A stretch of DNA of 64,000 bases from Candidatus Zhuqueibacterota bacterium (GTDB lineage Bacteria; Zhuqueibacterota; Zhuqueibacteria; Thermofontimicrobiales; Thermofontimicrobiaceae), in assembly GCA_049322915.1 (NCBI GenBank), contig JBMOPW010000010.1:32001-96000 (forward strand). The letters run 5' to 3'. Positions 1 through 64,000 of this stretch are shown in pieces (position 1 is the stretch's first letter; each line of letters starts with the position of its first letter). Under the pieces are notes generated by a model. That model worked only from the letters and a program-made list of their open reading frames with translations, ran no database searches and was not told where the DNA came from. A program made the translations under genes and the position numbers.

Positions 1-1
1 A

Positions 2-1054
2 TTGGCAATGCTGCGCAACAGCCTGTTCACGCTGTGCCTTGAAATTGAAAGTACGCCATCGACCTACTCGGACGTGGCGATTCGCGCGCAGAGCAATAAT
101 TACCAGAATCGCTGGTTTCATTCCGCCCTGCAAATTGTCGTTTTTGGCAATGCCAAAGCCGCCGCGATCTGTAATTTCACGGTCTATGTGGATGGCAATA
201 CCATGATGCGGTCCGCCGCAGAGATTCAAAAACGAGCCGCGCAGGTTTCGTTGCACAGCACCATTGAGACCAGCGAGCCATCGCCGATCTCCGTGAAACA
301 GATGGACTGGCAGGTCAATCGCGAAGCGGTGCGCCGCGCGTATCGCGATATCAGGATGATTCTGGATAATCAGCAGGCGACCTTTGAAATTCCCAATATC
401 GGCCGGAAATATTTTGATGAACACCAGACCGACGCCGTGCCGGCGTTCATTCTGGCGCTTCAGTTGGCCATGCATCGGATGACCGGGAAATGGGTGAAGA
501 TCGAGCAATTCCTGGCCATGTCGAAATACCGCTGCATGGATTTGACCACGACGACGGTGACGACGCCGGAAGTGGTTCAGTTCGGCGAACTGATGGAAAA
601 CGGACGAATGGATGTTCAGGAATCCCTGAGCGCCCTGAATGCCGCGATTGTCTCTCAAAACGACCAGGCGCGTGCAGCCCGAAGTCAATTGAGATTGGGC
701 ATCATCTTCACATTGTACCAGCGTTCTTTGAGCGCATCAAAAAAGGCTTATGTCAGAATCATCGTTCTCGTGGCTGCTGTCCTGTTGCGGATTCTTGGTC
801 TGATTAAAATGCCGCCCGGGAATGATGTGATTGTATCCCATCCGGAAATTTATCCGGAAATCCCGGTGGTCGGTCGACCCGGCATTCGGTTACCGTATGT
901 GAAATATCTGGGGTTGCATTACCAGATTTTCGATGAAAAGACAATTATCACGCTCATGCCGGGTGTGAGCTGGCACATCCCCAACACAGAATTCATTTAC
1001 ACATTGCGCAAGAGCCTTGAGAGCGTGCAATGGGTTCTGCGCCACAAAGAATAG
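2..1054 (+). CDS. Choline/carnitine O-acyltransferase-like protein (5' end outside window)
   Basis: NRWFHSALQIVV resembles the family motif NRWFDKxLQxxV, and DAVPAFILALQLAMHR resembles SPDAFxQxALQLAYYR. The frame is open from the window edge. The usual catalytic His motif is not visible. Confidence 0.65.
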   Translation: MAMLRNSLFTLCLEIESTPSTYSDVAIRAQSNNYQNRWFHSALQIVVFGNAKAAAICNFTVYVDGNTMMRSAAEIQKRAAQVSLHSTIETSEPSPISVKQMDWQVNREAVRRAYRDIRMILDNQQATFEIPNIGRKYFDEHQTDAVPAFILALQLAMHRMTGKWVKIEQFLAMSKYRCMDLTTTTVTTPEVVQFGELMENGRMDVQESLSALNAAIVSQNDQARAARSQLRLGIIFTLYQRSLSASKKAYVRIIVLVAAVLLRILGLIKMPPGNDVIVSHPEIYPEIPVVGRPGIRLPYVKYLGLHYQIFDEKTIITLMPGVSWHIPNTEFIYTLRKSLESVQWVLRHKE

Positions 1055-1113
1055 CGTAGCGTCACCCTTGATAAACCTGATCTCGAACGAACATTATTTT
1101 CAAATTTCAGAAA

Positions 1114-4100
1114 GTGACTATGAGCGATTACTCAAAAATGATAGCATCGCTATCCCCGGAAAAACGAGCATTATTTGAAGCGCGGTTGAAGAAAAAGGGA
1201 AGCATGTACAACTCGTTCCCGGTTTCATTTTCCCAACAACGATTATGGTTCCTGGATCAGTTGGAGCCGGGAAATTCAATTTATAATATCCCGTCCGCAG
1301 TGCGATTATCCGGTGAATTGGATGTCGCCGCGTTGAAGCGGAGCGTTCACGAGTTGGTACGTCGTCATGAAATTTTGCGCACCACGTTCATGAGTGTGAA
1401 TGGCGAGCCCATGCAGATGGTGGCGCCTTCACGGCAACAGGACATGCCCATCATCGATCTGTCGCAGATGGACGAACCGCACCGCGACGCGATGATTCAG
1501 CGGCTGGCAGTGGAAGAGGCGGAGCGACCCTTCGATTTAGGCCGCGGCCCACTCCTGCGGACGTCCCTGATTCGGCTGAGCGATACCGAACACATCGCGC
1601 TGTACACTATGCACCACATCATCTCGGACGGCTGGTCCATGGGCGTGCTCATCCGCGAGATTGCTATTTTGTACGATGCCTATTCCAATAATCGGCCATC
1701 GCCGTTGCCTGATTTGCCCCTTCAGTACGCCGATTTCGCCAAATGGCAGCGACAGTGGCAGCAGGGCGAGGTGATCGAAAAGCAGCTCGACTACTGGAAG
1801 CAGCAACTCGGCGATACACCGCCGGTCCTGGAATTGCCGACTGACAGAACGCGCCCGGCAGAACAGACTTCTTCCGGCGCTGATGTGTCATTCAAATTTT
1901 CCCGCGAATTGAGCGAGCGACTGAACGACGTGAGCCGCAGAAACAGCGTGACGCTGTTCATGACGCTGCTGGCCGGATTCCAGACCCTGTTGCATCGCTA
2001 CACCCAGCAGGACGATATCGCAGTCGGCTCCCCCATTGCCAATCGAACCCGCGCCGAAACCGAAGCGCTGATCGGCTTTTTTGTCAATACATTGGTCCTG
2101 CGCAGCGATTTGTCCGGCAATCCCACGTTCAAACAGTTATTGGCGCGAGTCAGAGAAACCACGCTGGGCGCTTACGCCAATCAGGATGTGCCCTTTGAAA
2201 AACTGGTGGAAGTATTGCAGCCGGATCGCGATTTGAGCCATACACCGCTGTTTCAGGTGATGTTCATTCTTCAAAATACGCCCGTGGGCGCCTCGGAATT
2301 GCCGACCCTGTCCATGCACCCGTTGAAAATTGAAAGCCGGTCTTCCGAGTTCGACATCACGCTGTCCATGAACGAAGATCCGGAGGGACTGAGCGGCGCG
2401 TTGCAGTACAACAGCGATTTATTCAACGCCGAAACCATGTCGCGGATGCTCGTGCATTTTCAGATGCTGCTGGAACATGTCGCCATCAATCCGGATGCGA
2501 AGTTGTCGGACATTTCACTGGTTCCGGCGGCCGAGCGCCATCAACTTCTGCACGAGTGGAATGATACGAAACAGCCGTTGCCGGAGATGGCGTGCATTCA
2601 TCGCCTGTTTGAACAGACCGTAGAATCCGCGCCGGGCGCTGTGGCCGTGATGCGCGGGGACGACGTGATGACCTACCGGGAATTGAACGCGCGAGCCAAC
2701 CAATGCGCGCGCTATCTGCGCCGCCTCGGCGTTGGCGCTGATTCACTGGTGGGCATCAATCTGGATCGCTCGTTCGAGATGATCGTCGGCTTGATGGGCA
2801 TTTTGAAGGCCGGCGCCGGCTACGTGCCGCTCGATCCCAATTACCCGGCCGATCGATTGGAGTTCATGATCCGCGACGCCAGACTCTCGGTGATTCTCAC
2901 CAGACAGGCGCTCGCCGAATCGTTGCCATCCAATCAGGCGACCATTGTCCGGCTGGATTCCGACTGGAATGCGATTGCGGCGGAAAGCATGGAGAATGCG
3001 CAGGTATCGGTCGATCCGAAAAACATTGCCTACGTGATCTATACGTCCGGCTCCACCGGCAAACCCAAAGGCGTGGTCATCACGCATCAGTCCGTGGTCA
3101 ATCACAATCTGGCAGTGACCCGGTTATTCGAATTGACGCCGGCCGATCGCGTCCTGCAATTTGCTTCCATCAATTTTGATGCAGCAGTGGAAGAGATATT
3201 CCCGACGTTGCTGCGCGGCGCTGCCGTGGTCATACGGGATGGAAATGGCGTATTGCCCTCCGGAGCGGAATTGCAGAGCATGGTTCGAAAATACAACATC
3301 ACCGTTCTGGATTTGCCTACGGCCTACTGGCACGAATGGGTGTACGAACAGTCCCTGCTGAATGAGACTGCGCCGGACTCCCTGCGGCTGGTCATTGTCG
3401 GCGGCGATAAAGCCTCTGCCGAGAAGTTAATCGCTTGGCGTCGCAGCACATCTGGCCGGGTTGCCTGGATCAATACCTATGGCCCGACCGAAGCCACGGT
3501 CATTGCCACGGCGTTTGAACTGAAAAAAGATGCCGGCGATTGGGACAGCCAGGTCGAATTGCCCATCGGTTCTCCCATTCAGAATACAACGACCTACATT
3601 TTGGATTCGCATCTTCAGCCAGCGCCGGTGGGAATTCCCGGCGAGCTGTACATTGGCGGTCTGTGTCTGGCGCGCGGCTACCTGGATCGCCCCGAATTGA
3701 CTGCCGAGAAATTCATCCCGGATCCGTTCGGCGAAATTCCCGGCGCGCGGATGTACCGAACCGGGGATCTGGTTCGCTACCGGCCGGATGGCCAAATTGA
3801 GTTCATCGGTCGCGCTGATTTTCAGGTGAAAATACGCGGCTTCCGCGTGGAACTGGGCGAAGTGGAATCCGCGTTGCTGCGGCATCCGTCGGTTCGGGAA
3901 ACCATTGTCATCGTCCGCGAGGAGGCGCCGGGCGATAAACGCATGGTGGCATATTGCGCCCTGACGCCGGATGCGGCGTTGTCCGCGACGGATGTGCGCA
4001 ATTATCTGGCTGGCATATTACCGGAGTACATGGTGCCGACCGCTGTGGTGCTGCTGGAATCATTGCCCAAAACGCCAAACGGGAAAATCGACCGGCGGGC

Positions 4101-7100
4101 ATTGCCTTCGCCGGAATTTGGCCGCCCGGAATTGGAGTCCGTCTTCGTGGCGCCGAGAACGCCAGCCGAGGAATTGATCGCCGATATCTGGTCCCAGGTG
4201 CTCCATGTCCGGAAAGTGGGCGCCTTCGATAGCTTTTTCGAACTCGGCGGCCATTCGCTTCTGGCCACGCAGGTTGTGTCGCGGGTGCGCGATGTGTTCC
4301 AGGTAGAACTGCCATTGCGCAGTCTGTTCGAAAGCCCGACCGTGGCGGCGTTTGCGCAGCACATCGAACAGGCGAAAATGGCCGAAAAGGGCATTCAGGC
4401 GCCGCCCATCAGGAAAACCTCGCGGCAGCAGCCATCGCCACTCTCCTTTGCCCAGCAGCGATTGTGGTTCATGGATCAACTGGAGCCCGGCAGCGCCATG
4501 TACAACATCCCGGATGCAGTTCGACTGACCGGCGCGCTGAATGTGGATGCGCTTCAGCAGAGCCTCCGTGAAATTGTCCGTCGACATGAAATTTTGCGGA
4601 CCTCGTTTCAGACCGTGGACGGAAAAGCCACTCAGGTGATTGCTGATTCGCTGGAACTGGATTTCCCGATGATCGACCTCAGCGATCTGCCGGAGACCAT
4701 GCGCGAAGAAGAAGCCCTGAGATTGATTTTGGCCGAAGCGAAAAAGCCGTTCGATCTGGGCAAAGCGCCCATGCTGCGTACACTGCTGATCCGCCTGAGC
4801 GCCGGGGAGCATATCATTCTGCTCACCATGCATCACGTCGCGTCGGACGGCTGGTCCACCGGCGTTCTGATTCGCGAGGTGGCTGCGTTGTACGATGCGT
4901 TCTCCCACGGTCAGTCAAGCCCATTGCCGGAACTGGCGATTCATTACGCCGACTACGCTTCCTGGCAGCGCAATTGGCTCAAAGATGATGTGCTGGAAGT
5001 AGAATTGGATTACTGGAAAAAGCTGCTCAGCGATCGTCCGACGATATTGGAATTGCCCACGGATTTTTCCCGTCCGGCAGTTCAAACCTCCAATGGAGAT
5101 CACATCACCTTCACGCTGACCAAAGAATTGTCCAATCGGTTGAATGACATCAGCCGCAAGCAGGGCGCCACGCCATTCATGACGCTGTTGGCGGCGTTTC
5201 AGACGCTGCTCCATCGGTACACCGGCCAGCAGCATATCAACGTGGGAACGCCGATTGCCAATCGCACCCGCAGCGAAGCAGAGTCGCTGATCGGATTTTT
5301 TGTCAATACGCTGGTGCTGCATGCTGATTTTTCGCAGGGCATCAGTTTCAATAAATTGTTGCGGCAAGTGCGGGAAACGACTCTGGGCGCGTATGCGCAT
5401 CAGGATGTGCCCTTCGAAAAAATCGTGGATGCCATTCAGCCGGAGCGGGACATGAGCCGAACGCCGTTGTTCCAGGCCATGTTCATTTTACAAAACACGC
5501 CCAAACAATCGCTCGTGCTGGAAGGTCTGCGATTGGAAGCGATTGAACTGGACACTAAGCTTTCGACCTTTGACATCACCCTGTCGCTGGGGGAGACCGA
5601 GGCTGGGTACGCCGGCGCCATGGAATTCAACACGGATTTGTTCCGGCCGTCCACGATTCATCGGATGATTGCCCATTTCAAAAATCTCCTGCAGAGCCTG
5701 AGCGTCCAGCCGGACCTGTCTGTTTTGCGCCTGCCAATTCTCGATGAAATTGAACAGCAGCGAATACTAGTTGAATGGAATAAAACGGACGCAGCATTTC
5801 CGGATGGCGCCTGTTACCATGAATTGTTCCAAAAGCAAGTTGAGAAGACGCCGTCAGCCATTGCGCTCATTTCCGGGAATGGCGAATTGACCTACAGCGA
5901 GCTGAACGAACGCGCCAACCAATTGGCGCATCATCTGCGGAAGATCGGCGTGGGGCCGGAGAAGCTGGTCGGCATGTGCATCGAACGATCCCCGGAAATG
6001 ATCATCGGATTGCTGGCCATTCTCAAAGCAGGTGGCGGATACGTGCCGCTGGATCCTGATTATCCGGAAGAGCGGTTGACCTACATGATGACAGATTCGA
6101 AGCTATCGCATCTGCTCACCAAAAGCCATCTGGCCGCCTCATTGCCCACGCGCAACATGCACGTCATTCGTCTGGACACCGACTGGGAGCTGATTTCCCG
6201 CGAAGTGTCCACGTCAGTGATGAGCGGAGTTGCGCCGGACAATGTCGCGTACGTCATTTACACATCCGGTTCCACCGGCAAACCCAAGGGCGTGATGATC
6301 TCTCACCGGTCAGTCGTCAACCACAATTTTGCTGTGATGAACGAATTTCAGCTCACGAACCAGGATCGTGTGCTGCAATTTGCATCGATCAATTTCGATG
6401 CGGCTGTGGAAGAAATATTCCCGACTTTGTTGTGCGGCGCCACGCTGGTGCTGCGCAACAGCGATGGGGGACTCACTTCCGGCGCAGAATTACTTGAGTT
6501 GATTCGTTCGAAAAATCTGACCATGCTCGATCTGCCGACAGCGTACTGGCATGAGTGGGTCTATGAAATGACATTGCTGGAAGAGAAAATGCCATCTTCG
6601 CTGCGCCTTGTGATTGTGGGCGGAGATAAAGCCTCGCCGGAGCGACTGGCCGCCTGGCAACGCGTGGCCGGAAAGCAAGTGCGACTGCTCAATACCTACG
6701 GCCCCACTGAGGGAACAATCATTGCAACATCATTCGACCCCAATAACGAGCGCAATCCCTGGCAGCCCGGAACCGATCTGCCCATCGGCGCGCCAATCGC
6801 CAATCTCAAGACCTATGTGTTGGATGCGGCGTTACAGCCTGTGCCGGTCGGCGTCGCCGGTGAGTTGCACATCGGCGGTGCCGGCGTGGCACGCGGATAC
6901 CTTAACCGGCCGGACTTAACTGCCGATAAATTTATACCGGATCCGCACAGCAATGCGCCGGGCGCCCGTCTGTACAAAACAGGCGACCTGGTTCGTTATC
7001 GGGAAAATGGGGATATTGAATTCGTTGGGCGCGTGGATCACCAGGTCAAAATACGCGGCTTCCGCGTTGAACTCAGTGAAATCGAGTCGGTGCTGGAACG

Positions 7101-9390
7101 GCATCCGTCCCTGCGGGAAGTGGTCGTTGTAGCCCGCGAAGACGCCCAGGGTGCGAAAAAATTAGTGGCCTATTGTGTTGCCGGAAACAAGAATGAAGCT
7201 GATTCCAAAGAACAGCGCCGGCACGAGCGAGTGCCGTTCCTCAGTGAAGTCACCATCAAATTGAATGGCGATGAAAAGGCGCTCTTCAAAACCGAAGATA
7301 TTTCACCGGGCGGAGCGCGATTGCTGACCATCTCGCCCATTCCAAACTGGCAGGCGATTCAGCAGGCGCGCATGGCCATGAAGCTGCCCATTGCGCCGCA
7401 GCAAATTCATTTCAACAGCGACCTGATCTGGCAGGAAAATGGCCGCATCGGCATTGCCTTCCGCGATATGAGTCTGGACAATAAGACGCTGATCGATGAA
7501 ACGATTATTCGGCTCAAAGAGAATCAATTCGTGCTGATGAACGAGCTGCGCAATTTCCTCAAAGACAATTTGCCGGAATACATGGTGCCGTCCGCGTTCG
7601 TTATTCTGGAACGCTTGCCCCGAACTCCCAGCGGGAAAATCGACCGGAAAGCGCTGCCGGAACCGAATCAGGAGCGGGTTGAGTCCAGCAGCGCCTATGT
7701 TGAAGCGCGCGATGAAGTGGAAGAAAGCCTGACAAAAATCTGGAGCCAGGTTCTCGGCATCGGGAAAATCGGCGTCAACGATAACTTCTTTGAATTGGGC
7801 GGCGATTCCATTCTGAGCATTCAGGTCATTGCCCAGGCCAACAAAGCCGGCATTCGCCTGACGCCCAAGCAACTTTTTGAGCAGCCGACCATCGCCGGGC
7901 TGGCTTCTGTGGCTGGAAAGGGACAGGCTGTGTTTGCCGAGCAGGGCGAAGTGACTGGCGAGGTCCCGTTGACTCCAATCCAAAAATGGTTCTTCGATTT
8001 GAAACTGCCGGAATCGCATCACTGGAATCAGTCGGTGCTCTTTGAGATAGAACAGCATCTCAAACCGAACGCGCTCAGGATGGTCATTAAGAGCGTGATC
8101 GAACATCACGATGCGCTGCGATTCCGTTACGCCGGGCTGAATGATGCGATCAGGCAGCATATCGCGGCGAACGAAGAATCTGTGCCGTTCTCTATTGTCG
8201 ACTTGTCCGCGCTGCCGGAGACTGAATTGCAACGCGCTATTGAATCCGTTGCCGCGTCGGTTCAGCAGAGCCTGAATCTGGAATTCGGGCCAATCATTCG
8301 CGCGGCGCTGTTCCATCTGGGTGACAGCAAACCGCAACGGCTGCTCATTGTGGCGCATCACCTGGCCATCGACGGGGTGAGTTGGAGAATCCTGCTCGAA
8401 GACGTGATGACGTCGTATCAGCAATTTGAACGACTCGGCAGAATTCAGTTGCCGCAGAAAACAACCTCGTTCAAGTACTGGGCGGAGCAACTGTCGCGCC
8501 ATGCCCGGACGCCGGAATTGGAAAAGGAACTGGAGTACTGGCTGGAAATTGGCAAGCAACCCATTGCACCGCTGAAGACCGATTTCACTGCCGGAAAGAA
8601 CACCGAAGCCTCTGCCGGCAACATCGCTGTATCGCTGACCGAAGCGGAGACAAAGAAGCTATTGAAGGACGTGCCGGCTGTCTATCGGACGCAGATCAAT
8701 GATATTCTGTTGACGGCGCTGGCGCAGACATTCGGCGGCTGGATGAACTCCCGCAGTGTGCTGGTGGAGATGGAGGGACATGGCCGCGAGGACCTGTTCG
8801 GAAACGTGGATATCTCCCGAACCCTCGGCTGGTTCACCACGGTCTACCCTGTGCTGCTGAATCTGGGCGTGAGCCGGTCCATTGGCGACGAGATAAAAAA
8901 CATCAAAGAACAATTGCGAAAACTGCCGAATCACGGAATTGGATTCGGGCTGTTGAAATACATGGCTGAGAAGAGCGAAGTGACCAGCGCGCTTCGGACG
9001 TTGCCGGAGCCGCAGATCAGCTTCAACTATTTGGGACAATTCGATCAGGCCGGGACGAATGCCGGCGCTTTCAAAGGGGCGAAAGAATCCAGCGGGCCGG
9101 ATCATAGCCCAATGGGGGAGCGGAGCCATTTCATCGAGATCAATGGCAGTGTGGCCGGTTCCCGGTTGCAACTGGACTGGACCTACAGCGAAAATATTCA
9201 TGCGCGCGCCACGATCGAGCGGCTGGCGTATGATTTCATCGCCAGGTTGAAGGCCATCATCGCGCACTGCGAGAATCCCAATGCGGGCGGCGTGACGCCT
9301 TCGGATTTTCCATTGGCCAATCTCAAGCAGAAAGATCTCAATAAGGTGCTGAACAAGCTTAACAAAACCAAGGAAAAACGTGCATTATGA
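1114..9390 (+). CDS. NRPS 1: C-A-T-C-A(PilZ-interrupted)-T-E-COM (modules 1-2 in window)
   Basis: C motifs HHIISDGWS and HHVASDGWS; two sets of A motifs (YTSGSTGKPKG, YGPTE, TGDL, KIRGFRVEL); T motifs GGHSL and GGDSI; epimerase motifs HHLAIDGVSW and EGHGRE; C-terminal TPSDF. Start is GTG 1114 or ATG 1120. Confidence 0.97.
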   Translation: MTMSDYSKMIASLSPEKRALFEARLKKKGSMYNSFPVSFSQQRLWFLDQLEPGNSIYNIPSAVRLSGELDVAALKRSVHELVRRHEILRTTFMSVNGEPMQMVAPSRQQDMPIIDLSQMDEPHRDAMIQRLAVEEAERPFDLGRGPLLRTSLIRLSDTEHIALYTMHHIISDGWSMGVLIREIAILYDAYSNNRPSPLPDLPLQYADFAKWQRQWQQGEVIEKQLDYWKQQLGDTPPVLELPTDRTRPAEQTSSGADVSFKFSRELSERLNDVSRRNSVTLFMTLLAGFQTLLHRYTQQDDIAVGSPIANRTRAETEALIGFFVNTLVLRSDLSGNPTFKQLLARVRETTLGAYANQDVPFEKLVEVLQPDRDLSHTPLFQVMFILQNTPVGASELPTLSMHPLKIESRSSEFDITLSMNEDPEGLSGALQYNSDLFNAETMSRMLVHFQMLLEHVAINPDAKLSDISLVPAAERHQLLHEWNDTKQPLPEMACIHRLFEQTVESAPGAVAVMRGDDVMTYRELNARANQCARYLRRLGVGADSLVGINLDRSFEMIVGLMGILKAGAGYVPLDPNYPADRLEFMIRDARLSVILTRQALAESLPSNQATIVRLDSDWNAIAAESMENAQVSVDPKNIAYVIYTSGSTGKPKGVVITHQSVVNHNLAVTRLFELTPADRVLQFASINFDAAVEEIFPTLLRGAAVVIRDGNGVLPSGAELQSMVRKYNITVLDLPTAYWHEWVYEQSLLNETAPDSLRLVIVGGDKASAEKLIAWRRSTSGRVAWINTYGPTEATVIATAFELKKDAGDWDSQVELPIGSPIQNTTTYILDSHLQPAPVGIPGELYIGGLCLARGYLDRPELTAEKFIPDPFGEIPGARMYRTGDLVRYRPDGQIEFIGRADFQVKIRGFRVELGEVESALLRHPSVRETIVIVREEAPGDKRMVAYCALTPDAALSATDVRNYLAGILPEYMVPTAVVLLESLPKTPNGKIDRRALPSPEFGRPELESVFVAPRTPAEELIADIWSQVLHVRKVGAFDSFFELGGHSLLATQVVSRVRDVFQVELPLRSLFESPTVAAFAQHIEQAKMAEKGIQAPPIRKTSRQQPSPLSFAQQRLWFMDQLEPGSAMYNIPDAVRLTGALNVDALQQSLREIVRRHEILRTSFQTVDGKATQVIADSLELDFPMIDLSDLPETMREEEALRLILAEAKKPFDLGKAPMLRTLLIRLSAGEHIILLTMHHVASDGWSTGVLIREVAALYDAFSHGQSSPLPELAIHYADYASWQRNWLKDDVLEVELDYWKKLLSDRPTILELPTDFSRPAVQTSNGDHITFTLTKELSNRLNDISRKQGATPFMTLLAAFQTLLHRYTGQQHINVGTPIANRTRSEAESLIGFFVNTLVLHADFSQGISFNKLLRQVRETTLGAYAHQDVPFEKIVDAIQPERDMSRTPLFQAMFILQNTPKQSLVLEGLRLEAIELDTKLSTFDITLSLGETEAGYAGAMEFNTDLFRPSTIHRMIAHFKNLLQSLSVQPDLSVLRLPILDEIEQQRILVEWNKTDAAFPDGACYHELFQKQVEKTPSAIALISGNGELTYSELNERANQLAHHLRKIGVGPEKLVGMCIERSPEMIIGLLAILKAGGGYVPLDPDYPEERLTYMMTDSKLSHLLTKSHLAASLPTRNMHVIRLDTDWELISREVSTSVMSGVAPDNVAYVIYTSGSTGKPKGVMISHRSVVNHNFAVMNEFQLTNQDRVLQFASINFDAAVEEIFPTLLCGATLVLRNSDGGLTSGAELLELIRSKNLTMLDLPTAYWHEWVYEMTLLEEKMPSSLRLVIVGGDKASPERLAAWQRVAGKQVRLLNTYGPTEGTIIATSFDPNNERNPWQPGTDLPIGAPIANLKTYVLDAALQPVPVGVAGELHIGGAGVARGYLNRPDLTADKFIPDPHSNAPGARLYKTGDLVRYRENGDIEFVGRVDHQVKIRGFRVELSEIESVLERHPSLREVVVVAREDAQGAKKLVAYCVAGNKNEADSKEQRRHERVPFLSEVTIKLNGDEKALFKTEDISPGGARLLTISPIPNWQAIQQARMAMKLPIAPQQIHFNSDLIWQENGRIGIAFRDMSLDNKTLIDETIIRLKENQFVLMNELRNFLKDNLPEYMVPSAFVILERLPRTPSGKIDRKALPEPNQERVESSSAYVEARDEVEESLTKIWSQVLGIGKIGVNDNFFELGGDSILSIQVIAQANKAGIRLTPKQLFEQPTIAGLASVAGKGQAVFAEQGEVTGEVPLTPIQKWFFDLKLPESHHWNQSVLFEIEQHLKPNALRMVIKSVIEHHDALRFRYAGLNDAIRQHIAANEESVPFSIVDLSALPETELQRAIESVAASVQQSLNLEFGPIIRAALFHLGDSKPQRLLIVAHHLAIDGVSWRILLEDVMTSYQQFERLGRIQLPQKTTSFKYWAEQLSRHARTPELEKELEYWLEIGKQPIAPLKTDFTAGKNTEASAGNIAVSLTEAETKKLLKDVPAVYRTQINDILLTALAQTFGGWMNSRSVLVEMEGHGREDLFGNVDISRTLGWFTTVYPVLLNLGVSRSIGDEIKNIKEQLRKLPNHGIGFGLLKYMAEKSEVTSALRTLPEPQISFNYLGQFDQAGTNAGAFKGAKESSGPDHSPMGERSHFIEINGSVAGSRLQLDWTYSENIHARATIERLAYDFIARLKAIIAHCENPNAGGVTPSDFPLANLKQKDLNKVLNKLNKTKEKRAL
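7180..7542 (+). other. PilZ-like (c-di-GMP-binding) domain inserted in the adenylation domain of module 2
   Basis: There are 121 aa between LVAYCV and ELRNFL, against 10-12 aa in the other modules. The segment contains QRRHER (RxxxR, 7216-7230), DISPGG (DxSxxG, 7297-7314) and a later GIAF strand (7450-7461). Confidence 0.88.
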
Positions 9391-12300
9391 GTATGGAGAA
9401 CATTGAGGATATCTATCCGCTTTCACCCATGCAGCAGGGAATGCTATTTCATAGTATTTATGCGCCAGAATCCGGTGAATACATTGAACAGATGAGTTGC
9501 AAAATAGACGGACAGTTAGATGTCACGGCATTTGAACGGGCATGGCAGGAGGTATTGAACCGACATACAATTTTACGAACGGCTTTTGTGTGGGAAGACC
9601 TGGATGAACCTTTGCAGGTGGTTCAGTCCGGACTGGAACTGAAAGTGAATCAATTGGGTTGGCGCACAATGGCCGAGGCTGAAATTGCCGAACGCCTGCA
9701 CCAGTTCCTCGAAACCGACCGCAAACAAGGCTTTGATCTGTCAGAAGCGCCGTTGATGCGCGTGACGCTGATTCAACGGTCGGATGATGTTTTTCAATTT
9801 GTGTGGACGCATCATCATCTGTTATTGGATGGATGGTCGGTGCCTCTGTTGCTTGGGGAAGTCTTCGCGTTCTACGATGGATTTCATACCGGTCAGCCGG
9901 TGAATCGCGCAACCAGCCGACCGTATCGCGATTACATCGCCTGGTTGCAGCAGCAGGATCTGTCCCGGGCAGAGGCCTACTGGCGCGAACGACTGAGCGG
10001 ATTCGTCGCTCCCACCAGTCCGGCGCTGGACGTTCGCTCCGATGGCCCGGAATCCGATGAAGACTATTGTCTGGAGCAGGACAGGCTCTCCGAGACGGTG
10101 ACAGATGCGCTTCAGAATTTATCGCGGACGCACCAGATCACGCTGAATACGTTCATGCAGGGCGCCTGGGCGCTGCTGCTGAGCCATTACAGCGGGGAAG
10201 ATGACGTGGTGTTCGGGATGACCGTCTCCGGCCGACCGCCGGAACTGCTGGACTCGGTCAGCATGCTGGGTATCTTCATCAACACGCTGCCAATTCGCGC
10301 ACTGGTGACGCCGGAGTCGAAGCTGCTGCCGTGGTTGAATGAGTTGCAGAAACAGCAGAGCGAGCTGCGCCAGTTCGAATACAGCGCCCTGACACAGATT
10401 CAGGGGTGGAGCCAGGTGCCGCGCGAACTGCCTCTGTTCGAAAGCATTTTCGTCTTTGAAAATTATCCGGTGGAAGAAGCGATGAAGGAGGACAACTCCA
10501 GCGTCCATATCACGGACGTGGAATCGTTCACCCGGACCAATTTGCCAATCACGGTCTCGGTTTCGCCCGGGAAACGGGTGGGCATTGAAATTTTATACGA
10601 CCACACGCGATTCAGCACCGCGGCCATCAAACGGCTGATGGGTCACATGAAGCATCTGCTGGGCGAAATGGCAGCCAATCCCAATCGCGCGCTATCCAGC
10701 CTGTCCGTTTTGACGGACGCTGAGAAAAAGCAGCTTCTGGTGGACTGGAATAATACAGATACAAAGCTGCCTGACGTGCAGTGCGTTCACCAATGGATCG
10801 AGCAGCAGGTGGAAAAAACTCCCAACGCCATCGCGGTGACCTGTTCCGGGGAGCATCTGACCTATCAGGAATTGAATGAAAGAGCCAATCAATTGGCGCA
10901 CTACCTGATCGGTCTGGGCGTTGGCCCGGAGGTGATGGTCGGAGTGATGATGGAACATTCGCTCGGCATGATGGTCGGGCTCCTGGGAATCCTCAAAGCC
11001 AGCGGCGCGTACGTGCCCATGGATCCGTATTATCCCAAAGATCGCATTGAATATATTTTGACTGATTCGCGAATCCCTGTGCTATTGACCCAGCGGAAAC
11101 TGCTGGAACTATTGCCGGAAACAGGCGTGCGAATTTTGCAACTGGACGAAGAGTGGGACTCCGTGAGCCGGGAAGCACGAACATCACCAGCCGTTTCCGT
11201 GAACCGCGAAAACCTGGTCTATATGATTTACACGTCCGGCTCGACTGGCAAACCCAAGGGAACGTTGATCACTCACCGCGGTCTGATCAATTATTTGCAC
11301 TGGTGCCTGGCCAATTACCCCATCGAGGCCGGAAGCGGCTCTCTGGTTCATTCATCCCTGGCATTCGACGCAACGGTGACCGGGCTGTTTGCGCCGCTTC
11401 TCACCGGCCGCACTGTCACCCTGGTGTCCGAGACAAAGGACGTCGAGATTTTGAGCAGCATGTTGCAGTCGACGGACAATTACAGTCTCATCAAAATTAC
11501 GCCGGCGCATCTGGAATTATTGGGCCAGCAACTGGAAGCGGACGCAGCAAAGGACAAAACCCGGGCATTCATCATTGGCGGTGAAAATCTCACCTCTGAG
11601 CATATCGAGTTCTGGAAAAAGCATGCCCCGGAGACCCGGTTGATCAACGAATACGGCCCCACGGAGACCGTTGTCGGGTGTATGAATTACGTCGCTGATC
11701 CGCGGAACGGGCGCCGCGGTTCCATTCCCATTGGATACCCGATCTGCAACACGAAAATCTACCTGCTGGACTCGCAGTTACAGCCGGTCCCGATCGGCGT
11801 TCCTGGCGAGCTGTATATTGGCGGTGAAGGCGTGGCGCGCGGTTATCACAATCGCCCGGACCTCACAGCAGCGCGGTTCATCCCTTCTCCGTTCAGCAAC
11901 AAGCCCGGCGCGCGGTTGTACCGGAGCGGCGATCTGGCGCGTTATCTGGGAAATGGGAATATCGAGTTTCTAGGTCGAATCGACCATCAGGTGAAGATTC
12001 GCGGCTTCCGCATCGAATTGGGTGAAATCGAGGAAAATCTGAACCAGCATCCGGCCGTTCAGAATGCTGTGGCGCTGGTGCGGGAAGACAAACCCGGGGA
12101 CAAGCGACTGGTCGCGTATTTTGTGCCCAATCGGAGCGCCGAAGCATCGCCGTCGACGAACGAATTGCGCGACTTCCTCGCCGCGAGATTGCCGCATTAC
12201 ATGATTCCTAATTTCTTCGTGATGCTGGAAAACATGCCGCTCACTTCCAATGGAAAAGTGAACCGCAAAGCGCTGCCGGCGCCGGAGCTGGATCGTTCCG

Positions 12301-15300
12301 GCGGTATGGAATTTATCGCGCCGCGCACACCGACCGAAGAACTGATGGCGCAAATCTGGGCCGAAGTTCTGGGAATCGAACAGGTCGGCATTTACGATAA
12401 CTTTTTCGAATTGGGCGGTCATTCGCTCATCGGTATGAAATTGCAAAGCCGCGTCCAGGATGCCTTCCAGATGAAGTTGCCGTTGAGCAGCATTTTCCAG
12501 GCGCCGACGGTGGCTGAATTGGCGCAGCGCATTGACAGCGAAAAGACAACCGCGGCGCGCACCGATGCGCCGCCCATCGTCCCGGTCAGCAGAGACCAGC
12601 AGTTGCCGTTGTCCTTTGCCCAGCATCGGCTGTGGTTCCTCGATCAATTGGAGCCGAACAGCGCGTTTTACAATATCCCCACAGCGTTGCGCTTCAAAGG
12701 AAAATTGAATGTCCCGGCGCTGGAAAAAAGTTTCGCCGGGATCATCACCCGGCACGAGTCGCTGCGCACGACGTTTCAGGCATTCGATGGAAAACCATTC
12801 CAGGTGATTGCAGCGGAACTGCCGCCTCCTGTCGAGCACATCGATTTTCGTCATCATCCGGAATCCGAGAAAGAGGATCTCCTTCACAAGTTGGTGTACA
12901 AAGAAGCGCAGACGCCGTTCGATCTGAGCGCCGGTCCGCTGGTGCGCATGAAAATCGCTCAGTTGAGCGAGGATGAATTTGCCATCCTGGTCACCATGCA
13001 TCACATCATTTCGGATGGCTGGTCCATCACTGTCTTCATTCAGGAAATGGCCGCGCTCTACGAGGCGTTCAGCGCCGGGGGCGAATCGCCGCTGCCGTCG
13101 CTTACTATCCAATATCCTGATTTCGCACACTGGCAGCGACAATGGCTGCAAGGGGCTGTGCTGGATGCGCAGATTTCCTTCTGGAAAGAACAACTGGCCG
13201 GGTGCCCGCCGATTCTGGAATTGCCAACGGATCGTCCGCGGCCGGCCGTGCAAAGCTTCAATGGCGCCACGCTCAGTCAATTCCTGTCCGGCGCAACTCT
13301 CGATGCATTGAAAAAACTGAGCAGGGAACAAGGCTGCACCCTGTTCATCACGCTGCTGGCAGCGTTCAAAACATTGCTGCACCGCTACAGCGGCCAGACC
13401 GATATTTGCGTGGGAACGCCCATTGCCAGTCGCAACAATGTGGAAACTGAAAAGCTGATTGGCTTCTTCGTCAACACGCTGGTGATGCGATCCGACCTGT
13501 CAGACGATCCTACATTCCTGGAATTCATGCGCCACGTGCGCGAGACTGCGCTGGACGCCTACGCCCATCAGGATGTGCCATTCGAGACTGTTGTGGAAGC
13601 AGTTCAGCCGGAGCGCAACATGAGCCATTCGCCGTTATTCCAGGTGATGTTCGTGCTCCAGGAAGCGCGAAAGGCCAGCATGGAACTGTCTGATGTAACC
13701 ATCACTGCGCTGCAAACCGACAGCGGCAATGCGAAATTCGATTTGACCCTGGAAGTGCTGGAAGGCGCTGATCAGATGGAATTGTCGTTCGAATACAATA
13801 CCGATTTATTCAATGCCGAGACCATTGAACGTATGGCCGCGCATTTTGCTCATCTGGTGGAATCCATCGTCGCCGATCCGGAGCAGCGGCTCTCAGCGCT
13901 GCCGATTTTATCCGAAGCTGAGAAACACCGCATGTTGATCGAGTGGAACCAAACAGCCGCAGCGTATCCGGATCAGAGCTGCGTTCACGAGGTATTCCAG
14001 CAACTGGCCGGGACCAATCCCGATGCCGTTGCAGCAACCTACGAAGCCGCGTCGCTGACCTACGGGGAACTGAATAAGAAAGCCAATCAATTGGCGCGCA
14101 ATCTGCTGGCCAGCGGACTGAAGCCCGAACAGTTCGTGGGCATTTGCATGGAACGGTCGCTAGATATGGTGGTCGGCATTCTGGCCACGTTGAAAGCCGG
14201 CGGTGCGTTTGTGCCGCTCGATCCGGCCTATCCCTCGGAACGGCTGGCGTACATGATTTCGGATTCCCGGTTGACCATTTTACTGAGCCAGGAAAGGCTC
14301 AAACCTGCGCTGCCAGAGAATAGCGCCCGCACAATTTTTCTGGACAGCCAAGGCGCGGAGGTCTTTCAGGGCGACGATTCGAATGTGAACCTCCCCATTG
14401 TCCCGGAAAATCTGGCCTACATGATTTATACATCCGGTTCCACCGGCAAACCCAAAGGAACCATGTTGCAGCACCGCGGTATGTGCAATCTGGCCCAAGC
14501 CCAGCAACGGGCATTCGATGTCACGATTGGCAGCCGCATCTTACAATTCTCGTCGCTGAGTTTCGATGCATCCGTCTGGGAAACCGTGATGGCGTTGCTG
14601 AACGGCAGCACGCTCTGCCTCACCCAGCGCGAACATCTGGCTTCAGGCCAGGCGTTGTGGCAGGTGCTGCGCGAAGAGAAAATCAACACTGTGACGCTGC
14701 CGCCGTCCGTCGCTGTCATTATCCCGGACGAGCCCCTGCCGGATTTGAAAGTCATCATTACGGCAGGCGAAAAATGCACGGCGGAGCTGGTTTCAAAATG
14801 GTCGAATAATGGCAGAAAATTTTTCAACGCCTATGGCCCAACGGAAACAACCGTGTGCGCTTCCATGCTGCACGTTGCCAGGCATTATCGCCAGGGCCCG
14901 CCCATTGGACGGCCGATTCACAATTTCCAGCTCTACATTCTCGATCCGAAATTGAATCCGACGCCGGTCGGCGTGGCCGGGGAATTGCACATCGGCGGTG
15001 TGGGATTGGCGCGCGGTTATTTCAATCGGCCGGATTTGACAGCCGAAAAATTTATCGCGGATCCTTTCAACAGGACTCCCGGTGCGCGGATGTACAAGAG
15101 CGGCGATCTGGCGCGCTTCCTGCCTGATGGCAATATCGAATTCCTGGGTCGAATCGATCACCAGGTGAAAGTCCGCGGCTTCCGCATTGAATTGGGTGAA
15201 ATAGAAGCGGTCCTCGCCGCCCATCCGGACATCACCGATGTGGTTGTGCTGGTGCGGGAAGATATGCCCGGGGACAAGCGGCTGGTGGCCTATCTCGTCG

Positions 15301-15800
15301 TTGGCCAGGGCAAAGACCTGACCGTCGGCGATTTGCGAGGCTACCTGCGCGAGCGGCTGCCGGATTATATGATTCCTTCAGCATTCATGATTTTGAATGA
15401 ATTCCCATTGACGCCCAATGGCAAAGTCGACCGCAAAGCGCTGCCGGCTCCGGACCAGTCCCGTCCGGAATTAGGCAGCGAATATGTCGCGCCGGGCACG
15501 GAGCACGAGATAAAGCTAGCGGCTATTGTCGCGGAATTGCTCAAAGTGGAAAAAGTGGGCATACATGATAATTTCTTTGATCTGGGCGGGCATTCGCTTC
15601 TGGCCACGCAATTCATCTCCCGAACGCGGGATGCGTTCCAGGTGGAATTGCCTCTGCGAAGCCTGTTCGAAAAACCGACCGTCGCCGGTCTGGTCGAAGA
15701 AATTGAGAAGGTCAAATTAGCCGGGCCGGTGCAGGCTGGACCATCGATTAAGCGGGTGGCTCGGGACGCGCATCGCGTGAAACTATCGGAATTGAACTGA
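9387..15800 (+). CDS. NRPS 2: C(DCL-type)-A-T-C-A-T (modules 3-4)
   Basis: N-terminal IEDIYPLSPMQQGMLFH and HHLLLDGWS are typical of a C domain following an E domain. Second C motif HHIISDGWS; two A domains; two GGHSL T domains. ATGA overlap with the NRPS 1 stop. Confidence 0.97.
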   Translation: MSMENIEDIYPLSPMQQGMLFHSIYAPESGEYIEQMSCKIDGQLDVTAFERAWQEVLNRHTILRTAFVWEDLDEPLQVVQSGLELKVNQLGWRTMAEAEIAERLHQFLETDRKQGFDLSEAPLMRVTLIQRSDDVFQFVWTHHHLLLDGWSVPLLLGEVFAFYDGFHTGQPVNRATSRPYRDYIAWLQQQDLSRAEAYWRERLSGFVAPTSPALDVRSDGPESDEDYCLEQDRLSETVTDALQNLSRTHQITLNTFMQGAWALLLSHYSGEDDVVFGMTVSGRPPELLDSVSMLGIFINTLPIRALVTPESKLLPWLNELQKQQSELRQFEYSALTQIQGWSQVPRELPLFESIFVFENYPVEEAMKEDNSSVHITDVESFTRTNLPITVSVSPGKRVGIEILYDHTRFSTAAIKRLMGHMKHLLGEMAANPNRALSSLSVLTDAEKKQLLVDWNNTDTKLPDVQCVHQWIEQQVEKTPNAIAVTCSGEHLTYQELNERANQLAHYLIGLGVGPEVMVGVMMEHSLGMMVGLLGILKASGAYVPMDPYYPKDRIEYILTDSRIPVLLTQRKLLELLPETGVRILQLDEEWDSVSREARTSPAVSVNRENLVYMIYTSGSTGKPKGTLITHRGLINYLHWCLANYPIEAGSGSLVHSSLAFDATVTGLFAPLLTGRTVTLVSETKDVEILSSMLQSTDNYSLIKITPAHLELLGQQLEADAAKDKTRAFIIGGENLTSEHIEFWKKHAPETRLINEYGPTETVVGCMNYVADPRNGRRGSIPIGYPICNTKIYLLDSQLQPVPIGVPGELYIGGEGVARGYHNRPDLTAARFIPSPFSNKPGARLYRSGDLARYLGNGNIEFLGRIDHQVKIRGFRIELGEIEENLNQHPAVQNAVALVREDKPGDKRLVAYFVPNRSAEASPSTNELRDFLAARLPHYMIPNFFVMLENMPLTSNGKVNRKALPAPELDRSGGMEFIAPRTPTEELMAQIWAEVLGIEQVGIYDNFFELGGHSLIGMKLQSRVQDAFQMKLPLSSIFQAPTVAELAQRIDSEKTTAARTDAPPIVPVSRDQQLPLSFAQHRLWFLDQLEPNSAFYNIPTALRFKGKLNVPALEKSFAGIITRHESLRTTFQAFDGKPFQVIAAELPPPVEHIDFRHHPESEKEDLLHKLVYKEAQTPFDLSAGPLVRMKIAQLSEDEFAILVTMHHIISDGWSITVFIQEMAALYEAFSAGGESPLPSLTIQYPDFAHWQRQWLQGAVLDAQISFWKEQLAGCPPILELPTDRPRPAVQSFNGATLSQFLSGATLDALKKLSREQGCTLFITLLAAFKTLLHRYSGQTDICVGTPIASRNNVETEKLIGFFVNTLVMRSDLSDDPTFLEFMRHVRETALDAYAHQDVPFETVVEAVQPERNMSHSPLFQVMFVLQEARKASMELSDVTITALQTDSGNAKFDLTLEVLEGADQMELSFEYNTDLFNAETIERMAAHFAHLVESIVADPEQRLSALPILSEAEKHRMLIEWNQTAAAYPDQSCVHEVFQQLAGTNPDAVAATYEAASLTYGELNKKANQLARNLLASGLKPEQFVGICMERSLDMVVGILATLKAGGAFVPLDPAYPSERLAYMISDSRLTILLSQERLKPALPENSARTIFLDSQGAEVFQGDDSNVNLPIVPENLAYMIYTSGSTGKPKGTMLQHRGMCNLAQAQQRAFDVTIGSRILQFSSLSFDASVWETVMALLNGSTLCLTQREHLASGQALWQVLREEKINTVTLPPSVAVIIPDEPLPDLKVIITAGEKCTAELVSKWSNNGRKFFNAYGPTETTVCASMLHVARHYRQGPPIGRPIHNFQLYILDPKLNPTPVGVAGELHIGGVGLARGYFNRPDLTAEKFIADPFNRTPGARMYKSGDLARFLPDGNIEFLGRIDHQVKVRGFRIELGEIEAVLAAHPDITDVVVLVREDMPGDKRLVAYLVVGQGKDLTVGDLRGYLRERLPDYMIPSAFMILNEFPLTPNGKVDRKALPAPDQSRPELGSEYVAPGTEHEIKLAAIVAELLKVEKVGIHDNFFDLGGHSLLATQFISRTRDAFQVELPLRSLFEKPTVAGLVEEIEKVKLAGPVQAGPSIKRVARDAHRVKLSELN

Positions 15801-15953
15801 TCGACGCATGGGACTTCTGATTTGGCGATTTGCGCGATGACTATGATGAAAATAGAAATGAAGTCCTCATCGGATAAAAGATGGATCAGCGGCAAGAGCC
15901 AGGGCTGCTGAATTTCGTAGCACGCATACTCCAAAAGGTGACTGGAAAATACG

Positions 15954-18900
15954 ATGACAGAGCAGATGTACCAGAAATATGAAGAGGATGTGTTTGTATT
16001 TCCTGCTTCGTACGCGCAGCAGCGATTATGGTTTTTGGATCAATTTGAGCCGAACAGCCCTTTTTACAACATTCCTTCAGCCATTCGGTTCAAGGGCGAA
16101 TTGAATAGTGAGGCGCTGGAAAAGGGCATTCAGGAGATCGTTGCCCGACACGAGACATTGCGAACAACCTTTGCCGCCGTGGGTGGAAAACCGATGCAGG
16201 TCATCCACCCGACGCTGACGCTGCCGGTGACGCGCATCGATTTGCGCCGCAATGCCGAGGCTGAACGACTGGACAGAGCCGCGCAGTTGGCGCGGGAAGA
16301 GGCGAGACGGCCGTTCAATCTCTCAACCGGGCCCCTTGTTCGCGTGACGCTGCTGGAGTTGGATGACAATGACCATGTCGTACTGTTGACCATGCATCAT
16401 ATCATTTCCGACGGTTGGTCCATGGGCGTGCTGATTCGGGAAATGGCCATTCTGTACAATGCGTTTTCTCACGACCGACCTTCGCCATTGCCGGAACTGG
16501 AGATACAATACGCCGACTACGCTGAATGGCAGCAGCAATATCTCACCGGCGACGTGCTGGAAAATCAATTGAATTATTGGAAACAGCAGTTGGGCGATGG
16601 GCTGTCCGTGCTGGAACTTCCGACCGATCGGCCCCGTCCTCTGGTTCAATCATCCCGCGGCTCGGTCGAGACGCTGCTGATTCCGAAATCCGTGAATGAC
16701 CGGTTGAATGAATTGGCCAAAAAGCACGGCGCCACGCTGTTCATGTCGCTGCTGGCCGGCTTTCAGGTCCTGCTCTATCGCTATAGCGGGCAGCAGGACT
16801 TCTGCATCGGATCCCCCATTGCCAATCGCAATCGCTCGGAGATCGAAGGGCTCATCGGATTTTTCGTGAACACCATTGTCCTGCGGTCTCGCGTGAGCGC
16901 GGAGATGAGTTACACTGAATTGCTGAAATTGGCCAAAGAAACAACGCTGGGCGCCTATGCGCATCAGGATGTGCCGTTCGAAAAACTTGTGGAAGCCTTG
17001 CAGCCGGAACGGGATACCAGTCACACCCCGCTGTTTCAGGTGATGTTTTCGCTCCAGAACACATCCACCGATGTGAACGTGGCAATGCCACAGGTGCATC
17101 TGAGCACGCTGGACGTTGACGCCGGCACAGCCACGTTCGATATTTCCCTGCTGATGGCCGAAGAAGCTGCCGGCCTGAGCGCCTCCATTGAGTACAATAC
17201 CGACCTGTTCGACGCGGCGACTATTCAGCGCATGCTCAATCATTTTCACATCATCCTGCAGACAGCAGTGGATCAGCCTGAATTGTCCCTGTCCAAAATA
17301 AATCTGCTCACTTCGGAAGAACAGCGGCAGATACTCAAAACGTGGAATCAAACCGAGGAAACATTCACCGGACCCTTCACCCTGCACGAGCGGTTAGAAC
17401 ACCAGGCAGCGCGAACTCCGGAATCGGTTGCGGTGATTTACGAATCAGAACACCTGACGTACAAAGAATTGAATGAAAGAGCTAACAGGTTCGCGCGTTA
17501 TTTGCAGACCCTGGGCGCTGCGCCGGAGACTGTTGTCGGCGTCAGCGTGGAACGGTCGCTGAATATGGTTGTGGCCCTGTTCGGGATACTTAAAACCGGG
17601 GCGGCCTATTTGCCGCTGGATCCCAACTATCCCCGAGAACGTCTGGCCCTGATGCTGGAAGACTCCGGCGCGCCCATCCTTGTGACGCAGAAGCATTTGT
17701 ACGAGCAATTCGCGGACGTCACCTGTCAGGTTGTGTGCATTGATGCGGCATTGAATAAATTCGCCGATCTGGATGCGTCGGATCTGAATATCCCGGTCGA
17801 TCCGAAGAACATGGCCTATTGCATTTATACGTCCGGCTCAACCGGCAAGCCCAAAGGCGTCATGCTCACTCACAGTTCGGCGGTGAATCATAATTTTTCC
17901 ATCAGCCAGCTTTTCAGACTCAGTCCGGATGACCATGTCCTGCAATTCGCCACGATTAATTTTGATGCGGCGGTAGAGGAAATTTTCCCGACACTGGCCA
18001 TCGGCGCCACGCTTGTAGTGCGTAACAATGACATCCTGATTTCCGGAGCGGATCTGCTCCGACTCATCGATAAAGAGCGACTGACTGTGCTGGATCTGCC
18101 CACCGCCTACTGGCACGAGTGGGTGACGGAACTCGCTCGTTCCAAAATAACGCTGCCGGAATCGCTGCGACTGGTCATCCTGGGCGGGGACAAAGCGTCG
18201 CCGGAGCGATTTCTCACCTGGAAAAAATTGGGCGGAAATCGAGTCAGCCTGGTGAACACCTACGGCCCTACGGAGACCACGGTGGTGTCCACAATGTACG
18301 AACCGTGCGCTGCGGAAAATAACACAACTGATCTGATTGAATTGCCGATTGGCCGTCCCATTGCCAATACAAAAATTTACATTCTGGATGCCTCGATGCA
18401 GCCCGTCCCGGTGGGTGTCCCCGGTGAACTGTACATTGGCGGTCACGGTCTGGCGCGCGGTTATTTGCAACGCCCGGAACTGACGGCTGAAAAGTTTGTC
18501 CCTGATCCATTCAGCAACAATGTCGGCGCGCGTCTCTACCGAACCGGCGATCTGGTGAGGTACCGTCCCGATGGCATGATCGAGTTTTCGGGCCGCGTCG
18601 ATTTTCAATTGAAAATTCGCGGTTTCCGCGTTGAGATCGGAGAGGTGGAATCCGCGCTCCGAAAGAACACCCGCATTCAGGACGTTGCCGTCATCGCCAC
18701 AGCCGGAGAGACAGCATCCAGCGAGAAACGGCTGGTGGCCTATTGCGCATGCCTGCCGGAAGATGAAGTGACGCCGTCTGAACTACGCGATTTTCTCAAA
18801 GCGCATTTGCCTGAATACATGATCCCGTCGCTGTTCGTCATGATGGAAGAATTGCCAAAGACGCCGAACGGAAAACTGGATCGCAAGGCCCTGCCGGATC

Positions 18901-21900
18901 CAACCGGGGAGCGGCAGAATTTAGTCCAGGAATTTATTGCCCCGCGCAACGAGACCGAAGCGAAACTGGCAGCAATCTGGAGAGAAATTCTCGGCATTGA
19001 AAAAGTCGGGGTGCTGGATAATTTCTTCGAAATCGGGGGGCATTCGCTGCTGGCGACCCAGGTGATGTCGCGCATTCGGGAGACATTCCAAAAAGAGTTG
19101 CCGTTGCGTTCGATTTTCGAAGATGCCACAATCGCCGGCCTGGCCAGGTTAATTGCCCTGGTGAAAACGGACGAACCTGGTTTCACAGCTCCGCCGATTG
19201 TCCCTGTGTCGCGGGATAGCGACCTGCTGCTTTCATTTTCCCAGCAACGCCTGTGGTTCCTGGATCAATTGGAGCCGGGCAGCGCTGCCTACAACATCCC
19301 GACCGCCGTGAAAGTCCATGGCGCCCTGGATAAAACTGTGTTCCACAAATGTCTGAAGTATCTGGTTCAGCGACATGAGGGATTGCGCACGAATTTCAGA
19401 GAAGTCGCCGGACGTCCGGTGCAGGTGATTGCGGAGTCGCTGGATATCCAGATGCCGGAGATCGATATCCGCCATATTCCGGCGGAGGAAAGGGAAACGG
19501 AAATTCTGCGACTGGCCGATGAAGATGCCCGAAAGCCATTCAACCTCAGCGCAGATCCGCTGGTGCGGGTGACGCTCATTCGCGCTGACGAGGAAGAATA
19601 CGTCGTCTCCGTGACCATGCACCACATTATTTCCGATGAATGGTCCACCAATATTCTCATCCAGGAAATCGCTCAGTTGTATGATGCGTTCGCGCTGGAT
19701 CGCCCGTCGCCGTTGCCTGAATTAACCATTCAGTACGCGGATTATGCGCACTGGCAGCAAAATTGGCTGAGGGGAGAAGTGCTCCAGACGCAATTGGATT
19801 ATTGGAAAAATCAATTGGCCGGGAGTCCGCCGGTCCTGGAATTACCAATGGATCATCCGCGGCCTGCTGTTCAGACGTTCAATGGTTCCTTTATTTCGTT
19901 TGAACTGGAACAGGAGTTGAGCGCGGGGATCATTGAATTGAGCGAACGTTCCGGCGCGACCCTGTTCATGACGCTGTTGGCTGCGTTCCAGACATTTCTA
20001 TTTCGCTACAGCGGCCAGAAGGATATCGTCGTTGGTACGCCCATCGCCAATCGCACCCGTGTTGAAACGGAGAGCATCATCGGTTTCTTCATCAACACCC
20101 TGGTGCTGCGGACCGATTTATCCGGGGACCCGACGTTCCGCGATGTGTTGCAGCGCGTTCGCGAAGTGGCGTTAGGTTCCTATGCGCATCAGGATGTACC
20201 GTTCGAAAAGCTGGTGGATGTGCTCAAACCCGAGCGCGAACTCAGCCATTCCCCGCTCTTCCAGGTGATGTTTGTCCTGCAAAATACGCCGTCGCGGAGT
20301 CATGAGACAAATACCGGTCTGCTGCTGAGTCCGATTGAATCGCACAGCGGCACAGCCAAATTCGACCTGACCCTGTTCATGGTGGAGCAGGACAACAGGC
20401 TGTTCGGCACGCTGGAGTTCAACACCGACCTGTTCGAAGAATCCACGATCCTGAGGATGTCGAGACATTTTGAAAATTTGTTGCGCAGCATTGCTTTCAA
20501 TCCGGATCTGGCTATTTCCACTCTGCCGCTGCTCTCTGAGTCTGAAATCCAACGGGCAGTTATTGAATGGAATGCGACAAAGCAGGATTACCCCGGGGAT
20601 AAATTTTTGGTTCAGGCGTTCGAAACCCAGGTGAAGAAAATCCCGACAGAGATCGCCGTCCGGTATCAGGGACAGGAACTCAGCTACGCGGCGCTGAATG
20701 AGCAGGCCAATCAATTGGCGTATTACCTGATGAAGCAGGGCATCGGGCCAGAAGTCATGGTGGGCGTCGAGATTGAGCGCTCCCTGGAGATGATGGTCGC
20801 TCTGCTGGGCATTCTGAAAGCCGGCGGCGCTTATGTGCCCATCGATCCGTCCTATCCCAAAGAGCGTGTCGATTACATCCTGTCCGATTCCGGCATCCCG
20901 ATAATATTGACCCAGAGTAAACTGATGCCTTCTCTGCCGCAGACGCAGGTGCATCTTGTGCAAATGGACGTTGATTGGGATCTGATTCGAAATGAAAAAC
21001 GGACGAATCCTTGCGTCACGATCGGCGGCGAAAATCTGGCCTACATGATTTACACATCCGGCTCCACCGGCAAACCCAAAGGCACGTTGATTACTCACCG
21101 CGGTTTGACCAATTATTTGAATTGGTGTCTGAGCGAATATCCCATTCGTGACGGCGTCGGATCCCTGGTGCATTCATCGCTGGCCTTCGATGCCACTGTG
21201 ACCGGATTGTTCGCGCCGCTATTGGTCGGCCGCACAGTGACGCTGGTGCCGGAGACAAAGGACGTTGAAATTGTCGGCTCGATTCTGAAGGAAAGCGAAA
21301 ATTACAGCATCATCAAAATAACGCCGGCGCATCTGGAATTGCTGGGTCAGCAACTAACGCCCGAAGAAGCGCAGGGAAAGACCAGAGCGTTCATCATTGG
21401 CGGTGAAAATCTCACTTCCGAGCATATTGAATTCTGGCGAAAAAATGCGCCGAAGACGAAGCTGATCAATGAATATGGTCCCACAGAGACTGTTGTGGGC
21501 TGCATGAATTATCTGGCGGATCCCCGGTCGAAGCGTCGCGGCTCCATTCCCATCGGTTTTCCCATCGGGAACATGCAGATTTACCTGCTGGATTCCCGAC
21601 TGGCGCCAGTACCGATTGGCGTGCCCGGGGAAATTTATATCGGTGGAGAAGGAGTGGCGCGCGGCTACCACAATCGCCCTGACCTCACAGCGGAGCGGTT
21701 CATCCCGACGCCGTTCAGCGATAAGCCCGGCGCGCGGCTTTACAAGAGTGGCGACCTGGCGCGTTACCTGCCGGACGGCAATATTGAGTTCCTGGGCCGA
21801 ATCGATCATCAGGTGAAAATCCGCGGATACCGGATTGAACTGGGCGAGATCGAAGCGGTGTTGGGCCAATTTGCCGGCGTGAAAGAAATCGTGGTTGTGG

Positions 21901-24900
21901 CCAGGCCGGATGGCTCGCAGAACAATCGGCTGGTTGCCTATTATGTGCCTGAAGAAGGTGCCACAGTCGGCGTCACTGAATTAAGAACGTACCTCAAGGA
22001 ACGGGTGCCTGATTACATGGCGCCGGCGGCATTCATTAAACTGGATTCTCTGCCGCTGACAACCAATGGCAAAGTGGATACCCGCGCGTTGCCTGAGCCT
22101 GAGATGGATCGTTCCGAGATGGAGAGCGTCTACGTTGCGCCGCGCAACTCGACCGAACAGCAGATTGCTGTTTTGTGGGCGGAAATTCTTCACCTCGAGA
22201 AAATTGGGGTGCTGGATAACTTCTTTGATCTGGGCGGGCATTCGCTGCTGGCGACTCAGATTATGAGCCGCATTCGTCAGACATTCGAAATTGATCTGCC
22301 GCTGCGATTGTTATTCGAATCGCCGACAATAGCCGGGCTGGCGGAGCATGTTCAGTCCGCTCCCAGGATTTCCGGCAGCGAACAGGAACCCCCGCTGGTA
22401 CCCATGCCGAGGGACGAGCGGATTCAGTTATCATTTGCCCAACAGCGCCTCTGGTTCCTGGATCAGCTTGAGCCGGATAATCCATTTTACAATATCCCAT
22501 CGGCCATTCGCCTGCAGGGACGTCTCGATATCAATGCGTTCCAGCAGGCCATCGCTCTGGTCGTGAAGCGGCATGAAACCTTGCGCACGACATTCAAAGT
22601 GTTTGAGGGCGAACCCTATCAGGTCATTGCACCGGAGCTGGCCATCAATATTTTGAAATTGGACCTGACCGATTATTCCGAGGATGACCGGGAAGATAAA
22701 GCGCGCGAGTTGGCGCGCGAGGAAGCACAGAAGTCGTTCAGCCTGAGCAAGGGACCGCTGTTCCGCGTCACGTTGATCAAGTTGAGCAGCAACGAAACCG
22801 TCGTCCTGTTCACCATGCACCACATCATCTCTGACGGTTGGTCCATCAGCGTGCTCATTCGGGAAGTGATCACGTTGTACCAGGGATTTGTTTCGAACAG
22901 CGCAGTGCAATTGCCGGCGCTGCCGATTCAGTACCCCGATTTCGCCAAATGGCAGCGCACCTGGTTACAGGGCAAAGTGCTGGAAATGCAATTGACCTAC
23001 TGGGAGAAACAGCTCCGGAGCATTCCTTCCATCTTAGAACTGCCCACGGATTACCCGCGCCCTGCTGTGCAAAGTTTCAATGGCGCGACGCATACAAAGG
23101 ACATTCCGCGGCATGTGCAGGAAGCGCTGGAGCAGCTCTGCCGGCATTACGACGTCACCATGTTCATGATGCTATTGGCGGCGTTTCAATCGCTGCTGTA
23201 CCGTTACACGGCGCAGAACGATATTGTCGTCGGAACGCCAATCGCCAATCGCAATCGCGCGGAGACTGAGGGCTTGATCGGATTTTTCGCCAACACGCTG
23301 GTCATGCGCACGGATTTTTCCGGGGATCCAACATTGCCTGAATTGTTGAAGCAGGTGAGGGAAATGTCGCTCAATGCGTACGCCCATCAGGATGTCCCGT
23401 TTGAAATGCTGGTGGAGCGATTGCAGCCGCAACGGGATCTCAGCCATACGCCCCTGTTCCAGGTGATGTTTGTCCTGCAAAACTTGCCGGCGCAGACCCA
23501 GCGGCTGGAGCAACTGACCCTGAGCACTGTGGATACGGAAAGCGGCACAGCGAATTTTGATTTGACTATGGGCATTGTGGAGCGCAAGGACGGGCTGAAC
23601 GTCACCCTGGAATTCAACACTGACCTGTTCAAAGCGTCGACCATCAACCGAATGCTGGATCATTTCCAGACGCTGATGGAAGGGATGGTGGCCGAACCGG
23701 AGAAACGGATTTCCAATTTGCCGCTGCTGGTGAAGGCCGAAGAGCAGCAGTTGTGGATCGAATGGAATGCCACGCATAAAGATTATCCGCGCAGCAAGTG
23801 CATCCACGAATTGTTCGAATCCCAGGTCGAAACCACGCCCAATGCTATCGCTCTGATTTTCCAGGATCAGCAGTTGACCTTCCAGGAACTGAATGAGCGC
23901 GCCAATCAACTCGCGCGGTTCCTGCGGAAAAAAGGAGTGGGACCGGAGCATTTTGTCGGCGTTTGTGTCGACAGGTCCATCGAGATGGTCGTCGGCATGC
24001 TGGGCATTCTGAAAGCCGGCGGCGCCTATCTGCCCATGGATCCGGCCTATCCCAAAGATCGAATCCGCTACATGATGGAGGATTCCGGCGTCAAAGTGCT
24101 GCTCACCCAGCAGGCGCTGCTAGGCCATCTGCCTGAAAATCATGCGGAAAAAATCTGTCTGGATACGGACTGGCCGATGATTGCTGCAGAAGTATCGGGC
24201 AATTTGAAATTGTACTCGTCATCCTCGAATCTGGCGTACATCATTTATACATCCGGTTCGACCGGTCGGCCCAAAGGCGTCATGTTGCAGCATCGCGGTC
24301 TGTGCAATTTGACGCTGTCGCAAATAAAGATTTTCAGATTGAAGCCGAACAGCCGCGTCCTGCAGTTTGCCTCGTTCAGTTTCGATGCGTCTGTATCGGA
24401 AGTTTTCGTGGCCTTGCTGGGCGGCGCCAGCTTGCATCTGGTGACCAAAGAAACACTGATGCCCGGACCGTCCTTGATCGAGTACATGCAGGATAACAGA
24501 ATATCGATCATCACCCTGCCGCCGTCGGTATTGGCGATTCTGCCCGAGAACAAATTCCCGCATCTGAAGACAGTCGTTTCCGCCGGGGAAGCGGTCTCCT
24601 GGGAGATTGCCAATCGATGGGCAAAAGGCCGGCGGTTTGTCAATGGTTACGGCCCCACTGAAAATACGGTGTGCGCGTCCATGTACTGCGTCGATGAAAT
24701 GGAAGAGGGCTCAACGCCTCCGATTGGCCGGCCCATTGACAACGTTCAAATTTACGTGCTGGATAGGTTCCTGAATCTGGTGCCGCCTGGTGTTCCGGGC
24801 GAATTGCACATTGGCGGTGTGGGCCTGGCCCGCGGTTACCTCAATCGGCCGGAATTAACTGCTGAGAAATTCATCCCCAATCCCTATTCCGAAGATCCAG

Positions 24901-26366
24901 GCGGTCGCTTGTACAAGAGCGGCGACCTGGTTCGTTATCTGCCCAATGGCAATATTGAGTTTATCAGCCGCATCGATCATCAGATCAAAATACGCGGATT
25001 CAGAATTGAACTGGAAGAGATCGAATCTGTGCTGGCGCAACATCCCAAAGTGAAGGATGTGATCGTCGTGGTGCGCGAACACGTAGCGAATGATAAGCGC
25101 ATCGTGGCCTATTACATTCCGGAGGAAGGCGTAGAACTCACTACGTCTGAATTGCAGGCAGTGGTGCGAGCGCAATTGCCGGAGTATATGATCCCGTCGG
25201 CGTTCGTGTTGATGGATAGTTTACCACTGACTCCCAATGGCAAAGTGGATAAAAAAGCGCTGCCTTCTCCGGATTATTCCAGCACCGACTCGAAGAGGGA
25301 GTATGTGGCGCCCAGGGACACGCTGGAATTAAAACTCTGCAAGATCTGGGAAGAAATGCTGGGCGTCGAGAAAATTGGTGTGCTTGATAATTTCTTCGAA
25401 GTGGGCGGACATTCCTTGCTGGCCGTACGCCTGCTTTCCAAAATTGAACAGCAATTTGAGCGGAGTATTCCGCTGGTCACACTGTTTCAGAATCCGACTA
25501 TTCAGAATCTGGCGGAGTTGCTGCGGGTCGATGAAACCCATGAGACGTGGTCGCCGATAGTGGAATTGCACAATAACTCATCTGAAAAGACGTTGTTCCT
25601 GGTGCATCCATCCGGCGGGAGCGTTCATTGGTATACCAATCTGGCCCAGCAACTGGATCCGGAAATGTCGACCTACGGCATACAGTCCCGCGGACTGGAT
25701 GGCAAGCAAGAACTGCATTCGGAGATAGGCGACATGGCGTCTTATTACGTGGATGCCTTGCTGCGCGTGCAACCGGACGGGCCATTTTATATCGGCGGAT
25801 GGTCGCTGGGCGTGGTCATCGCCTATGAAATGGCGCAGCAACTGAAGGCCATGGGCCACGATGTCGGCCTGTTGGCAATATTCGACCAGGGCCCGTTCGT
25901 TCCGGACGAAGCGCCTGAAGACGATTCTGAAATGCTGGTCCAGATGTTCTCCCGATATTTCCCGTTGGACGTGCTGCAATTGCGGGAGATGGATGCCGAG
26001 GAACGGCTGAAATTCGTTTTCAAAAAAGCGAAGAAAGCGGGTATCATTCCCCTGTTCATAACGCTGAAACATTTCCGCCATTACATCGATGTGATCAATA
26101 TCCAAACTCAAGCGTGGCGGAAATATGATATCAAACCGTATGTCGGGAAAATCACCATCTTCAGGTCAGAACAGAATAGCGATAATATCGAAGCAACGCC
26201 GGATCTGGGATGGGGCGAACTGGCAGAAGGCGGTGTTGAAGTATTCAACGTTGGCGGAGATCACCTTTCCATGTTAGAGGATCCAAATGTGCAGCGTCTC
26301 GCCGAGCAACTGAAAAGGAGCATAAAAAAGGCGAACGTTGAAATGAAAGAGATTATTTATAAATAA
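15954..26366 (+). CDS. NRPS 3: C-A-T-C-A-T-C-A-T-TE (modules 5-7, terminating)
   Basis: Three C motifs (HHIISDGWS, HHIISDEWS, HHIISDGWS), three A domains, three GGHSL T domains, and a thioesterase with GWSLG and GDH. Confidence 0.97.
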   Translation: MTEQMYQKYEEDVFVFPASYAQQRLWFLDQFEPNSPFYNIPSAIRFKGELNSEALEKGIQEIVARHETLRTTFAAVGGKPMQVIHPTLTLPVTRIDLRRNAEAERLDRAAQLAREEARRPFNLSTGPLVRVTLLELDDNDHVVLLTMHHIISDGWSMGVLIREMAILYNAFSHDRPSPLPELEIQYADYAEWQQQYLTGDVLENQLNYWKQQLGDGLSVLELPTDRPRPLVQSSRGSVETLLIPKSVNDRLNELAKKHGATLFMSLLAGFQVLLYRYSGQQDFCIGSPIANRNRSEIEGLIGFFVNTIVLRSRVSAEMSYTELLKLAKETTLGAYAHQDVPFEKLVEALQPERDTSHTPLFQVMFSLQNTSTDVNVAMPQVHLSTLDVDAGTATFDISLLMAEEAAGLSASIEYNTDLFDAATIQRMLNHFHIILQTAVDQPELSLSKINLLTSEEQRQILKTWNQTEETFTGPFTLHERLEHQAARTPESVAVIYESEHLTYKELNERANRFARYLQTLGAAPETVVGVSVERSLNMVVALFGILKTGAAYLPLDPNYPRERLALMLEDSGAPILVTQKHLYEQFADVTCQVVCIDAALNKFADLDASDLNIPVDPKNMAYCIYTSGSTGKPKGVMLTHSSAVNHNFSISQLFRLSPDDHVLQFATINFDAAVEEIFPTLAIGATLVVRNNDILISGADLLRLIDKERLTVLDLPTAYWHEWVTELARSKITLPESLRLVILGGDKASPERFLTWKKLGGNRVSLVNTYGPTETTVVSTMYEPCAAENNTTDLIELPIGRPIANTKIYILDASMQPVPVGVPGELYIGGHGLARGYLQRPELTAEKFVPDPFSNNVGARLYRTGDLVRYRPDGMIEFSGRVDFQLKIRGFRVEIGEVESALRKNTRIQDVAVIATAGETASSEKRLVAYCACLPEDEVTPSELRDFLKAHLPEYMIPSLFVMMEELPKTPNGKLDRKALPDPTGERQNLVQEFIAPRNETEAKLAAIWREILGIEKVGVLDNFFEIGGHSLLATQVMSRIRETFQKELPLRSIFEDATIAGLARLIALVKTDEPGFTAPPIVPVSRDSDLLLSFSQQRLWFLDQLEPGSAAYNIPTAVKVHGALDKTVFHKCLKYLVQRHEGLRTNFREVAGRPVQVIAESLDIQMPEIDIRHIPAEERETEILRLADEDARKPFNLSADPLVRVTLIRADEEEYVVSVTMHHIISDEWSTNILIQEIAQLYDAFALDRPSPLPELTIQYADYAHWQQNWLRGEVLQTQLDYWKNQLAGSPPVLELPMDHPRPAVQTFNGSFISFELEQELSAGIIELSERSGATLFMTLLAAFQTFLFRYSGQKDIVVGTPIANRTRVETESIIGFFINTLVLRTDLSGDPTFRDVLQRVREVALGSYAHQDVPFEKLVDVLKPERELSHSPLFQVMFVLQNTPSRSHETNTGLLLSPIESHSGTAKFDLTLFMVEQDNRLFGTLEFNTDLFEESTILRMSRHFENLLRSIAFNPDLAISTLPLLSESEIQRAVIEWNATKQDYPGDKFLVQAFETQVKKIPTEIAVRYQGQELSYAALNEQANQLAYYLMKQGIGPEVMVGVEIERSLEMMVALLGILKAGGAYVPIDPSYPKERVDYILSDSGIPIILTQSKLMPSLPQTQVHLVQMDVDWDLIRNEKRTNPCVTIGGENLAYMIYTSGSTGKPKGTLITHRGLTNYLNWCLSEYPIRDGVGSLVHSSLAFDATVTGLFAPLLVGRTVTLVPETKDVEIVGSILKESENYSIIKITPAHLELLGQQLTPEEAQGKTRAFIIGGENLTSEHIEFWRKNAPKTKLINEYGPTETVVGCMNYLADPRSKRRGSIPIGFPIGNMQIYLLDSRLAPVPIGVPGEIYIGGEGVARGYHNRPDLTAERFIPTPFSDKPGARLYKSGDLARYLPDGNIEFLGRIDHQVKIRGYRIELGEIEAVLGQFAGVKEIVVVARPDGSQNNRLVAYYVPEEGATVGVTELRTYLKERVPDYMAPAAFIKLDSLPLTTNGKVDTRALPEPEMDRSEMESVYVAPRNSTEQQIAVLWAEILHLEKIGVLDNFFDLGGHSLLATQIMSRIRQTFEIDLPLRLLFESPTIAGLAEHVQSAPRISGSEQEPPLVPMPRDERIQLSFAQQRLWFLDQLEPDNPFYNIPSAIRLQGRLDINAFQQAIALVVKRHETLRTTFKVFEGEPYQVIAPELAINILKLDLTDYSEDDREDKARELAREEAQKSFSLSKGPLFRVTLIKLSSNETVVLFTMHHIISDGWSISVLIREVITLYQGFVSNSAVQLPALPIQYPDFAKWQRTWLQGKVLEMQLTYWEKQLRSIPSILELPTDYPRPAVQSFNGATHTKDIPRHVQEALEQLCRHYDVTMFMMLLAAFQSLLYRYTAQNDIVVGTPIANRNRAETEGLIGFFANTLVMRTDFSGDPTLPELLKQVREMSLNAYAHQDVPFEMLVERLQPQRDLSHTPLFQVMFVLQNLPAQTQRLEQLTLSTVDTESGTANFDLTMGIVERKDGLNVTLEFNTDLFKASTINRMLDHFQTLMEGMVAEPEKRISNLPLLVKAEEQQLWIEWNATHKDYPRSKCIHELFESQVETTPNAIALIFQDQQLTFQELNERANQLARFLRKKGVGPEHFVGVCVDRSIEMVVGMLGILKAGGAYLPMDPAYPKDRIRYMMEDSGVKVLLTQQALLGHLPENHAEKICLDTDWPMIAAEVSGNLKLYSSSSNLAYIIYTSGSTGRPKGVMLQHRGLCNLTLSQIKIFRLKPNSRVLQFASFSFDASVSEVFVALLGGASLHLVTKETLMPGPSLIEYMQDNRISIITLPPSVLAILPENKFPHLKTVVSAGEAVSWEIANRWAKGRRFVNGYGPTENTVCASMYCVDEMEEGSTPPIGRPIDNVQIYVLDRFLNLVPPGVPGELHIGGVGLARGYLNRPELTAEKFIPNPYSEDPGGRLYKSGDLVRYLPNGNIEFISRIDHQIKIRGFRIELEEIESVLAQHPKVKDVIVVVREHVANDKRIVAYYIPEEGVELTTSELQAVVRAQLPEYMIPSAFVLMDSLPLTPNGKVDKKALPSPDYSSTDSKREYVAPRDTLELKLCKIWEEMLGVEKIGVLDNFFEVGGHSLLAVRLLSKIEQQFERSIPLVTLFQNPTIQNLAELLRVDETHETWSPIVELHNNSSEKTLFLVHPSGGSVHWYTNLAQQLDPEMSTYGIQSRGLDGKQELHSEIGDMASYYVDALLRVQPDGPFYIGGWSLGVVIAYEMAQQLKAMGHDVGLLAIFDQGPFVPDEAPEDDSEMLVQMFSRYFPLDVLQLREMDAEERLKFVFKKAKKAGIIPLFITLKHFRHYIDVINIQTQAWRKYDIKPYVGKITIFRSEQNSDNIEATPDLGWGELAEGGVEVFNVGGDHLSMLEDPNVQRLAEQLKRSIKKANVEMKEIIYK

Positions 26367-26443
26367 CAGGTGCATCAATGCCTTTTTGAAACAAAGCGTG
26401 ATTCACTTAAATTCTCAAGGGGGAAAAAAGGGAGAAATAAATT

Positions 26444-27730
26444 TTGAACGAAGAGAAGTCTAAACCAACAAAACTGTGGAACCGGAATTACTTGCTGCTC
26501 TGGCAGGGCCAGGCAGTGAGCAAAATCGGTTCACAACTTTATCTGATTGCTATTGTGCTATGGCTCAAGCATGCGACCGAGTCAGGCACTCTGATGGGTC
26601 TGATGCCGGCCTTAAGCGGCGTCATCCTGGTGCTGTTGGGCCCGATTGCCGGCACATTTGCTGATCGCTATTCGCGCAGAAAGATCATTATTCTCACTGA
26701 TCTGTTGAGTGGGATTGCGGTGATCGCCCTCGCAGTGCTGGTGTTCTTGCATGGGGGGAATACTGAATTAGTTGTTCTGGGAATCTTTATTATTTCAATC
26801 ATCATGGCGATTCTTTCATCATTTTTCAGCCCGGCAATCGAAGCGTCCATCCCGGACATCGTCCCAAAAGCTCAACTCCGCGGTGCAAACACACTCAGTC
26901 AGTTATCCAATCAAATTGCTATGCTCATCGGTCAGGGATTGGGCGGGACATTTTTCATAATTCTCGGGGGACCACTAATATTCCTCATCAATGGTATGTC
27001 CTTTCTGTTTTCAGGCGTGAGCACGATGTTCGTCTCCATTCCGCAGTCCCTGCCTGAGAGCACGACAGGTGGTTGGAAAAAGCAGTTCCGGGAATTCAAG
27101 GCAAATACAATGGAGGGCTTCCACTATATCTGGCAGAAGTCCGGCTTGCGGGAACTGTTCAGCGTTTCGGCAGTTTTAAACTTCTTCACCATGCCGGTGA
27201 TTATCCTTCTGCCGTTTTTGGTGGAGGACCACCTCAAAGTGAATGTCGCCTGGTACGGAACACTGATGGCTGTGTACGCTGTGGGATCGTTGTTAGGCTA
27301 CACATTCGGCAGCATTCGAAAATCGAACGGGAGAGAGCGAAGGACGTTCATTATCACGTTCCTCATTCTCGAAGCAACGGCTTACGCGGTCATGGGTGTC
27401 GTTTCCTCGCTTGTCATGGCGATGATCTTAGCGACCTTCGCCGGATTCGCAGGAGGATTCATCACGCTCAATATCACCACGCTGTTGCAGATCACCACGC
27501 CGGGCAACATCCGAGGTCGTGTATTTGGCGCGCTGGGGACGTTGGTCGCCAGTATCGCTCCACTGGGCATGGCGCTGGGCGGCTTTGCTTTTGATTTGCT
27601 CGATAAAAATGTGACAGCCATATACGTGACCTGTGGTTCCGTAATGGCGGCTTTATCGATCATGATTTCGTTCAATAAAAAATTCCGCGAATATATTTCG
27701 TTCGAACTGGCTGAGGAAAAAGCTGTGTAG
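26444..27730 (+). CDS. MFS transporter (probable product exporter)
   Basis: About 12 hydrophobic segments, motif-A-like GTFADRYSRRK and second-half RGRVFG. TTG start after a GGAG RBS. Confidence 0.9.
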   Translation: MNEEKSKPTKLWNRNYLLLWQGQAVSKIGSQLYLIAIVLWLKHATESGTLMGLMPALSGVILVLLGPIAGTFADRYSRRKIIILTDLLSGIAVIALAVLVFLHGGNTELVVLGIFIISIIMAILSSFFSPAIEASIPDIVPKAQLRGANTLSQLSNQIAMLIGQGLGGTFFIILGGPLIFLINGMSFLFSGVSTMFVSIPQSLPESTTGGWKKQFREFKANTMEGFHYIWQKSGLRELFSVSAVLNFFTMPVIILLPFLVEDHLKVNVAWYGTLMAVYAVGSLLGYTFGSIRKSNGRERRTFIITFLILEATAYAVMGVVSSLVMAMILATFAGFAGGFITLNITTLLQITTPGNIRGRVFGALGTLVASIAPLGMALGGFAFDLLDKNVTAIYVTCGSVMAALSIMISFNKKFREYISFELAEEKAV

Positions 27731-27852
27731 CGTAGATTCGTCGGGTATCCGAAGTAGAAATGACGAAATGAAATTACGCAATCAGGTCGGTTCGGTTGTA
27801 ATATACTGTGGCTTCCGCGTCGGGGGGATGAATTTTTCTGGAGGAAAAACCA

Positions 27853-28167
27853 GTGTCAGCGTATTGTAAAGCATATCAACTATCGGCATTGCGTCAATTC
27901 CCCGGCTGGATGGAGCAAAGAACATCGGGCGAACCCGTCGCACAGGATGGCAGCGGGAAGAATTCGATATCGGACCAACTGCGGGAAACAGATTATCTGT
28001 TTTTGCACGATAGCTATGTGGTGACGAACGGAATTTTCGAGGATAAAAATATCGTATTCGATCGGGTGACGCCGGAATGGAAAAAGTTCTGTCAGATAGA
28101 GCTGCAGTTCAATATTCCCGGCGACGATGCCGATAGACCCGGAGACAATCATCGGGTGAAAATTTAA
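27853..28167 (+). CDS. Small hypothetical protein within the NRPS cluster
   Basis: GAGGA RBS before the GTG start; co-oriented with the cluster; protein-like sequence (YCKAY..LRQF.GW; YLFLHDSYVVT.GIF.D; EWKKFC). Confidence 0.75.
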   Translation: MSAYCKAYQLSALRQFPGWMEQRTSGEPVAQDGSGKNSISDQLRETDYLFLHDSYVVTNGIFEDKNIVFDRVTPEWKKFCQIELQFNIPGDDADRPGDNHRVKI

Positions 28168-28480
28168 TAATACAACCTGTAATTCTAAATTAATTTGTTC
28201 AGCGCCGGTCTTCAAATACCAAATAGCGATTAGATACCAATAATCAAAGAGATAAATACAGAACTCAAGCAAAACATGATAGCATGGTTTAAGTGAGCAG
28301 CGGTTTGAAAATTGAAATTTTGGTATTGTTATTTATTTGTGGTTTAGAAATTGTTTTTTGGAATTTTCAGAATTCCAATTTAGAAATTCAGATACAATTT
28401 TAAGTAATGGGGCGCGGGTGAAGGTGTTGCTATGGACATACACCTGAAAAAATTGGGAACACTAAAATAGAGGTGACAAA

Positions 28481-28699
28481 ATGAACAGAGAAGAAAGAGA
28501 AGATACCACGATTTACAAAGTTGTTATCAATCATGAAGAGCAATATTCGATCTGGCCAGCGGACAGGGATAATCCACTTGGCTGGAAAGATGCTGGCAAG
28601 ACCGGCTTGAAGGCGGAGTGTCTCGAATACATTAAAGAAGTCTGGACTGATATGCGTCCGCTCAGCCTGCGAAAAAAAATGGAGGCAATGGGTAATTAG
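28481..28699 (+). CDS. mbtH: MbtH-like protein
   Basis: Signature [13 protein letters not shown]...P.GW...[17 protein letters not shown] with the three conserved Trp residues. Confidence 0.98.
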
Positions 28700-28732
28700 C
28701 CAGCCGTTTCTCCTGCAATGTTTAACTTTTTC

Positions 28733-28762
28733 CAAGGGGACTATCATTCGATAGTCCCCTTG
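28733..28762 (+). terminator. Perfect 13-bp stem-loop after mbtH (terminator or mRNA-stabilising hairpin)
   Basis: CAAGGGGACTATC-ATTC-GATAGTCCCCTTG, with no U-tract after it. Confidence 0.5.
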
Positions 28763-28833
28763 TCGCATTCACCGAAAACGTGCGGATGAATTGTCGTTGA
28801 TTTGTACGTAATTAATAAACTTATTAAAATAGA

Positions 28834-29619
28834 ATGATTCCATCAACTAATGCTACAGCCTGGTTTGGGTATTACAAGCCTAAATCAGAGGCCACAATGC
28901 GATTGTTCTGTTTTCCCTTTGCTGGCGGAAATGCGTTGACATATCGGACCTGGGGCGATCTGCTGCCCCGCTGGCTGGATGTGTGTCCGGTGGAGTTGCC
29001 CGGCCGCGGCAGCCGGCTGCGCGAAGCCCCGTTCACCGATATTGCGACGCTCGTACCTTCACTGGGGCGCGCGCTGGTTTCGTTGCTGGATAAACCATAC
29101 GCGCTGTTCGGCCACAGTCTGGGCACGCTCATCGGTTTTGAACTGATTCGCTATTTCAGAAAAAATTCCCTGCCGCAGCCAGTGCACTTTTTTGTGTCCG
29201 GGCATACGTCGCCGAGTTGGCCCGGGACGCATCCGCCCATTCATAATCTGCCGGAATTCCAATTCATTCTGGAACTCAGAAAGCTGAATGGCACGCCCGA
29301 GGCAGTGCTGGCGAACGATGAACTGATGCAACTTCTTTTACCAGTGTTGCGCGCTGATTTTGCCATGAATGAAACCTATACGTATCGCGAGTCGCTTCCA
29401 ATTGACTGTCCCATCACTGCGTTCGGTGGAACGGAGGACAAGGATGTCACGCGGGAGAGTCTGGAGGCGTGGGCAAAGGAGACGCGGGGCAATTACTCAT
29501 TGACGATGCTCGCCGGTGACCATTTTTTCATCCAGTCGTCACAGCAGGTCATTCTGGCTTCGGTAGAAAACGAGCTGTCCCGGCATGCGCAACATACTGT
29601 TGCGAGGAGAGTTGGGTGA
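28834..29619 (+). CDS. Type II thioesterase (GrsT/SrfAD-like)
   Basis: RLFCFPFAGG, ELPGRGSR, GHSLG nucleophile motif, LRADF, GDHFF. Confidence 0.95.
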   Translation: MIPSTNATAWFGYYKPKSEATMRLFCFPFAGGNALTYRTWGDLLPRWLDVCPVELPGRGSRLREAPFTDIATLVPSLGRALVSLLDKPYALFGHSLGTLIGFELIRYFRKNSLPQPVHFFVSGHTSPSWPGTHPPIHNLPEFQFILELRKLNGTPEAVLANDELMQLLLPVLRADFAMNETYTYRESLPIDCPITAFGGTEDKDVTRESLEAWAKETRGNYSLTMLAGDHFFIQSSQQVILASVENELSRHAQHTVARRVG

Positions 29620-30362
29620 GCCTTGCTCAAAATGTCTGGAAGACGCCTCCTGAAAATTTGATCCTTGAAAATTCGGAGGCGCATGTCTGGAAAGTGCTGC
29701 TCAACAGATCAGACTCGCAGATTGACCGGTTGAAGACTGTCCTTTTGCCGGACGAACATACCCGGGCCGGGCGTTTTTATTTTCAAAAAGACAGGGATGC
29801 ATTCACCATCGCCAGAGGGATGCTGAGGATTATCTTGAGCCGCTATGTGCGCTTTGAACCCAATGAATTGGCGTTTGATTATTCATCATACGGCAAACCC
29901 TCTCTTCAGGCGCGGTTCAATGCAAACATGCTGCAATTCAACCTGTCCCATTCTCATCACATTGCCCTGATCGCAGTGTGCTGGCAGCACGAAATCGGCG
30001 TGGATGTGGAATGGATGCGCGATACCCTGTCTGACATGCAGATTGCAGAGAGATTTTTTTCGCCGGCGGAAGTGGCGGCGCTTCTAACCGTACCGCCGGC
30101 CGAGCAGAAGGGGGCTTTTTTTAATTGCTGGACCAGAAAGGAAGCGTTCATCAAGGCCAAAGGCATGGGCCTCTCCATTCCGCTGGATCAATTTGATGTG
30201 TCGCTGAAACCGGGTGAACCGGCCGTCCTGCAGCAAACCGGTTTCGAGCCGGACGAAGCCTGTAAATGGGCAATGATCGATGTCCCGCTGGAGAGCGACT
30301 ATCGCGCGGCGCTGGCGATTTCGAGAACGATAACACGAATTACATATTGGCAAGCAGCCTGA
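29616..30362 (+). CDS. Sfp-type 4'-phosphopantetheinyl transferase
   Basis: YGKP, FNLSHS, IGVDVE, WTRKEAFIKAKG. GTGA overlap with the upstream stop. Confidence 0.96.
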   Translation: MSLAQNVWKTPPENLILENSEAHVWKVLLNRSDSQIDRLKTVLLPDEHTRAGRFYFQKDRDAFTIARGMLRIILSRYVRFEPNELAFDYSSYGKPSLQARFNANMLQFNLSHSHHIALIAVCWQHEIGVDVEWMRDTLSDMQIAERFFSPAEVAALLTVPPAEQKGAFFNCWTRKEAFIKAKGMGLSIPLDQFDVSLKPGEPAVLQQTGFEPDEACKWAMIDVPLESDYRAALAISRTITRITYWQAA

Positions 30363-30415
30363 GATTGCGACAATTGAAGTCGAGTTTTTCACAGAAACGG
30401 AAAAGGGAACCTGTC

Positions 30416-31495
30416 ATGGACAGCCTGATTGGACTCACAGCGAGTGATTGGTGGAAACTTTTAAGAGATAATCGTTTTGCCGTGGAACCGTCGCACTGGT
30501 TCAAAGCATTTTTATTGACAATTTTTTCAGCCAACAATTCGTTTTTCAAACGACGGGAAGATCGCATCTACCTGCCCGAGGTGGAGAAGCAGGAGATAAC
30601 AAAACCGCCTGTCTTCATTTTGGGGCATTGGCGCAGCGGCACCACCCATCTCCACAACTTGTTCGTGCTGGATAAACAATTTGCCTATCCCAATCTGTTT
30701 CAAGTCAATAATCCGCATACATTCCTGTACAAGGAACCGAAATATGCCAAGCTCTTTGCCAGAATGCAGGCGGAAGAGCGTCCCATGGATAATGTCAAAA
30801 TCGATCTGAAAAGTCCCGGCGAAGAAGAATTCGCTCTGGGCGCGCTCAGCCTCATCACCCCATTGCTGGGGTGGCCATTCCCGCAGAGAGAAGAATATTA
30901 TGACCGCTATCTCACTTTCCAGGATGTTTCCAAAGAGACTATCGACAAGTGGAAGTCGTCATTCATCCTGTTTGTGAAAAAGCTCACCTGGCGATACGAG
31001 AAACAGTTGGTCCTGAAATCCCCGGCCAATACTGGACGGATAAAATTGCTGCTGGAAATTTTCCCGCAGGCAAAAATTGTCCACATTCATCGGAATCCCT
31101 ATGCCGTTTTCAAATCGACTGTGGGACTGTACAAAAAAGCCGTGGCCTCGGCGTATCTGCACCATCCCAAAAATAGCGACACCACGGAAGGAATTTTGAA
31201 ACGGTACAAAGAGATGTACGACTGCTTCTTCGACCAGCGCCATTTAATTCCTGATGGCAATTACATAGAGGTGAGTTTCGAGGAACTGGAGGCGGATACG
31301 ATGGGTCAAATGGAGCGAATCTACTCGAATTTGAGGCTGCACGGTTTCGGCCAGCTGCAACCCAGGTTGCACGAATACATCGAAGCCAATAAAAAATATG
31401 AGAAGAATCAGTATAAGTCGCTGGAACCAGCCCTCAAAGAGCGCGTTGCCGGTAGCTGGCGCCGGAGTTTTGAAGAGTGGGGGTATGAAATTTAA
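30416..31495 (+). CDS. PAPS-dependent sulfotransferase (Sulfotransfer_3 / Stf3-like)
   Basis: 5'-PSB loop PVFILGHWRSGTTHLHNL, LVLKSP, and IHRNPY..FKS. ATG 30416 is preferred over the overlapping track start at 30266. Confidence 0.9.
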   Translation: MDSLIGLTASDWWKLLRDNRFAVEPSHWFKAFLLTIFSANNSFFKRREDRIYLPEVEKQEITKPPVFILGHWRSGTTHLHNLFVLDKQFAYPNLFQVNNPHTFLYKEPKYAKLFARMQAEERPMDNVKIDLKSPGEEEFALGALSLITPLLGWPFPQREEYYDRYLTFQDVSKETIDKWKSSFILFVKKLTWRYEKQLVLKSPANTGRIKLLLEIFPQAKIVHIHRNPYAVFKSTVGLYKKAVASAYLHHPKNSDTTEGILKRYKEMYDCFFDQRHLIPDGNYIEVSFEELEADTMGQMERIYSNLRLHGFGQLQPRLHEYIEANKKYEKNQYKSLEPALKERVAGSWRRSFEEWGYEI

Positions 31496-31732
31496 TCGGG
31501 TGACCGATGATCCAGGCAGTCCGCACCAGTGAAAGCAGCTTGTCTCTGTCACTCGTTGAATCGCGCATTGCTGTAAAGTACCCGGGGCCGATGATACGTC
31601 CAATTTCAGCGCCTAAAAATCTGGCAGTGCGCTCAATGCCGCGTCCAGGGGCATTCATTGCAGCGATTCCTACACACACAATCAGGTCTCTTTCCCTGAA
31701 GAGAAAAATTAATTTCGTTGCGTAATTCCGGA

Positions 31733-32572
31733 TCAACGAATGAACCGCACCAATTCCGTGGTCTGTTTGCGATGCGGCGCGGCGGGAATATCCGCCGGGT
31801 AGCCCAGCGGCGTCACCGTCGCAATGTAATGGGATTGCGGAATCCCCAATGCTTGTTTCACATCTTCCCTGTCCATGGCTGCGATCCAGCATGTGCCCAA
31901 CCCAAAATTCCACGCTGACAGCATGAAATGGTAAGCTGCAATACAGGCGTCCTGTTCCGGGCGCAGCGTCTTTTCGTTGTCCGTGCAAATCGCCACGGCC
32001 AGCGGCGCGCGCCCGATGGGAGCGCTGTTGCCCTCCCTGCGGGACGCGAGAAAATTCAGCATCGCCGGCTCTTCAATCACCACGAAATAATAGGATTGTG
32101 AATTTCTCGATGTGGGCGCGAATCGGCATAATTCAGAAACCTGCGACAGGATTTCCCCTGGTATCTTCCGCTCCAGAAAATGCCTCGTGCTGCGGCGCGT
32201 CAACAGCAGTTCGTCGCCGGGCAGGAAGGGGGGAAGCTCGTGCGAAAACGACTGGAATTCCAGCAGCCGGTTCTCCCTGTCCCGGGCGAAAAATTGATAG
32301 ATGGAATAGACATCGTTTCGCGTCGGCGGCGCAACGGCGATGGATTGAAGCGTGTGATACATGGAGTCGACTTCTTTGTCCGAGGGATAAAAAAAGGTGA
32401 TGATGCCGCCGGTGTCGGGTTCGTCGCGCTGGCAGAAACCCAACAGCATATTGCCGTGCTTCAGAATCAGGCAGTCCTTTTGTTCGAGCCAGACCTGCAT
32501 CCGGATTTGATCGGTGTAGAAGTCGCGTAACGATTTCAAATCTCGCGTCCTGAAGAAAACAATGCCAGCCAT
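31733..32572 (-). CDS. VOC/glyoxalase-like domain fused to nitroreductase
   Basis: N-terminal ~110 aa DL..LRDFY...YQFFARDRENRLLEF (VOC fold); C-terminal TRRSTRHF, APTSRNSQ, GLGTCWI, LGYP (nitroreductase). GAGGAG RBS. Confidence 0.85.
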   Translation of the reverse strand: MAGIVFFRTRDLKSLRDFYTDQIRMQVWLEQKDCLILKHGNMLLGFCQRDEPDTGGIITFFYPSDKEVDSMYHTLQSIAVAPPTRNDVYSIYQFFARDRENRLLEFQSFSHELPPFLPGDELLLTRRSTRHFLERKIPGEILSQVSELCRFAPTSRNSQSYYFVVIEEPAMLNFLASRREGNSAPIGRAPLAVAICTDNEKTLRPEQDACIAAYHFMLSAWNFGLGTCWIAAMDREDVKQALGIPQSHYIATVTPLGYPADIPAAPHRKQTTELVRFIR

Positions 32573-32807
32573 GGTCTCCTCCTCGTTTCTATTTTCTCAA
32601 AAGAAATTTTTATGAATCTACAACAAGACCGATTGGATGTCAAGAGATATTTCCAAAAAATTGTCTTGCATTTGTGACGAAAAGATATTTATTATGACTG
32701 GTGAACCAAATCGCGCTCCGGGTGAGAGTTGGGCGTCCCCGAATACCACGCCGGGTGAATTTTTCCCGATGATCTCTGGCAGATGGGCTCGCGATTCGTG
32801 GCAATGA

Positions 32808-33617
32808 ATGAATATCATTTTAGCAGGAGAGGAAAACTTGAACGCACGCGTCCCTCGGAATCTGATGCTCGCCGGGCTGCTGCTGGCGATGACATTTGTG
32901 TGCTGTTCGCTCGTGGGAATCAAGCGGAACCGACCGCAGTTATCGGTAGCGGATCAATTCGCACGGGCAATCGCGGATGCTGTCTTCGCGGATGAAAACG
33001 AAATTTTCGATGAATTGATCCCCATTGATTTTTCCAACGATTATCTCACCTGGACCATTGAAGGACAGGATACCCTGCTGCATGTGCTGAACTGGACCGA
33101 TCATCCGGAGCGATTTTCACCGGGAGATTCGGTTGTGACCTGGTGGGGAGATACCTGGGTGACTGTGGCGCCCGAGTTAGTCGAATGGCTCGCTGCGAGG
33201 GATATTTCAGCAAATGCATTGCAGCTTCGGCTGGAGCAATTGTTGGGCCTGCCGCCGGATGGCAGCCATACGCATGTTGTGCACATCCGGGTGAATCCGA
33301 AATATCTGTTTCGTCCCTCTCCAGACGCTGAAATCACAGACCGGGTCGCTGAATTGGACCTGCCTTCGCTGGCCGATTCCTGCCACGTTGCATGGTATCA
33401 CGAGACGATCATCGATTCCTATTTCCCGCCGGCCTATCCCTGGACCAGGCTCGGCTACACATACGATTGGGGCGACGAGGCCAATGAGATCGGCCTCTCG
33501 GAGTTCGTGATCCGGAAAAATTCGACGATTCACGTCATTGCCAAAACGCCGACATTGGAATTTGTGACGAACAATGTCAAACCCGCACGCGACAAAGGTA
33601 CAGTCTCCCGCAACTGA
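32808..33617 (+). CDS. Hypothetical exported protein or lipoprotein
   Basis: Hydrophobic N-terminus with Cys; motifs RLEQLLGLPP, LFRP, YPWTRLGYTYDWG, GLSEFVI. Exact start uncertain. Confidence 0.7.
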   Translation: MNIILAGEENLNARVPRNLMLAGLLLAMTFVCCSLVGIKRNRPQLSVADQFARAIADAVFADENEIFDELIPIDFSNDYLTWTIEGQDTLLHVLNWTDHPERFSPGDSVVTWWGDTWVTVAPELVEWLAARDISANALQLRLEQLLGLPPDGSHTHVVHIRVNPKYLFRPSPDAEITDRVAELDLPSLADSCHVAWYHETIIDSYFPPAYPWTRLGYTYDWGDEANEIGLSEFVIRKNSTIHVIAKTPTLEFVTNNVKPARDKGTVSRN

Positions 33618-33810
33618 TCTGCATGAACTGATCCGCCTCAGGACAAACGAACCCTGGCCTGGAAGCACCTCGTTCATCGGGTAGTTGAACAACCGCTTCT
33701 CCCATGTTGATTTTGGACCTGTTCCGGCGGAATGCGTATCTTCGTTTTTCCGCATGGCAATGAACACATCCGCCGAAGCCGGTTTTCGGTTTCAATGAAA
33801 GCGCTCTGAA

Positions 33811-34824
33811 TTACTCTTTCAGGTTCGAGGCGATGAATTCAGCAGCCCTGATGCCGGACAATGCAGCGCTTTCCACTCGGTTCCCCACAAATCCATCGCC
33901 GGCAAAAACCATGGGCCCTGGCTCCGGGAGGTAGAGGAAAGGCTGGCCATAGGATTGAATCGGCTGACTGTATCGCCATCGGTGAATCTGGTATTCGACG
34001 ATTTCTCCGTGGAGCAATGGCTGCGCCGCTGTGATGAGTCGCTCGAAAATCTTTTCGTCGCTCCAGTCCCAGTGCCGCAGCGAGAATTCCGGCCCGGCGT
34101 GGATGGTGACAGCATATCCGTTTGGCGAAATACCTTTCACACCATTGTCCGCGATCCACTGAATCGGTTCGCCGTCCATCCACATGCCGCCCGGTTCGGG
34201 AATGGTGCTTCGTTCATTCTGCAACACCAACGCTGCGATGCACCGCTGGTAGGTGACATTTTCCAACTGACTCAGAATATCCTCCGGCAGCGTGAGTTTT
34301 GAATTGTTCAGCAATTCAAGAATCTGAGGCACCGGGGGAGTCAGCAGAATGATGTCGCCCGTGTACGCTTCCTTCGCGTCCGAATGGGCAGTCCACTGAT
34401 TGGCCTTCCAGGCGATTTTTACGATCTGGGTGCTGGTGTGAACGGTCAATTTGGCAGCCAATTGTTTGGCGATATCGCGCATGCTCACGGTACCGCGGTA
34501 GAACACGGTGTTGGGCTGTTTCACTCTGGCGTTGTTGACAACGAATTTATCGCTCCACTGTTGGACGATGTTATTGCGTTTCCATTCGGATACCCACTGT
34601 TGAAATGCCGCCTGCTGCACAGTGAAGAATTGCGCGCCATAATCGAAAACGCCCTCGCCGGCATGGGTATCTTGGATGCGGCGCGTGGCCAGGCGACCGC
34701 CGATGCCCCGACCTTTATCCAGCACGGTCACTTTCAATCCAGCCTGCTGCAATCGGGTTGCAGCGATTAATCCGGAAATTCCACCGCCAATGATCACACA
34801 ATTTTTAGCATGAATATTTTCCAT
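33811..34824 (-). CDS. Renalase-like FAD/NAD(P)-dependent oxidoreductase
   Basis: IIGGGISGL, DKGRGIGGRLATRR, DYGAQFFT, HRWRYSQP, AGD...VESAALSG. Confidence 0.9.
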   Translation of the reverse strand: MENIHAKNCVIIGGGISGLIAATRLQQAGLKVTVLDKGRGIGGRLATRRIQDTHAGEGVFDYGAQFFTVQQAAFQQWVSEWKRNNIVQQWSDKFVVNNARVKQPNTVFYRGTVSMRDIAKQLAAKLTVHTSTQIVKIAWKANQWTAHSDAKEAYTGDIILLTPPVPQILELLNNSKLTLPEDILSQLENVTYQRCIAALVLQNERSTIPEPGGMWMDGEPIQWIADNGVKGISPNGYAVTIHAGPEFSLRHWDWSDEKIFERLITAAQPLLHGEIVEYQIHRWRYSQPIQSYGQPFLYLPEPGPMVFAGDGFVGNRVESAALSGIRAAEFIASNLKE

Positions 34825-34928
34825 CGTGTCACTCCATGAGTTGAAAAACCAATCGAATTTTCCAGTAGAGTTTTACCAGACTCGATTATCAAAAAAACAG
34901 CTATTGATTCCACTTTCGCCCCGGGCCT

Positions 34929-35423
34929 TCACGGGATCCATGCCGCTATCGCCTGAAATTGCGCCACATAAAAATACCGAACGACATGAATATTGAACAG
35001 CGCCGGACTCGTTGAGTCGAGGAATCCAGCCAAATACGGATGCCTGATTTTGAGTCGCTGGATGCCGGTTGCATATTCCGCGTCGGAGGCAATCTCTTCG
35101 GCTGAGCCAGTCACGGTGACAGCGCTAATTTCCGCAGGGCTTCCCTGGTGGAGGGACCGATCATCGATCACGATGGCCACCCGGGAATTCGCTGAAAGCA
35201 GTTCGTACTTTCGCGTCGTTTTCGGCGTGGCAAACAAGAATGTCTTCAGGTCATCGTCAGGGACGTAGGCGATTAAGGAGCCGTACGGTTGAGTATAGCC
35301 CTGGGTGCATAGAATGCAAAAGGATTGTTGCGCGACCAAATCCCTGACTTTTCTTTCCAGCGTCAGGTCGTGCGTCGCAATGAGTTTTTTATCACCCAAT
35401 TCTTCAGCAAAGCTCATTTCCAT
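34929..35423 (-). CDS. Pyridoxamine 5'-phosphate oxidase-like (FMN split-barrel) protein
   Basis: CILCT....PYGSLI, FATPKTTRKY..L..N.RVA. Confidence 0.8.
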   Translation of the reverse strand: MEMSFAEELGDKKLIATHDLTLERKVRDLVAQQSFCILCTQGYTQPYGSLIAYVPDDDLKTFLFATPKTTRKYELLSANSRVAIVIDDRSLHQGSPAEISAVTVTGSAEEIASDAEYATGIQRLKIRHPYLAGFLDSTSPALFNIHVVRYFYVAQFQAIAAWIP

Positions 35424-35464
35424 CGTGACATCCTCGATGACCTGCGATCATGATAAGTATTGTT

Positions 35465-37000
35465 TTACAAGGCCTCAATCCGGTCAAGGTAATGCTGTGC
35501 CTGGCCAAGAATTTTGCGGAGCTCGTCCTGCGCAATTCGATCCATTGTCCGGTAGACCATCTGAATGCGCGGATTGGCAGCCAATCGTTCCCGATTCCGA
35601 AAATAGAACGCCCAGTACAGGCTATTGAATGGGCAGGCGCGATCCCCATATTTTATCTGATGCGAGTAATAACAGCCCTCGCAGTAGTCGCTCATTTTAT
35701 GAATGTAATTGGCAGTGGAATTATACGGCTTGGTGGCCATGAGTCCGCCGTCCGCAAATTGGCTCATGCCTCGGGTATTGGTGATTTCAACCCATTCGAT
35801 GGCGTCGATGTAAATGCCCAGATACCATGCGTCGACGTGATCCGGGCTGACGCCAACCAATTGCGCGAAATTCCCGGTCACCATCAGCCGTTGAATGTGA
35901 TGGGCATAGGCGCTATTCAGCGATTGTCGGATAACCTGGCGCATGCATGCCATCTTTGTGTCGCCGTCCCAGTAATAGTGAGGCAAAGGCCGCGAGGCTT
36001 CGAAGAAATTCAGTCCGGCGTATTCGGGCATGTTCGCCCAGTAAACGCCGCGCACATACTCGCGCCAGCCGAGAATCTGTCGCACAAATCCTTCGACCTG
36101 ATTCAGATCAATTGTCGTGCGTTGATCCTGCCACGCCTGCGTTGCCGCTGTTATCACTTCCAAGGGATGCAGCATTTTGGTGTTGAGGGCAAAGGACAGC
36201 CGCGAATGGAACAACGACTCCGAGGCAGTGGTCATAGCATCCTGGTAGGCGCCGAAATGGGGCAGACCATGCCGGATGAAATAGTCCAATACCTGCAGCG
36301 CCTGATCCCTGTTGATAAGCCAGGAGAGCTGATCGCCGTCATTGCGCCCGATGGTACTGACTTTCATTTTCGTCACCAGCTTCTTCAATTCGGCGATGTC
36401 GTTGTGGAATTCCAGCGGCGCCGGCGCCGGCACGTCGCCCCGGTATCTGCGACGATTGGCTGCGTCAAAATTCCATGTTCCGCCAATGGGCTTTTCGCCA
36501 TCCAGAAGGATGCGGTGCGTTTTTCGCATGGCGCGGTAGAACATTTCCATCACGTAATGCTTTTTGCCCGGGAAACGGTCGCGCACATCGCCGCGCTGAC
36601 TGAGAAAATGCTGGCTGTCGACTTCGGCGCTGGGAATCGACAGGGTTTTGCAGAACGATTTGAGCTGCTGGTCCAGACGGTATTCGTCCGGGGATTGGTA
36701 TTCGAATCGTTTGATGGCAAATGTCCGGATCAGTTCGGTTAAATTATCAGGGAAGGATTGGCGGTTGTCCGGCGCATCGAGTTGGATATAGTGAACGGTG
36801 TGGCCGCGCTGGCGCAGGTATTCGGCAAAGGCGCGCATGGCAGCAAAAAACGCTAACACCTTCTGGATGTGGTGCTGAGCGTAATCGGTCTCCTGCCGCA
36901 CTTCCATCATCACGTACAGCACATCGGAAGAAACGCTGGAAAACCAGGTGTGATTCGGTGAAAGCTGGTCGCCTAAAATGAGGCGTAATATGTTATGCAT
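35465..37000 (-). CDS. FeS-cluster bacterial cryptochrome/(6-4) photolyase family protein
   Basis: LILGDQL, HHIQK, EGFVRQILGWREY, YAHHIQRLMVTGNF; four Cys (MACM, DYCEGC, ACPF). Start ATG 37000; the track gives 37036. Confidence 0.92.
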   Translation of the reverse strand: MHNILRLILGDQLSPNHTWFSSVSSDVLYVMMEVRQETDYAQHHIQKVLAFFAAMRAFAEYLRQRGHTVHYIQLDAPDNRQSFPDNLTELIRTFAIKRFEYQSPDEYRLDQQLKSFCKTLSIPSAEVDSQHFLSQRGDVRDRFPGKKHYVMEMFYRAMRKTHRILLDGEKPIGGTWNFDAANRRRYRGDVPAPAPLEFHNDIAELKKLVTKMKVSTIGRNDGDQLSWLINRDQALQVLDYFIRHGLPHFGAYQDAMTTASESLFHSRLSFALNTKMLHPLEVITAATQAWQDQRTTIDLNQVEGFVRQILGWREYVRGVYWANMPEYAGLNFFEASRPLPHYYWDGDTKMACMRQVIRQSLNSAYAHHIQRLMVTGNFAQLVGVSPDHVDAWYLGIYIDAIEWVEITNTRGMSQFADGGLMATKPYNSTANYIHKMSDYCEGCYYSHQIKYGDRACPFNSLYWAFYFRNRERLAANPRIQMVYRTMDRIAQDELRKILGQAQHYLDRIEAL

Positions 37001-37059
37001 ACGCACAGTCATGGCTGATTCAGCAAAGTTATTCATGGCAATGGCCCAAAAAACCGACT

Positions 37060-37088
37060 AATATACATGATTCGAAAAAGAAAGTCAA
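37060..37088 (-). promoter_or_regulatory. Sigma70-type promoter for the photolyase operon
   Basis: TTGACT-17 nt-TATATT on the minus strand. Confidence 0.6.
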
Positions 37089-37172
37089 GCAGTTTGATGA
37101 GAATGACGCTGCACCAGGCATTGCTGCGCTTGCAGCGCCGGAGGAAGTACATTTTTCCGTCTGAAAAAAATC

Positions 37173-37201
37173 TTGACTATGGTTGATAAATTGATTAGAT
37201 T
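37173..37201 (+). promoter_or_regulatory. Sigma70-type promoter for the aminotransferase/Fpg operon
   Basis: TTGACT-17 nt-TAGATT. Confidence 0.55.
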
Positions 37202-37244
37202 GTTGCCAGCTTAGTTGTGCCTGATTACGGAGAAAGGACGTCCC

Positions 37245-38372
37245 TTGGCAAAGAATTTCCGTGACTTATTCGGCTTCGATCCCTCCATTGTCTACTTCAA
37301 TCACGCTGCGACCGGAATGCTGCCCACCTGTTCCGCAGACGCGATGAATCAGTATATCCAGCAGTTAAAAATCCACGGCGAGCCTCCCATCGAGGATTTA
37401 TTACGCCTATCTGAAACTTTCAAATCCCACGCGGCGCAGCTCCTGAATGTACCCAGTCGCGACATCGCTTTCATTAAAAACACCACGGACGGATTGGAAA
37501 TAGCGCTGTTTTCCATCGATTGGAAACCGGGGGATAATATGGTGGTTCAGGAGGATGCGTTTCCGGCGAGCCTTTACCTGGCCGCGTATTGTTTCCCCAA
37601 CGTGGAAAAACGCTACGTCCCCCTGCATCATCCGGATGATTTTTATCACCGATTGGAAAATAAAATCGACGGACACACGCGCGCCGTTGTCGTTGATTAC
37701 GTCCACTTCATTTCCGGCGACCGCCTGGATCTGAGGCGATTGGGGGAGATTGTTCGACGCAGCAACAGCGTGCTGGTCGTCGATGGCATTCAGGCGCTTG
37801 GTGCGATTGCCGTGGATCTGGCGCAAACGCCGGTCGATTTTTTTGCGGCTGGCGGAATGAAATGGCTGCAAGGTCCGGCCGGCAGCGGCGTTCTTTACAC
37901 CCGTCCTGAAATCATGGAAACGCTGACGCCGTTCAGGATTGGCTGGTTCAGCGCCGAATACGAGGACTTTTCCAGCCTGTACCCGGTTCGACCGTTGAAA
38001 AAAGATGCCGGTCGGTTCCGGCCGGCCAATGATAACTATATCGGCCTGGTCGGATTGACGGAGTCGCTCAGGATGCTCAATGACGTTGGCGCCGCGCGCT
38101 TTGAATCCACGATCATGGAAATGTCCCGCGAGTTGATGAAGCAATTAGACGATCTCGGCTGCACAATTTTCACGCCCCGGGAAAATACCCGACGCGCCGG
38201 TATTGTATCATTCAAACTGCCGGGAGTGGACAGCCATCGGTTGTATGAGGCGCTCACGCGGGAACAGATTGTCTGCTCGCTGCGCGAAGGCTGGGTGCGG
38301 ATTGCGATTCATTTTTATAACACAAAGCAGGAGATTAACAAGGTTGTTGAGCTGATTGAATCGAATCTCTAA
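37245..38372 (+). CDS. Class V PLP-dependent aminotransferase / cysteine desulfurase-like
   Basis: YFNHAATG, NTTDGL, VVDGIQALG, KWLQGPAGSG, RIAIHFYN. TTG 37245 follows an AAGGA RBS; the track start is 37215. Confidence 0.88.
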   Translation: MAKNFRDLFGFDPSIVYFNHAATGMLPTCSADAMNQYIQQLKIHGEPPIEDLLRLSETFKSHAAQLLNVPSRDIAFIKNTTDGLEIALFSIDWKPGDNMVVQEDAFPASLYLAAYCFPNVEKRYVPLHHPDDFYHRLENKIDGHTRAVVVDYVHFISGDRLDLRRLGEIVRRSNSVLVVDGIQALGAIAVDLAQTPVDFFAAGGMKWLQGPAGSGVLYTRPEIMETLTPFRIGWFSAEYEDFSSLYPVRPLKKDAGRFRPANDNYIGLVGLTESLRMLNDVGAARFESTIMEMSRELMKQLDDLGCTIFTPRENTRRAGIVSFKLPGVDSHRLYEALTREQIVCSLREGWVRIAIHFYNTKQEINKVVELIESNL

Positions 38373-38387
38373 GGAAGGGAAACAATT

Positions 38388-39197
38388 ATGCCTGAACTAC
38401 CTGAAATAGTGGTCATCAGCAAACAGATGAATGAGACCATTGCGGAGAAGAAGATAGAGTCAGTGGCCATCTATCAATCCAAATGTCTCAATCGTCCGGA
38501 AGAAGATTATGCCCGGCACCTTGTCGGACAGAAAGTGAAGAAGGTCGCTCCATTGGGCAAATGGGTCGAAATTCATTTCAGCCGCGGCGATCGGCTCCTG
38601 ATCAGCCTGGGCATGGGGGGCGAACTGCTCTATTTCACCAGCAGCAGCGAAATTCCGAGCAATGTGAAATTCGTCGTTCGGTTCACGGACCAGTCCGGGT
38701 TTTATATCACGCTTTCGTGGTTCGGTTATTTTCATCTTATCCTGAAAGGCGAGTCCAATCCAATGACCGATTCGTTGGGCTCAGATGCGCTGGAAATTAG
38801 CCTGGTTGATTTTCAGAAGTTACTGAAAGGCAATAAGAGCGGCATTAAATCGTTTTTGATGAATCAGAAGAACCTCCGGGGTATCGGTAATTTTTATATT
38901 CAGGAAATATTATTTCAGGCCCGCATTCATCCACTGAAAAAAATTGACTGTCTTACCGATGAAAACATTGTGATGCTTTACGATGCCATGCAATCCGTGC
39001 TGGAGGAGGCGGTCGACAAAGGCTCCAGTTTTTATGAAGTGGATTTCTTCGGTCAGAAAGGCGACTACACGCTGGAACTGCTTTCGTTCGCATACAAAGA
39101 AGGCGCAAAATGCCCGGTGTGCGGCGCAGAGACGGAGAAGATCAAGACCGGGTCAACCGCGCAATACGTGTGTCCCAGATGTCAGCCTATTGCATGA
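38388..39197 (+). CDS. Fpg/Nei family DNA glycosylase
   Basis: N-terminal MPELPE, GKW, H2TH GIGNFY..EILF.ARIHP, C-terminal CPVC...CPRCQ zinc finger. Confidence 0.93.
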   Translation: MPELPEIVVISKQMNETIAEKKIESVAIYQSKCLNRPEEDYARHLVGQKVKKVAPLGKWVEIHFSRGDRLLISLGMGGELLYFTSSSEIPSNVKFVVRFTDQSGFYITLSWFGYFHLILKGESNPMTDSLGSDALEISLVDFQKLLKGNKSGIKSFLMNQKNLRGIGNFYIQEILFQARIHPLKKIDCLTDENIVMLYDAMQSVLEEAVDKGSSFYEVDFFGQKGDYTLELLSFAYKEGAKCPVCGAETEKIKTGSTAQYVCPRCQPIA

Positions 39198-39364
39198 CGG
39201 ACGGTTTCAAGGCGACATCCGGGAGTTCGGACTCAATGACCGGCCAGGGCCATCTGTCCGCGCGCGTGAGGCGGAATGATTTAAACAGGATTCTGCAGTT
39301 TCACAGTACCTATTATTCCAAAATAGTGTTTTGGAATTTACTGAATTTCAATGTAGAAATTTAG

Positions 39365-39525
39365 CCTGCATTATTCATAGTATTTTTAAAGGAGGCTGGC
39401 TAACCTGAATGGTGCTCTTTTTAGAATAAACGTATAAAAACTGAGTTTCAAAATAGCTTAGCCTTTAGCTAATTGAAAATCTGAATGTCGACTCAAATTC
39501 TGAGCAAGTTCATGAATAATTCAGG
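39365..39525 (+). mobile_element. 161-bp MITE, copy 1
   Basis: Terminal inverted repeats CCTGCATTATTCAT / ATGAATAATTCAGG (13/14); flanks TTAG / ATAG; near-identical to copies 2 and 3. Confidence 0.85.
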
Positions 39526-39618
39526 ATAGGTAGTCGGTTATATAGAAAAAAATATTGGACAATGTCGTACCAGCGGACCAGGGTGCGCTGGTTCCGGCGT
39601 ACGAGAAGAGGAGTAAGA

Positions 39619-40206
39619 ATGAGGTTCAGTAAAGTTTTTATTGTTGCTATTTCCGTTCTCGGTTTGACCTGTGTGCGAATCGATGAGGTCAAGGATGCCC
39701 AGGTGACGGTTCGGCAGACGATGAGCTCGTTTTACATGGCTCAGGAGACGAAAGATGTGAAGGCGATTTCAGCGCTCTACGCGCAGGATACGACTGTTGT
39801 GGCTATCGGGCCCCTCAGCGACGAACAATTGACTGGCTGGCATCAGATTCGAAATAACTGGAAGCGCTTTTTCGGGACCGTCGATAATGTGAAAATCTGG
39901 AGGCGCGATGATATGATCCGATTGAATTTCGAGGGCAATTTTGCCTGGGTCCTGTCGCTGAATCAGATTGAAGTGAACCGGGCCGGCGTCACAGAAATGC
40001 ATCGCTATTGTTTCTCGGCTGTGATGCAGCAGACGGCCGGGCAGTGGCAGTTCGTTCAGACCCATATTTCCATTCCCGGCCTCAATCCCGTAGCTGTGGC
40101 GCCATCAGGTCAACCTCCGCTGAATGAAGTGCAGGAGGATGAACCACCGATAGAAGACTCCAGCCATGTGGTGAAAGAGCCCGATGCCGGCTCGTATGAA
40201 AAGTAG
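39619..40206 (+). CDS. SnoaL/NTF2-like domain protein with signal (lipo)peptide
   Basis: GAGGAG RBS before ATG 39619; hydrophobic leader ending LGLTC; GW.QIR..W and WQFVQTHIS NTF2-type terminus. Confidence 0.8.
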   Translation: MRFSKVFIVAISVLGLTCVRIDEVKDAQVTVRQTMSSFYMAQETKDVKAISALYAQDTTVVAIGPLSDEQLTGWHQIRNNWKRFFGTVDNVKIWRRDDMIRLNFEGNFAWVLSLNQIEVNRAGVTEMHRYCFSAVMQQTAGQWQFVQTHISIPGLNPVAVAPSGQPPLNEVQEDEPPIEDSSHVVKEPDAGSYEK

Positions 40207-40310
40207 CGAGTCCATTGCTGCAATGAAATGACCTGCTCGATTGACCAGGCGTTCGGAGGAGGCATTGTGAGAAGACCTGTGCGGCTAATATTCATGAGAA
40301 ATACGAATAG

Positions 40311-40471
40311 CCTGCATTATTCATAGTATTTTTAAAGGAGGCTGGCTAACCTGAATGGTGCTCTTTTTAGAATAAACGTACAATAACTGAGTTTCAAAAT
40401 AGCTTAGTTTTTAGCTAGTTGAAAATCTGAATGTTGACTCAAATTCTGAGCAAGTTCATGAATAATTCAGG
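40311..40471 (+). mobile_element. 161-bp MITE, copy 2
   Basis: Same TIRs; perfect 4-bp flanking duplication ATAG/ATAG; 6 substitutions relative to copy 1. Confidence 0.88.
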
Positions 40472-40483
40472 ATAGGGAGGTTT

Positions 40484-43400
40484 GTGATGAAAAAAGCGAT
40501 TATCGGATTGGCGCTTTGTCTGTGGTTCGGGGGATTTGTCGTTGCTCAGGAGCAGGATATCCTGTTCTCGGATAATTTTGAATCGTACGTAAATGGCGGA
40601 ACCGGAGCGCCGGTCTGGAACATCACGAAAGGATTCTGGCAAATTGAAGGGGCGACGTATTTCCAGAAATCCGTGGACTATGATTGCGGCGCGCTGCTCG
40701 ATCTGTACCTGGATTCGTCCGTTGAAATGTCTGTCGATTTCAAAGTCGTTGCCGGCGAACCGGGCGCGGGTTTCTTCTTCCACTCCCTGGGACACGGGTC
40801 CACCGAATTTTCCCACATGCTCCGCTTCGAATCCGACCGAACCATGCTGGTCGGCTATTTCATGTCCGGCGGCTACGAACCCACTCGCAGCGTGCGTTTG
40901 ACTCCCCAGCAGTTCACTGGTGCATGGCATACGCTTCAGGTGAAAATCGATCTGGACAACGATTCCTACACGGTGACATTGGACGGCAGTTGGATCGCCA
41001 CCGAGCCACTGGTATTCCGCGCCGGGTATTGCGGCCTGCAATCATCAGGGGGCAAGGTTCAATTCGACAATTTCAAACTGGTCACATTGCCGACGCAGAA
41101 AAAATCATTGGCTCTGAATTGGGTGCACAAGTTCATCATTGATGCCGATAAAAATATCGTTGCGCCTAATCCCAGCCGCGGCGCTGTGCATCGACTCAAT
41201 TGGCAGGGACAGGCCACCGCCACTTTTGGCGTGCCGATTGACGAGAGAGGTCAGTTGGACAGGCCGGTTTCCGTTGCGCAACTCAGCAATCGCGATTATG
41301 TCGTGTGCGACGCCGGGTTGCATCGCATCCATGTCTTCGATAAAAAGGGAAATTGGAAGAACTCGGCCGGATATGCCGGCGCCGGCGACGGACAGCTCAA
41401 CAATCCGCAGGACGTCTGCGTTGACGGCGCGGATAATATTCTTGTCGCCGATTCGGAAAACAATCGCATTGCGGTGTGGGACGGGGCGTTGCAGTTCAAA
41501 ACGGTCTTTGGAAAAGATCGCCTCGGTCAACCTTCGGCAATTGCCTGGCTTGACGGAAAAGTTTATGTGCTCAATGCCGGGCTCAATCGCGTGGAAATTT
41601 TCACGACGGAAAATGGTCGCTATGTCTGGTTGAGCGGGTTCGATTTCGGTGTAGGCCAGGGCCGCGATATCCTCGTTGTGGCTGATAAAATTTATGTGTC
41701 CGTGGGAAATTCGGTGCGTCTGTTCGATGCATTTGGCAATCGCAAGACTGAATTTAACGGCGCGTCCATCTCTGGCATCATGCCATTCGGTCTGGCGTTG
41801 GATCAGGAAAATCAGGTGTGCATCGCGGATTTCAAGAACAGCCGCATCCTGGTCGAGGACGCTGAGCTTTCGGACCCGCGTCCCATCGTGTCCTTTCCCT
41901 CAAAGAGCGCTGCGAAAATAGAGATGTTCTCCGCAAGGGAAGAGAAGGTCGCCATCCGCGTGGTGGCCGGGGAAACGCCGATCTTTGAGAAGACCAGTTC
42001 CTCCGGGTACAAGCACCAGTTCGATCTGAGCGATCTCACTCCTTCGACTGTTTATCACTATCAATTCCAGCCCACAATTCGTACCATTCCTCCGCAGTCG
42101 GGATTCTCCAAAAAGTATGCATTTATCACGCCGCCGGCTGAAGGCAAAAAGCACTTCCGGCAATTGCCGCTGGCGACGATCATTTTCACCAATGTGCTGG
42201 ATACAGCTGCGGTCCGGCCATCCTGGCCGGAGATGCCCAACCTGCCGAAGATGGAACTCATTCGGATCAAATCGGAAATTCTGGATGGCATCCGGTTTTA
42301 CTGGGTGAATTCCGGCATGAATTTGTTCCTCGACAATGAGGTCATCGTGGTGGATGAAAAATTGTTCCGCCATGAGATTTTTGGCAGCGACTGGTGGTAT
42401 CCGCCTCTGGAATCTCGAATCGAAAATGTGATGAAGGATGCGGGAAAACAGCTTTCTGATTACGTGGGGATTCTGTATCTGGGCTGTGTGCGCGATTACA
42501 ATGAAAAGTCAGGCGAGTTCGAACTGCGCGGCCGCGGCGGTGGCTTCACCGCCGGCTATGGCGCGAACAATCGTTACGGGTTATCGTACTGGGAGGTCAC
42601 CCGGGCGCATCATAATTCCCAGAATAACTGGCTGATGGTTCACGAATTTCATCATCAATTGGATGAATTGTTCATGCACAGCGGCTACCCGGAATACTGG
42701 TTCTGTCACTTCTCACCCACAATCAATACCGCGGACGACTTCGGCGAGCATTTCGATGGCAACGCCTGGATACTCAGGAACTGGCCCAATGCCAATTGGT
42801 ATGATTTAAAATTTGGCAGCCTCATGTCCGCCGAGGATGCGGATATGGACGGCATTCCTGATGATGCTCCCGGGCTGCCGCTGGATGAAAAACGACTGCA
42901 GAGCAGTTCGCGTTTCGCGGATTCCGACGGCGATGGCGTGGACGATCTGGGCGAGGTGGTTTCCACCAATTGGATCGTGGAAGGGTGCGGCGAAAATTAT
43001 GGCGGTGCGGCGCTGTTCCCCAATCTGTTGAATCCGGACACGGACGGCGATGGCAAGCTCGACAATGAGGATTCGTATCCGCTGTATCCTTTCGAGCCAA
43101 AAATCTATTTCAGCGACCCGGACGCCCGGCCTGAAAATGCCGGTGACATGGCTGGCGTTAATTTTTTCGCGCGATTGGTGGACAATCGGATTCACGCCAA
43201 TGTCTATGCCCGTTGGGATACATCGCGTCTTTCGTTCATGTTTGAAACTGACCGGCTGGCTCCAATCAAATTGATGGTTGATGCTGACGCGAACGGCTGG
43301 TTCATTGGCCGGGATAATTTTCTCGTTCAGCTTCGTCCCGCATCGGATCTGACGCTGAAAACCACCCTTCAAATCAATAATTGTTCTGACCCGAAAAAAT

Positions 43401-43654
43401 GGCCTTTTCACGATGACTCCCTTGCGCGTACCGTGGATCTGACGGCGACCGTGACAAAGGTGAAAGAAAATTACCTGATCCGCGTGACGATTCCCCGCAA
43501 TCGCAATCTGGGGCTGAATCTGGAACAGGGAGAGAGAATTGGCGTCAACATCGGTTATTCGGTTTTTATGGATGCTCAGGGTCATCAGAAATACATCACA
43601 ATTTTCGAACCGAACCGGTTTTTTGATGTCGATTTGGCCGTTCGCGGACAATAA
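40484..43654 (+). CDS. Large secreted multidomain protein: beta-sandwich, NHL repeats, HExxH motif, DxDxDG repeats
   Basis: Signal peptide; NHL repeats (GQLDRPVSVA, GQLNNPQDV..D...NILVADSENNRI); HEFHH at 42641-42655; DADMDGIPD, DSDGDGVDD, DTDGDGKLD. Confidence 0.8.
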   Translation: MMKKAIIGLALCLWFGGFVVAQEQDILFSDNFESYVNGGTGAPVWNITKGFWQIEGATYFQKSVDYDCGALLDLYLDSSVEMSVDFKVVAGEPGAGFFFHSLGHGSTEFSHMLRFESDRTMLVGYFMSGGYEPTRSVRLTPQQFTGAWHTLQVKIDLDNDSYTVTLDGSWIATEPLVFRAGYCGLQSSGGKVQFDNFKLVTLPTQKKSLALNWVHKFIIDADKNIVAPNPSRGAVHRLNWQGQATATFGVPIDERGQLDRPVSVAQLSNRDYVVCDAGLHRIHVFDKKGNWKNSAGYAGAGDGQLNNPQDVCVDGADNILVADSENNRIAVWDGALQFKTVFGKDRLGQPSAIAWLDGKVYVLNAGLNRVEIFTTENGRYVWLSGFDFGVGQGRDILVVADKIYVSVGNSVRLFDAFGNRKTEFNGASISGIMPFGLALDQENQVCIADFKNSRILVEDAELSDPRPIVSFPSKSAAKIEMFSAREEKVAIRVVAGETPIFEKTSSSGYKHQFDLSDLTPSTVYHYQFQPTIRTIPPQSGFSKKYAFITPPAEGKKHFRQLPLATIIFTNVLDTAAVRPSWPEMPNLPKMELIRIKSEILDGIRFYWVNSGMNLFLDNEVIVVDEKLFRHEIFGSDWWYPPLESRIENVMKDAGKQLSDYVGILYLGCVRDYNEKSGEFELRGRGGGFTAGYGANNRYGLSYWEVTRAHHNSQNNWLMVHEFHHQLDELFMHSGYPEYWFCHFSPTINTADDFGEHFDGNAWILRNWPNANWYDLKFGSLMSAEDADMDGIPDDAPGLPLDEKRLQSSSRFADSDGDGVDDLGEVVSTNWIVEGCGENYGGAALFPNLLNPDTDGDGKLDNEDSYPLYPFEPKIYFSDPDARPENAGDMAGVNFFARLVDNRIHANVYARWDTSRLSFMFETDRLAPIKLMVDADANGWFIGRDNFLVQLRPASDLTLKTTLQINNCSDPKKWPFHDDSLARTVDLTATVTKVKENYLIRVTIPRNRNLGLNLEQGERIGVNIGYSVFMDAQGHQKYITIFEPNRFFDVDLAVRGQ

Positions 43655-43811
43655 AATATTCCACTCAGGTGACCATGCTGAAGCATGGCGCTTGTTTAAA
43701 ATTGTACCAGCACTACGATTTATCGTGGCGTTCAAAAATCAAACAGCTTGCTAACCAGCCGCTTTAGCGGCCTCTGGAATACATGAACTGAGTCGTTACA
43801 AATATTCAATC

Positions 43812-45044
43812 GTGGAGAAAATACCCGTGCGAAAAATATGCCTCCTGTTCAGCATGGCGTGCGTTATATTTCCGTCAATCACTCTGGCACAGGAAGAATG
43901 CACCGTGGCCGTTGTCTCGGGAAAGGCCACTATCGATGGCCGGCCCCTGCTCTGGAAAAATCGCGATACCAGTTTTTTGAACAATGAAGTCGCTTTCTTT
44001 GACGATAGCCGGATTCCTTTCATCGGCGTGATCAATGCCGGCGACCGCTCGCAGGTCTGGATGGGCGTGAACGCCGCCGGCTTTGCGATCATGAATTCGG
44101 AGTCCCAGGATCTGGAGGGCGACACGCTGGACGCTGAAGGGTATTTCATGAAACAGGCGCTCGGCGAGTGCGCTTCGGTTGCAGCGTTCGAACAGCTCCT
44201 CCTTCGGACCAATCAAACCGACCGCAACACCAAAGCGAATTTCGGCGTGATTGATTCGACCGGGGCCGCGATGATTTATGAGACCGGCAATACCACATTC
44301 ACCAAATTCGACGCCAATGACTCGGCGACAACGCCATTGGGATTCATTGCCAGAGCCAATTTCGCCAAAACAGGGACAGGGAAAGGCTATGGCCATATTC
44401 GCTATCAACGCGCCAATGAACTGTTCGAAAAACTCATCGCTGAAAACAGGCTGAGCCACGAAACCCTGCTCACCGGCATCGCCCGCGATTTGAAAAACGA
44501 TAAAACCGATCCCTATCCGCTGCCGTTCGCCGGCAGTGAAGACGGCCATCCGAAGGGCTGCATCAAAACGCACGATTCCATCAACCGTTTCCGAACCGCC
44601 TCCTGCGCGGTGTTTCATGGCGTGCTGCCCGGGGAGTCTGCGGCGCTGACGACGCTGTGGCTGATCCTGGGAGAACCTGTGTGCGGTGTGGCCATTCCGC
44701 TCTGGGCGGCGGCTGGTACAGTCCCGCCAGCGCTGGATGGGGAGGACACTGCGCTGTTGAATGAGGCGATTCAGCGAAATGAGCGGATCGTCTATCCGGA
44801 TACTTCGATGAAAAATTACCTGAACACGACCATGCTCATGGCAGACGACTGGAAAAATGCGCTGCCGGCGCTGATTGCATTTGAAGAGGATGTTTTTCAA
44901 AAAACGCAGGCTATGGTGAAGCGATGGAGGAAGCGCGCTCCCAAACCGACTGAGGTGTTCGGGTACGAACAACGCGTTGCGACAGAAGTGATGCAGAGGT
45001 TGAGCAATCCCGGCCCGTCTCAGAACTCGCATGGAATGAAATAA
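43812..45044 (+). CDS. Secreted Ntn-hydrolase (peptidase C45/C69-like)
   Basis: Signal peptide followed by an N-terminal nucleophile Cys: CTVAVVSGKATIDGRPLLWKNRD; GVN..GFAIMN; ANFGVID. Confidence 0.8.
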   Translation: MEKIPVRKICLLFSMACVIFPSITLAQEECTVAVVSGKATIDGRPLLWKNRDTSFLNNEVAFFDDSRIPFIGVINAGDRSQVWMGVNAAGFAIMNSESQDLEGDTLDAEGYFMKQALGECASVAAFEQLLLRTNQTDRNTKANFGVIDSTGAAMIYETGNTTFTKFDANDSATTPLGFIARANFAKTGTGKGYGHIRYQRANELFEKLIAENRLSHETLLTGIARDLKNDKTDPYPLPFAGSEDGHPKGCIKTHDSINRFRTASCAVFHGVLPGESAALTTLWLILGEPVCGVAIPLWAAAGTVPPALDGEDTALLNEAIQRNERIVYPDTSMKNYLNTTMLMADDWKNALPALIAFEEDVFQKTQAMVKRWRKRAPKPTEVFGYEQRVATEVMQRLSNPGPSQNSHGMK

Positions 45045-45138
45045 AAATCTCCGCGATTCAATGCCCGCATTCGGAAAGTGAACGGACTGCGGGTGATGAT
45101 TTCGCCGGAAGGCAGCCCCTCACCGCCTGTCCCGGCAT

Positions 45139-45996
45139 TTACGAATTGGCGATGGCCACGTCCAGAATCCCATTATCCAACACCACCCTTGAAAAACCAC
45201 TCTCCCCGTTGCTTGCTGTCAGTTTGAACCGGTCTTTGATATCGTCCGGCGCATTGGCGACAAGATAGCTGTGTTCGGCCCAGCATAGCAAATCCAGGTC
45301 ATTGTAATCGTTGCCGACAGCCAGGACATGATTCTTCCTGATCTGCAGTCGGCGGCAGAGCCATTGCGCCGCCCTGGCTTTGGACACTGTGGCCGGGAAG
45401 ATTTCCACCCACATGGTTTTCCTGTCCAGCGGCGACGTGGCGCGGATGACCTTGAAATCAACCAGGTCTTTTTTCATTTGGTCGAGCAAGTGTATCTCTT
45501 TGGGGATGATGGTGATGAACTGACTGGCAGGCCCAAATTTAGCGAGGTGGGAATTGAGGGGCGCTGCATACTCGCTGTACAATTCCACGCGCTGCGTGAA
45601 GTCCGGGTTGTGCGCGCCGCTGTAATGGTACAGAAAATGATGGCTGTCCGGCAGTGGTTTGTGAATCATAAAATCAATGTTATTCCTGATGAGATAATTG
45701 CTGATCTCAATCACTTGTTCCGCAGGAATTTCGTGGCGAAACAGCAGCTCCTTCTCGGCCCAGTGGATCAATCCTGCGCCGGAGGCGAAGATCAGGTAAT
45801 CGATGGGAAAATTTGGCGTCAGCACCTTCTTCGCTGAAAAATAATTCCGACCCGTGGCAATGACGCGCACGATCCCGCTGCGCTCCAGCCGTTCGAGCGT
45901 ACGCCAGTCCATCTCGCTCACCTGCTGCGCGTCATCCAGCAGTGTGCCGTCCAGGTCAGTCACCACCATTTTTAAATTCTGTATTGTCATTTTCAA
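45139..45996 (-). CDS. Cof-type HAD hydrolase
   Basis: TDLDGTLL, IATGR, VSKA, VGNDYNDLDLL. Confidence 0.92.
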   Translation of the reverse strand: MKMTIQNLKMVVTDLDGTLLDDAQQVSEMDWRTLERLERSGIVRVIATGRNYFSAKKVLTPNFPIDYLIFASGAGLIHWAEKELLFRHEIPAEQVIEISNYLIRNNIDFMIHKPLPDSHHFLYHYSGAHNPDFTQRVELYSEYAAPLNSHLAKFGPASQFITIIPKEIHLLDQMKKDLVDFKVIRATSPLDRKTMWVEIFPATVSKARAAQWLCRRLQIRKNHVLAVGNDYNDLDLLCWAEHSYLVANAPDDIKDRFKLTASNGESGFSRVVLDNGILDVAIANS

Positions 45997-46105
45997 TTTA
46001 TGTGTTTGAACACGTCTTCGTTTTGAGTCAAAGCGAAAATCCCCATTGTCAGCGCTGTCGCTGCCGGTTCATCGGCGAGCGCAATACCTTCGAAAATGTC
46101 CGCGC

Positions 46106-47344
46106 TCATCCAACCATATCGATGGCGATGAGGCATGCCAGCCGGGCGAAATCCACCAACTGCTGAATTTCAACGGATTCATTGGCCACGTGAAACGCAT
46201 TATCATCGCCGGGGCCCCAGCCGACCGCCAGAATGCCGTGCAGATTCAGGCTCTTGGCATAGGTGCTGCCGCCCATGCCGTACGCTTCGGGCCAAAAATG
46301 CAGCGCATCCAGGGTATTGGACTGGATCACCGCAACCAGCGCATTCTCCGGGTCGATGCTGTGAGGCTCGCTCCAGGCCATCACGTCAAATGTAAAATTC
46401 CCGTCCTGAATGGTTTCGGCGCAGCGTTTCAACTGGCGGAGAATGGACTCTCTCGTCATCCCGGGCACTGTGCGAATATCGAGGTAGATGCTGCATGCGC
46501 CCGGCACGATATTCGGAGCAGCGCCTCCATGAATTTCACCCAAATTCAGCGAGGGCTGTTTCAGCACCGGATGAACCTGGTATTCCAATTTCAGCGACTC
46601 AATTTCAGTCACCAGCCGCGCCATCATGTACACCGCATTGACGCCTTTCTCCGGCGTGGAGCCGTGGGCCTGCTTGCCGATGGCCGTTATCTTGATCACC
46701 GTCCGTCCCTTCTCCGCAATGTCGATGGCTTTCATATTCTCGCCAATATCCGGAATAATGGCGTGCGTGGGACGGATCAGCTTTTCTTTGAGCAAATACC
46801 CAATGCCGTAATCGACGCCGTCCGGGTCGGATGCCTCCTCGTCCGCCAGAGCGGCCAACTGTAATTCGCCGCGCAACGATTCCCCCAGGCCCAATTTCTG
46901 AAGCACGTCGCCGGCGACCAGAATCGACGCCAGCGGGCCTTTATTATCCAGCACACCGCGGCCAATGAGCATGCCCTCCTTTTGAATTACCTCAAAAGGA
47001 TTGCTCTCCCACCCGTCGCCGGCCGGCACCACATCCATGTGCGCGGGCAGAAGAAGGCGCACGCCGGATTCATCCCGGCCGATTTTCCCGATGATATTGG
47101 GCCGGCCTTCCATTCGGGCGAACTCCTCGAAACCAATTCCCATCCGCTCAAATTCGCGCTTCACAATGGCAGCAACGCGATATTCTTCGCCGCGAATTTT
47201 GAGATAAGGGTGCTCCGGCAATTTTTCGGTGACCACATTCACCGTCTTCTCTTTGACCATTTCGGTCACCAGATCGATGATCCGGGTTGCTATCTCCGCG
47301 TGATGGCTCGAAAAATATGCATTGATGACAGACTTGGAATCCAT
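46106..47344 (-). CDS. M20 family metallopeptidase/deacylase (ArgE/DapE-like)
   Basis: HMDVVP, GRGVLDNKG, ADEE, GKQAHGSTP..GVNA, FHVANE. Confidence 0.92.
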   Translation of the reverse strand: MDSKSVINAYFSSHHAEIATRIIDLVTEMVKEKTVNVVTEKLPEHPYLKIRGEEYRVAAIVKREFERMGIGFEEFARMEGRPNIIGKIGRDESGVRLLLPAHMDVVPAGDGWESNPFEVIQKEGMLIGRGVLDNKGPLASILVAGDVLQKLGLGESLRGELQLAALADEEASDPDGVDYGIGYLLKEKLIRPTHAIIPDIGENMKAIDIAEKGRTVIKITAIGKQAHGSTPEKGVNAVYMMARLVTEIESLKLEYQVHPVLKQPSLNLGEIHGGAAPNIVPGACSIYLDIRTVPGMTRESILRQLKRCAETIQDGNFTFDVMAWSEPHSIDPENALVAVIQSNTLDALHFWPEAYGMGGSTYAKSLNLHGILAVGWGPGDDNAFHVANESVEIQQLVDFARLACLIAIDMVG

Positions 47345-47466
47345 GATAGCTCCTGTTTTTTTGAGAATTGTACGATGCCAGTGCGCGCTGGATTTTCATC
47401 CGGCGCGGCAGCCTGTCTGCCGTGAATCCCGGCGCAATCGACAGGCTGGCCGGAATGAACTTAGCC

Positions 47467-47910
47467 TTATTCCGATTGTTGCTTCCTTTGCTTCATCTTT
47501 CTGAATTCTTCGCGCTCGGTGCTGAGTTCCTTCAGCAGTTGGCTGAGCGTCCAATTTTCCGATGTCGGTGTGAGCGCCGCCCAGAGTTGCGACGGCAACT
47601 GAGTGGCGCGATAGCTGTTGATGAGCAGATTCAATTCCCGCTCGGTCACGCCTGCCATGATTGTCGCCCGCTCGAGCGCAGAGTCGACGCCGGCCCCGGT
47701 CGAAGAGGGAAGAGCGAGCAGGTCTTTCAGTATGGCATCGCTCAGCTCGTCCGCAACGAAAACCACGGGTATATCCGAGAATTGATGCTCATGCAGCATG
47801 GCCAGAAATCGCCCTTGCTCCGCGGTGGAGAAGCCGCAGACCAGCAATTTCCTGGGGCCATAAATGGTCGCCTCAGATTCCCCGACCTTTTTGAAACTGC
47901 CATTTTCCAT
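47467..47910 (-). CDS. DUF3783-like hypothetical protein
   Basis: GGAGGTG RBS before ATG 47910; C-terminal WAALTPTSENWTL..LLKEL..ERE. Confidence 0.65.
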   Translation of the reverse strand: MENGSFKKVGESEATIYGPRKLLVCGFSTAEQGRFLAMLHEHQFSDIPVVFVADELSDAILKDLLALPSSTGAGVDSALERATIMAGVTERELNLLINSYRATQLPSQLWAALTPTSENWTLSQLLKELSTEREEFRKMKQRKQQSE

Positions 47911-48015
47911 GATGTCACCTCCGTTGTGTGAAAATGCGCCGTCGGCAAATCGAAACGGCGGCGAAGTTGCCGCATGCGTTGATATCGCGAGTCGCGCGCA
48001 TCTCACGGCCTGGTC

Positions 48016-48044
48016 AATGTACAATTTTTTAATTCCAGAGTCAA
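48016..48044 (-). promoter_or_regulatory. Sigma70-type promoter
   Basis: TTGACT-17 nt-TACATT on the minus strand, upstream of 47910. Confidence 0.5.
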
Positions 48045-48165
48045 GGTTTTTGTAGGGCTGAAAAGAGGAAAAATCGGATTGATTTCATGAGCGGATTTTC
48101 ATCCTGCCGGAGTCATTGAAATGAAATGCACCCGGAGCGTCCTGGCGTCCGGGCTCGGACGTCGA

Positions 48166-48945
48166 TCAACGGGAACCGGCCGCGCCGCTGAACATGGAAT
48201 AGGTGAAAAAGGCGTAGTAGTCCGGGATGTTCAGGATGAAATCCGGGGACTCGGGATTGGTCAATTTGTGAAAGAGGGCCTGATCTGCCGACGAGAGCTC
48301 CGTCTCAGAGTTTTGCCAGCGCATGCGAAAAAGGGCGATCAGTCCGATTCGGAGCGTCTCGCTGAGCGGGGCATGAATTGTCCCGGCAAATGTGCGCACC
48401 GAGATATCTCCGAATCCGGCATCCTGAAATCGGCCGGCCAGTCGAAGCGGATGAGTGGCAGGGGACATCTCACGGCGGAACGGCGCCATGCCATCCCGTG
48501 TCGCGTTCAGGCGCGCTTCTAACAGGGGATAACCGGGAAAGAGTTGCTGCGATGACCAGAAGAGCACGGCCAGTGTGCCTCCCGGTTTGAGGACGCGGCG
48601 CAGTTCTCTCAGCGCCGGCAGTGGATTTTCCAGCCCGTATCCGACGCAATCGATGCTCAATGCCCAGTCGAAACTCGCATCGCGGAATGGCAGAGCGCTG
48701 ATCGAACCTGATTGGAAAGTCATTCGCCGGCTGAAATCGCTGGCGGCGTAGGCCTGTCGCGCGTAGTCGAGAAATTCAGCGGTGATGTCCAGCCCCGCCA
48801 CGACGCCGGAGTCGCCGATAGCCCGGGAGAGCATTCCCAGATGAAGCCCGATGCCGCAGCCGGCATCCAGTCCAACGCTGGCCGGGGGCAAATCCAGCGA
48901 GCGAATGGCCGAGTGGATGACCGATTCTCTGAGCTCGTGTGTCAC
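48166..48945 (-). CDS. Class I SAM-dependent methyltransferase
   Basis: LDAGCGIG, GLDI, LPFRDASFD, RVLKPGG. The true start may be further upstream (see findings). Confidence 0.9.
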   Translation of the reverse strand: MTHELRESVIHSAIRSLDLPPASVGLDAGCGIGLHLGMLSRAIGDSGVVAGLDITAEFLDYARQAYAASDFSRRMTFQSGSISALPFRDASFDWALSIDCVGYGLENPLPALRELRRVLKPGGTLAVLFWSSQQLFPGYPLLEARLNATRDGMAPFRREMSPATHPLRLAGRFQDAGFGDISVRTFAGTIHAPLSETLRIGLIALFRMRWQNSETELSSADQALFHKLTNPESPDFILNIPDYYAFFTYSMFSGAAGSR

Positions 48946-49025
48946 CTCGAGACTTCGAATGTAGTCCGCAGTGGTCTGGTTCTGAGAGACAGATTTTTTC
49001 CCGGGTTCGATGGGGATTGTTCCTT

Positions 49026-49898
49026 TTATCGCTTAAATTTGAAAACGCCATTTTTAAAAACAGGCTGACCGGCGCGATTGAATACCTCAAACCGAATTTC
49101 GGTCCGGCCCTGAGATTCAAATGCTTGTAAGCTGAGGGTATCGCCGGGGATGGTCGGCTTCCCGAAACGGCCGCTGATGCTCACCAATTGGTTGAGGTCA
49201 TCGTCCAGCAATTTTTTGGTCAGGCCGGCGCAGATCATGGCAGCCACACAAGCTCCGTGCAAAATGGTGCGCGGCAGCCCGGCCAGTTTTGCCAGCAGCG
49301 TGCTTGTGTGGATGAAATTATGATCCCCGGAAGCTTCGGCAAACAGCAGATTCTGGCCATCTTCCGTTGTAATATCCAGGGAAAATAAAGGATTCCCGGC
49401 AGGCGCCTGTTCCGCTCGTCTGGCCTCCGGACTCTTTTTGCTCCGCACGATGAAACCGGTTTTTCCCTCGATGATGCGCTGGCCGCTGCGCCAGCCAATT
49501 TCAGAAATTTCGAGCAACTCCCCGACCGGCGTCTCGGTTATCCCGATGATTTCGATGACCATCTTCAATGCGTCATTCGGTCGTATGGGCTGATGCCAGA
49601 CAATTTCCTGGCTGGCGTACACAGCGCGCAGGATGTTCAGCCCCAGGGCCGGATGGCACCACAAATCTTTGATCATGGGAAAGATCAGTTTTGACAGGAA
49701 AAAAGGCGGTGCAACCGGATTCGCCGCGCCGTAGCCTGGATTTTCATCCCTTGTTGCCCGGGCGAACCGCAAAATCTCCTCGTGAGAGATCGGCGCCAGA
49801 TTCGATTCGAACGTCGATCCGATCATGCTGCGATTCATGCGCTGGCTGTTCCTGTTTCGCAGTAATGCTGTCAGCAATTTCCAGTCGATGGTTGTCAT
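49026..49898 (-). CDS. MaoC-family double hot-dog dehydratase
   Basis: RFARATRDENP in the N-terminal fold; FAEASGDHNFIH and ILHG hydratase motif in the C-terminal fold. ATG 49898. Confidence 0.85.
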   Translation of the reverse strand: MTTIDWKLLTALLRNRNSQRMNRSMIGSTFESNLAPISHEEILRFARATRDENPGYGAANPVAPPFFLSKLIFPMIKDLWCHPALGLNILRAVYASQEIVWHQPIRPNDALKMVIEIIGITETPVGELLEISEIGWRSGQRIIEGKTGFIVRSKKSPEARRAEQAPAGNPLFSLDITTEDGQNLLFAEASGDHNFIHTSTLLAKLAGLPRTILHGACVAAMICAGLTKKLLDDDLNQLVSISGRFGKPTIPGDTLSLQAFESQGRTEIRFEVFNRAGQPVFKNGVFKFKR

Positions 49899-50106
49899 GA
49901 GTGTGCCCCTGTTCAATGTTCGGTTGAGTGTAATAGCCGCTGTCTGAGTCAGGAAAAAATGCAACGCCGCGCTTGCTGAACGAGAAAATCACGCGCGTTC
50001 TCCATCGTTTCACGGAAGGAAATGGCCATTGCTCACGCCTCAGCGCCCGATGGTATCGTCTCGCCTCCGAGTCCGGAAAAGCTCCTGGCGCTGTCTGACA
50101 GCGATG

Positions 50107-50475
50107 TTACTTTCCGTTTTGTTCGCCGTATCCGCGACGGACGCAGCGGCAGAATCCGTGGTAGATGGCGCAAATGCCACCGAAGATGGAAAACAGCCCC
50201 CAGAACAAGGGGCGAAAGAAAATGTGCATCAGCGTGGGCTGCGAAGACGGCAGCAGATAAATGCCCCATGTCGTCAAAAGACAGCCCATGAAGATGCAGG
50301 TATGCCCGAAGACCACCATACTGGCGCGACCCGGGCGAAAACCGAGATAGATGAGCGACATCCCGATAGTCGCGAGAATGATGGCGCCCAGCCAAAGGTT
50401 TTGCACGGCGAAAATGATGCCGAACGCAATCAGAGCAATTCCTAAACTGATGGTAATGTGTTGTCTTTTCATCAT
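50107..50475 (-). CDS. Small membrane protein (about 4 TM)
   Basis: Four hydrophobic segments after MMKRQH; C-terminal HGFCRC. Confidence 0.65.
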   Translation of the reverse strand: MMKRQHITISLGIALIAFGIIFAVQNLWLGAIILATIGMSLIYLGFRPGRASMVVFGHTCIFMGCLLTTWGIYLLPSSQPTLMHIFFRPLFWGLFSIFGGICAIYHGFCRCVRRGYGEQNGK

Positions 50476-50631
50476 AGTAAGCGGATTGACGGTCCATTTT
50501 AAAAAGTGAGTCCGGTTGTGCGCAGCGTGGCAACCGTGCGCCGCCCTTGGCAATGGCGTTTGATTGTTGTCCGGCACTCATTGGAATTCAGGTGCAAAGA
50601 TACAAAATGATCGGAACAGTTCAAAGCGAAA

Positions 50632-51384
50632 TTATGAAAAAATAATAGATTCATCCCAGAGCCTGGAGTACTGTTCGAGGAAATTTTGATACAAATTTTC
50701 TTTCTGCTTATAAAATTGAGAATGAGTCAATTCAAAAAAGGGTCGCTTTTCCGGAGAGCATTGGTACAGTTGCAGGTCAACGCGTATCCGACCGGATGGT
50801 CGTGAGGCGTCGAAAATCATCACGGTCAGCGCGGATGTCGAATTGTTCAATCGCACTTCAACATCGAGATTTGTCCTGATCAATTTTCTCAAATATTCGA
50901 GGGAGAGTTCAATTTCATTTTTGAATATTTTGGAGGTTGACCCTTTCCATTTGGCAATCGATTCAATAGCCGGGCTGGCTGGATCGATCAAAATGAATCG
51001 GAGCTTGCATCCGGATTCAGCCTTTTTTAAGAAGAAATTACAGTATCGCGGTACAAGCTGGGCTAATGATCCCCCGCTGACAAAAATCTCCCGCGCCTCG
51101 TCGGAGTATTTCTCGAAATCCGTCCACCCGACCGGGATGCGCAGAAATGGTTCCTCTGAGCGCCTTATTTCTCCCAGTGTTTTTTCGATTCGTTCAAAGT
51201 AGCCCAGCCGTTCAGCCAGCATGCCGAAGGATATCACGCCTAACACGAAGAGTATGATTTTGAACAGAATGGAGGGGTCCGGATTCAGTATGAGATCGAA
51301 TAGCAAGAAACCAAAGGAAGTGAAAAACGCCAGGGTCAAAGGAATATTCTCTAATTTGAATAGAGATTTCACCGTGTCTTTCAT
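50632..51384 (-). CDS. 2-TM membrane protein with a DUF5919/PLD-like cytoplasmic domain
   Basis: GGAG RBS before ATG 51384; two N-terminal TM helices; KLRFILIDP.S, RP.FEL and Y..LW..S pattern; AT-rich relative to neighbours. Confidence 0.6.
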   Translation of the reverse strand: MKDTVKSLFKLENIPLTLAFFTSFGFLLFDLILNPDPSILFKIILFVLGVISFGMLAERLGYFERIEKTLGEIRRSEEPFLRIPVGWTDFEKYSDEAREIFVSGGSLAQLVPRYCNFFLKKAESGCKLRFILIDPASPAIESIAKWKGSTSKIFKNEIELSLEYLRKLIRTNLDVEVRLNNSTSALTVMIFDASRPSGRIRVDLQLYQCSPEKRPFFELTHSQFYKQKENLYQNFLEQYSRLWDESIIFS

Positions 51385-51692
51385 AATTTTTTTCTCCATG
51401 AATGGGTTTGGATGAATGGACAATCCATCCAATTTTCGGTGAGTCCAGCACTGAAACACATAACATTTGCCTTTTCTATGGGGCGCTGCTTCAAAGTTGG
51501 CCAAATTAATGCGCACCGCTGATATTTCAGCAGGTGACTTTTTTATAATCCTTCATCAGGCACAGCGTGTAATACAGGGGCGTGATTCGTTCAGGCCGAA
51601 TGGGAAGGAGTTGTTGGGCAGGATGCAGGTTTCTCAATTGAGACATTGATATTCGAATGTTGTATTTTTAGCGCACCAGATTCCTCTATTCA

Positions 51693-51823
51693 TATGAATG
51701 ACCAGTAAAAATTTTGGCGCCTAAAGTATTATCGGACACACGCGTAGTGGACGGTCGCGACCGTCCACTACAGAGACAAAAAGTATTGAATGTACTGCAC
51801 ATGGTTTTAACTGGTCATTCATA
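51693..51823. mobile_element. 131-bp MITE/REP-like element with 19-bp TIRs and a central GTAG palindrome
   Basis: TATGAATGACCAGTAAAAA (51693-51711) against TTTTAACTGGTCATTCATA (51805-51823), 18/19 inverted; perfect palindrome GTAGTGGACGGTCG-CGACCGTCCACTAC at 51744-51771. Confidence 0.7.
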
Positions 51824-51972
51824 GTATTAGAAAGATGCGAATTGACTGGTGAAAGCTGAAAGCCAATTTCGCTGAGGATATTTCAGGCGTCACTATTTTT
51901 CCGACAGGCATCGCTGCGCCGGAAATGATTCGAAGCGATGTTGCCAATCTATCGGTACCAATTCGCATTCAG

Positions 51973-52386
51973 TCAAACGTTCTTTGGAAAGCGCACGTTT
52001 TCCGCGCCACAATGGCTGCACGTCCGCTGATGCACGCATAGCAACTGCCCGCAGTTTTCGCATGTCCAGAACGACTGACAATGTTCGCTGAATGCGTCCA
52101 TTCCGTTTTCGATGGCGTCAGCCATGTTCTCGAACAGATCTTCACCATATTTGGTGATGTACCTTTTGCGGATGCGTTTCTCTAATTGGCAGGGATAGGC
52201 CTCGCAGATGCTGCACAGAAGAGTCGCGTCCCCTTTCTTCTCAGGACAGTTGCGGATGCGACAGCGACCGAGATAATCGATGGAGCCGATTTCTCCGGCG
52301 CAGCCACTGCATCGGTTTTTCTTTCTCTGGAATGCATAGCAGATATTGCAGATAATGCCGCAGGGGGCAAGAATTATTTTTTCCAT
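51973..52386 (-). CDS. Cys-rich DUF3795-like protein
   Basis: APCGIICNIC, CSGC, CRIRNC, CSICEAYPC, WTCENCG...C..C. Confidence 0.75.
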   Translation of the reverse strand: MEKIILAPCGIICNICYAFQRKKNRCSGCAGEIGSIDYLGRCRIRNCPEKKGDATLLCSICEAYPCQLEKRIRKRYITKYGEDLFENMADAIENGMDAFSEHCQSFWTCENCGQLLCVHQRTCSHCGAENVRFPKNV

Positions 52387-52449
52387 ACAGGTCTCATCAT
52401 CTGGATCGCTCTTGATCTTCCGACGCCGTTTGACTGGTACCATCCGGCA

Positions 52450-52953
52450 TCACTGGCACATTTCATGCCGGGTCAGAAAGCTTTCGATGTCTTCGGTGAA
52501 TTGCATCGCAGCGGCCTCGATGCGACGGGTCAATCCGGACAGATCGCTGAAATCCGCGCCATCTATGGGGTGCTCGAGAATAGAATCAGCGCCCTTCGTA
52601 GTCGCCACAAGTCGGTATTTATTCCAGCCTGCTTCCTTGAACAGATTCCAGTATTTTGATTGAATTTCTTTGTTGTAGCCGAACAGCCAGATTTCGAAAC
52701 TGCATGTCTCATGGATGAACACGATCCCGATCTTCAATCCCCTGATTTTCAATGACCACGGGAAAAAGGAAAAATAGGTCATGTCCATGTAGCCGTAATA
52801 GATATTGCCCGAGACGAAATGATCCGGATATTTACTTTTGAAATACGTTCTTAAATCCATGATGTAGTGCATCAAACCCTGATAGGCTTTTTTGATGGCG
52901 CCTTTTTGCAACTGGATTTTGTATTCATCCAAATATTCGTGGAAAGATTCCAT
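52450..52953 (-). CDS. Conserved hypothetical protein
   Basis: GAGGG RBS before ATG 52953; motif Y.GYMDMTYFSFFP..LK...LKIGIVF. Confidence 0.7.
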   Translation of the reverse strand: MESFHEYLDEYKIQLQKGAIKKAYQGLMHYIMDLRTYFKSKYPDHFVSGNIYYGYMDMTYFSFFPWSLKIRGLKIGIVFIHETCSFEIWLFGYNKEIQSKYWNLFKEAGWNKYRLVATTKGADSILEHPIDGADFSDLSGLTRRIEAAAMQFTEDIESFLTRHEMCQ

Positions 52954-53189
52954 GTGAATTCCCTCAATCACGGTGAACTTCGATCTTCACGCTGTGGACG
53001 AGCATGGTTCATGCTTCCGCAGAAAATTAATGCCTCGCCAAAATCATTCTTCTTGAAAATGAGTCAGGTACAAACCGGTTTCGGCGCTCCAAAGCCGACG
53101 CCTGTCACGACAAAGCGTTTGCCTGGCGCGTGGATAGTCTGCCAATCAGGCGCTTGAAACAGGGACGTCGACGCTGCTGAGCGATTCCC

Positions 53190-53627
53190 TCATCGAAACA
53201 TCGAGTAATCGAGCAGTCCGGTGTGCATGGTCATCTTCCACTCGCCGTTGACTTTCGAGTACACTTTGCACGCCCGGCCCTTCCAGTGGAAATCCTTCCC
53301 GTCGCGGTCGCGCCACAACGTGTCCACATCGACGACGGCAAACGCCCCATCCTTCTCTTCGGTGATCACTATTTTTTTTATCTCTCGCCGGTTATGAATC
53401 AGATCATGGGTGTCGAACATCTGCTGCCAGTTCCGGCTCCAGCGCTCTGCATTGTAACGACCTGCCCAGAAAATCCAGTCCATCGGATCGTGGGAGCCCG
53501 GCGTCGCCGGCCAGGGCCAGACCATGTCCGGGTGGAAGATGCTCATCAGCAGTTGGATGTCCTGCGTGTCCCAGGCGCGCGTTTCGCGATTGACGATCTC
53601 TCGTATCTCTTCTTCTGCGTTGTCCAT
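53190..53627 (-). CDS. SnoaL/NTF2-like (DUF4440) protein
   Basis: RETRAWDTQD..LL..IFHPDMVWPWP; WKMTMHTG terminus. Confidence 0.8.
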   Translation of the reverse strand: MDNAEEEIREIVNRETRAWDTQDIQLLMSIFHPDMVWPWPATPGSHDPMDWIFWAGRYNAERWSRNWQQMFDTHDLIHNRREIKKIVITEEKDGAFAVVDVDTLWRDRDGKDFHWKGRACKVYSKVNGEWKMTMHTGLLDYSMFR

Positions 53628-54031
53628 ACGTATCGCTCAGGTTGACATTGTTCAAAGGGCGAACAGGCAGTATTCAGTAGGGAATTTTCAAAGAAAGCTC
53701 GTCGATGAGCTTTCATGGTCATTCAAAAGCCGTCTCACAGAGAATGCCTGTCGTCCTTTAGTTTCACGTGATCGGCGATTACCCTATTTTTTAAGTCAAA
53801 TTTAATACGGCCGGAATCCGCTCGCGCTGTGCTTGACTGGATCAAAACGTTGAATCAGGAACCTGGTCATTTCTCAGTTTGATTAGGATTTTTGGCAACG
53901 ATTTTCGGGACGAAAATCCCGAACGATTAATATCCGGCGCTCTGCATTGTAGTGGTCGGCCCGGAAAATTCAGTCAATCGGAATTGATACTAAGAAAAAT
54001 TCATTGTTCAAATGTTACTTTTTTTTCAAGC

Positions 54032-54060
54032 AATATACAATGAATTCACCTGGATGTCAA
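54032..54060 (-). promoter_or_regulatory. Sigma70-type promoter
   Basis: TTGACA-17 nt-TATATT on the minus strand, 15 bp from MITE copy 3. Confidence 0.6.
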
Positions 54061-54075
54061 GGAGAAATATTCTAA

Positions 54076-54236
54076 CCTGAATTATTCATGAACTTGCTCA
54101 GAATTAGAGTCGACATTCAGATTTTCAATTAGCTAAAAGCTAAGCTATTTTGAAACTCAGTTTTTATACGTTTATTCTAAAAAGAGCACCATTCAGGTTA
54201 GCCAGCCTCCTTTAAAAATACTCTGAATAATGCAGG
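54076..54236 (-). mobile_element. 161-bp MITE, copy 3 (inverted)
   Basis: Reverse complement of copy 1 with 3 substitutions; perfect 4-bp flanking duplication CTAA/CTAA. Confidence 0.88.
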
Positions 54237-54400
54237 CTAAGAGAATTAAAAAATTGTGAACCATTTGCGTTGAGGAGCGATTGTAAGGAATTAAGTTGGT
54301 TGAATTCCGGTAGTAGGTGTTTGACTCGATTGCCCCGGGTAACGATCGATGAGCGAGTGAAATAGCAGGACAGGTTTTCTTCGGAGAAAGCGCGCCCGAG

Positions 54401-54436
54401 CCAGCTTCCCCGGGATCTGAGACCCGGGGAAGCTGG
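54401..54436 (-). terminator. Perfect 14-bp GC-rich stem-loop after the GxGYxYP gene
   Basis: CCAGCTTCCCCGGG-8 nt-CCCGGGGAAGCTGG, 25 bp past the stop, with no clear U-tract. Confidence 0.45.
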
Positions 54437-54461
54437 ATGAGCGATTAAATTCAATAGCGGT

Positions 54462-56069
54462 CTATTCTTCAGCGTAGCGGGTTTTGAACGTGGGCGCAAC
54501 GCCGGCCATTTTCATGAACAGATCCAGCGGGATGAGTTCAAATTCTGAGCCGAGTTTTTTCAGCCATTCTTTGACGCGGTTGATGTCGCTCCATTGCCGA
54601 ATGTGAATGAGCAGGAAATAGGGTCGCCTCGGATTGAGATTGGCCAATTCCATTAAATCTGCGGCCGCCTCGTTCAAATCGCGTTTCTCTGAGAGATAGT
54701 AATCGTACGAAATGAAGGGTCGTCCATCCTGCACCGCAAATGTATGCGCCGGACGATAGCCGTTGGCAAACCCGATGGCGTCCGGCATACCTTTGAAGTA
54801 AAACTCCAGCACGTCTTTGGTCACATCGTCGTTGATGCCGCCGGACTCCCAATAGCTGGTATGTTCCATCAATTCAAAAATAGTCAGGTCCAGGGCTTTC
54901 ATGAGCGCATACGCTGAATCGACCACGTCCGGCATGTACTCTGTCGGAATCGATTTGGGGTACATGTAGCCAGGGCCGGAGAGCGATCCGATGAAATAGT
55001 CGTTGGGCGTGGCCATGTCGTAATAAAATTGCAGCATGGCCGGAGCCAACCACAGCCAGTTCATGGTCACTTCCCAGGCGTAGGGAATATCGCCGCGGCC
55101 AGGCTTTGTCCAGGAGCCCAGCCCGAGGCAGTCGGACTGAATGCAGGAGATGTACACCTTTTTCTTCGGCGGATACTCAGCGCCAGCCTGCACATGGTGA
55201 TTGTTTTTGAACGCGTATCCCGGGGTCAGGGGAATCTGATTGTTGAAACTCATATTGGGCAGCGTGTGCAAGCCTTCCACGCGCAGCGCATAATTGGAGG
55301 CTAATCGCACATGATCGGCTTCTTTGTCTTTGGCGTAGGAATGCCAGCCCATCACCAGGGACAGTGGCTTCATTTCGCGGAAGAGACGCCTGGCAAAGAG
55401 GTATTCCAGCGAGTCCGACGGATCGGTGGAAGCGTCGGTGAAAAAGGCTTTTTTATAAATGCCAAAATCCGCGATGCCGGGTTTCATCATGGAGCCGCTT
55501 TCACCGCCCATATAGATCAAAAAATCTTTACTGCATGAATTCCAATATTTTTTGTAGGCCCATTGATAGATGTCATAATCGCTCTGGCCGGTGAATGTCC
55601 CGCGAAAATCCTCGATGGGCTTCAGTCCGTGTTTCTCGACCATCGGAATGAGCGCCTCGGTGACAACCACGGCCTGGTTCACGGCCGCCGCTGTGAACGC
55701 GACGATCAACGAGGTGCGCGCCGAGGTGTCCCAGACGATATAACCGTTCGCATGGGATTTCAATGCGCCCAGAGCGTCATCGGCGGTCGCCAGTTCGGTG
55801 AATTGCATGCTGCGTTTGTCTTTGTAATAGTTCAAAATCGGTTCGCAAAAATTGTAATCCCAACCTTGAGCATACAGGAAATACAGCCGCGGCGCGCCAA
55901 TATTGGCCACGCCCTGCAGGCTGATGAGCAGCGCCTGCGTCGGCAGGTCACCCTGAATTTCCCAGTTGTTGGTCAATTTCATCACATACATCGGTTCGCT
56001 GTGCTGCGCGTGAAGCGAGGAGGCCATCAGCGCGATGAGCGCGATGAATAAAATTGAATATCGTTTCAT
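54462..56069 (-). CDS. Secreted GxGYxYP-domain putative glycoside hydrolase
   Basis: Signal peptide MKRYSILFIALIALMASSLHA; SLQGVAN...PRLY; signature SGPGYMYP. Confidence 0.82.
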   Translation of the reverse strand: MKRYSILFIALIALMASSLHAQHSEPMYVMKLTNNWEIQGDLPTQALLISLQGVANIGAPRLYFLYAQGWDYNFCEPILNYYKDKRSMQFTELATADDALGALKSHANGYIVWDTSARTSLIVAFTAAAVNQAVVVTEALIPMVEKHGLKPIEDFRGTFTGQSDYDIYQWAYKKYWNSCSKDFLIYMGGESGSMMKPGIADFGIYKKAFFTDASTDPSDSLEYLFARRLFREMKPLSLVMGWHSYAKDKEADHVRLASNYALRVEGLHTLPNMSFNNQIPLTPGYAFKNNHHVQAGAEYPPKKKVYISCIQSDCLGLGSWTKPGRGDIPYAWEVTMNWLWLAPAMLQFYYDMATPNDYFIGSLSGPGYMYPKSIPTEYMPDVVDSAYALMKALDLTIFELMEHTSYWESGGINDDVTKDVLEFYFKGMPDAIGFANGYRPAHTFAVQDGRPFISYDYYLSEKRDLNEAAADLMELANLNPRRPYFLLIHIRQWSDINRVKEWLKKLGSEFELIPLDLFMKMAGVAPTFKTRYAEE

Positions 56070-56135
56070 CGGATTTCCTTTCAAAATAAATTTCGTCGTC
56101 CAATTGCATCTGCGGCGCGGCGGATATCGCAGTTC

Positions 56136-56681
56136 CTATTTCGCCGCAACCCTCTCGAAGGTCAGCGTGATGGGCGTGGGACGGCTGGACCGTTTTTCGA
56201 TCACGGTGAGTTCGTTGCCATCCTTGCCGAGACGATAGCTGCGTCGGGTGATAATCGTCGTTTCGCCCTGGGAGGTTTGCACCGGCTGTTCGATGATCGT
56301 TTTGAATTCTCTGTCCGTTTGACTCCAGTCCCCGGTCACTTTCCTCTTCGTCCCAGGGATGGAAAGAACGCCCATGTACCAGTTCTCCGGCCATATCTGA
56401 GACGTCACTTCGATTTCAGTGGGCGCTTCGTTGGGGACGAAACTCACAGAGTCCAGGAATGCAATGGTCTTTCCGGTCATCCATTTATTGAGGACGATGA
56501 CCCGGCCGACGTCATTGCGTATCTCCAATTCCAGGGTGCGATGATTCCAGGTGACCAGATTTGTGCTTTTCTCCGGCACAAGTTTCCATGTCCCATAAAC
56601 GGGCAGGCGATTTCTGGAACAACATGGCATCAACATCAGGACGAGGCATGCGATGAGCGCCAGACTTGTTTTTTGTGGCAT
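56136..56681 (-). CDS. Hypothetical lipoprotein (beta-rich)
   Basis: Hydrophobic leader ending in Cys; GTWKLVPEKS; GGAG RBS. Confidence 0.65.
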   Translation of the reverse strand: MPQKTSLALIACLVLMLMPCCSRNRLPVYGTWKLVPEKSTNLVTWNHRTLELEIRNDVGRVIVLNKWMTGKTIAFLDSVSFVPNEAPTEIEVTSQIWPENWYMGVLSIPGTKRKVTGDWSQTDREFKTIIEQPVQTSQGETTIITRRSYRLGKDGNELTVIEKRSSRPTPITLTFERVAAK

Positions 56682-56924
56682 AATCACTCCGATGATTTTT
56701 AGAATAATTGGGGTTGAATACGAGGAACATGACGCCAGTTGAACTCAGTATGCGGCGGCCGATTCCTCGCCAGTGAGGAAGAATTAATTTATCTGAATGG
56801 GCAGCGTTGCATTGACACTAAATCTCAACGACGATGCCGCATTGCCATCCGATTCGATTGTGCGGAACTGAACCTTCATGCGAAGGATGCGCTGAGCCTT
56901 CTCCGCATGGCAACTGCGCGCCCT

Positions 56925-56953
56925 ATTATACCATTTTCAATCAAAAGAAGCAA
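56925..56953 (-). promoter_or_regulatory. Sigma70-type promoter with extended -10
   Basis: TTGCTT-17 nt-TATAAT, with TGn before the -10, on the minus strand. Confidence 0.55.
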
Positions 56954-57118
56954 GGATAATTTCAACGCGCTGAACACCGGGACACGTTGAAACTTCCGGA
57001 CCTGTCGGCGTTATTTTCTCATGTTCCCGCGAACATCCGGCGCGCAAATAAAATAGTTGCTTTTCAGAGAAATTTTTATTAATTGAATAGGGACAAATCA
57101 GGTGAGAAAGGAAATTTC

Positions 57119-58351
57119 ATGAATTCGAGAGAGCGGGTTAACATGGCGCTGCGTTTTGAAGCGCCGGATCGGCCACCAATTGACGTGTCAGGGCATCGTT
57201 CCTCCGGGATCAGCGCCATTGCCTATGCCAGGTTGAGATCCTACCTGGGTCTGCAATCGTCGCCAATTCGCGTCTACGACCCTGTCCAGCAATTGGCCAT
57301 TGTCGACGACGATGTGCTCGACTTGTTCGGGGTGGATACTATCGAACTGGGGCGCGCATTTGCTCATGAGGACAAGGACTGGGCCGACTGGATTCTGCCA
57401 GATGGCACTCCCTGCCAGATGCCGGCCTGGGCGTTGCCGGAGCGGGATCGGGATCGGGATCGATGGGTCATCCGATCCAAAAGCGGGCGTGTCATCGCTC
57501 AAATGCCTGACGGTGCGCTTTATTTCGAGCAGACGTTTTATCCACTGGCGAGTCCGACGGATGTGGAGCATCTGTCCGACGCGATGGACGAATGCATGTG
57601 GACAGCGGTCGCTTCGCCGCCCGGTCCACTGGCGGCCGGCCCCTATGGCAGCGCTCTGTTGCAGACTGGCGCCAGGCAATTGCGGGCGCGCACCGATCGG
57701 GCGATACTCGGACTGTTCGGCGGCAATCTGCTGGAGATGGGACAATTTCTCCATCGCAATGATAATTTTTTTATGATGCTGGCAGCAGAGCCGGCCAAAG
57801 CCCATGTATTTCTCGACCGAGTTGTGGAAATGCATCTGGCCAATCTGGAAAATTTTCTCAATGCAGTTGGAAATTACATCGATGTCATCCTGTTCGGCGA
57901 TGACCTGGGCATGCAGACCGGGCCGCAGTTGTCGCCGGCCATGTACCGCACATTTTTTAAACCGCGCCATGCGCTGTTATGGCAGCGCGCCAGGGAGTTA
58001 GCCGACGTGAAGGTGATGCTGCATTGCTGCGGTGGTGTTCGCGAGTTGCTGCCGGATTTGATCGACGCCGGACTGGATGCGATCAATCCGGTGCAGATTT
58101 CCTGCGCCGGCATGGATGCGGCCGGACTCAAACGCGATTTTGGAAAGGACATTGTCCTCTGGGGCGGCGGTTGCGACACTCAGGTGATCCTGCCGTCCGG
58201 CGCCCCGGCTCAGGTGAAAGAACATGTCCGCGAGCAGATCAGGATATTGAGTCCGGGTGGAGGATTTGTCTTTCAGCAGGTGCACAATATCCTCGCCACC
58301 GTGCCGCCGGAGAATATCGTGGCTATGTTGGAAGCCGCAAATGGTCGCTGA
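57119..58351 (+). CDS. Uroporphyrinogen decarboxylase-like / corrinoid methyltransferase (MtaA/CmuA family)
   Basis: MNSRERV...PDRPPID, GDDLG.Q.GP.LSP, HCCG, NPVQ, WGGGCDTQ, GGGFVF..VHNI. Confidence 0.85.
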   Translation: MNSRERVNMALRFEAPDRPPIDVSGHRSSGISAIAYARLRSYLGLQSSPIRVYDPVQQLAIVDDDVLDLFGVDTIELGRAFAHEDKDWADWILPDGTPCQMPAWALPERDRDRDRWVIRSKSGRVIAQMPDGALYFEQTFYPLASPTDVEHLSDAMDECMWTAVASPPGPLAAGPYGSALLQTGARQLRARTDRAILGLFGGNLLEMGQFLHRNDNFFMMLAAEPAKAHVFLDRVVEMHLANLENFLNAVGNYIDVILFGDDLGMQTGPQLSPAMYRTFFKPRHALLWQRARELADVKVMLHCCGGVRELLPDLIDAGLDAINPVQISCAGMDAAGLKRDFGKDIVLWGGGCDTQVILPSGAPAQVKEHVREQIRILSPGGGFVFQQVHNILATVPPENIVAMLEAANGR

Positions 58352-58445
58352 CGCAGCGCGTTGAGATGGGCGCCGCGCTGGCGATGTTCATCAAACCCGA
58401 TGCGCCGTGGTGGCGCGTTCGGAGAAACGAAGGAAATTGAACTCC

Positions 58446-59531
58446 ATGTTTACATTACACGAACTTGGCTGGAATGAATTTTTTCAATCGTCATTTGAAG
58501 CATACGAACAGCAGGGATTCGAGCTGGGACGAATCTCAGCGGAGAATAGGGACAACTACAACCTGTACACCCGGGACGGGGAGATCATTGCAGAGGTGAC
58601 CGGCAAATTGTTGTACAGCGCGGATAGCGCCTCGGCCCTGCCAAAAGTCGGCGACTGGGTTGCGCTCAAGCGTTACGACGCCAATTCCAACGGCATCATT
58701 CACGAGATACTTCCCCGCAAGACCGTCTTCTCGCGCAAAGTGGCCGGGATAAAGACGGAGGAGCAGGTTCTGGCTACCAATATCGATATTGTTTTTATTG
58801 TGCAAAGCCTGGATAATGATTTCAGCCTGAAACGGTTTGAGCGGTACATGGTGATGGTGTATGAGGCCGGCGCCCGGCCCGTCATTGTCATGAATAAGAT
58901 CGATTTACAGGACAATGTTCAGGACTTTATCGAGTCAGCGCAGCGCATGGCCGGGGATGCCGGCGTTCTGGCGGTGAGCGCGGTGACCGGGCAGGGAATC
59001 GCGGATCTCAAGTCTCTGTTGAAACCGGGGCAGACCTGCGCCTTTGTTGGTTCGTCCGGCGTGGGGAAAACAACGCTCATCAACACGCTGATCGGGCGCG
59101 ATGTGTTTGCCACAGCAGAAGTGAGGGAGAAGGATTCGAAAGGACGACACGTCACGACGCGGCGGCAATTGATTGTCATCCCTGAGAGCGGCCTGTTGAT
59201 CGATACTCCCGGAATGCGCGAGTTACAGCTCTGGAGCGCTGATGGCGGTCTCGGCGATGTCTTTTCTGATTTCGATGAACTGGCTAAATCGTGTCGGTTT
59301 TCTGATTGCACCCATCGCAGTGAAATCGGGTGCGCCGTCATTGCAGCGGTGGAGGATGGACGAATCGAGCCGTGGCGGTATGAAAATTATCTGAAGATGA
59401 GGAAAGAACTGGACTTTCTGGCTGAGAAGCAAAGCCAGATGGGGGAGTTAAACAAGAAAAGACGGTTTAAGGAATTTAGCAGAGTCATAAAAAATTATAA
59501 GCGAATTGATCCGAAGCGAAAATTCCACTGA
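58446..59531 (+). CDS. rsgA: Ribosome small subunit-dependent GTPase A
   Basis: Circularly permuted GTPase NKID ... GSSGVGKTT ... GRHVT ... DTPGMR; zinc motif CRFSDCTH.SE.GC. Confidence 0.95.
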   Translation: MFTLHELGWNEFFQSSFEAYEQQGFELGRISAENRDNYNLYTRDGEIIAEVTGKLLYSADSASALPKVGDWVALKRYDANSNGIIHEILPRKTVFSRKVAGIKTEEQVLATNIDIVFIVQSLDNDFSLKRFERYMVMVYEAGARPVIVMNKIDLQDNVQDFIESAQRMAGDAGVLAVSAVTGQGIADLKSLLKPGQTCAFVGSSGVGKTTLINTLIGRDVFATAEVREKDSKGRHVTTRRQLIVIPESGLLIDTPGMRELQLWSADGGLGDVFSDFDELAKSCRFSDCTHRSEIGCAVIAAVEDGRIEPWRYENYLKMRKELDFLAEKQSQMGELNKKRRFKEFSRVIKNYKRIDPKRKFH

Positions 59532-59545
59532 CAGGGGAGAAGACC

Positions 59546-60601
59546 ATGCAGTTATTCGGCAAAGACTGGACGCGTCGCGAGATTGAAGCGAGGGTGGGGC
59601 GGATGGAACAACTGGGCGGCGTCCGTCGCATGCAACTCACAGAGGGACCTGAAGCCGGCGTCGAGATCATTCAGGTGAGCACCGGCGCCGGACTGACGTA
59701 CTATGTGTCGCCATCGCGCGGACTCGATATTTCGCTGGCCAAATTCAGAGATGTGCCCATTAGCTGGAAGTCGCCCAATGGGGACGTGGCCCCGGCCTTT
59801 TACAATGCCGGTGAACTGGAATGGTTACGCACGGCTGCCGGGGGTTTGTTGATGACCTGTGGGCTCAGTCAGGTGGGTTCTCCCAATGAAGATGGGGGCG
59901 AAAAGCTGGGGCTGCACGGGCGAATCCATCACACGCCGGCGCGTCACGTTTCCGCCGGAGCGAACTGGCGTGATGATGATTATGAACTGCGCGTCTCCGG
60001 CATGGCGGAGGAGACGAAAATTTTTGGCGACTGCCTGCGGCTCACCCGCTCGCTGATCAGCCGAATGGGGGAGAATCGCATCGAAATCCACGATGAGGTC
60101 GAGAATGTGGGCTTTCGTTCCGCGCCGCACATGATGTTGTACCACTTCAATTTTGGCTTTCCATTGCTGATGGAGGAAACGCGGATCAAATTCCCTTCAG
60201 CAAAGGTGACGCCGCGGGAAGAAACAACCCCGCTGGCCGGGTTTGATCAGTGGCAGGCGCCGACCATCGATTACCAGGAACGGGTCTATTATCACACTGT
60301 AATTTCGTCCCGGAACCACATCGCCTCGGTCGAAATCACCAATCCGATTTTTCCTCTCGGTAGCGGCAATGGCGCCACGGCGCTGTGCGTCCGCATTTCG
60401 TGGAATACGGAGCAATTGCCGCGGCTCGTGCAGTGGAAAATGCCGGGCGCCGGCGTGCATGTTCTGGGCATTGAACCAGCCAATTGCTGGGTAGAAGGTC
60501 GCGCTGTGGAACGCCAAAGAGGCACACTGGTGCAGTTAAATCCGGGGGAAAAGAAATTTTATGATCTGGAAATTGAAATACTGGATGTTTCAGAAAGCTG
60601 A
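59546..60601 (+). CDS. Aldose 1-epimerase-like (DUF4432) protein
   Basis: RGLDI, GGLLMTCGL, LHGR, YHFNFGFP, LGIEPAN. Confidence 0.85.
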   Translation: MQLFGKDWTRREIEARVGRMEQLGGVRRMQLTEGPEAGVEIIQVSTGAGLTYYVSPSRGLDISLAKFRDVPISWKSPNGDVAPAFYNAGELEWLRTAAGGLLMTCGLSQVGSPNEDGGEKLGLHGRIHHTPARHVSAGANWRDDDYELRVSGMAEETKIFGDCLRLTRSLISRMGENRIEIHDEVENVGFRSAPHMMLYHFNFGFPLLMEETRIKFPSAKVTPREETTPLAGFDQWQAPTIDYQERVYYHTVISSRNHIASVEITNPIFPLGSGNGATALCVRISWNTEQLPRLVQWKMPGAGVHVLGIEPANCWVEGRAVERQRGTLVQLNPGEKKFYDLEIEILDVSES

Positions 60602-60624
60602 CTGCGGAGAATGTGAGGCCTGAA

Positions 60625-61107
60625 TCAGGAATCGAGTATCGTTCTGACAAGCGCTGTCAATTGGGGAATATCGAATGGCTTCTGGATGAAGGCAGTGGCG
60701 CTGGTAATAATGGAATTTTCACTCGTCTGGCGCGGCAGCTCGCTGCCGGAGATCAGCAGCACCTTTACCGATGGATTCATCTGTTTCATGCGTCTGAGAG
60801 TTTCGGCGCCGTCCATTTTTGGGAGGTTCATGTCCAGGATGACCAGGTCAATGCGGGAGTTCAACTGCCGGAACATCTCGTAGCCATCGATGCCATTCTC
60901 GGCGCTGAATATGGTATAGCCAATCCGCTCGAAGATAGATTTCTCAAGCTGAAGCAGCATTTCTTCGTCTTCGATGATGAGAATGCTTTCGGCCCCGGGT
61001 TTGTTGGGTCTCGCGGTCGACAATTGTTCCTCCCGAATCGGTTCAATGGAAGAACTGTCTGTCTGGCGCGAAGTCTGGCGCTTCTTTTTTTTGAATGACT
61101 GGCTCAC
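60625..61107 (-). CDS. Stand-alone response regulator receiver domain
   Basis: ILIIEDE, DLVILDMNLP.MDG, ISG, FIQKPF. Start uncertain. Confidence 0.8.
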   Translation of the reverse strand: MSQSFKKKKRQTSRQTDSSSIEPIREEQLSTARPNKPGAESILIIEDEEMLLQLEKSIFERIGYTIFSAENGIDGYEMFRQLNSRIDLVILDMNLPKMDGAETLRRMKQMNPSVKVLLISGSELPRQTSENSIITSATAFIQKPFDIPQLTALVRTILDS

Positions 61108-61790
61108 GTTGGTGTTGGCCTTTTTTCATTTTTCATGACATGCCTGCCGGAATATCTGCACGAGGCCGGCAAGGGGCAGTTATGAAGGTGTTGAACGCAT
61201 TGAACGTGAATTTTTTTTAGTATTTAAAACGTCTCGTTTTGGAGGGCAGAATAGAATTCCTACTTCTGATTTCGGTGAAGCAATTATTCGAATCATGAAT
61301 TGCATTGCAAACCAGGAACGATGAATGATTGTGATAGAAACTGCATCACTAAAATAATTCTGTTAAATCAATTTAGCAACAGATATTTGTATTATTGCAA
61401 AAAGTTCATCGGTCGGACGGCTCTGTCTGTCTGGCGAGTCTGTCTGCGGCACGGCAAACGCGCACTGCAAACAGGATTGACGCGCGCCTAAAAGAGAAAC
61501 TCGATCTGGCTGGCTGATCCATTCCGGTGTCAGCGAACAGTCGTCCGAAAATTGCGGTGGCTATGACGGCATTCCGATGAATTGATAAAACCGGTCGTCG
61601 CCTATTTTTATCATAGAAATGTATGGCAGGAGTTGATGGAACAGCCGTTCGTACCGTCAATTTCATCCACATTCATGAACGGCGGACAATTATTTTCATC
61701 CGTGTATTGCATTAAATCCGGGAGTCCCCGGAATATTTATAGATCGCACGCAAAGCAGCGTGTAACATTTACCACAAGGGAGTCCATGTA

Positions 61791-63920
61791 ATGAAAATAG
61801 AAAAAGAGATAATGGCGTTATTGCAGCAAAATTCGATTCAGGGGTATAAACCCAAGCATCTGGCCAAGTTGCTGAAAATCTCCAGCGAGGACTATCCTGC
61901 TTTCAAACGAAAATTGAAAAAGATGGTCGCCGATGGCACGATTTACCGATACAAAAAAGGCCGATTCGGCGTTGGACAGCAGAACATTGAAATTGTTGGC
62001 AAGCTGCATGTGAAAACCCAGGGGTACGGTTTCCTGATCACCGAAGAAAAAAGGGATGACATTTTCATCAGTCAACGGAATATGGGAACCGCTTTTCATG
62101 GTGATAGCGTCAAAGTGGAGCTGTATGCCCGGTCCGAGGGAAAAAGCCAGGAGGGGCGCGTCGTTGAAATCATCGAGCGCGCGAGGAAAAACATCGTTGG
62201 CACTTTCCAATCGGGAAAATACTGGGGCACAGTCATCCCTGATAATTCGAAAATGCTCCGGGATATTTATATCGCACCTGACGATAAAATGAACGCGCGG
62301 ACGGGGCAGAAGGTTGTCGTCAGCCACATTGAGTGGGAGGATGAACAGGAAAATCCCACCGGGAAAATCGTGGAAATATTGGGTGATCCCGAAGCCGCCG
62401 GCGTTGATATCCTCTCGGTCATTCGTTCGTTTGATATGACGGAGAAATTTACTGCCCGCGTGCTGAATGAGGCGGAGAAGGTCTCCGCGACTATCCCGGA
62501 GAAGGAAATCGCTCGACGACTCGATTGGCGAAAGGAGGTGACATTCACCATCGACCCTGTCGATGCCAAAGATTTCGATGATGCTGTTTCGCTGAAGCGG
62601 CTGGAGAATAACAATTATTTGTTGGGCGTTCACATCGCGGACGTGAGCTATTACGTGAGAGAAGGAAACGTTGTCGATGGCGAGGCCAGGAATCGCGGCA
62701 CTTCGGTGTATCTGGTGGATCGGGTGATTCCGATGCTGCCGGAACAGATTTCCAACAACATCTGCTCGCTCCGACCCAATGAGGATCGGCTGGTCTACTC
62801 CGTGCTCATCGAATTGACGCCGTCTGCTGATGTTGTCAATTACGAGATTCACGAAGCGGTCATCCACAGCGTCCGGCGATTCACCTACGAGGAAGTGCAG
62901 GAAATAGTCGATGGCTCGAAGAGCGATGACCCCTATCGGGAGATCATTGCTCAGATGTTCAAATTGAGCAAAGCGTTGATTAAAAAACGGACGGCCCGCG
63001 GCTGTCTTGATTTCAGTAGCCATGAAGTCCGATTCATTCTGGACGAAGATGGCAAGCCCAAAGAAATCAGAAAACTGGTTCAATTGGATAGCCATCGCAT
63101 TATCGAAGAGTTCATGGTTATGGCCAATTCGCTTGTCGCGAAACACATTGCCACGATCATCAGCGAGCAGGTTGGGTATGAGCCACCGTTCCCTTACCGC
63201 ATCCATGAACGGCCTGGCGCTGAAAAGCTCCAGGATTACGTGAAATTCACCCAGGCGTTGGGCCTGGAATTTCAGACGAAAAAACGGGTCACGCCGACAA
63301 TGTTTCAGCGACTTCTCCATTCCATCGACGCTGATGATCCCCGAAAAAGCCTGGTGGAGACTGTCACGGTTCGCACGATGATGAAAGCGAAGTACTGCGC
63401 GAAAAATGAGGGTCACTTTGGATTGGCGCTGAAATATTATTGTCATTTCACCTCGCCGATTCGTCGCTACCCGGATCTCATCGCGCATCGGTTGCTCAAA
63501 ATGTATCTCCAGAAGCCAATTCAACCGCCAGTGAAAAAGACCATGCTTGACAAAATGTGCAGCCATGCCACCGACCGGGAAGTGAACGCCCTCGAGGCGG
63601 AGCGCGCTTCAATTAAAGTGAAACAATTGGAATTCATGGAAGAGCGGGTTGGGGAAACCTATCCCGGCGTTATTTCCGGCATCACGTCGTTCGGAATATT
63701 TGTGGAAATCAGCGAGTTTTTAATCGAAGGTATGGTTCATATTACCAATCTGCGCGATGATTATTACATCCATGAGGTGGACCGTTATCGCCTGATCGGA
63801 CAGAACACTCGAAAAATATATCAACTGGGCGACCGCGTCCAGGTCCGCGTCATGCTGGTCAACCCGGAAGAGCGGTTCATTGATTTTGATCTGGTGGAGT
63901 CGAATCGGCGGGCGAGATAG
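61791..63920 (+). CDS. rnr: Ribonuclease R
   Basis: Cold-shock domains; RNB motifs TIDPVDAKDFDDA, HIADVS, IEEFM, HFTSPIRRYPDL; C-terminal S1 domain. Confidence 0.96.
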   Translation: MKIEKEIMALLQQNSIQGYKPKHLAKLLKISSEDYPAFKRKLKKMVADGTIYRYKKGRFGVGQQNIEIVGKLHVKTQGYGFLITEEKRDDIFISQRNMGTAFHGDSVKVELYARSEGKSQEGRVVEIIERARKNIVGTFQSGKYWGTVIPDNSKMLRDIYIAPDDKMNARTGQKVVVSHIEWEDEQENPTGKIVEILGDPEAAGVDILSVIRSFDMTEKFTARVLNEAEKVSATIPEKEIARRLDWRKEVTFTIDPVDAKDFDDAVSLKRLENNNYLLGVHIADVSYYVREGNVVDGEARNRGTSVYLVDRVIPMLPEQISNNICSLRPNEDRLVYSVLIELTPSADVVNYEIHEAVIHSVRRFTYEEVQEIVDGSKSDDPYREIIAQMFKLSKALIKKRTARGCLDFSSHEVRFILDEDGKPKEIRKLVQLDSHRIIEEFMVMANSLVAKHIATIISEQVGYEPPFPYRIHERPGAEKLQDYVKFTQALGLEFQTKKRVTPTMFQRLLHSIDADDPRKSLVETVTVRTMMKAKYCAKNEGHFGLALKYYCHFTSPIRRYPDLIAHRLLKMYLQKPIQPPVKKTMLDKMCSHATDREVNALEAERASIKVKQLEFMEERVGETYPGVISGITSFGIFVEISEFLIEGMVHITNLRDDYYIHEVDRYRLIGQNTRKIYQLGDRVQVRVMLVNPEERFIDFDLVESNRRAR

Positions 63921-63923
63921 CTA

Positions 63924-63952
63924 TTGACAATCAGTCGAAAAGTGATTATATT
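63924..63952 (+). promoter_or_regulatory. Sigma70-type promoter for the next (off-window) gene
   Basis: TTGACA-17 nt-TATATT directly after the rnr stop. Confidence 0.65.
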
Positions 63953-64000
63953 CAGCCCGCAAAAATGATGCGCCTGGCAAATGGCGGATCGTTGAAAGCG

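Follow-up and report, generated by a model that had tools for sequence, protein, structure and literature searches.

The output of nonribosomal peptide synthetases (NRPSs) is controlled mostly at the level of transcription, with additional contributions from MbtH partners and phosphopantetheinylation. MbtH-like proteins are small stand-alone proteins that attach to the core of the adenylation (A) domain, and we know of no ligand sensing by them. Among PilZ receptors, the PilZ domain of the cellulose synthase BcsA is a C-terminal fusion acting on the gating loop of the glycosyltransferase, while YcgR-type proteins target flagellar motors. A domains themselves may carry foreign domains, as in the TioS A-M-A structure, an interrupted A domain of the a8-a9 type. 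Seven families of interrupted A domains have been described, and those interrupted between a8 and a9 include methyltransferase-containing families (Lundy, Mori and Garneau-Tsodikova 2020; PMC8341866); the terms 'PilZ' and 'c-di-GMP' are both absent from the main text of that article. Our literature search found no description of a PilZ domain inside an NRPS adenylation domain, in agreement with an earlier note on this DNA, which knew of no sensory insert of such a kind.

The window analyzed here, a stretch of 64,000 nucleotides from a Candidatus Zhuqueibacterota bacterium (genome G000), encodes an assembly line in which exactly this arrangement is found. Its relevant features, with the basis of each assignment in brackets, are as follows:

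1114..9390, + strand: first NRPS gene of the window, C-A-T-C-A[PilZ]-T-E, 2758 aa (ORF list; Pfam)
5827..6903 (aa 1572-1930), + strand: core of the module-2 adenylation domain, motifs A1-A7 intact (Pfam AMP-binding, motif check)
7027..7071 (aa 1972-1986), + strand: A8 motif GRVDHQVKIRGFRVE, hinge of the mobile C-terminal subdomain (motif check)
7180..7542 (aa 2023-2143), + strand: 121-aa stretch with the PilZ insert, consisting of N-terminal linker, six-stranded barrel and C-terminal helix (translation, Pfam, model)
7210..7500 (aa 2033-2129), + strand: Pfam PilZ match, profile positions 1-98 of 102 (40.5 bits with the whole protein)
7216..7230 (aa 2035-2039), + strand: RxxxR motif, RRHER, in a low-confidence linker between a strand of the A subdomain and the barrel (motif check)
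7297..7314 (aa 2062-2067), + strand: [D/N]hSxxG motif, DISPGG, with Ile as h (motif check)
7474..7521, + strand: C-terminal PilZ helix, model residues 161-176, nearly continuous with A-subdomain helix 178-192 (AlphaFold2)
7570..7590 (aa 2153-2159), + strand: A9 motif LPEYMVP (motif check)
7618..7647 (aa 2169-2178), + strand: A10 motif PRTPSGKIDR including the catalytic Lys (motif check)
7726..7896, + strand: T2 carrier (PP-binding), of the GGDSI type that precedes epimerisation domains (Pfam, motif check)
7921..9387, + strand: epimerisation domain, third of the condensation-family domains, with HHLAIDG at aa 2415; start approximate (Pfam, motifs)
9387..26366, + strand: two more NRPS genes belonging to this assembly line, C-A-T-C-A-T and C-A-T-C-A-T-C-A-T-TE (Pfam)
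26444..31495, + strand: accessory genes for an MFS exporter, a type II thioesterase, a PPTase and a sulfotransferase (Pfam)

The first NRPS contains three Condensation, two AMP-binding and two PP-binding domains in addition to PilZ. Its second module has the domain order C-A-T-E with a T domain of the GGDSI type. Within the window, GGDSI occurs in T2 only and a third condensation-family domain follows a T domain in the first NRPS only, which makes module 2 the only epimerising module of the window, as the earlier note had stated. A functional tie of the insert to epimerisation, as suggested in that note, is not supported and was rejected: in two related genomes (G008 and G013) the module that carries the closest PilZ copy continues with T-C and not with T-E.

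The translation runs from LVAYCVAG through the insert to NELRNFLKDNLPEYMVP in one continuous reading frame, and all ten motifs A1-A10 of the host A domain are found despite the insert. A8 and A9 lie 174 aa apart in module 2. Of the six remaining A domains in the window, the search pattern missed one, and in the five that it measured the distance is 63-65 aa; the net gain over a normal A8-A9 loop is thus about 110 aa. The in-frame insertion of 121 aa reported in the earlier note is correct in every detail. When a 141-aa piece containing the insert was compared with Pfam, PF07238 (PilZ) matched over profile positions 1-98 of 102 with 46.6 bits (E 4.6e-12; curated gathering cut-off 22.5 bits), which is far above chance, and no other family was found in this piece even at E values up to 10. 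The AMP-binding_C match is broken into two stretches that flank PilZ. Canonical PilZ domains bind c-di-GMP through RxxxR and [D/N]hSxxG, and their defining fold is a beta-barrel of six strands with an alpha-helix at its C-terminal end (Galperin and Chou preprint, 10.1101/814665). Both motifs are present in the insert and are separated by a spacer of 22 residues.

The same fold is predicted by AlphaFold2 (mean pLDDT 85.5), with strands at model residues 85-90, 94-103, 107-112, 125-130, 137-148 and 151-157 and the helix at 161-176; the pTM of 0.64 means that the placement of the domains relative to each other is uncertain. A Foldseek search with this model retrieved c-di-GMP-bound MapZ (5xly_B, target TM 0.71) and the PilZ domain of cellulose synthase (CeSA; 4i86_A, target TM 0.75), further BcsA (9fnn_A), another PilZ domain of BcsA or CeSA (9b8v_E), PlzA (7mie) and NRPS A-T structures. 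When the insert sequence was compared with PDB chains, no PilZ match appeared and the only hit was a chance match to Axin (E 0.063), so that in the predicted model the relation to solved PilZ structures is visible at the level of the fold only. Confidence within the insert is lowest in the linker carrying RxxxR (pLDDT 65 at model residues 71-80). The N-termini of PilZ domains show disorder-to-order behaviour, and the low value fits this. Taken together, the insert is a true PilZ domain of the canonical class, lodged within the module-2 A domain in its A8-A9 loop. The Pfam match, the predicted fold and its structural neighbours, and the conserved copies in relatives all bear out what the earlier note had read from the letters, namely a PilZ domain at the A8-A9 site with A9 and A10 intact downstream.

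A search for the architecture in related organisms recovered the insert in 6 of 61 relatives' genomes, G000 included, all of which belong to the source organism's family (f1). Within this family, 6 of 14 genomes carry it, i.e., five of the 13 besides G000, these five representing four genera; the same in-frame architecture is present in two further protein records of 2756 aa. The family inserts are between 81% and 27% identical. All eight family copies retain RxxxR and seven retain DhSxxG, the eighth reading ExSxxG. In the alignment of the inserts, the second Arg of RxxxR and the S and G of DhSxxG are invariant, and the first Arg and the D are nearly so. Between G000 and G001, dN/dS is 0.10 for the insert and 0.09 for the A core; the second insert copies in G008 and G013 give a value of 0.42. 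With dS saturated at 1.2-1.8, these ratios are rough. The latter two inserts are 42% identical although their flanks are 79-82% identical, and one of them has the E in place of D, indicating that constraint on the insert is not uniform. A recent horizontal insertion was considered and rejected, since the insert does not stand out from the rest of the gene in GC3 (27th percentile) and is common to four genera.

Recurrence of the PilZ-in-A design was not among the claims of the earlier note. Related versions, either single barrels without RxxxR or tandem barrels, occur in 20 of the 401 cyanobacterial genomes that were sampled (about 5%). The first Arg of RxxxR is absent from all 23 single-barrel inserts in the cyanobacterial loci examined (L085 and L092-L111) and also from the first barrels of three tandem inserts at these loci and of eight tandem inserts among database proteins. 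In the tandem inserts of other NRPSs, a degenerate first barrel is followed by a linker with RxxxR and a canonical second barrel. That versions lacking RxxxR are retained implies that a PilZ barrel at A8-A9 can persist for a reason besides c-di-GMP binding, and their occurrence in other lineages weakens the claim that the insert always senses this molecule. A quick tree (115 columns, midpoint root, SH-aLRT 93), whose groupings are weak, hints that the canonical f1 insert may have arisen separately from the cyanobacterial inserts without RxxxR, which would imply more than one capture at the same loop. From 76 loci of a scan of genome contigs, 14 with a longer-than-normal A8-A10 match were picked by eye; PilZ was absent from all 14 at E values up to 0.1, and three (L005, L029 and L055) carried short unassigned inserts. 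In the cluster studied here, the same pocket motifs occur in A domains with the insert and in A domains without it, module 1 among the latter, and the pockets of A domains that bear PilZ in cyanobacteria are varied. This independence favours a general regulatory or structural role over substrate tailoring. Tailoring was rejected, as the insert matches no catalytic family and the pocket motifs differ among carriers.

As to the signalling environment, the insert is the sole PF07238 match in G000, a genome that is 96% complete. NRPS-embedded domains account for seven of nine PilZ matches across five related genomes. G000 encodes four GGDEF proteins, all with intact GGEEF, and five HD_5 (HD-GYP-type) domains; no EAL domain was found there, nor was PF00124, from which it follows that the organism is no oxygenic cyanobacterium. 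By its predicted domain complement, G000 is shown to be equipped to make and break c-di-GMP. In this lineage, each genome has two to four strong GGDEF matches, the intactness of GGEEF having been checked, and HD-GYP-type domains sought, in G000. Weighing against a c-di-GMP switch, the 138-kb contig that holds the cluster (C10) has no match to GGDEF, EAL or HD_5. An Rfam scan at gathering threshold of the window and the 19 kb upstream of it (L087) gave no match and hence no c-di-GMP riboswitch.

Judged from its motifs, the insert is probably ligand-competent and would bind c-di-GMP via R2035/R2039 and D2062/S2064/G2067, and the sequence suggests that it may switch peptide synthesis in response. 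The explanation that we prefer as a whole, with somewhat less than even confidence, is that the embedded PilZ domain binds c-di-GMP and gates loading of module 2. Upon binding, the N-terminal RxxxR linker of about 20 residues would become ordered and the ordered linker would fix the barrel on the A subdomain, to which the C-terminal end is already rigidly joined in the model via the nearly continuous helix; we regard this coupling as quite possible though not as the expected outcome. A barrel fixed in this way could alter the rotation of the subdomain between adenylation and thiolation positions or the docking of T2. Loading of module 2, and with it production by the entire multi-gene assembly line, would thereby track c-di-GMP post-translationally, in the on or the off direction. 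More tentatively still, we propose that c-di-GMP acts directly on the NRPS via a receptor in the rotating lid of the A domain, that the NRPS is the main PilZ output of the lineage and the only one in G000, G001, G009 and G013, and that the PilZ arm would control secondary metabolites instead of motility or exopolysaccharide.

An assembly chimera or sequencing artefact joining a PilZ gene to the NRPS frame would be conceivable for a genome assembled from a metagenome-type source, in which the sole contig to span both junctions derives from the run that was marked as a possible source. Of the short contigs from X2, X3 and X4, none reaches across the 5' junction and one, from X3, across the 3' junction; no RNA data set was listed for the stretch. 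However, a 266-base contig from another study (7426-7691, with 6 differences) runs across the 3' junction, GC3 of the insert is inconspicuous, and orthologues with the same in-frame architecture exist in the five other genomes and the two protein records mentioned above. The chimera, which the earlier note had considered, is thereby refuted for practical purposes. A genuine insert might still sense no ligand at all and be merely tolerated in a permissive loop, stabilise the module or mediate oligomerisation. The A8-A9 loop does accept many inserts (methyltransferase families, PMC8341866; the short ones noted above), RxxxR is missing from the cyanobacterial single inserts and constraint is relaxed on the second copies of G008 and G013. 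We nevertheless consider a structural or vestigial role unlikely, given that both ligand motifs persist in all eight family copies, with a single D-to-E exchange, over 27-81% identity, that the invariant alignment columns include R, S and G of the motifs and that dN/dS of the insert is as low as in the A core.

It is similarly improbable that the insert serves as a c-di-GMP-dependent adaptor which recruits a partner or positions the megasynthetase at a membrane, exporter or tailoring enzyme while catalysis of the A domain is unchanged. The intact and conserved c-di-GMP motifs would suit this role, the MapZ-CheR1 complex (5xly_B), with MapZ as a ligand-dependent single-domain adaptor, is among the closest PilZ structure matches, and the cluster offers candidate partners in the MFS exporter, sulfotransferases and a carnitine-acyltransferase-like protein, but tethering does not need nesting in a mobile subdomain at the loop used by catalytic inserts, as a terminal fusion would suffice. 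Binding of a different nucleotide, be it another cyclic dinucleotide or pGpG, would be compatible with a genome that lacks EAL and has five HD-GYP-type domains; it is very unlikely all the same, and to our knowledge no canonical PilZ domain has another natural ligand. In canonical PilZ domains, RxxxR and [D/N]hSxxG serve c-di-GMP binding (10.1101/814665).

If gating of module 2 by c-di-GMP is true, a ligand sensor inside the catalytic cycle would constitute a new post-translational layer of NRPS control, natural-product assembly lines would join the known c-di-GMP targets, silent clusters could be woken by raising or lowering c-di-GMP, and ligand-switchable modules could be engineered. The design recurs in the f1 family and in about 5% of the cyanobacterial species genomes that were sampled, which makes it easy to test, with module 1 as a natural control that shares the pocket motifs and lacks the insert. 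A genome with cyclases in which the sole Pfam PilZ domain is embedded in an NRPS also offers a simple lineage for studying a minimal c-di-GMP network.

Compared to known systems, the insert resembles BcsA in that a processive biosynthetic enzyme carries PilZ within its own polypeptide chain and, by analogy, in the proposed logic by which the c-di-GMP level would set polymer output post-translationally, whereas here PilZ is nested in the rotating subdomain of an adenylate-forming enzyme and has a putative gating role. MapZ (PA4608) shares the canonical barrel, the C-terminal helix and the N-terminal RxxxR arm, but it is a stand-alone protein whose target in trans is CheR1. The layout of the two-barrel receptors YcgR, PlzD and PlzA is matched by the tandem NRPS inserts; the insert in the window consists of a single barrel, the A subdomain standing where the first barrel would be and RxxxR lying in the linker between them. 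Like MbtH-like proteins, it would be a non-catalytic modulator of NRPS adenylation. With the interrupted A domains it has in common an in-frame foreign domain that separates a8 from a9 within the mobile C-terminal subdomain, all motifs a1-a10 being kept (PMC8341866). Their inserts are catalytic parts of tailoring domains while that in the window is a non-catalytic PilZ receptor domain, and the host is an interrupted A domain by architecture that lies outside the seven families described in that article.

The gene that carries the insert, NRPS1, and the two ligand motifs within it are located as follows.

1114-9390, plus strand: NRPS1, open frame of 2758 aa with the Pfam order C-A-T-C-A-T-E and an extra PilZ match
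7216-7230, plus strand: RRHER, the RxxxR motif, aa 2035-2039 (pattern search)
7297-7314, plus strand: DISPGG, aa 2062-2067, following RRHER after a 22-residue spacer (pattern search)

The translation near the insert runs from the A-subdomain strand KKLVAYCVAG through a long stretch into NELRNFLKDNLPEYMVP...PSGKIDRK. By pattern search, ten of ten A-domain core motifs were found in module 2 (a8 at aa 1972, a9 at aa 2153, a10 at aa 2169), and its a8-to-a9 distance is 174 aa as compared with 63-65 aa in five other A domains of the window; distances were measured for six of the window's seven A domains, the pattern having missed one. Among the window's T domains, the GGDSI signature is confined to T2, the carrier domain of module 2, and NRPS1 alone ends in a third condensation-family domain (window; Pfam, pattern search). 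Motif positions, distances, GGDSI and this third domain therefore bear out everything that the earlier note had stated as fact, i.e., an in-frame insert with both motifs at these positions, its a8-a9 site, intact A9 and A10 and a module that is the only epimerising one in the window. The tie between the PilZ insert and epimerisation that had also been suggested is not supported.

A 141-aa piece (window 7150-7572) matched the Pfam PilZ family PF07238 with 46.6 bits (curated cut-off 22.5 bits; E 4.6e-12, profile positions 1-98 of 102) and no other Pfam family at E up to 10, while a 340-aa piece gave AMP-binding_C in two stretches on either side of the insert, followed by PP-binding. An AlphaFold2 model of window 6994-7947 (318 aa, 30-row alignment A1) reached a mean pLDDT of 85.5 and a pTM of 0.64 and predicts six strands followed by a helix (model residues 161-176) that passes with hardly a break into the A-subdomain helix (178-192); the least confident part of the insert, residues 71-80 with a pLDDT of 65, is the RxxxR-bearing linker. 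When the model was compared with the PDB by Foldseek, the top matches were NRPS A-T structures (LgrA 5es8_B, E 1e-13), next came c-di-GMP-bound MapZ (5xly_B, target TM 0.71) and a cellulose-synthase PilZ domain (4i86_A, 0.75), and further matches were BcsA (9b8v_E, 9fnn_A) and PlzA (7mie). A sequence-only PDB search with the insert found no PilZ. A canonical PilZ domain consists of a six-stranded barrel and a C-terminal helix and carries RxxxR and [D/N]hSxxG (Galperin and Chou, 10.1101/814665). All four features are present in the insert, barrel and helix by structure prediction only. The Pfam score and both ligand motifs, together with the predicted barrel and its Foldseek matches, thus uphold the PilZ assignment of the earlier note: a canonical PilZ domain that has both ligand motifs sits inside the mobile subdomain of an A domain that is intact in all other respects.

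That this arrangement is an assembly artefact is scarcely credible. A contig from sequencing run X1 spans the whole stretch with zero differences; it is not independent since X1 is a possible source run. A 266-base contig from X3, a run of another study, lies over the 3' junction with six differences. Of the two junctions that the earlier note had wanted covered by reads, the 3' one is therefore crossed, but no independent contig among those examined crosses the 5' junction.

A word-seeded database search with the insert region, which yielded 65 candidates among proteins of 1516-4827 aa, returned three positives, the window's own protein and two of 2756 aa (insert identity 95% and 80%), all three with a precomputed PF07238 hit. 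Among 61 genomes, the window's own and 60 relatives, six have the insert, and all six belong to the organism's own family, in which five of the 13 other genomes, from four genera, are carriers. Each copy lies within an open frame of 1260-2893 aa, and in two of the relatives, G008 and G013, two copies stand about 3.5 kb apart in successive modules of one frame. Position is the same in 8/8 copies, between the (L/M)xAYC strand and the LR...LP(E/D)YM helix; RxxxR is kept in 8/8 and DhSxxG in 7/8, the remaining copy reading ExSxxG. Alignment A2, with 13 rows that include the insert of a Calothrix NRPS and four free-standing PilZ proteins, has invariant columns at the second Arg and the next Pro, at Ser and Gly in the second motif, and at P, W, G and F in the barrel. 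Between the window's genome and its relative G001, dN/dS is 0.10 for the insert, 0.09 for the A core and 0.13 downstream, values that are rough because dS is saturated. Constraint is far weaker on the second copies of G008 and G013, which are 42% identical between flanks of 79-82% and have a dN/dS of 0.42. Within its gene the insert has an ordinary GC3 (27th percentile). It is 45-46% identical to the module-1 copies of G008 and G013 (L080/L083 on G008:C135; L081/L084 on G013:C30) and 27-28% identical to the module-2 copies; the T-E part downstream matches module 2 of that gene. As the insert is thus closer to module 1 while T-E matches module 2, the sequences suggest that A-PilZ units recombined within the NRPS gene.

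When the insert alone was used as the query of a full HMMER scan, 1.84 billion representatives yielded 20 hits at E up to 1e-3 and zero below 1e-10. Ten hits exceed 1000 aa, nine of which are NRPSs or PKS-NRPSs with two PilZ stretches between AMP-binding and PP-binding, in eight cases as two barrels in tandem within one a8-a9 loop; P0020, a hit of 171 aa, is a fragment of this type. In cyanobacteria, the A2 profile (E up to 1e-5) matched 38 of 401 evenly drawn genomes, 20 of them within an open frame of 1122-3700 aa, and in 20 regions from 19 genomes the a8-a9 distance was 166-272 aa in 25/25 A domains. The AMP-binding/PilZ/PP-binding architecture for which the earlier note had proposed a search is hence found in database proteins and in cyanobacterial genomes. 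A single-match example comes from Calothrix sp. NIES-4105 (AP018290.1):

L085:114-8627: NRPS of 2837 aa in which a single PilZ match (30.5 bits) splits AMP-binding_C

Its insert, in the second A domain, is devoid of RxxxR; the protein also has an FkbM-type methyltransferase (PF05050, aa 835-1024) after the first AMP-binding match. All 23 single-barrel inserts in this locus and in the cyanobacterial regions L092-L111 read xxxxER(I/V/T)P, without the first Arg of RxxxR, while DhSxxG is retained in almost all of them. Among tandem inserts (three in cyanobacterial loci, eight in database proteins), the first barrels show the same motif pattern, and the second barrels show RxxxR in 7/11 (strict pattern). 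Since A4/A5 pocket motifs vary among the cyanobacterial carriers and one pocket type, FDAAVEEI/NTYGPTE, occurs in the window both with the insert (module 2) and without it (module 1 and the first module of the third NRPS), the insert is not tied to a substrate. Quick maximum-likelihood inference on 68 domains and 115 columns (midpoint root) placed the family's inserts beside free-standing canonical PilZ proteins (SH-aLRT 93) and away from the cyanobacterial-type inserts (93), which is no more than a hint at separate origins. Short inserts also split AMP-binding_C in the same loop at L005:10001-10420, L029:6846-7250 and L055:10001-10345 (Streptomyces, Herpetosiphonaceae and Chloroflexota genomes), and Pfam (E up to 0.1) matches none of them. 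Another fusion, an Hsp70/DnaK with an N-terminal PilZ domain, is encoded in Corallococcus carmarthensis (L086:2-3445, minus strand); two PilZ-DnaK chaperones are reported for Myxococcus (PMC10313047).

The genes around NRPS1 comprise the following.

L087:866-9817 (G000:C10, upstream of the window): NRPS of 2983 aa with an embedded sulfotransferase domain
upstream of the window: NRPS of 2155 aa
L087:17259-19055, full gene (window part 2-1054): choline/carnitine O-acyltransferase-family gene, 598 aa (PF00755, 139 bits)
downstream of NRPS1: two NRPS genes with a TE at the end, MFS exporter, type II TE, PPTase and sulfotransferase (Pfam)
30266-31495: the sulfotransferase downstream of NRPS1, which is stand-alone (Pfam)

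The embedded domain (Sulfotransfer_3, PF13469, 84.6 bits) lies at aa 1149-1364, between modules, and such an in-line sulfotransferase is unusual in NRPSs; judging from these genes, the product may be a sulfated peptide. The carnitine-acyltransferase-like gene sits between NRPS genes of the cluster and belongs to a family that NRPS clusters of bacteria do not usually contain. Two open frames adjoining the cluster, 32808-33617 (plus strand, 269 aa) and 35450-36742 (plus strand, 430 aa), are without a match in Pfam (E up to 1e-5).

The organism encodes enzymes to make and break c-di-GMP. Its genome (6.25 Mb, 45 contigs, 96% complete) contains five HD_5 (HD-GYP-type) matches, no EAL match and six GGDEF matches, of which the four strong ones (166-178 bits) have an intact GGEEF. 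This lineage thus appears to use HD-GYP enzymes to break down c-di-GMP. None of the GGDEF or HD_5 matches is located on the contig of the cluster. PF00124 was not found, so the genome is not that of an oxygenic cyanobacterium. The NRPS insert is the sole PF07238 match (E up to 0.001), a receptor count that covers PilZ only and from which divergent PilZ-like barrels could escape. The five related carriers each have two to four strong GGDEF matches, and seven of their nine PilZ matches are NRPS-embedded; G001, G009 and G013 have no others. Across 167 species genomes of the phylum, which is a small one, the A2 profile (E up to 1e-6) matched only three further genomes, each with a free-standing protein of 124-131 aa.

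Given its motifs, the insert probably binds c-di-GMP; that it binds another ligand is very improbable. Gating of module 2 by c-di-GMP is plausible, and we put it forward as a tentative reading overall. Binding would order the linker with RxxxR, which connects the A-subdomain strand to the barrel, and thereby lock the orientation of the barrel relative to the A subdomain, to which the C-terminal helix is, according to the model, already rigidly joined. The locked barrel would then change the swing of the subdomain between adenylation and thiolation positions, or the docking of T2, so that c-di-GMP, as either an on or an off signal, would set the flux through the entire assembly line. A role as a ligand-dependent adaptor is unlikely, and the same holds for a purely structural or vestigial insert, for which the cyanobacterial inserts without RxxxR and the fast evolution of the second copies in G008 and G013 provide the best evidence; the insert itself is under purifying selection.

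The statement of the earlier note that no sensory insert of this kind had been described agrees with our literature searches, in which no description of PilZ inside an NRPS adenylation domain was found (titles and abstracts of freely available papers). The words 'synthetase', 'adenylation', 'nonribosomal', 'non-ribosomal', 'polyketide' and 'inserted' do not occur in the PilZ survey preprint (10.1101/814665), nor 'PilZ' or 'c-di-GMP' in the main text of PMC8341866. Pfam PilZ hits of such NRPSs are plainly already recorded in domain databases; the window adds a version that has one barrel and two intact ligand motifs and is conserved across a bacterial family, as the main PilZ domain there or the sole one. 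In architecture, the module-2 A domain equals interrupted A domains of the a8-a9 type, from which it differs in that the published families hold catalytic inserts (PMC8341866) and this one a PilZ domain. The logic of the proposed gating would be similar to that of PilZ-gated cellulose synthase. YcgR-type receptors have two barrels and carry RxxxR in the linker that joins them. The window insert parallels this layout, with the A subdomain in place of the first barrel, and the tandem inserts of other NRPSs are a literal copy of it.
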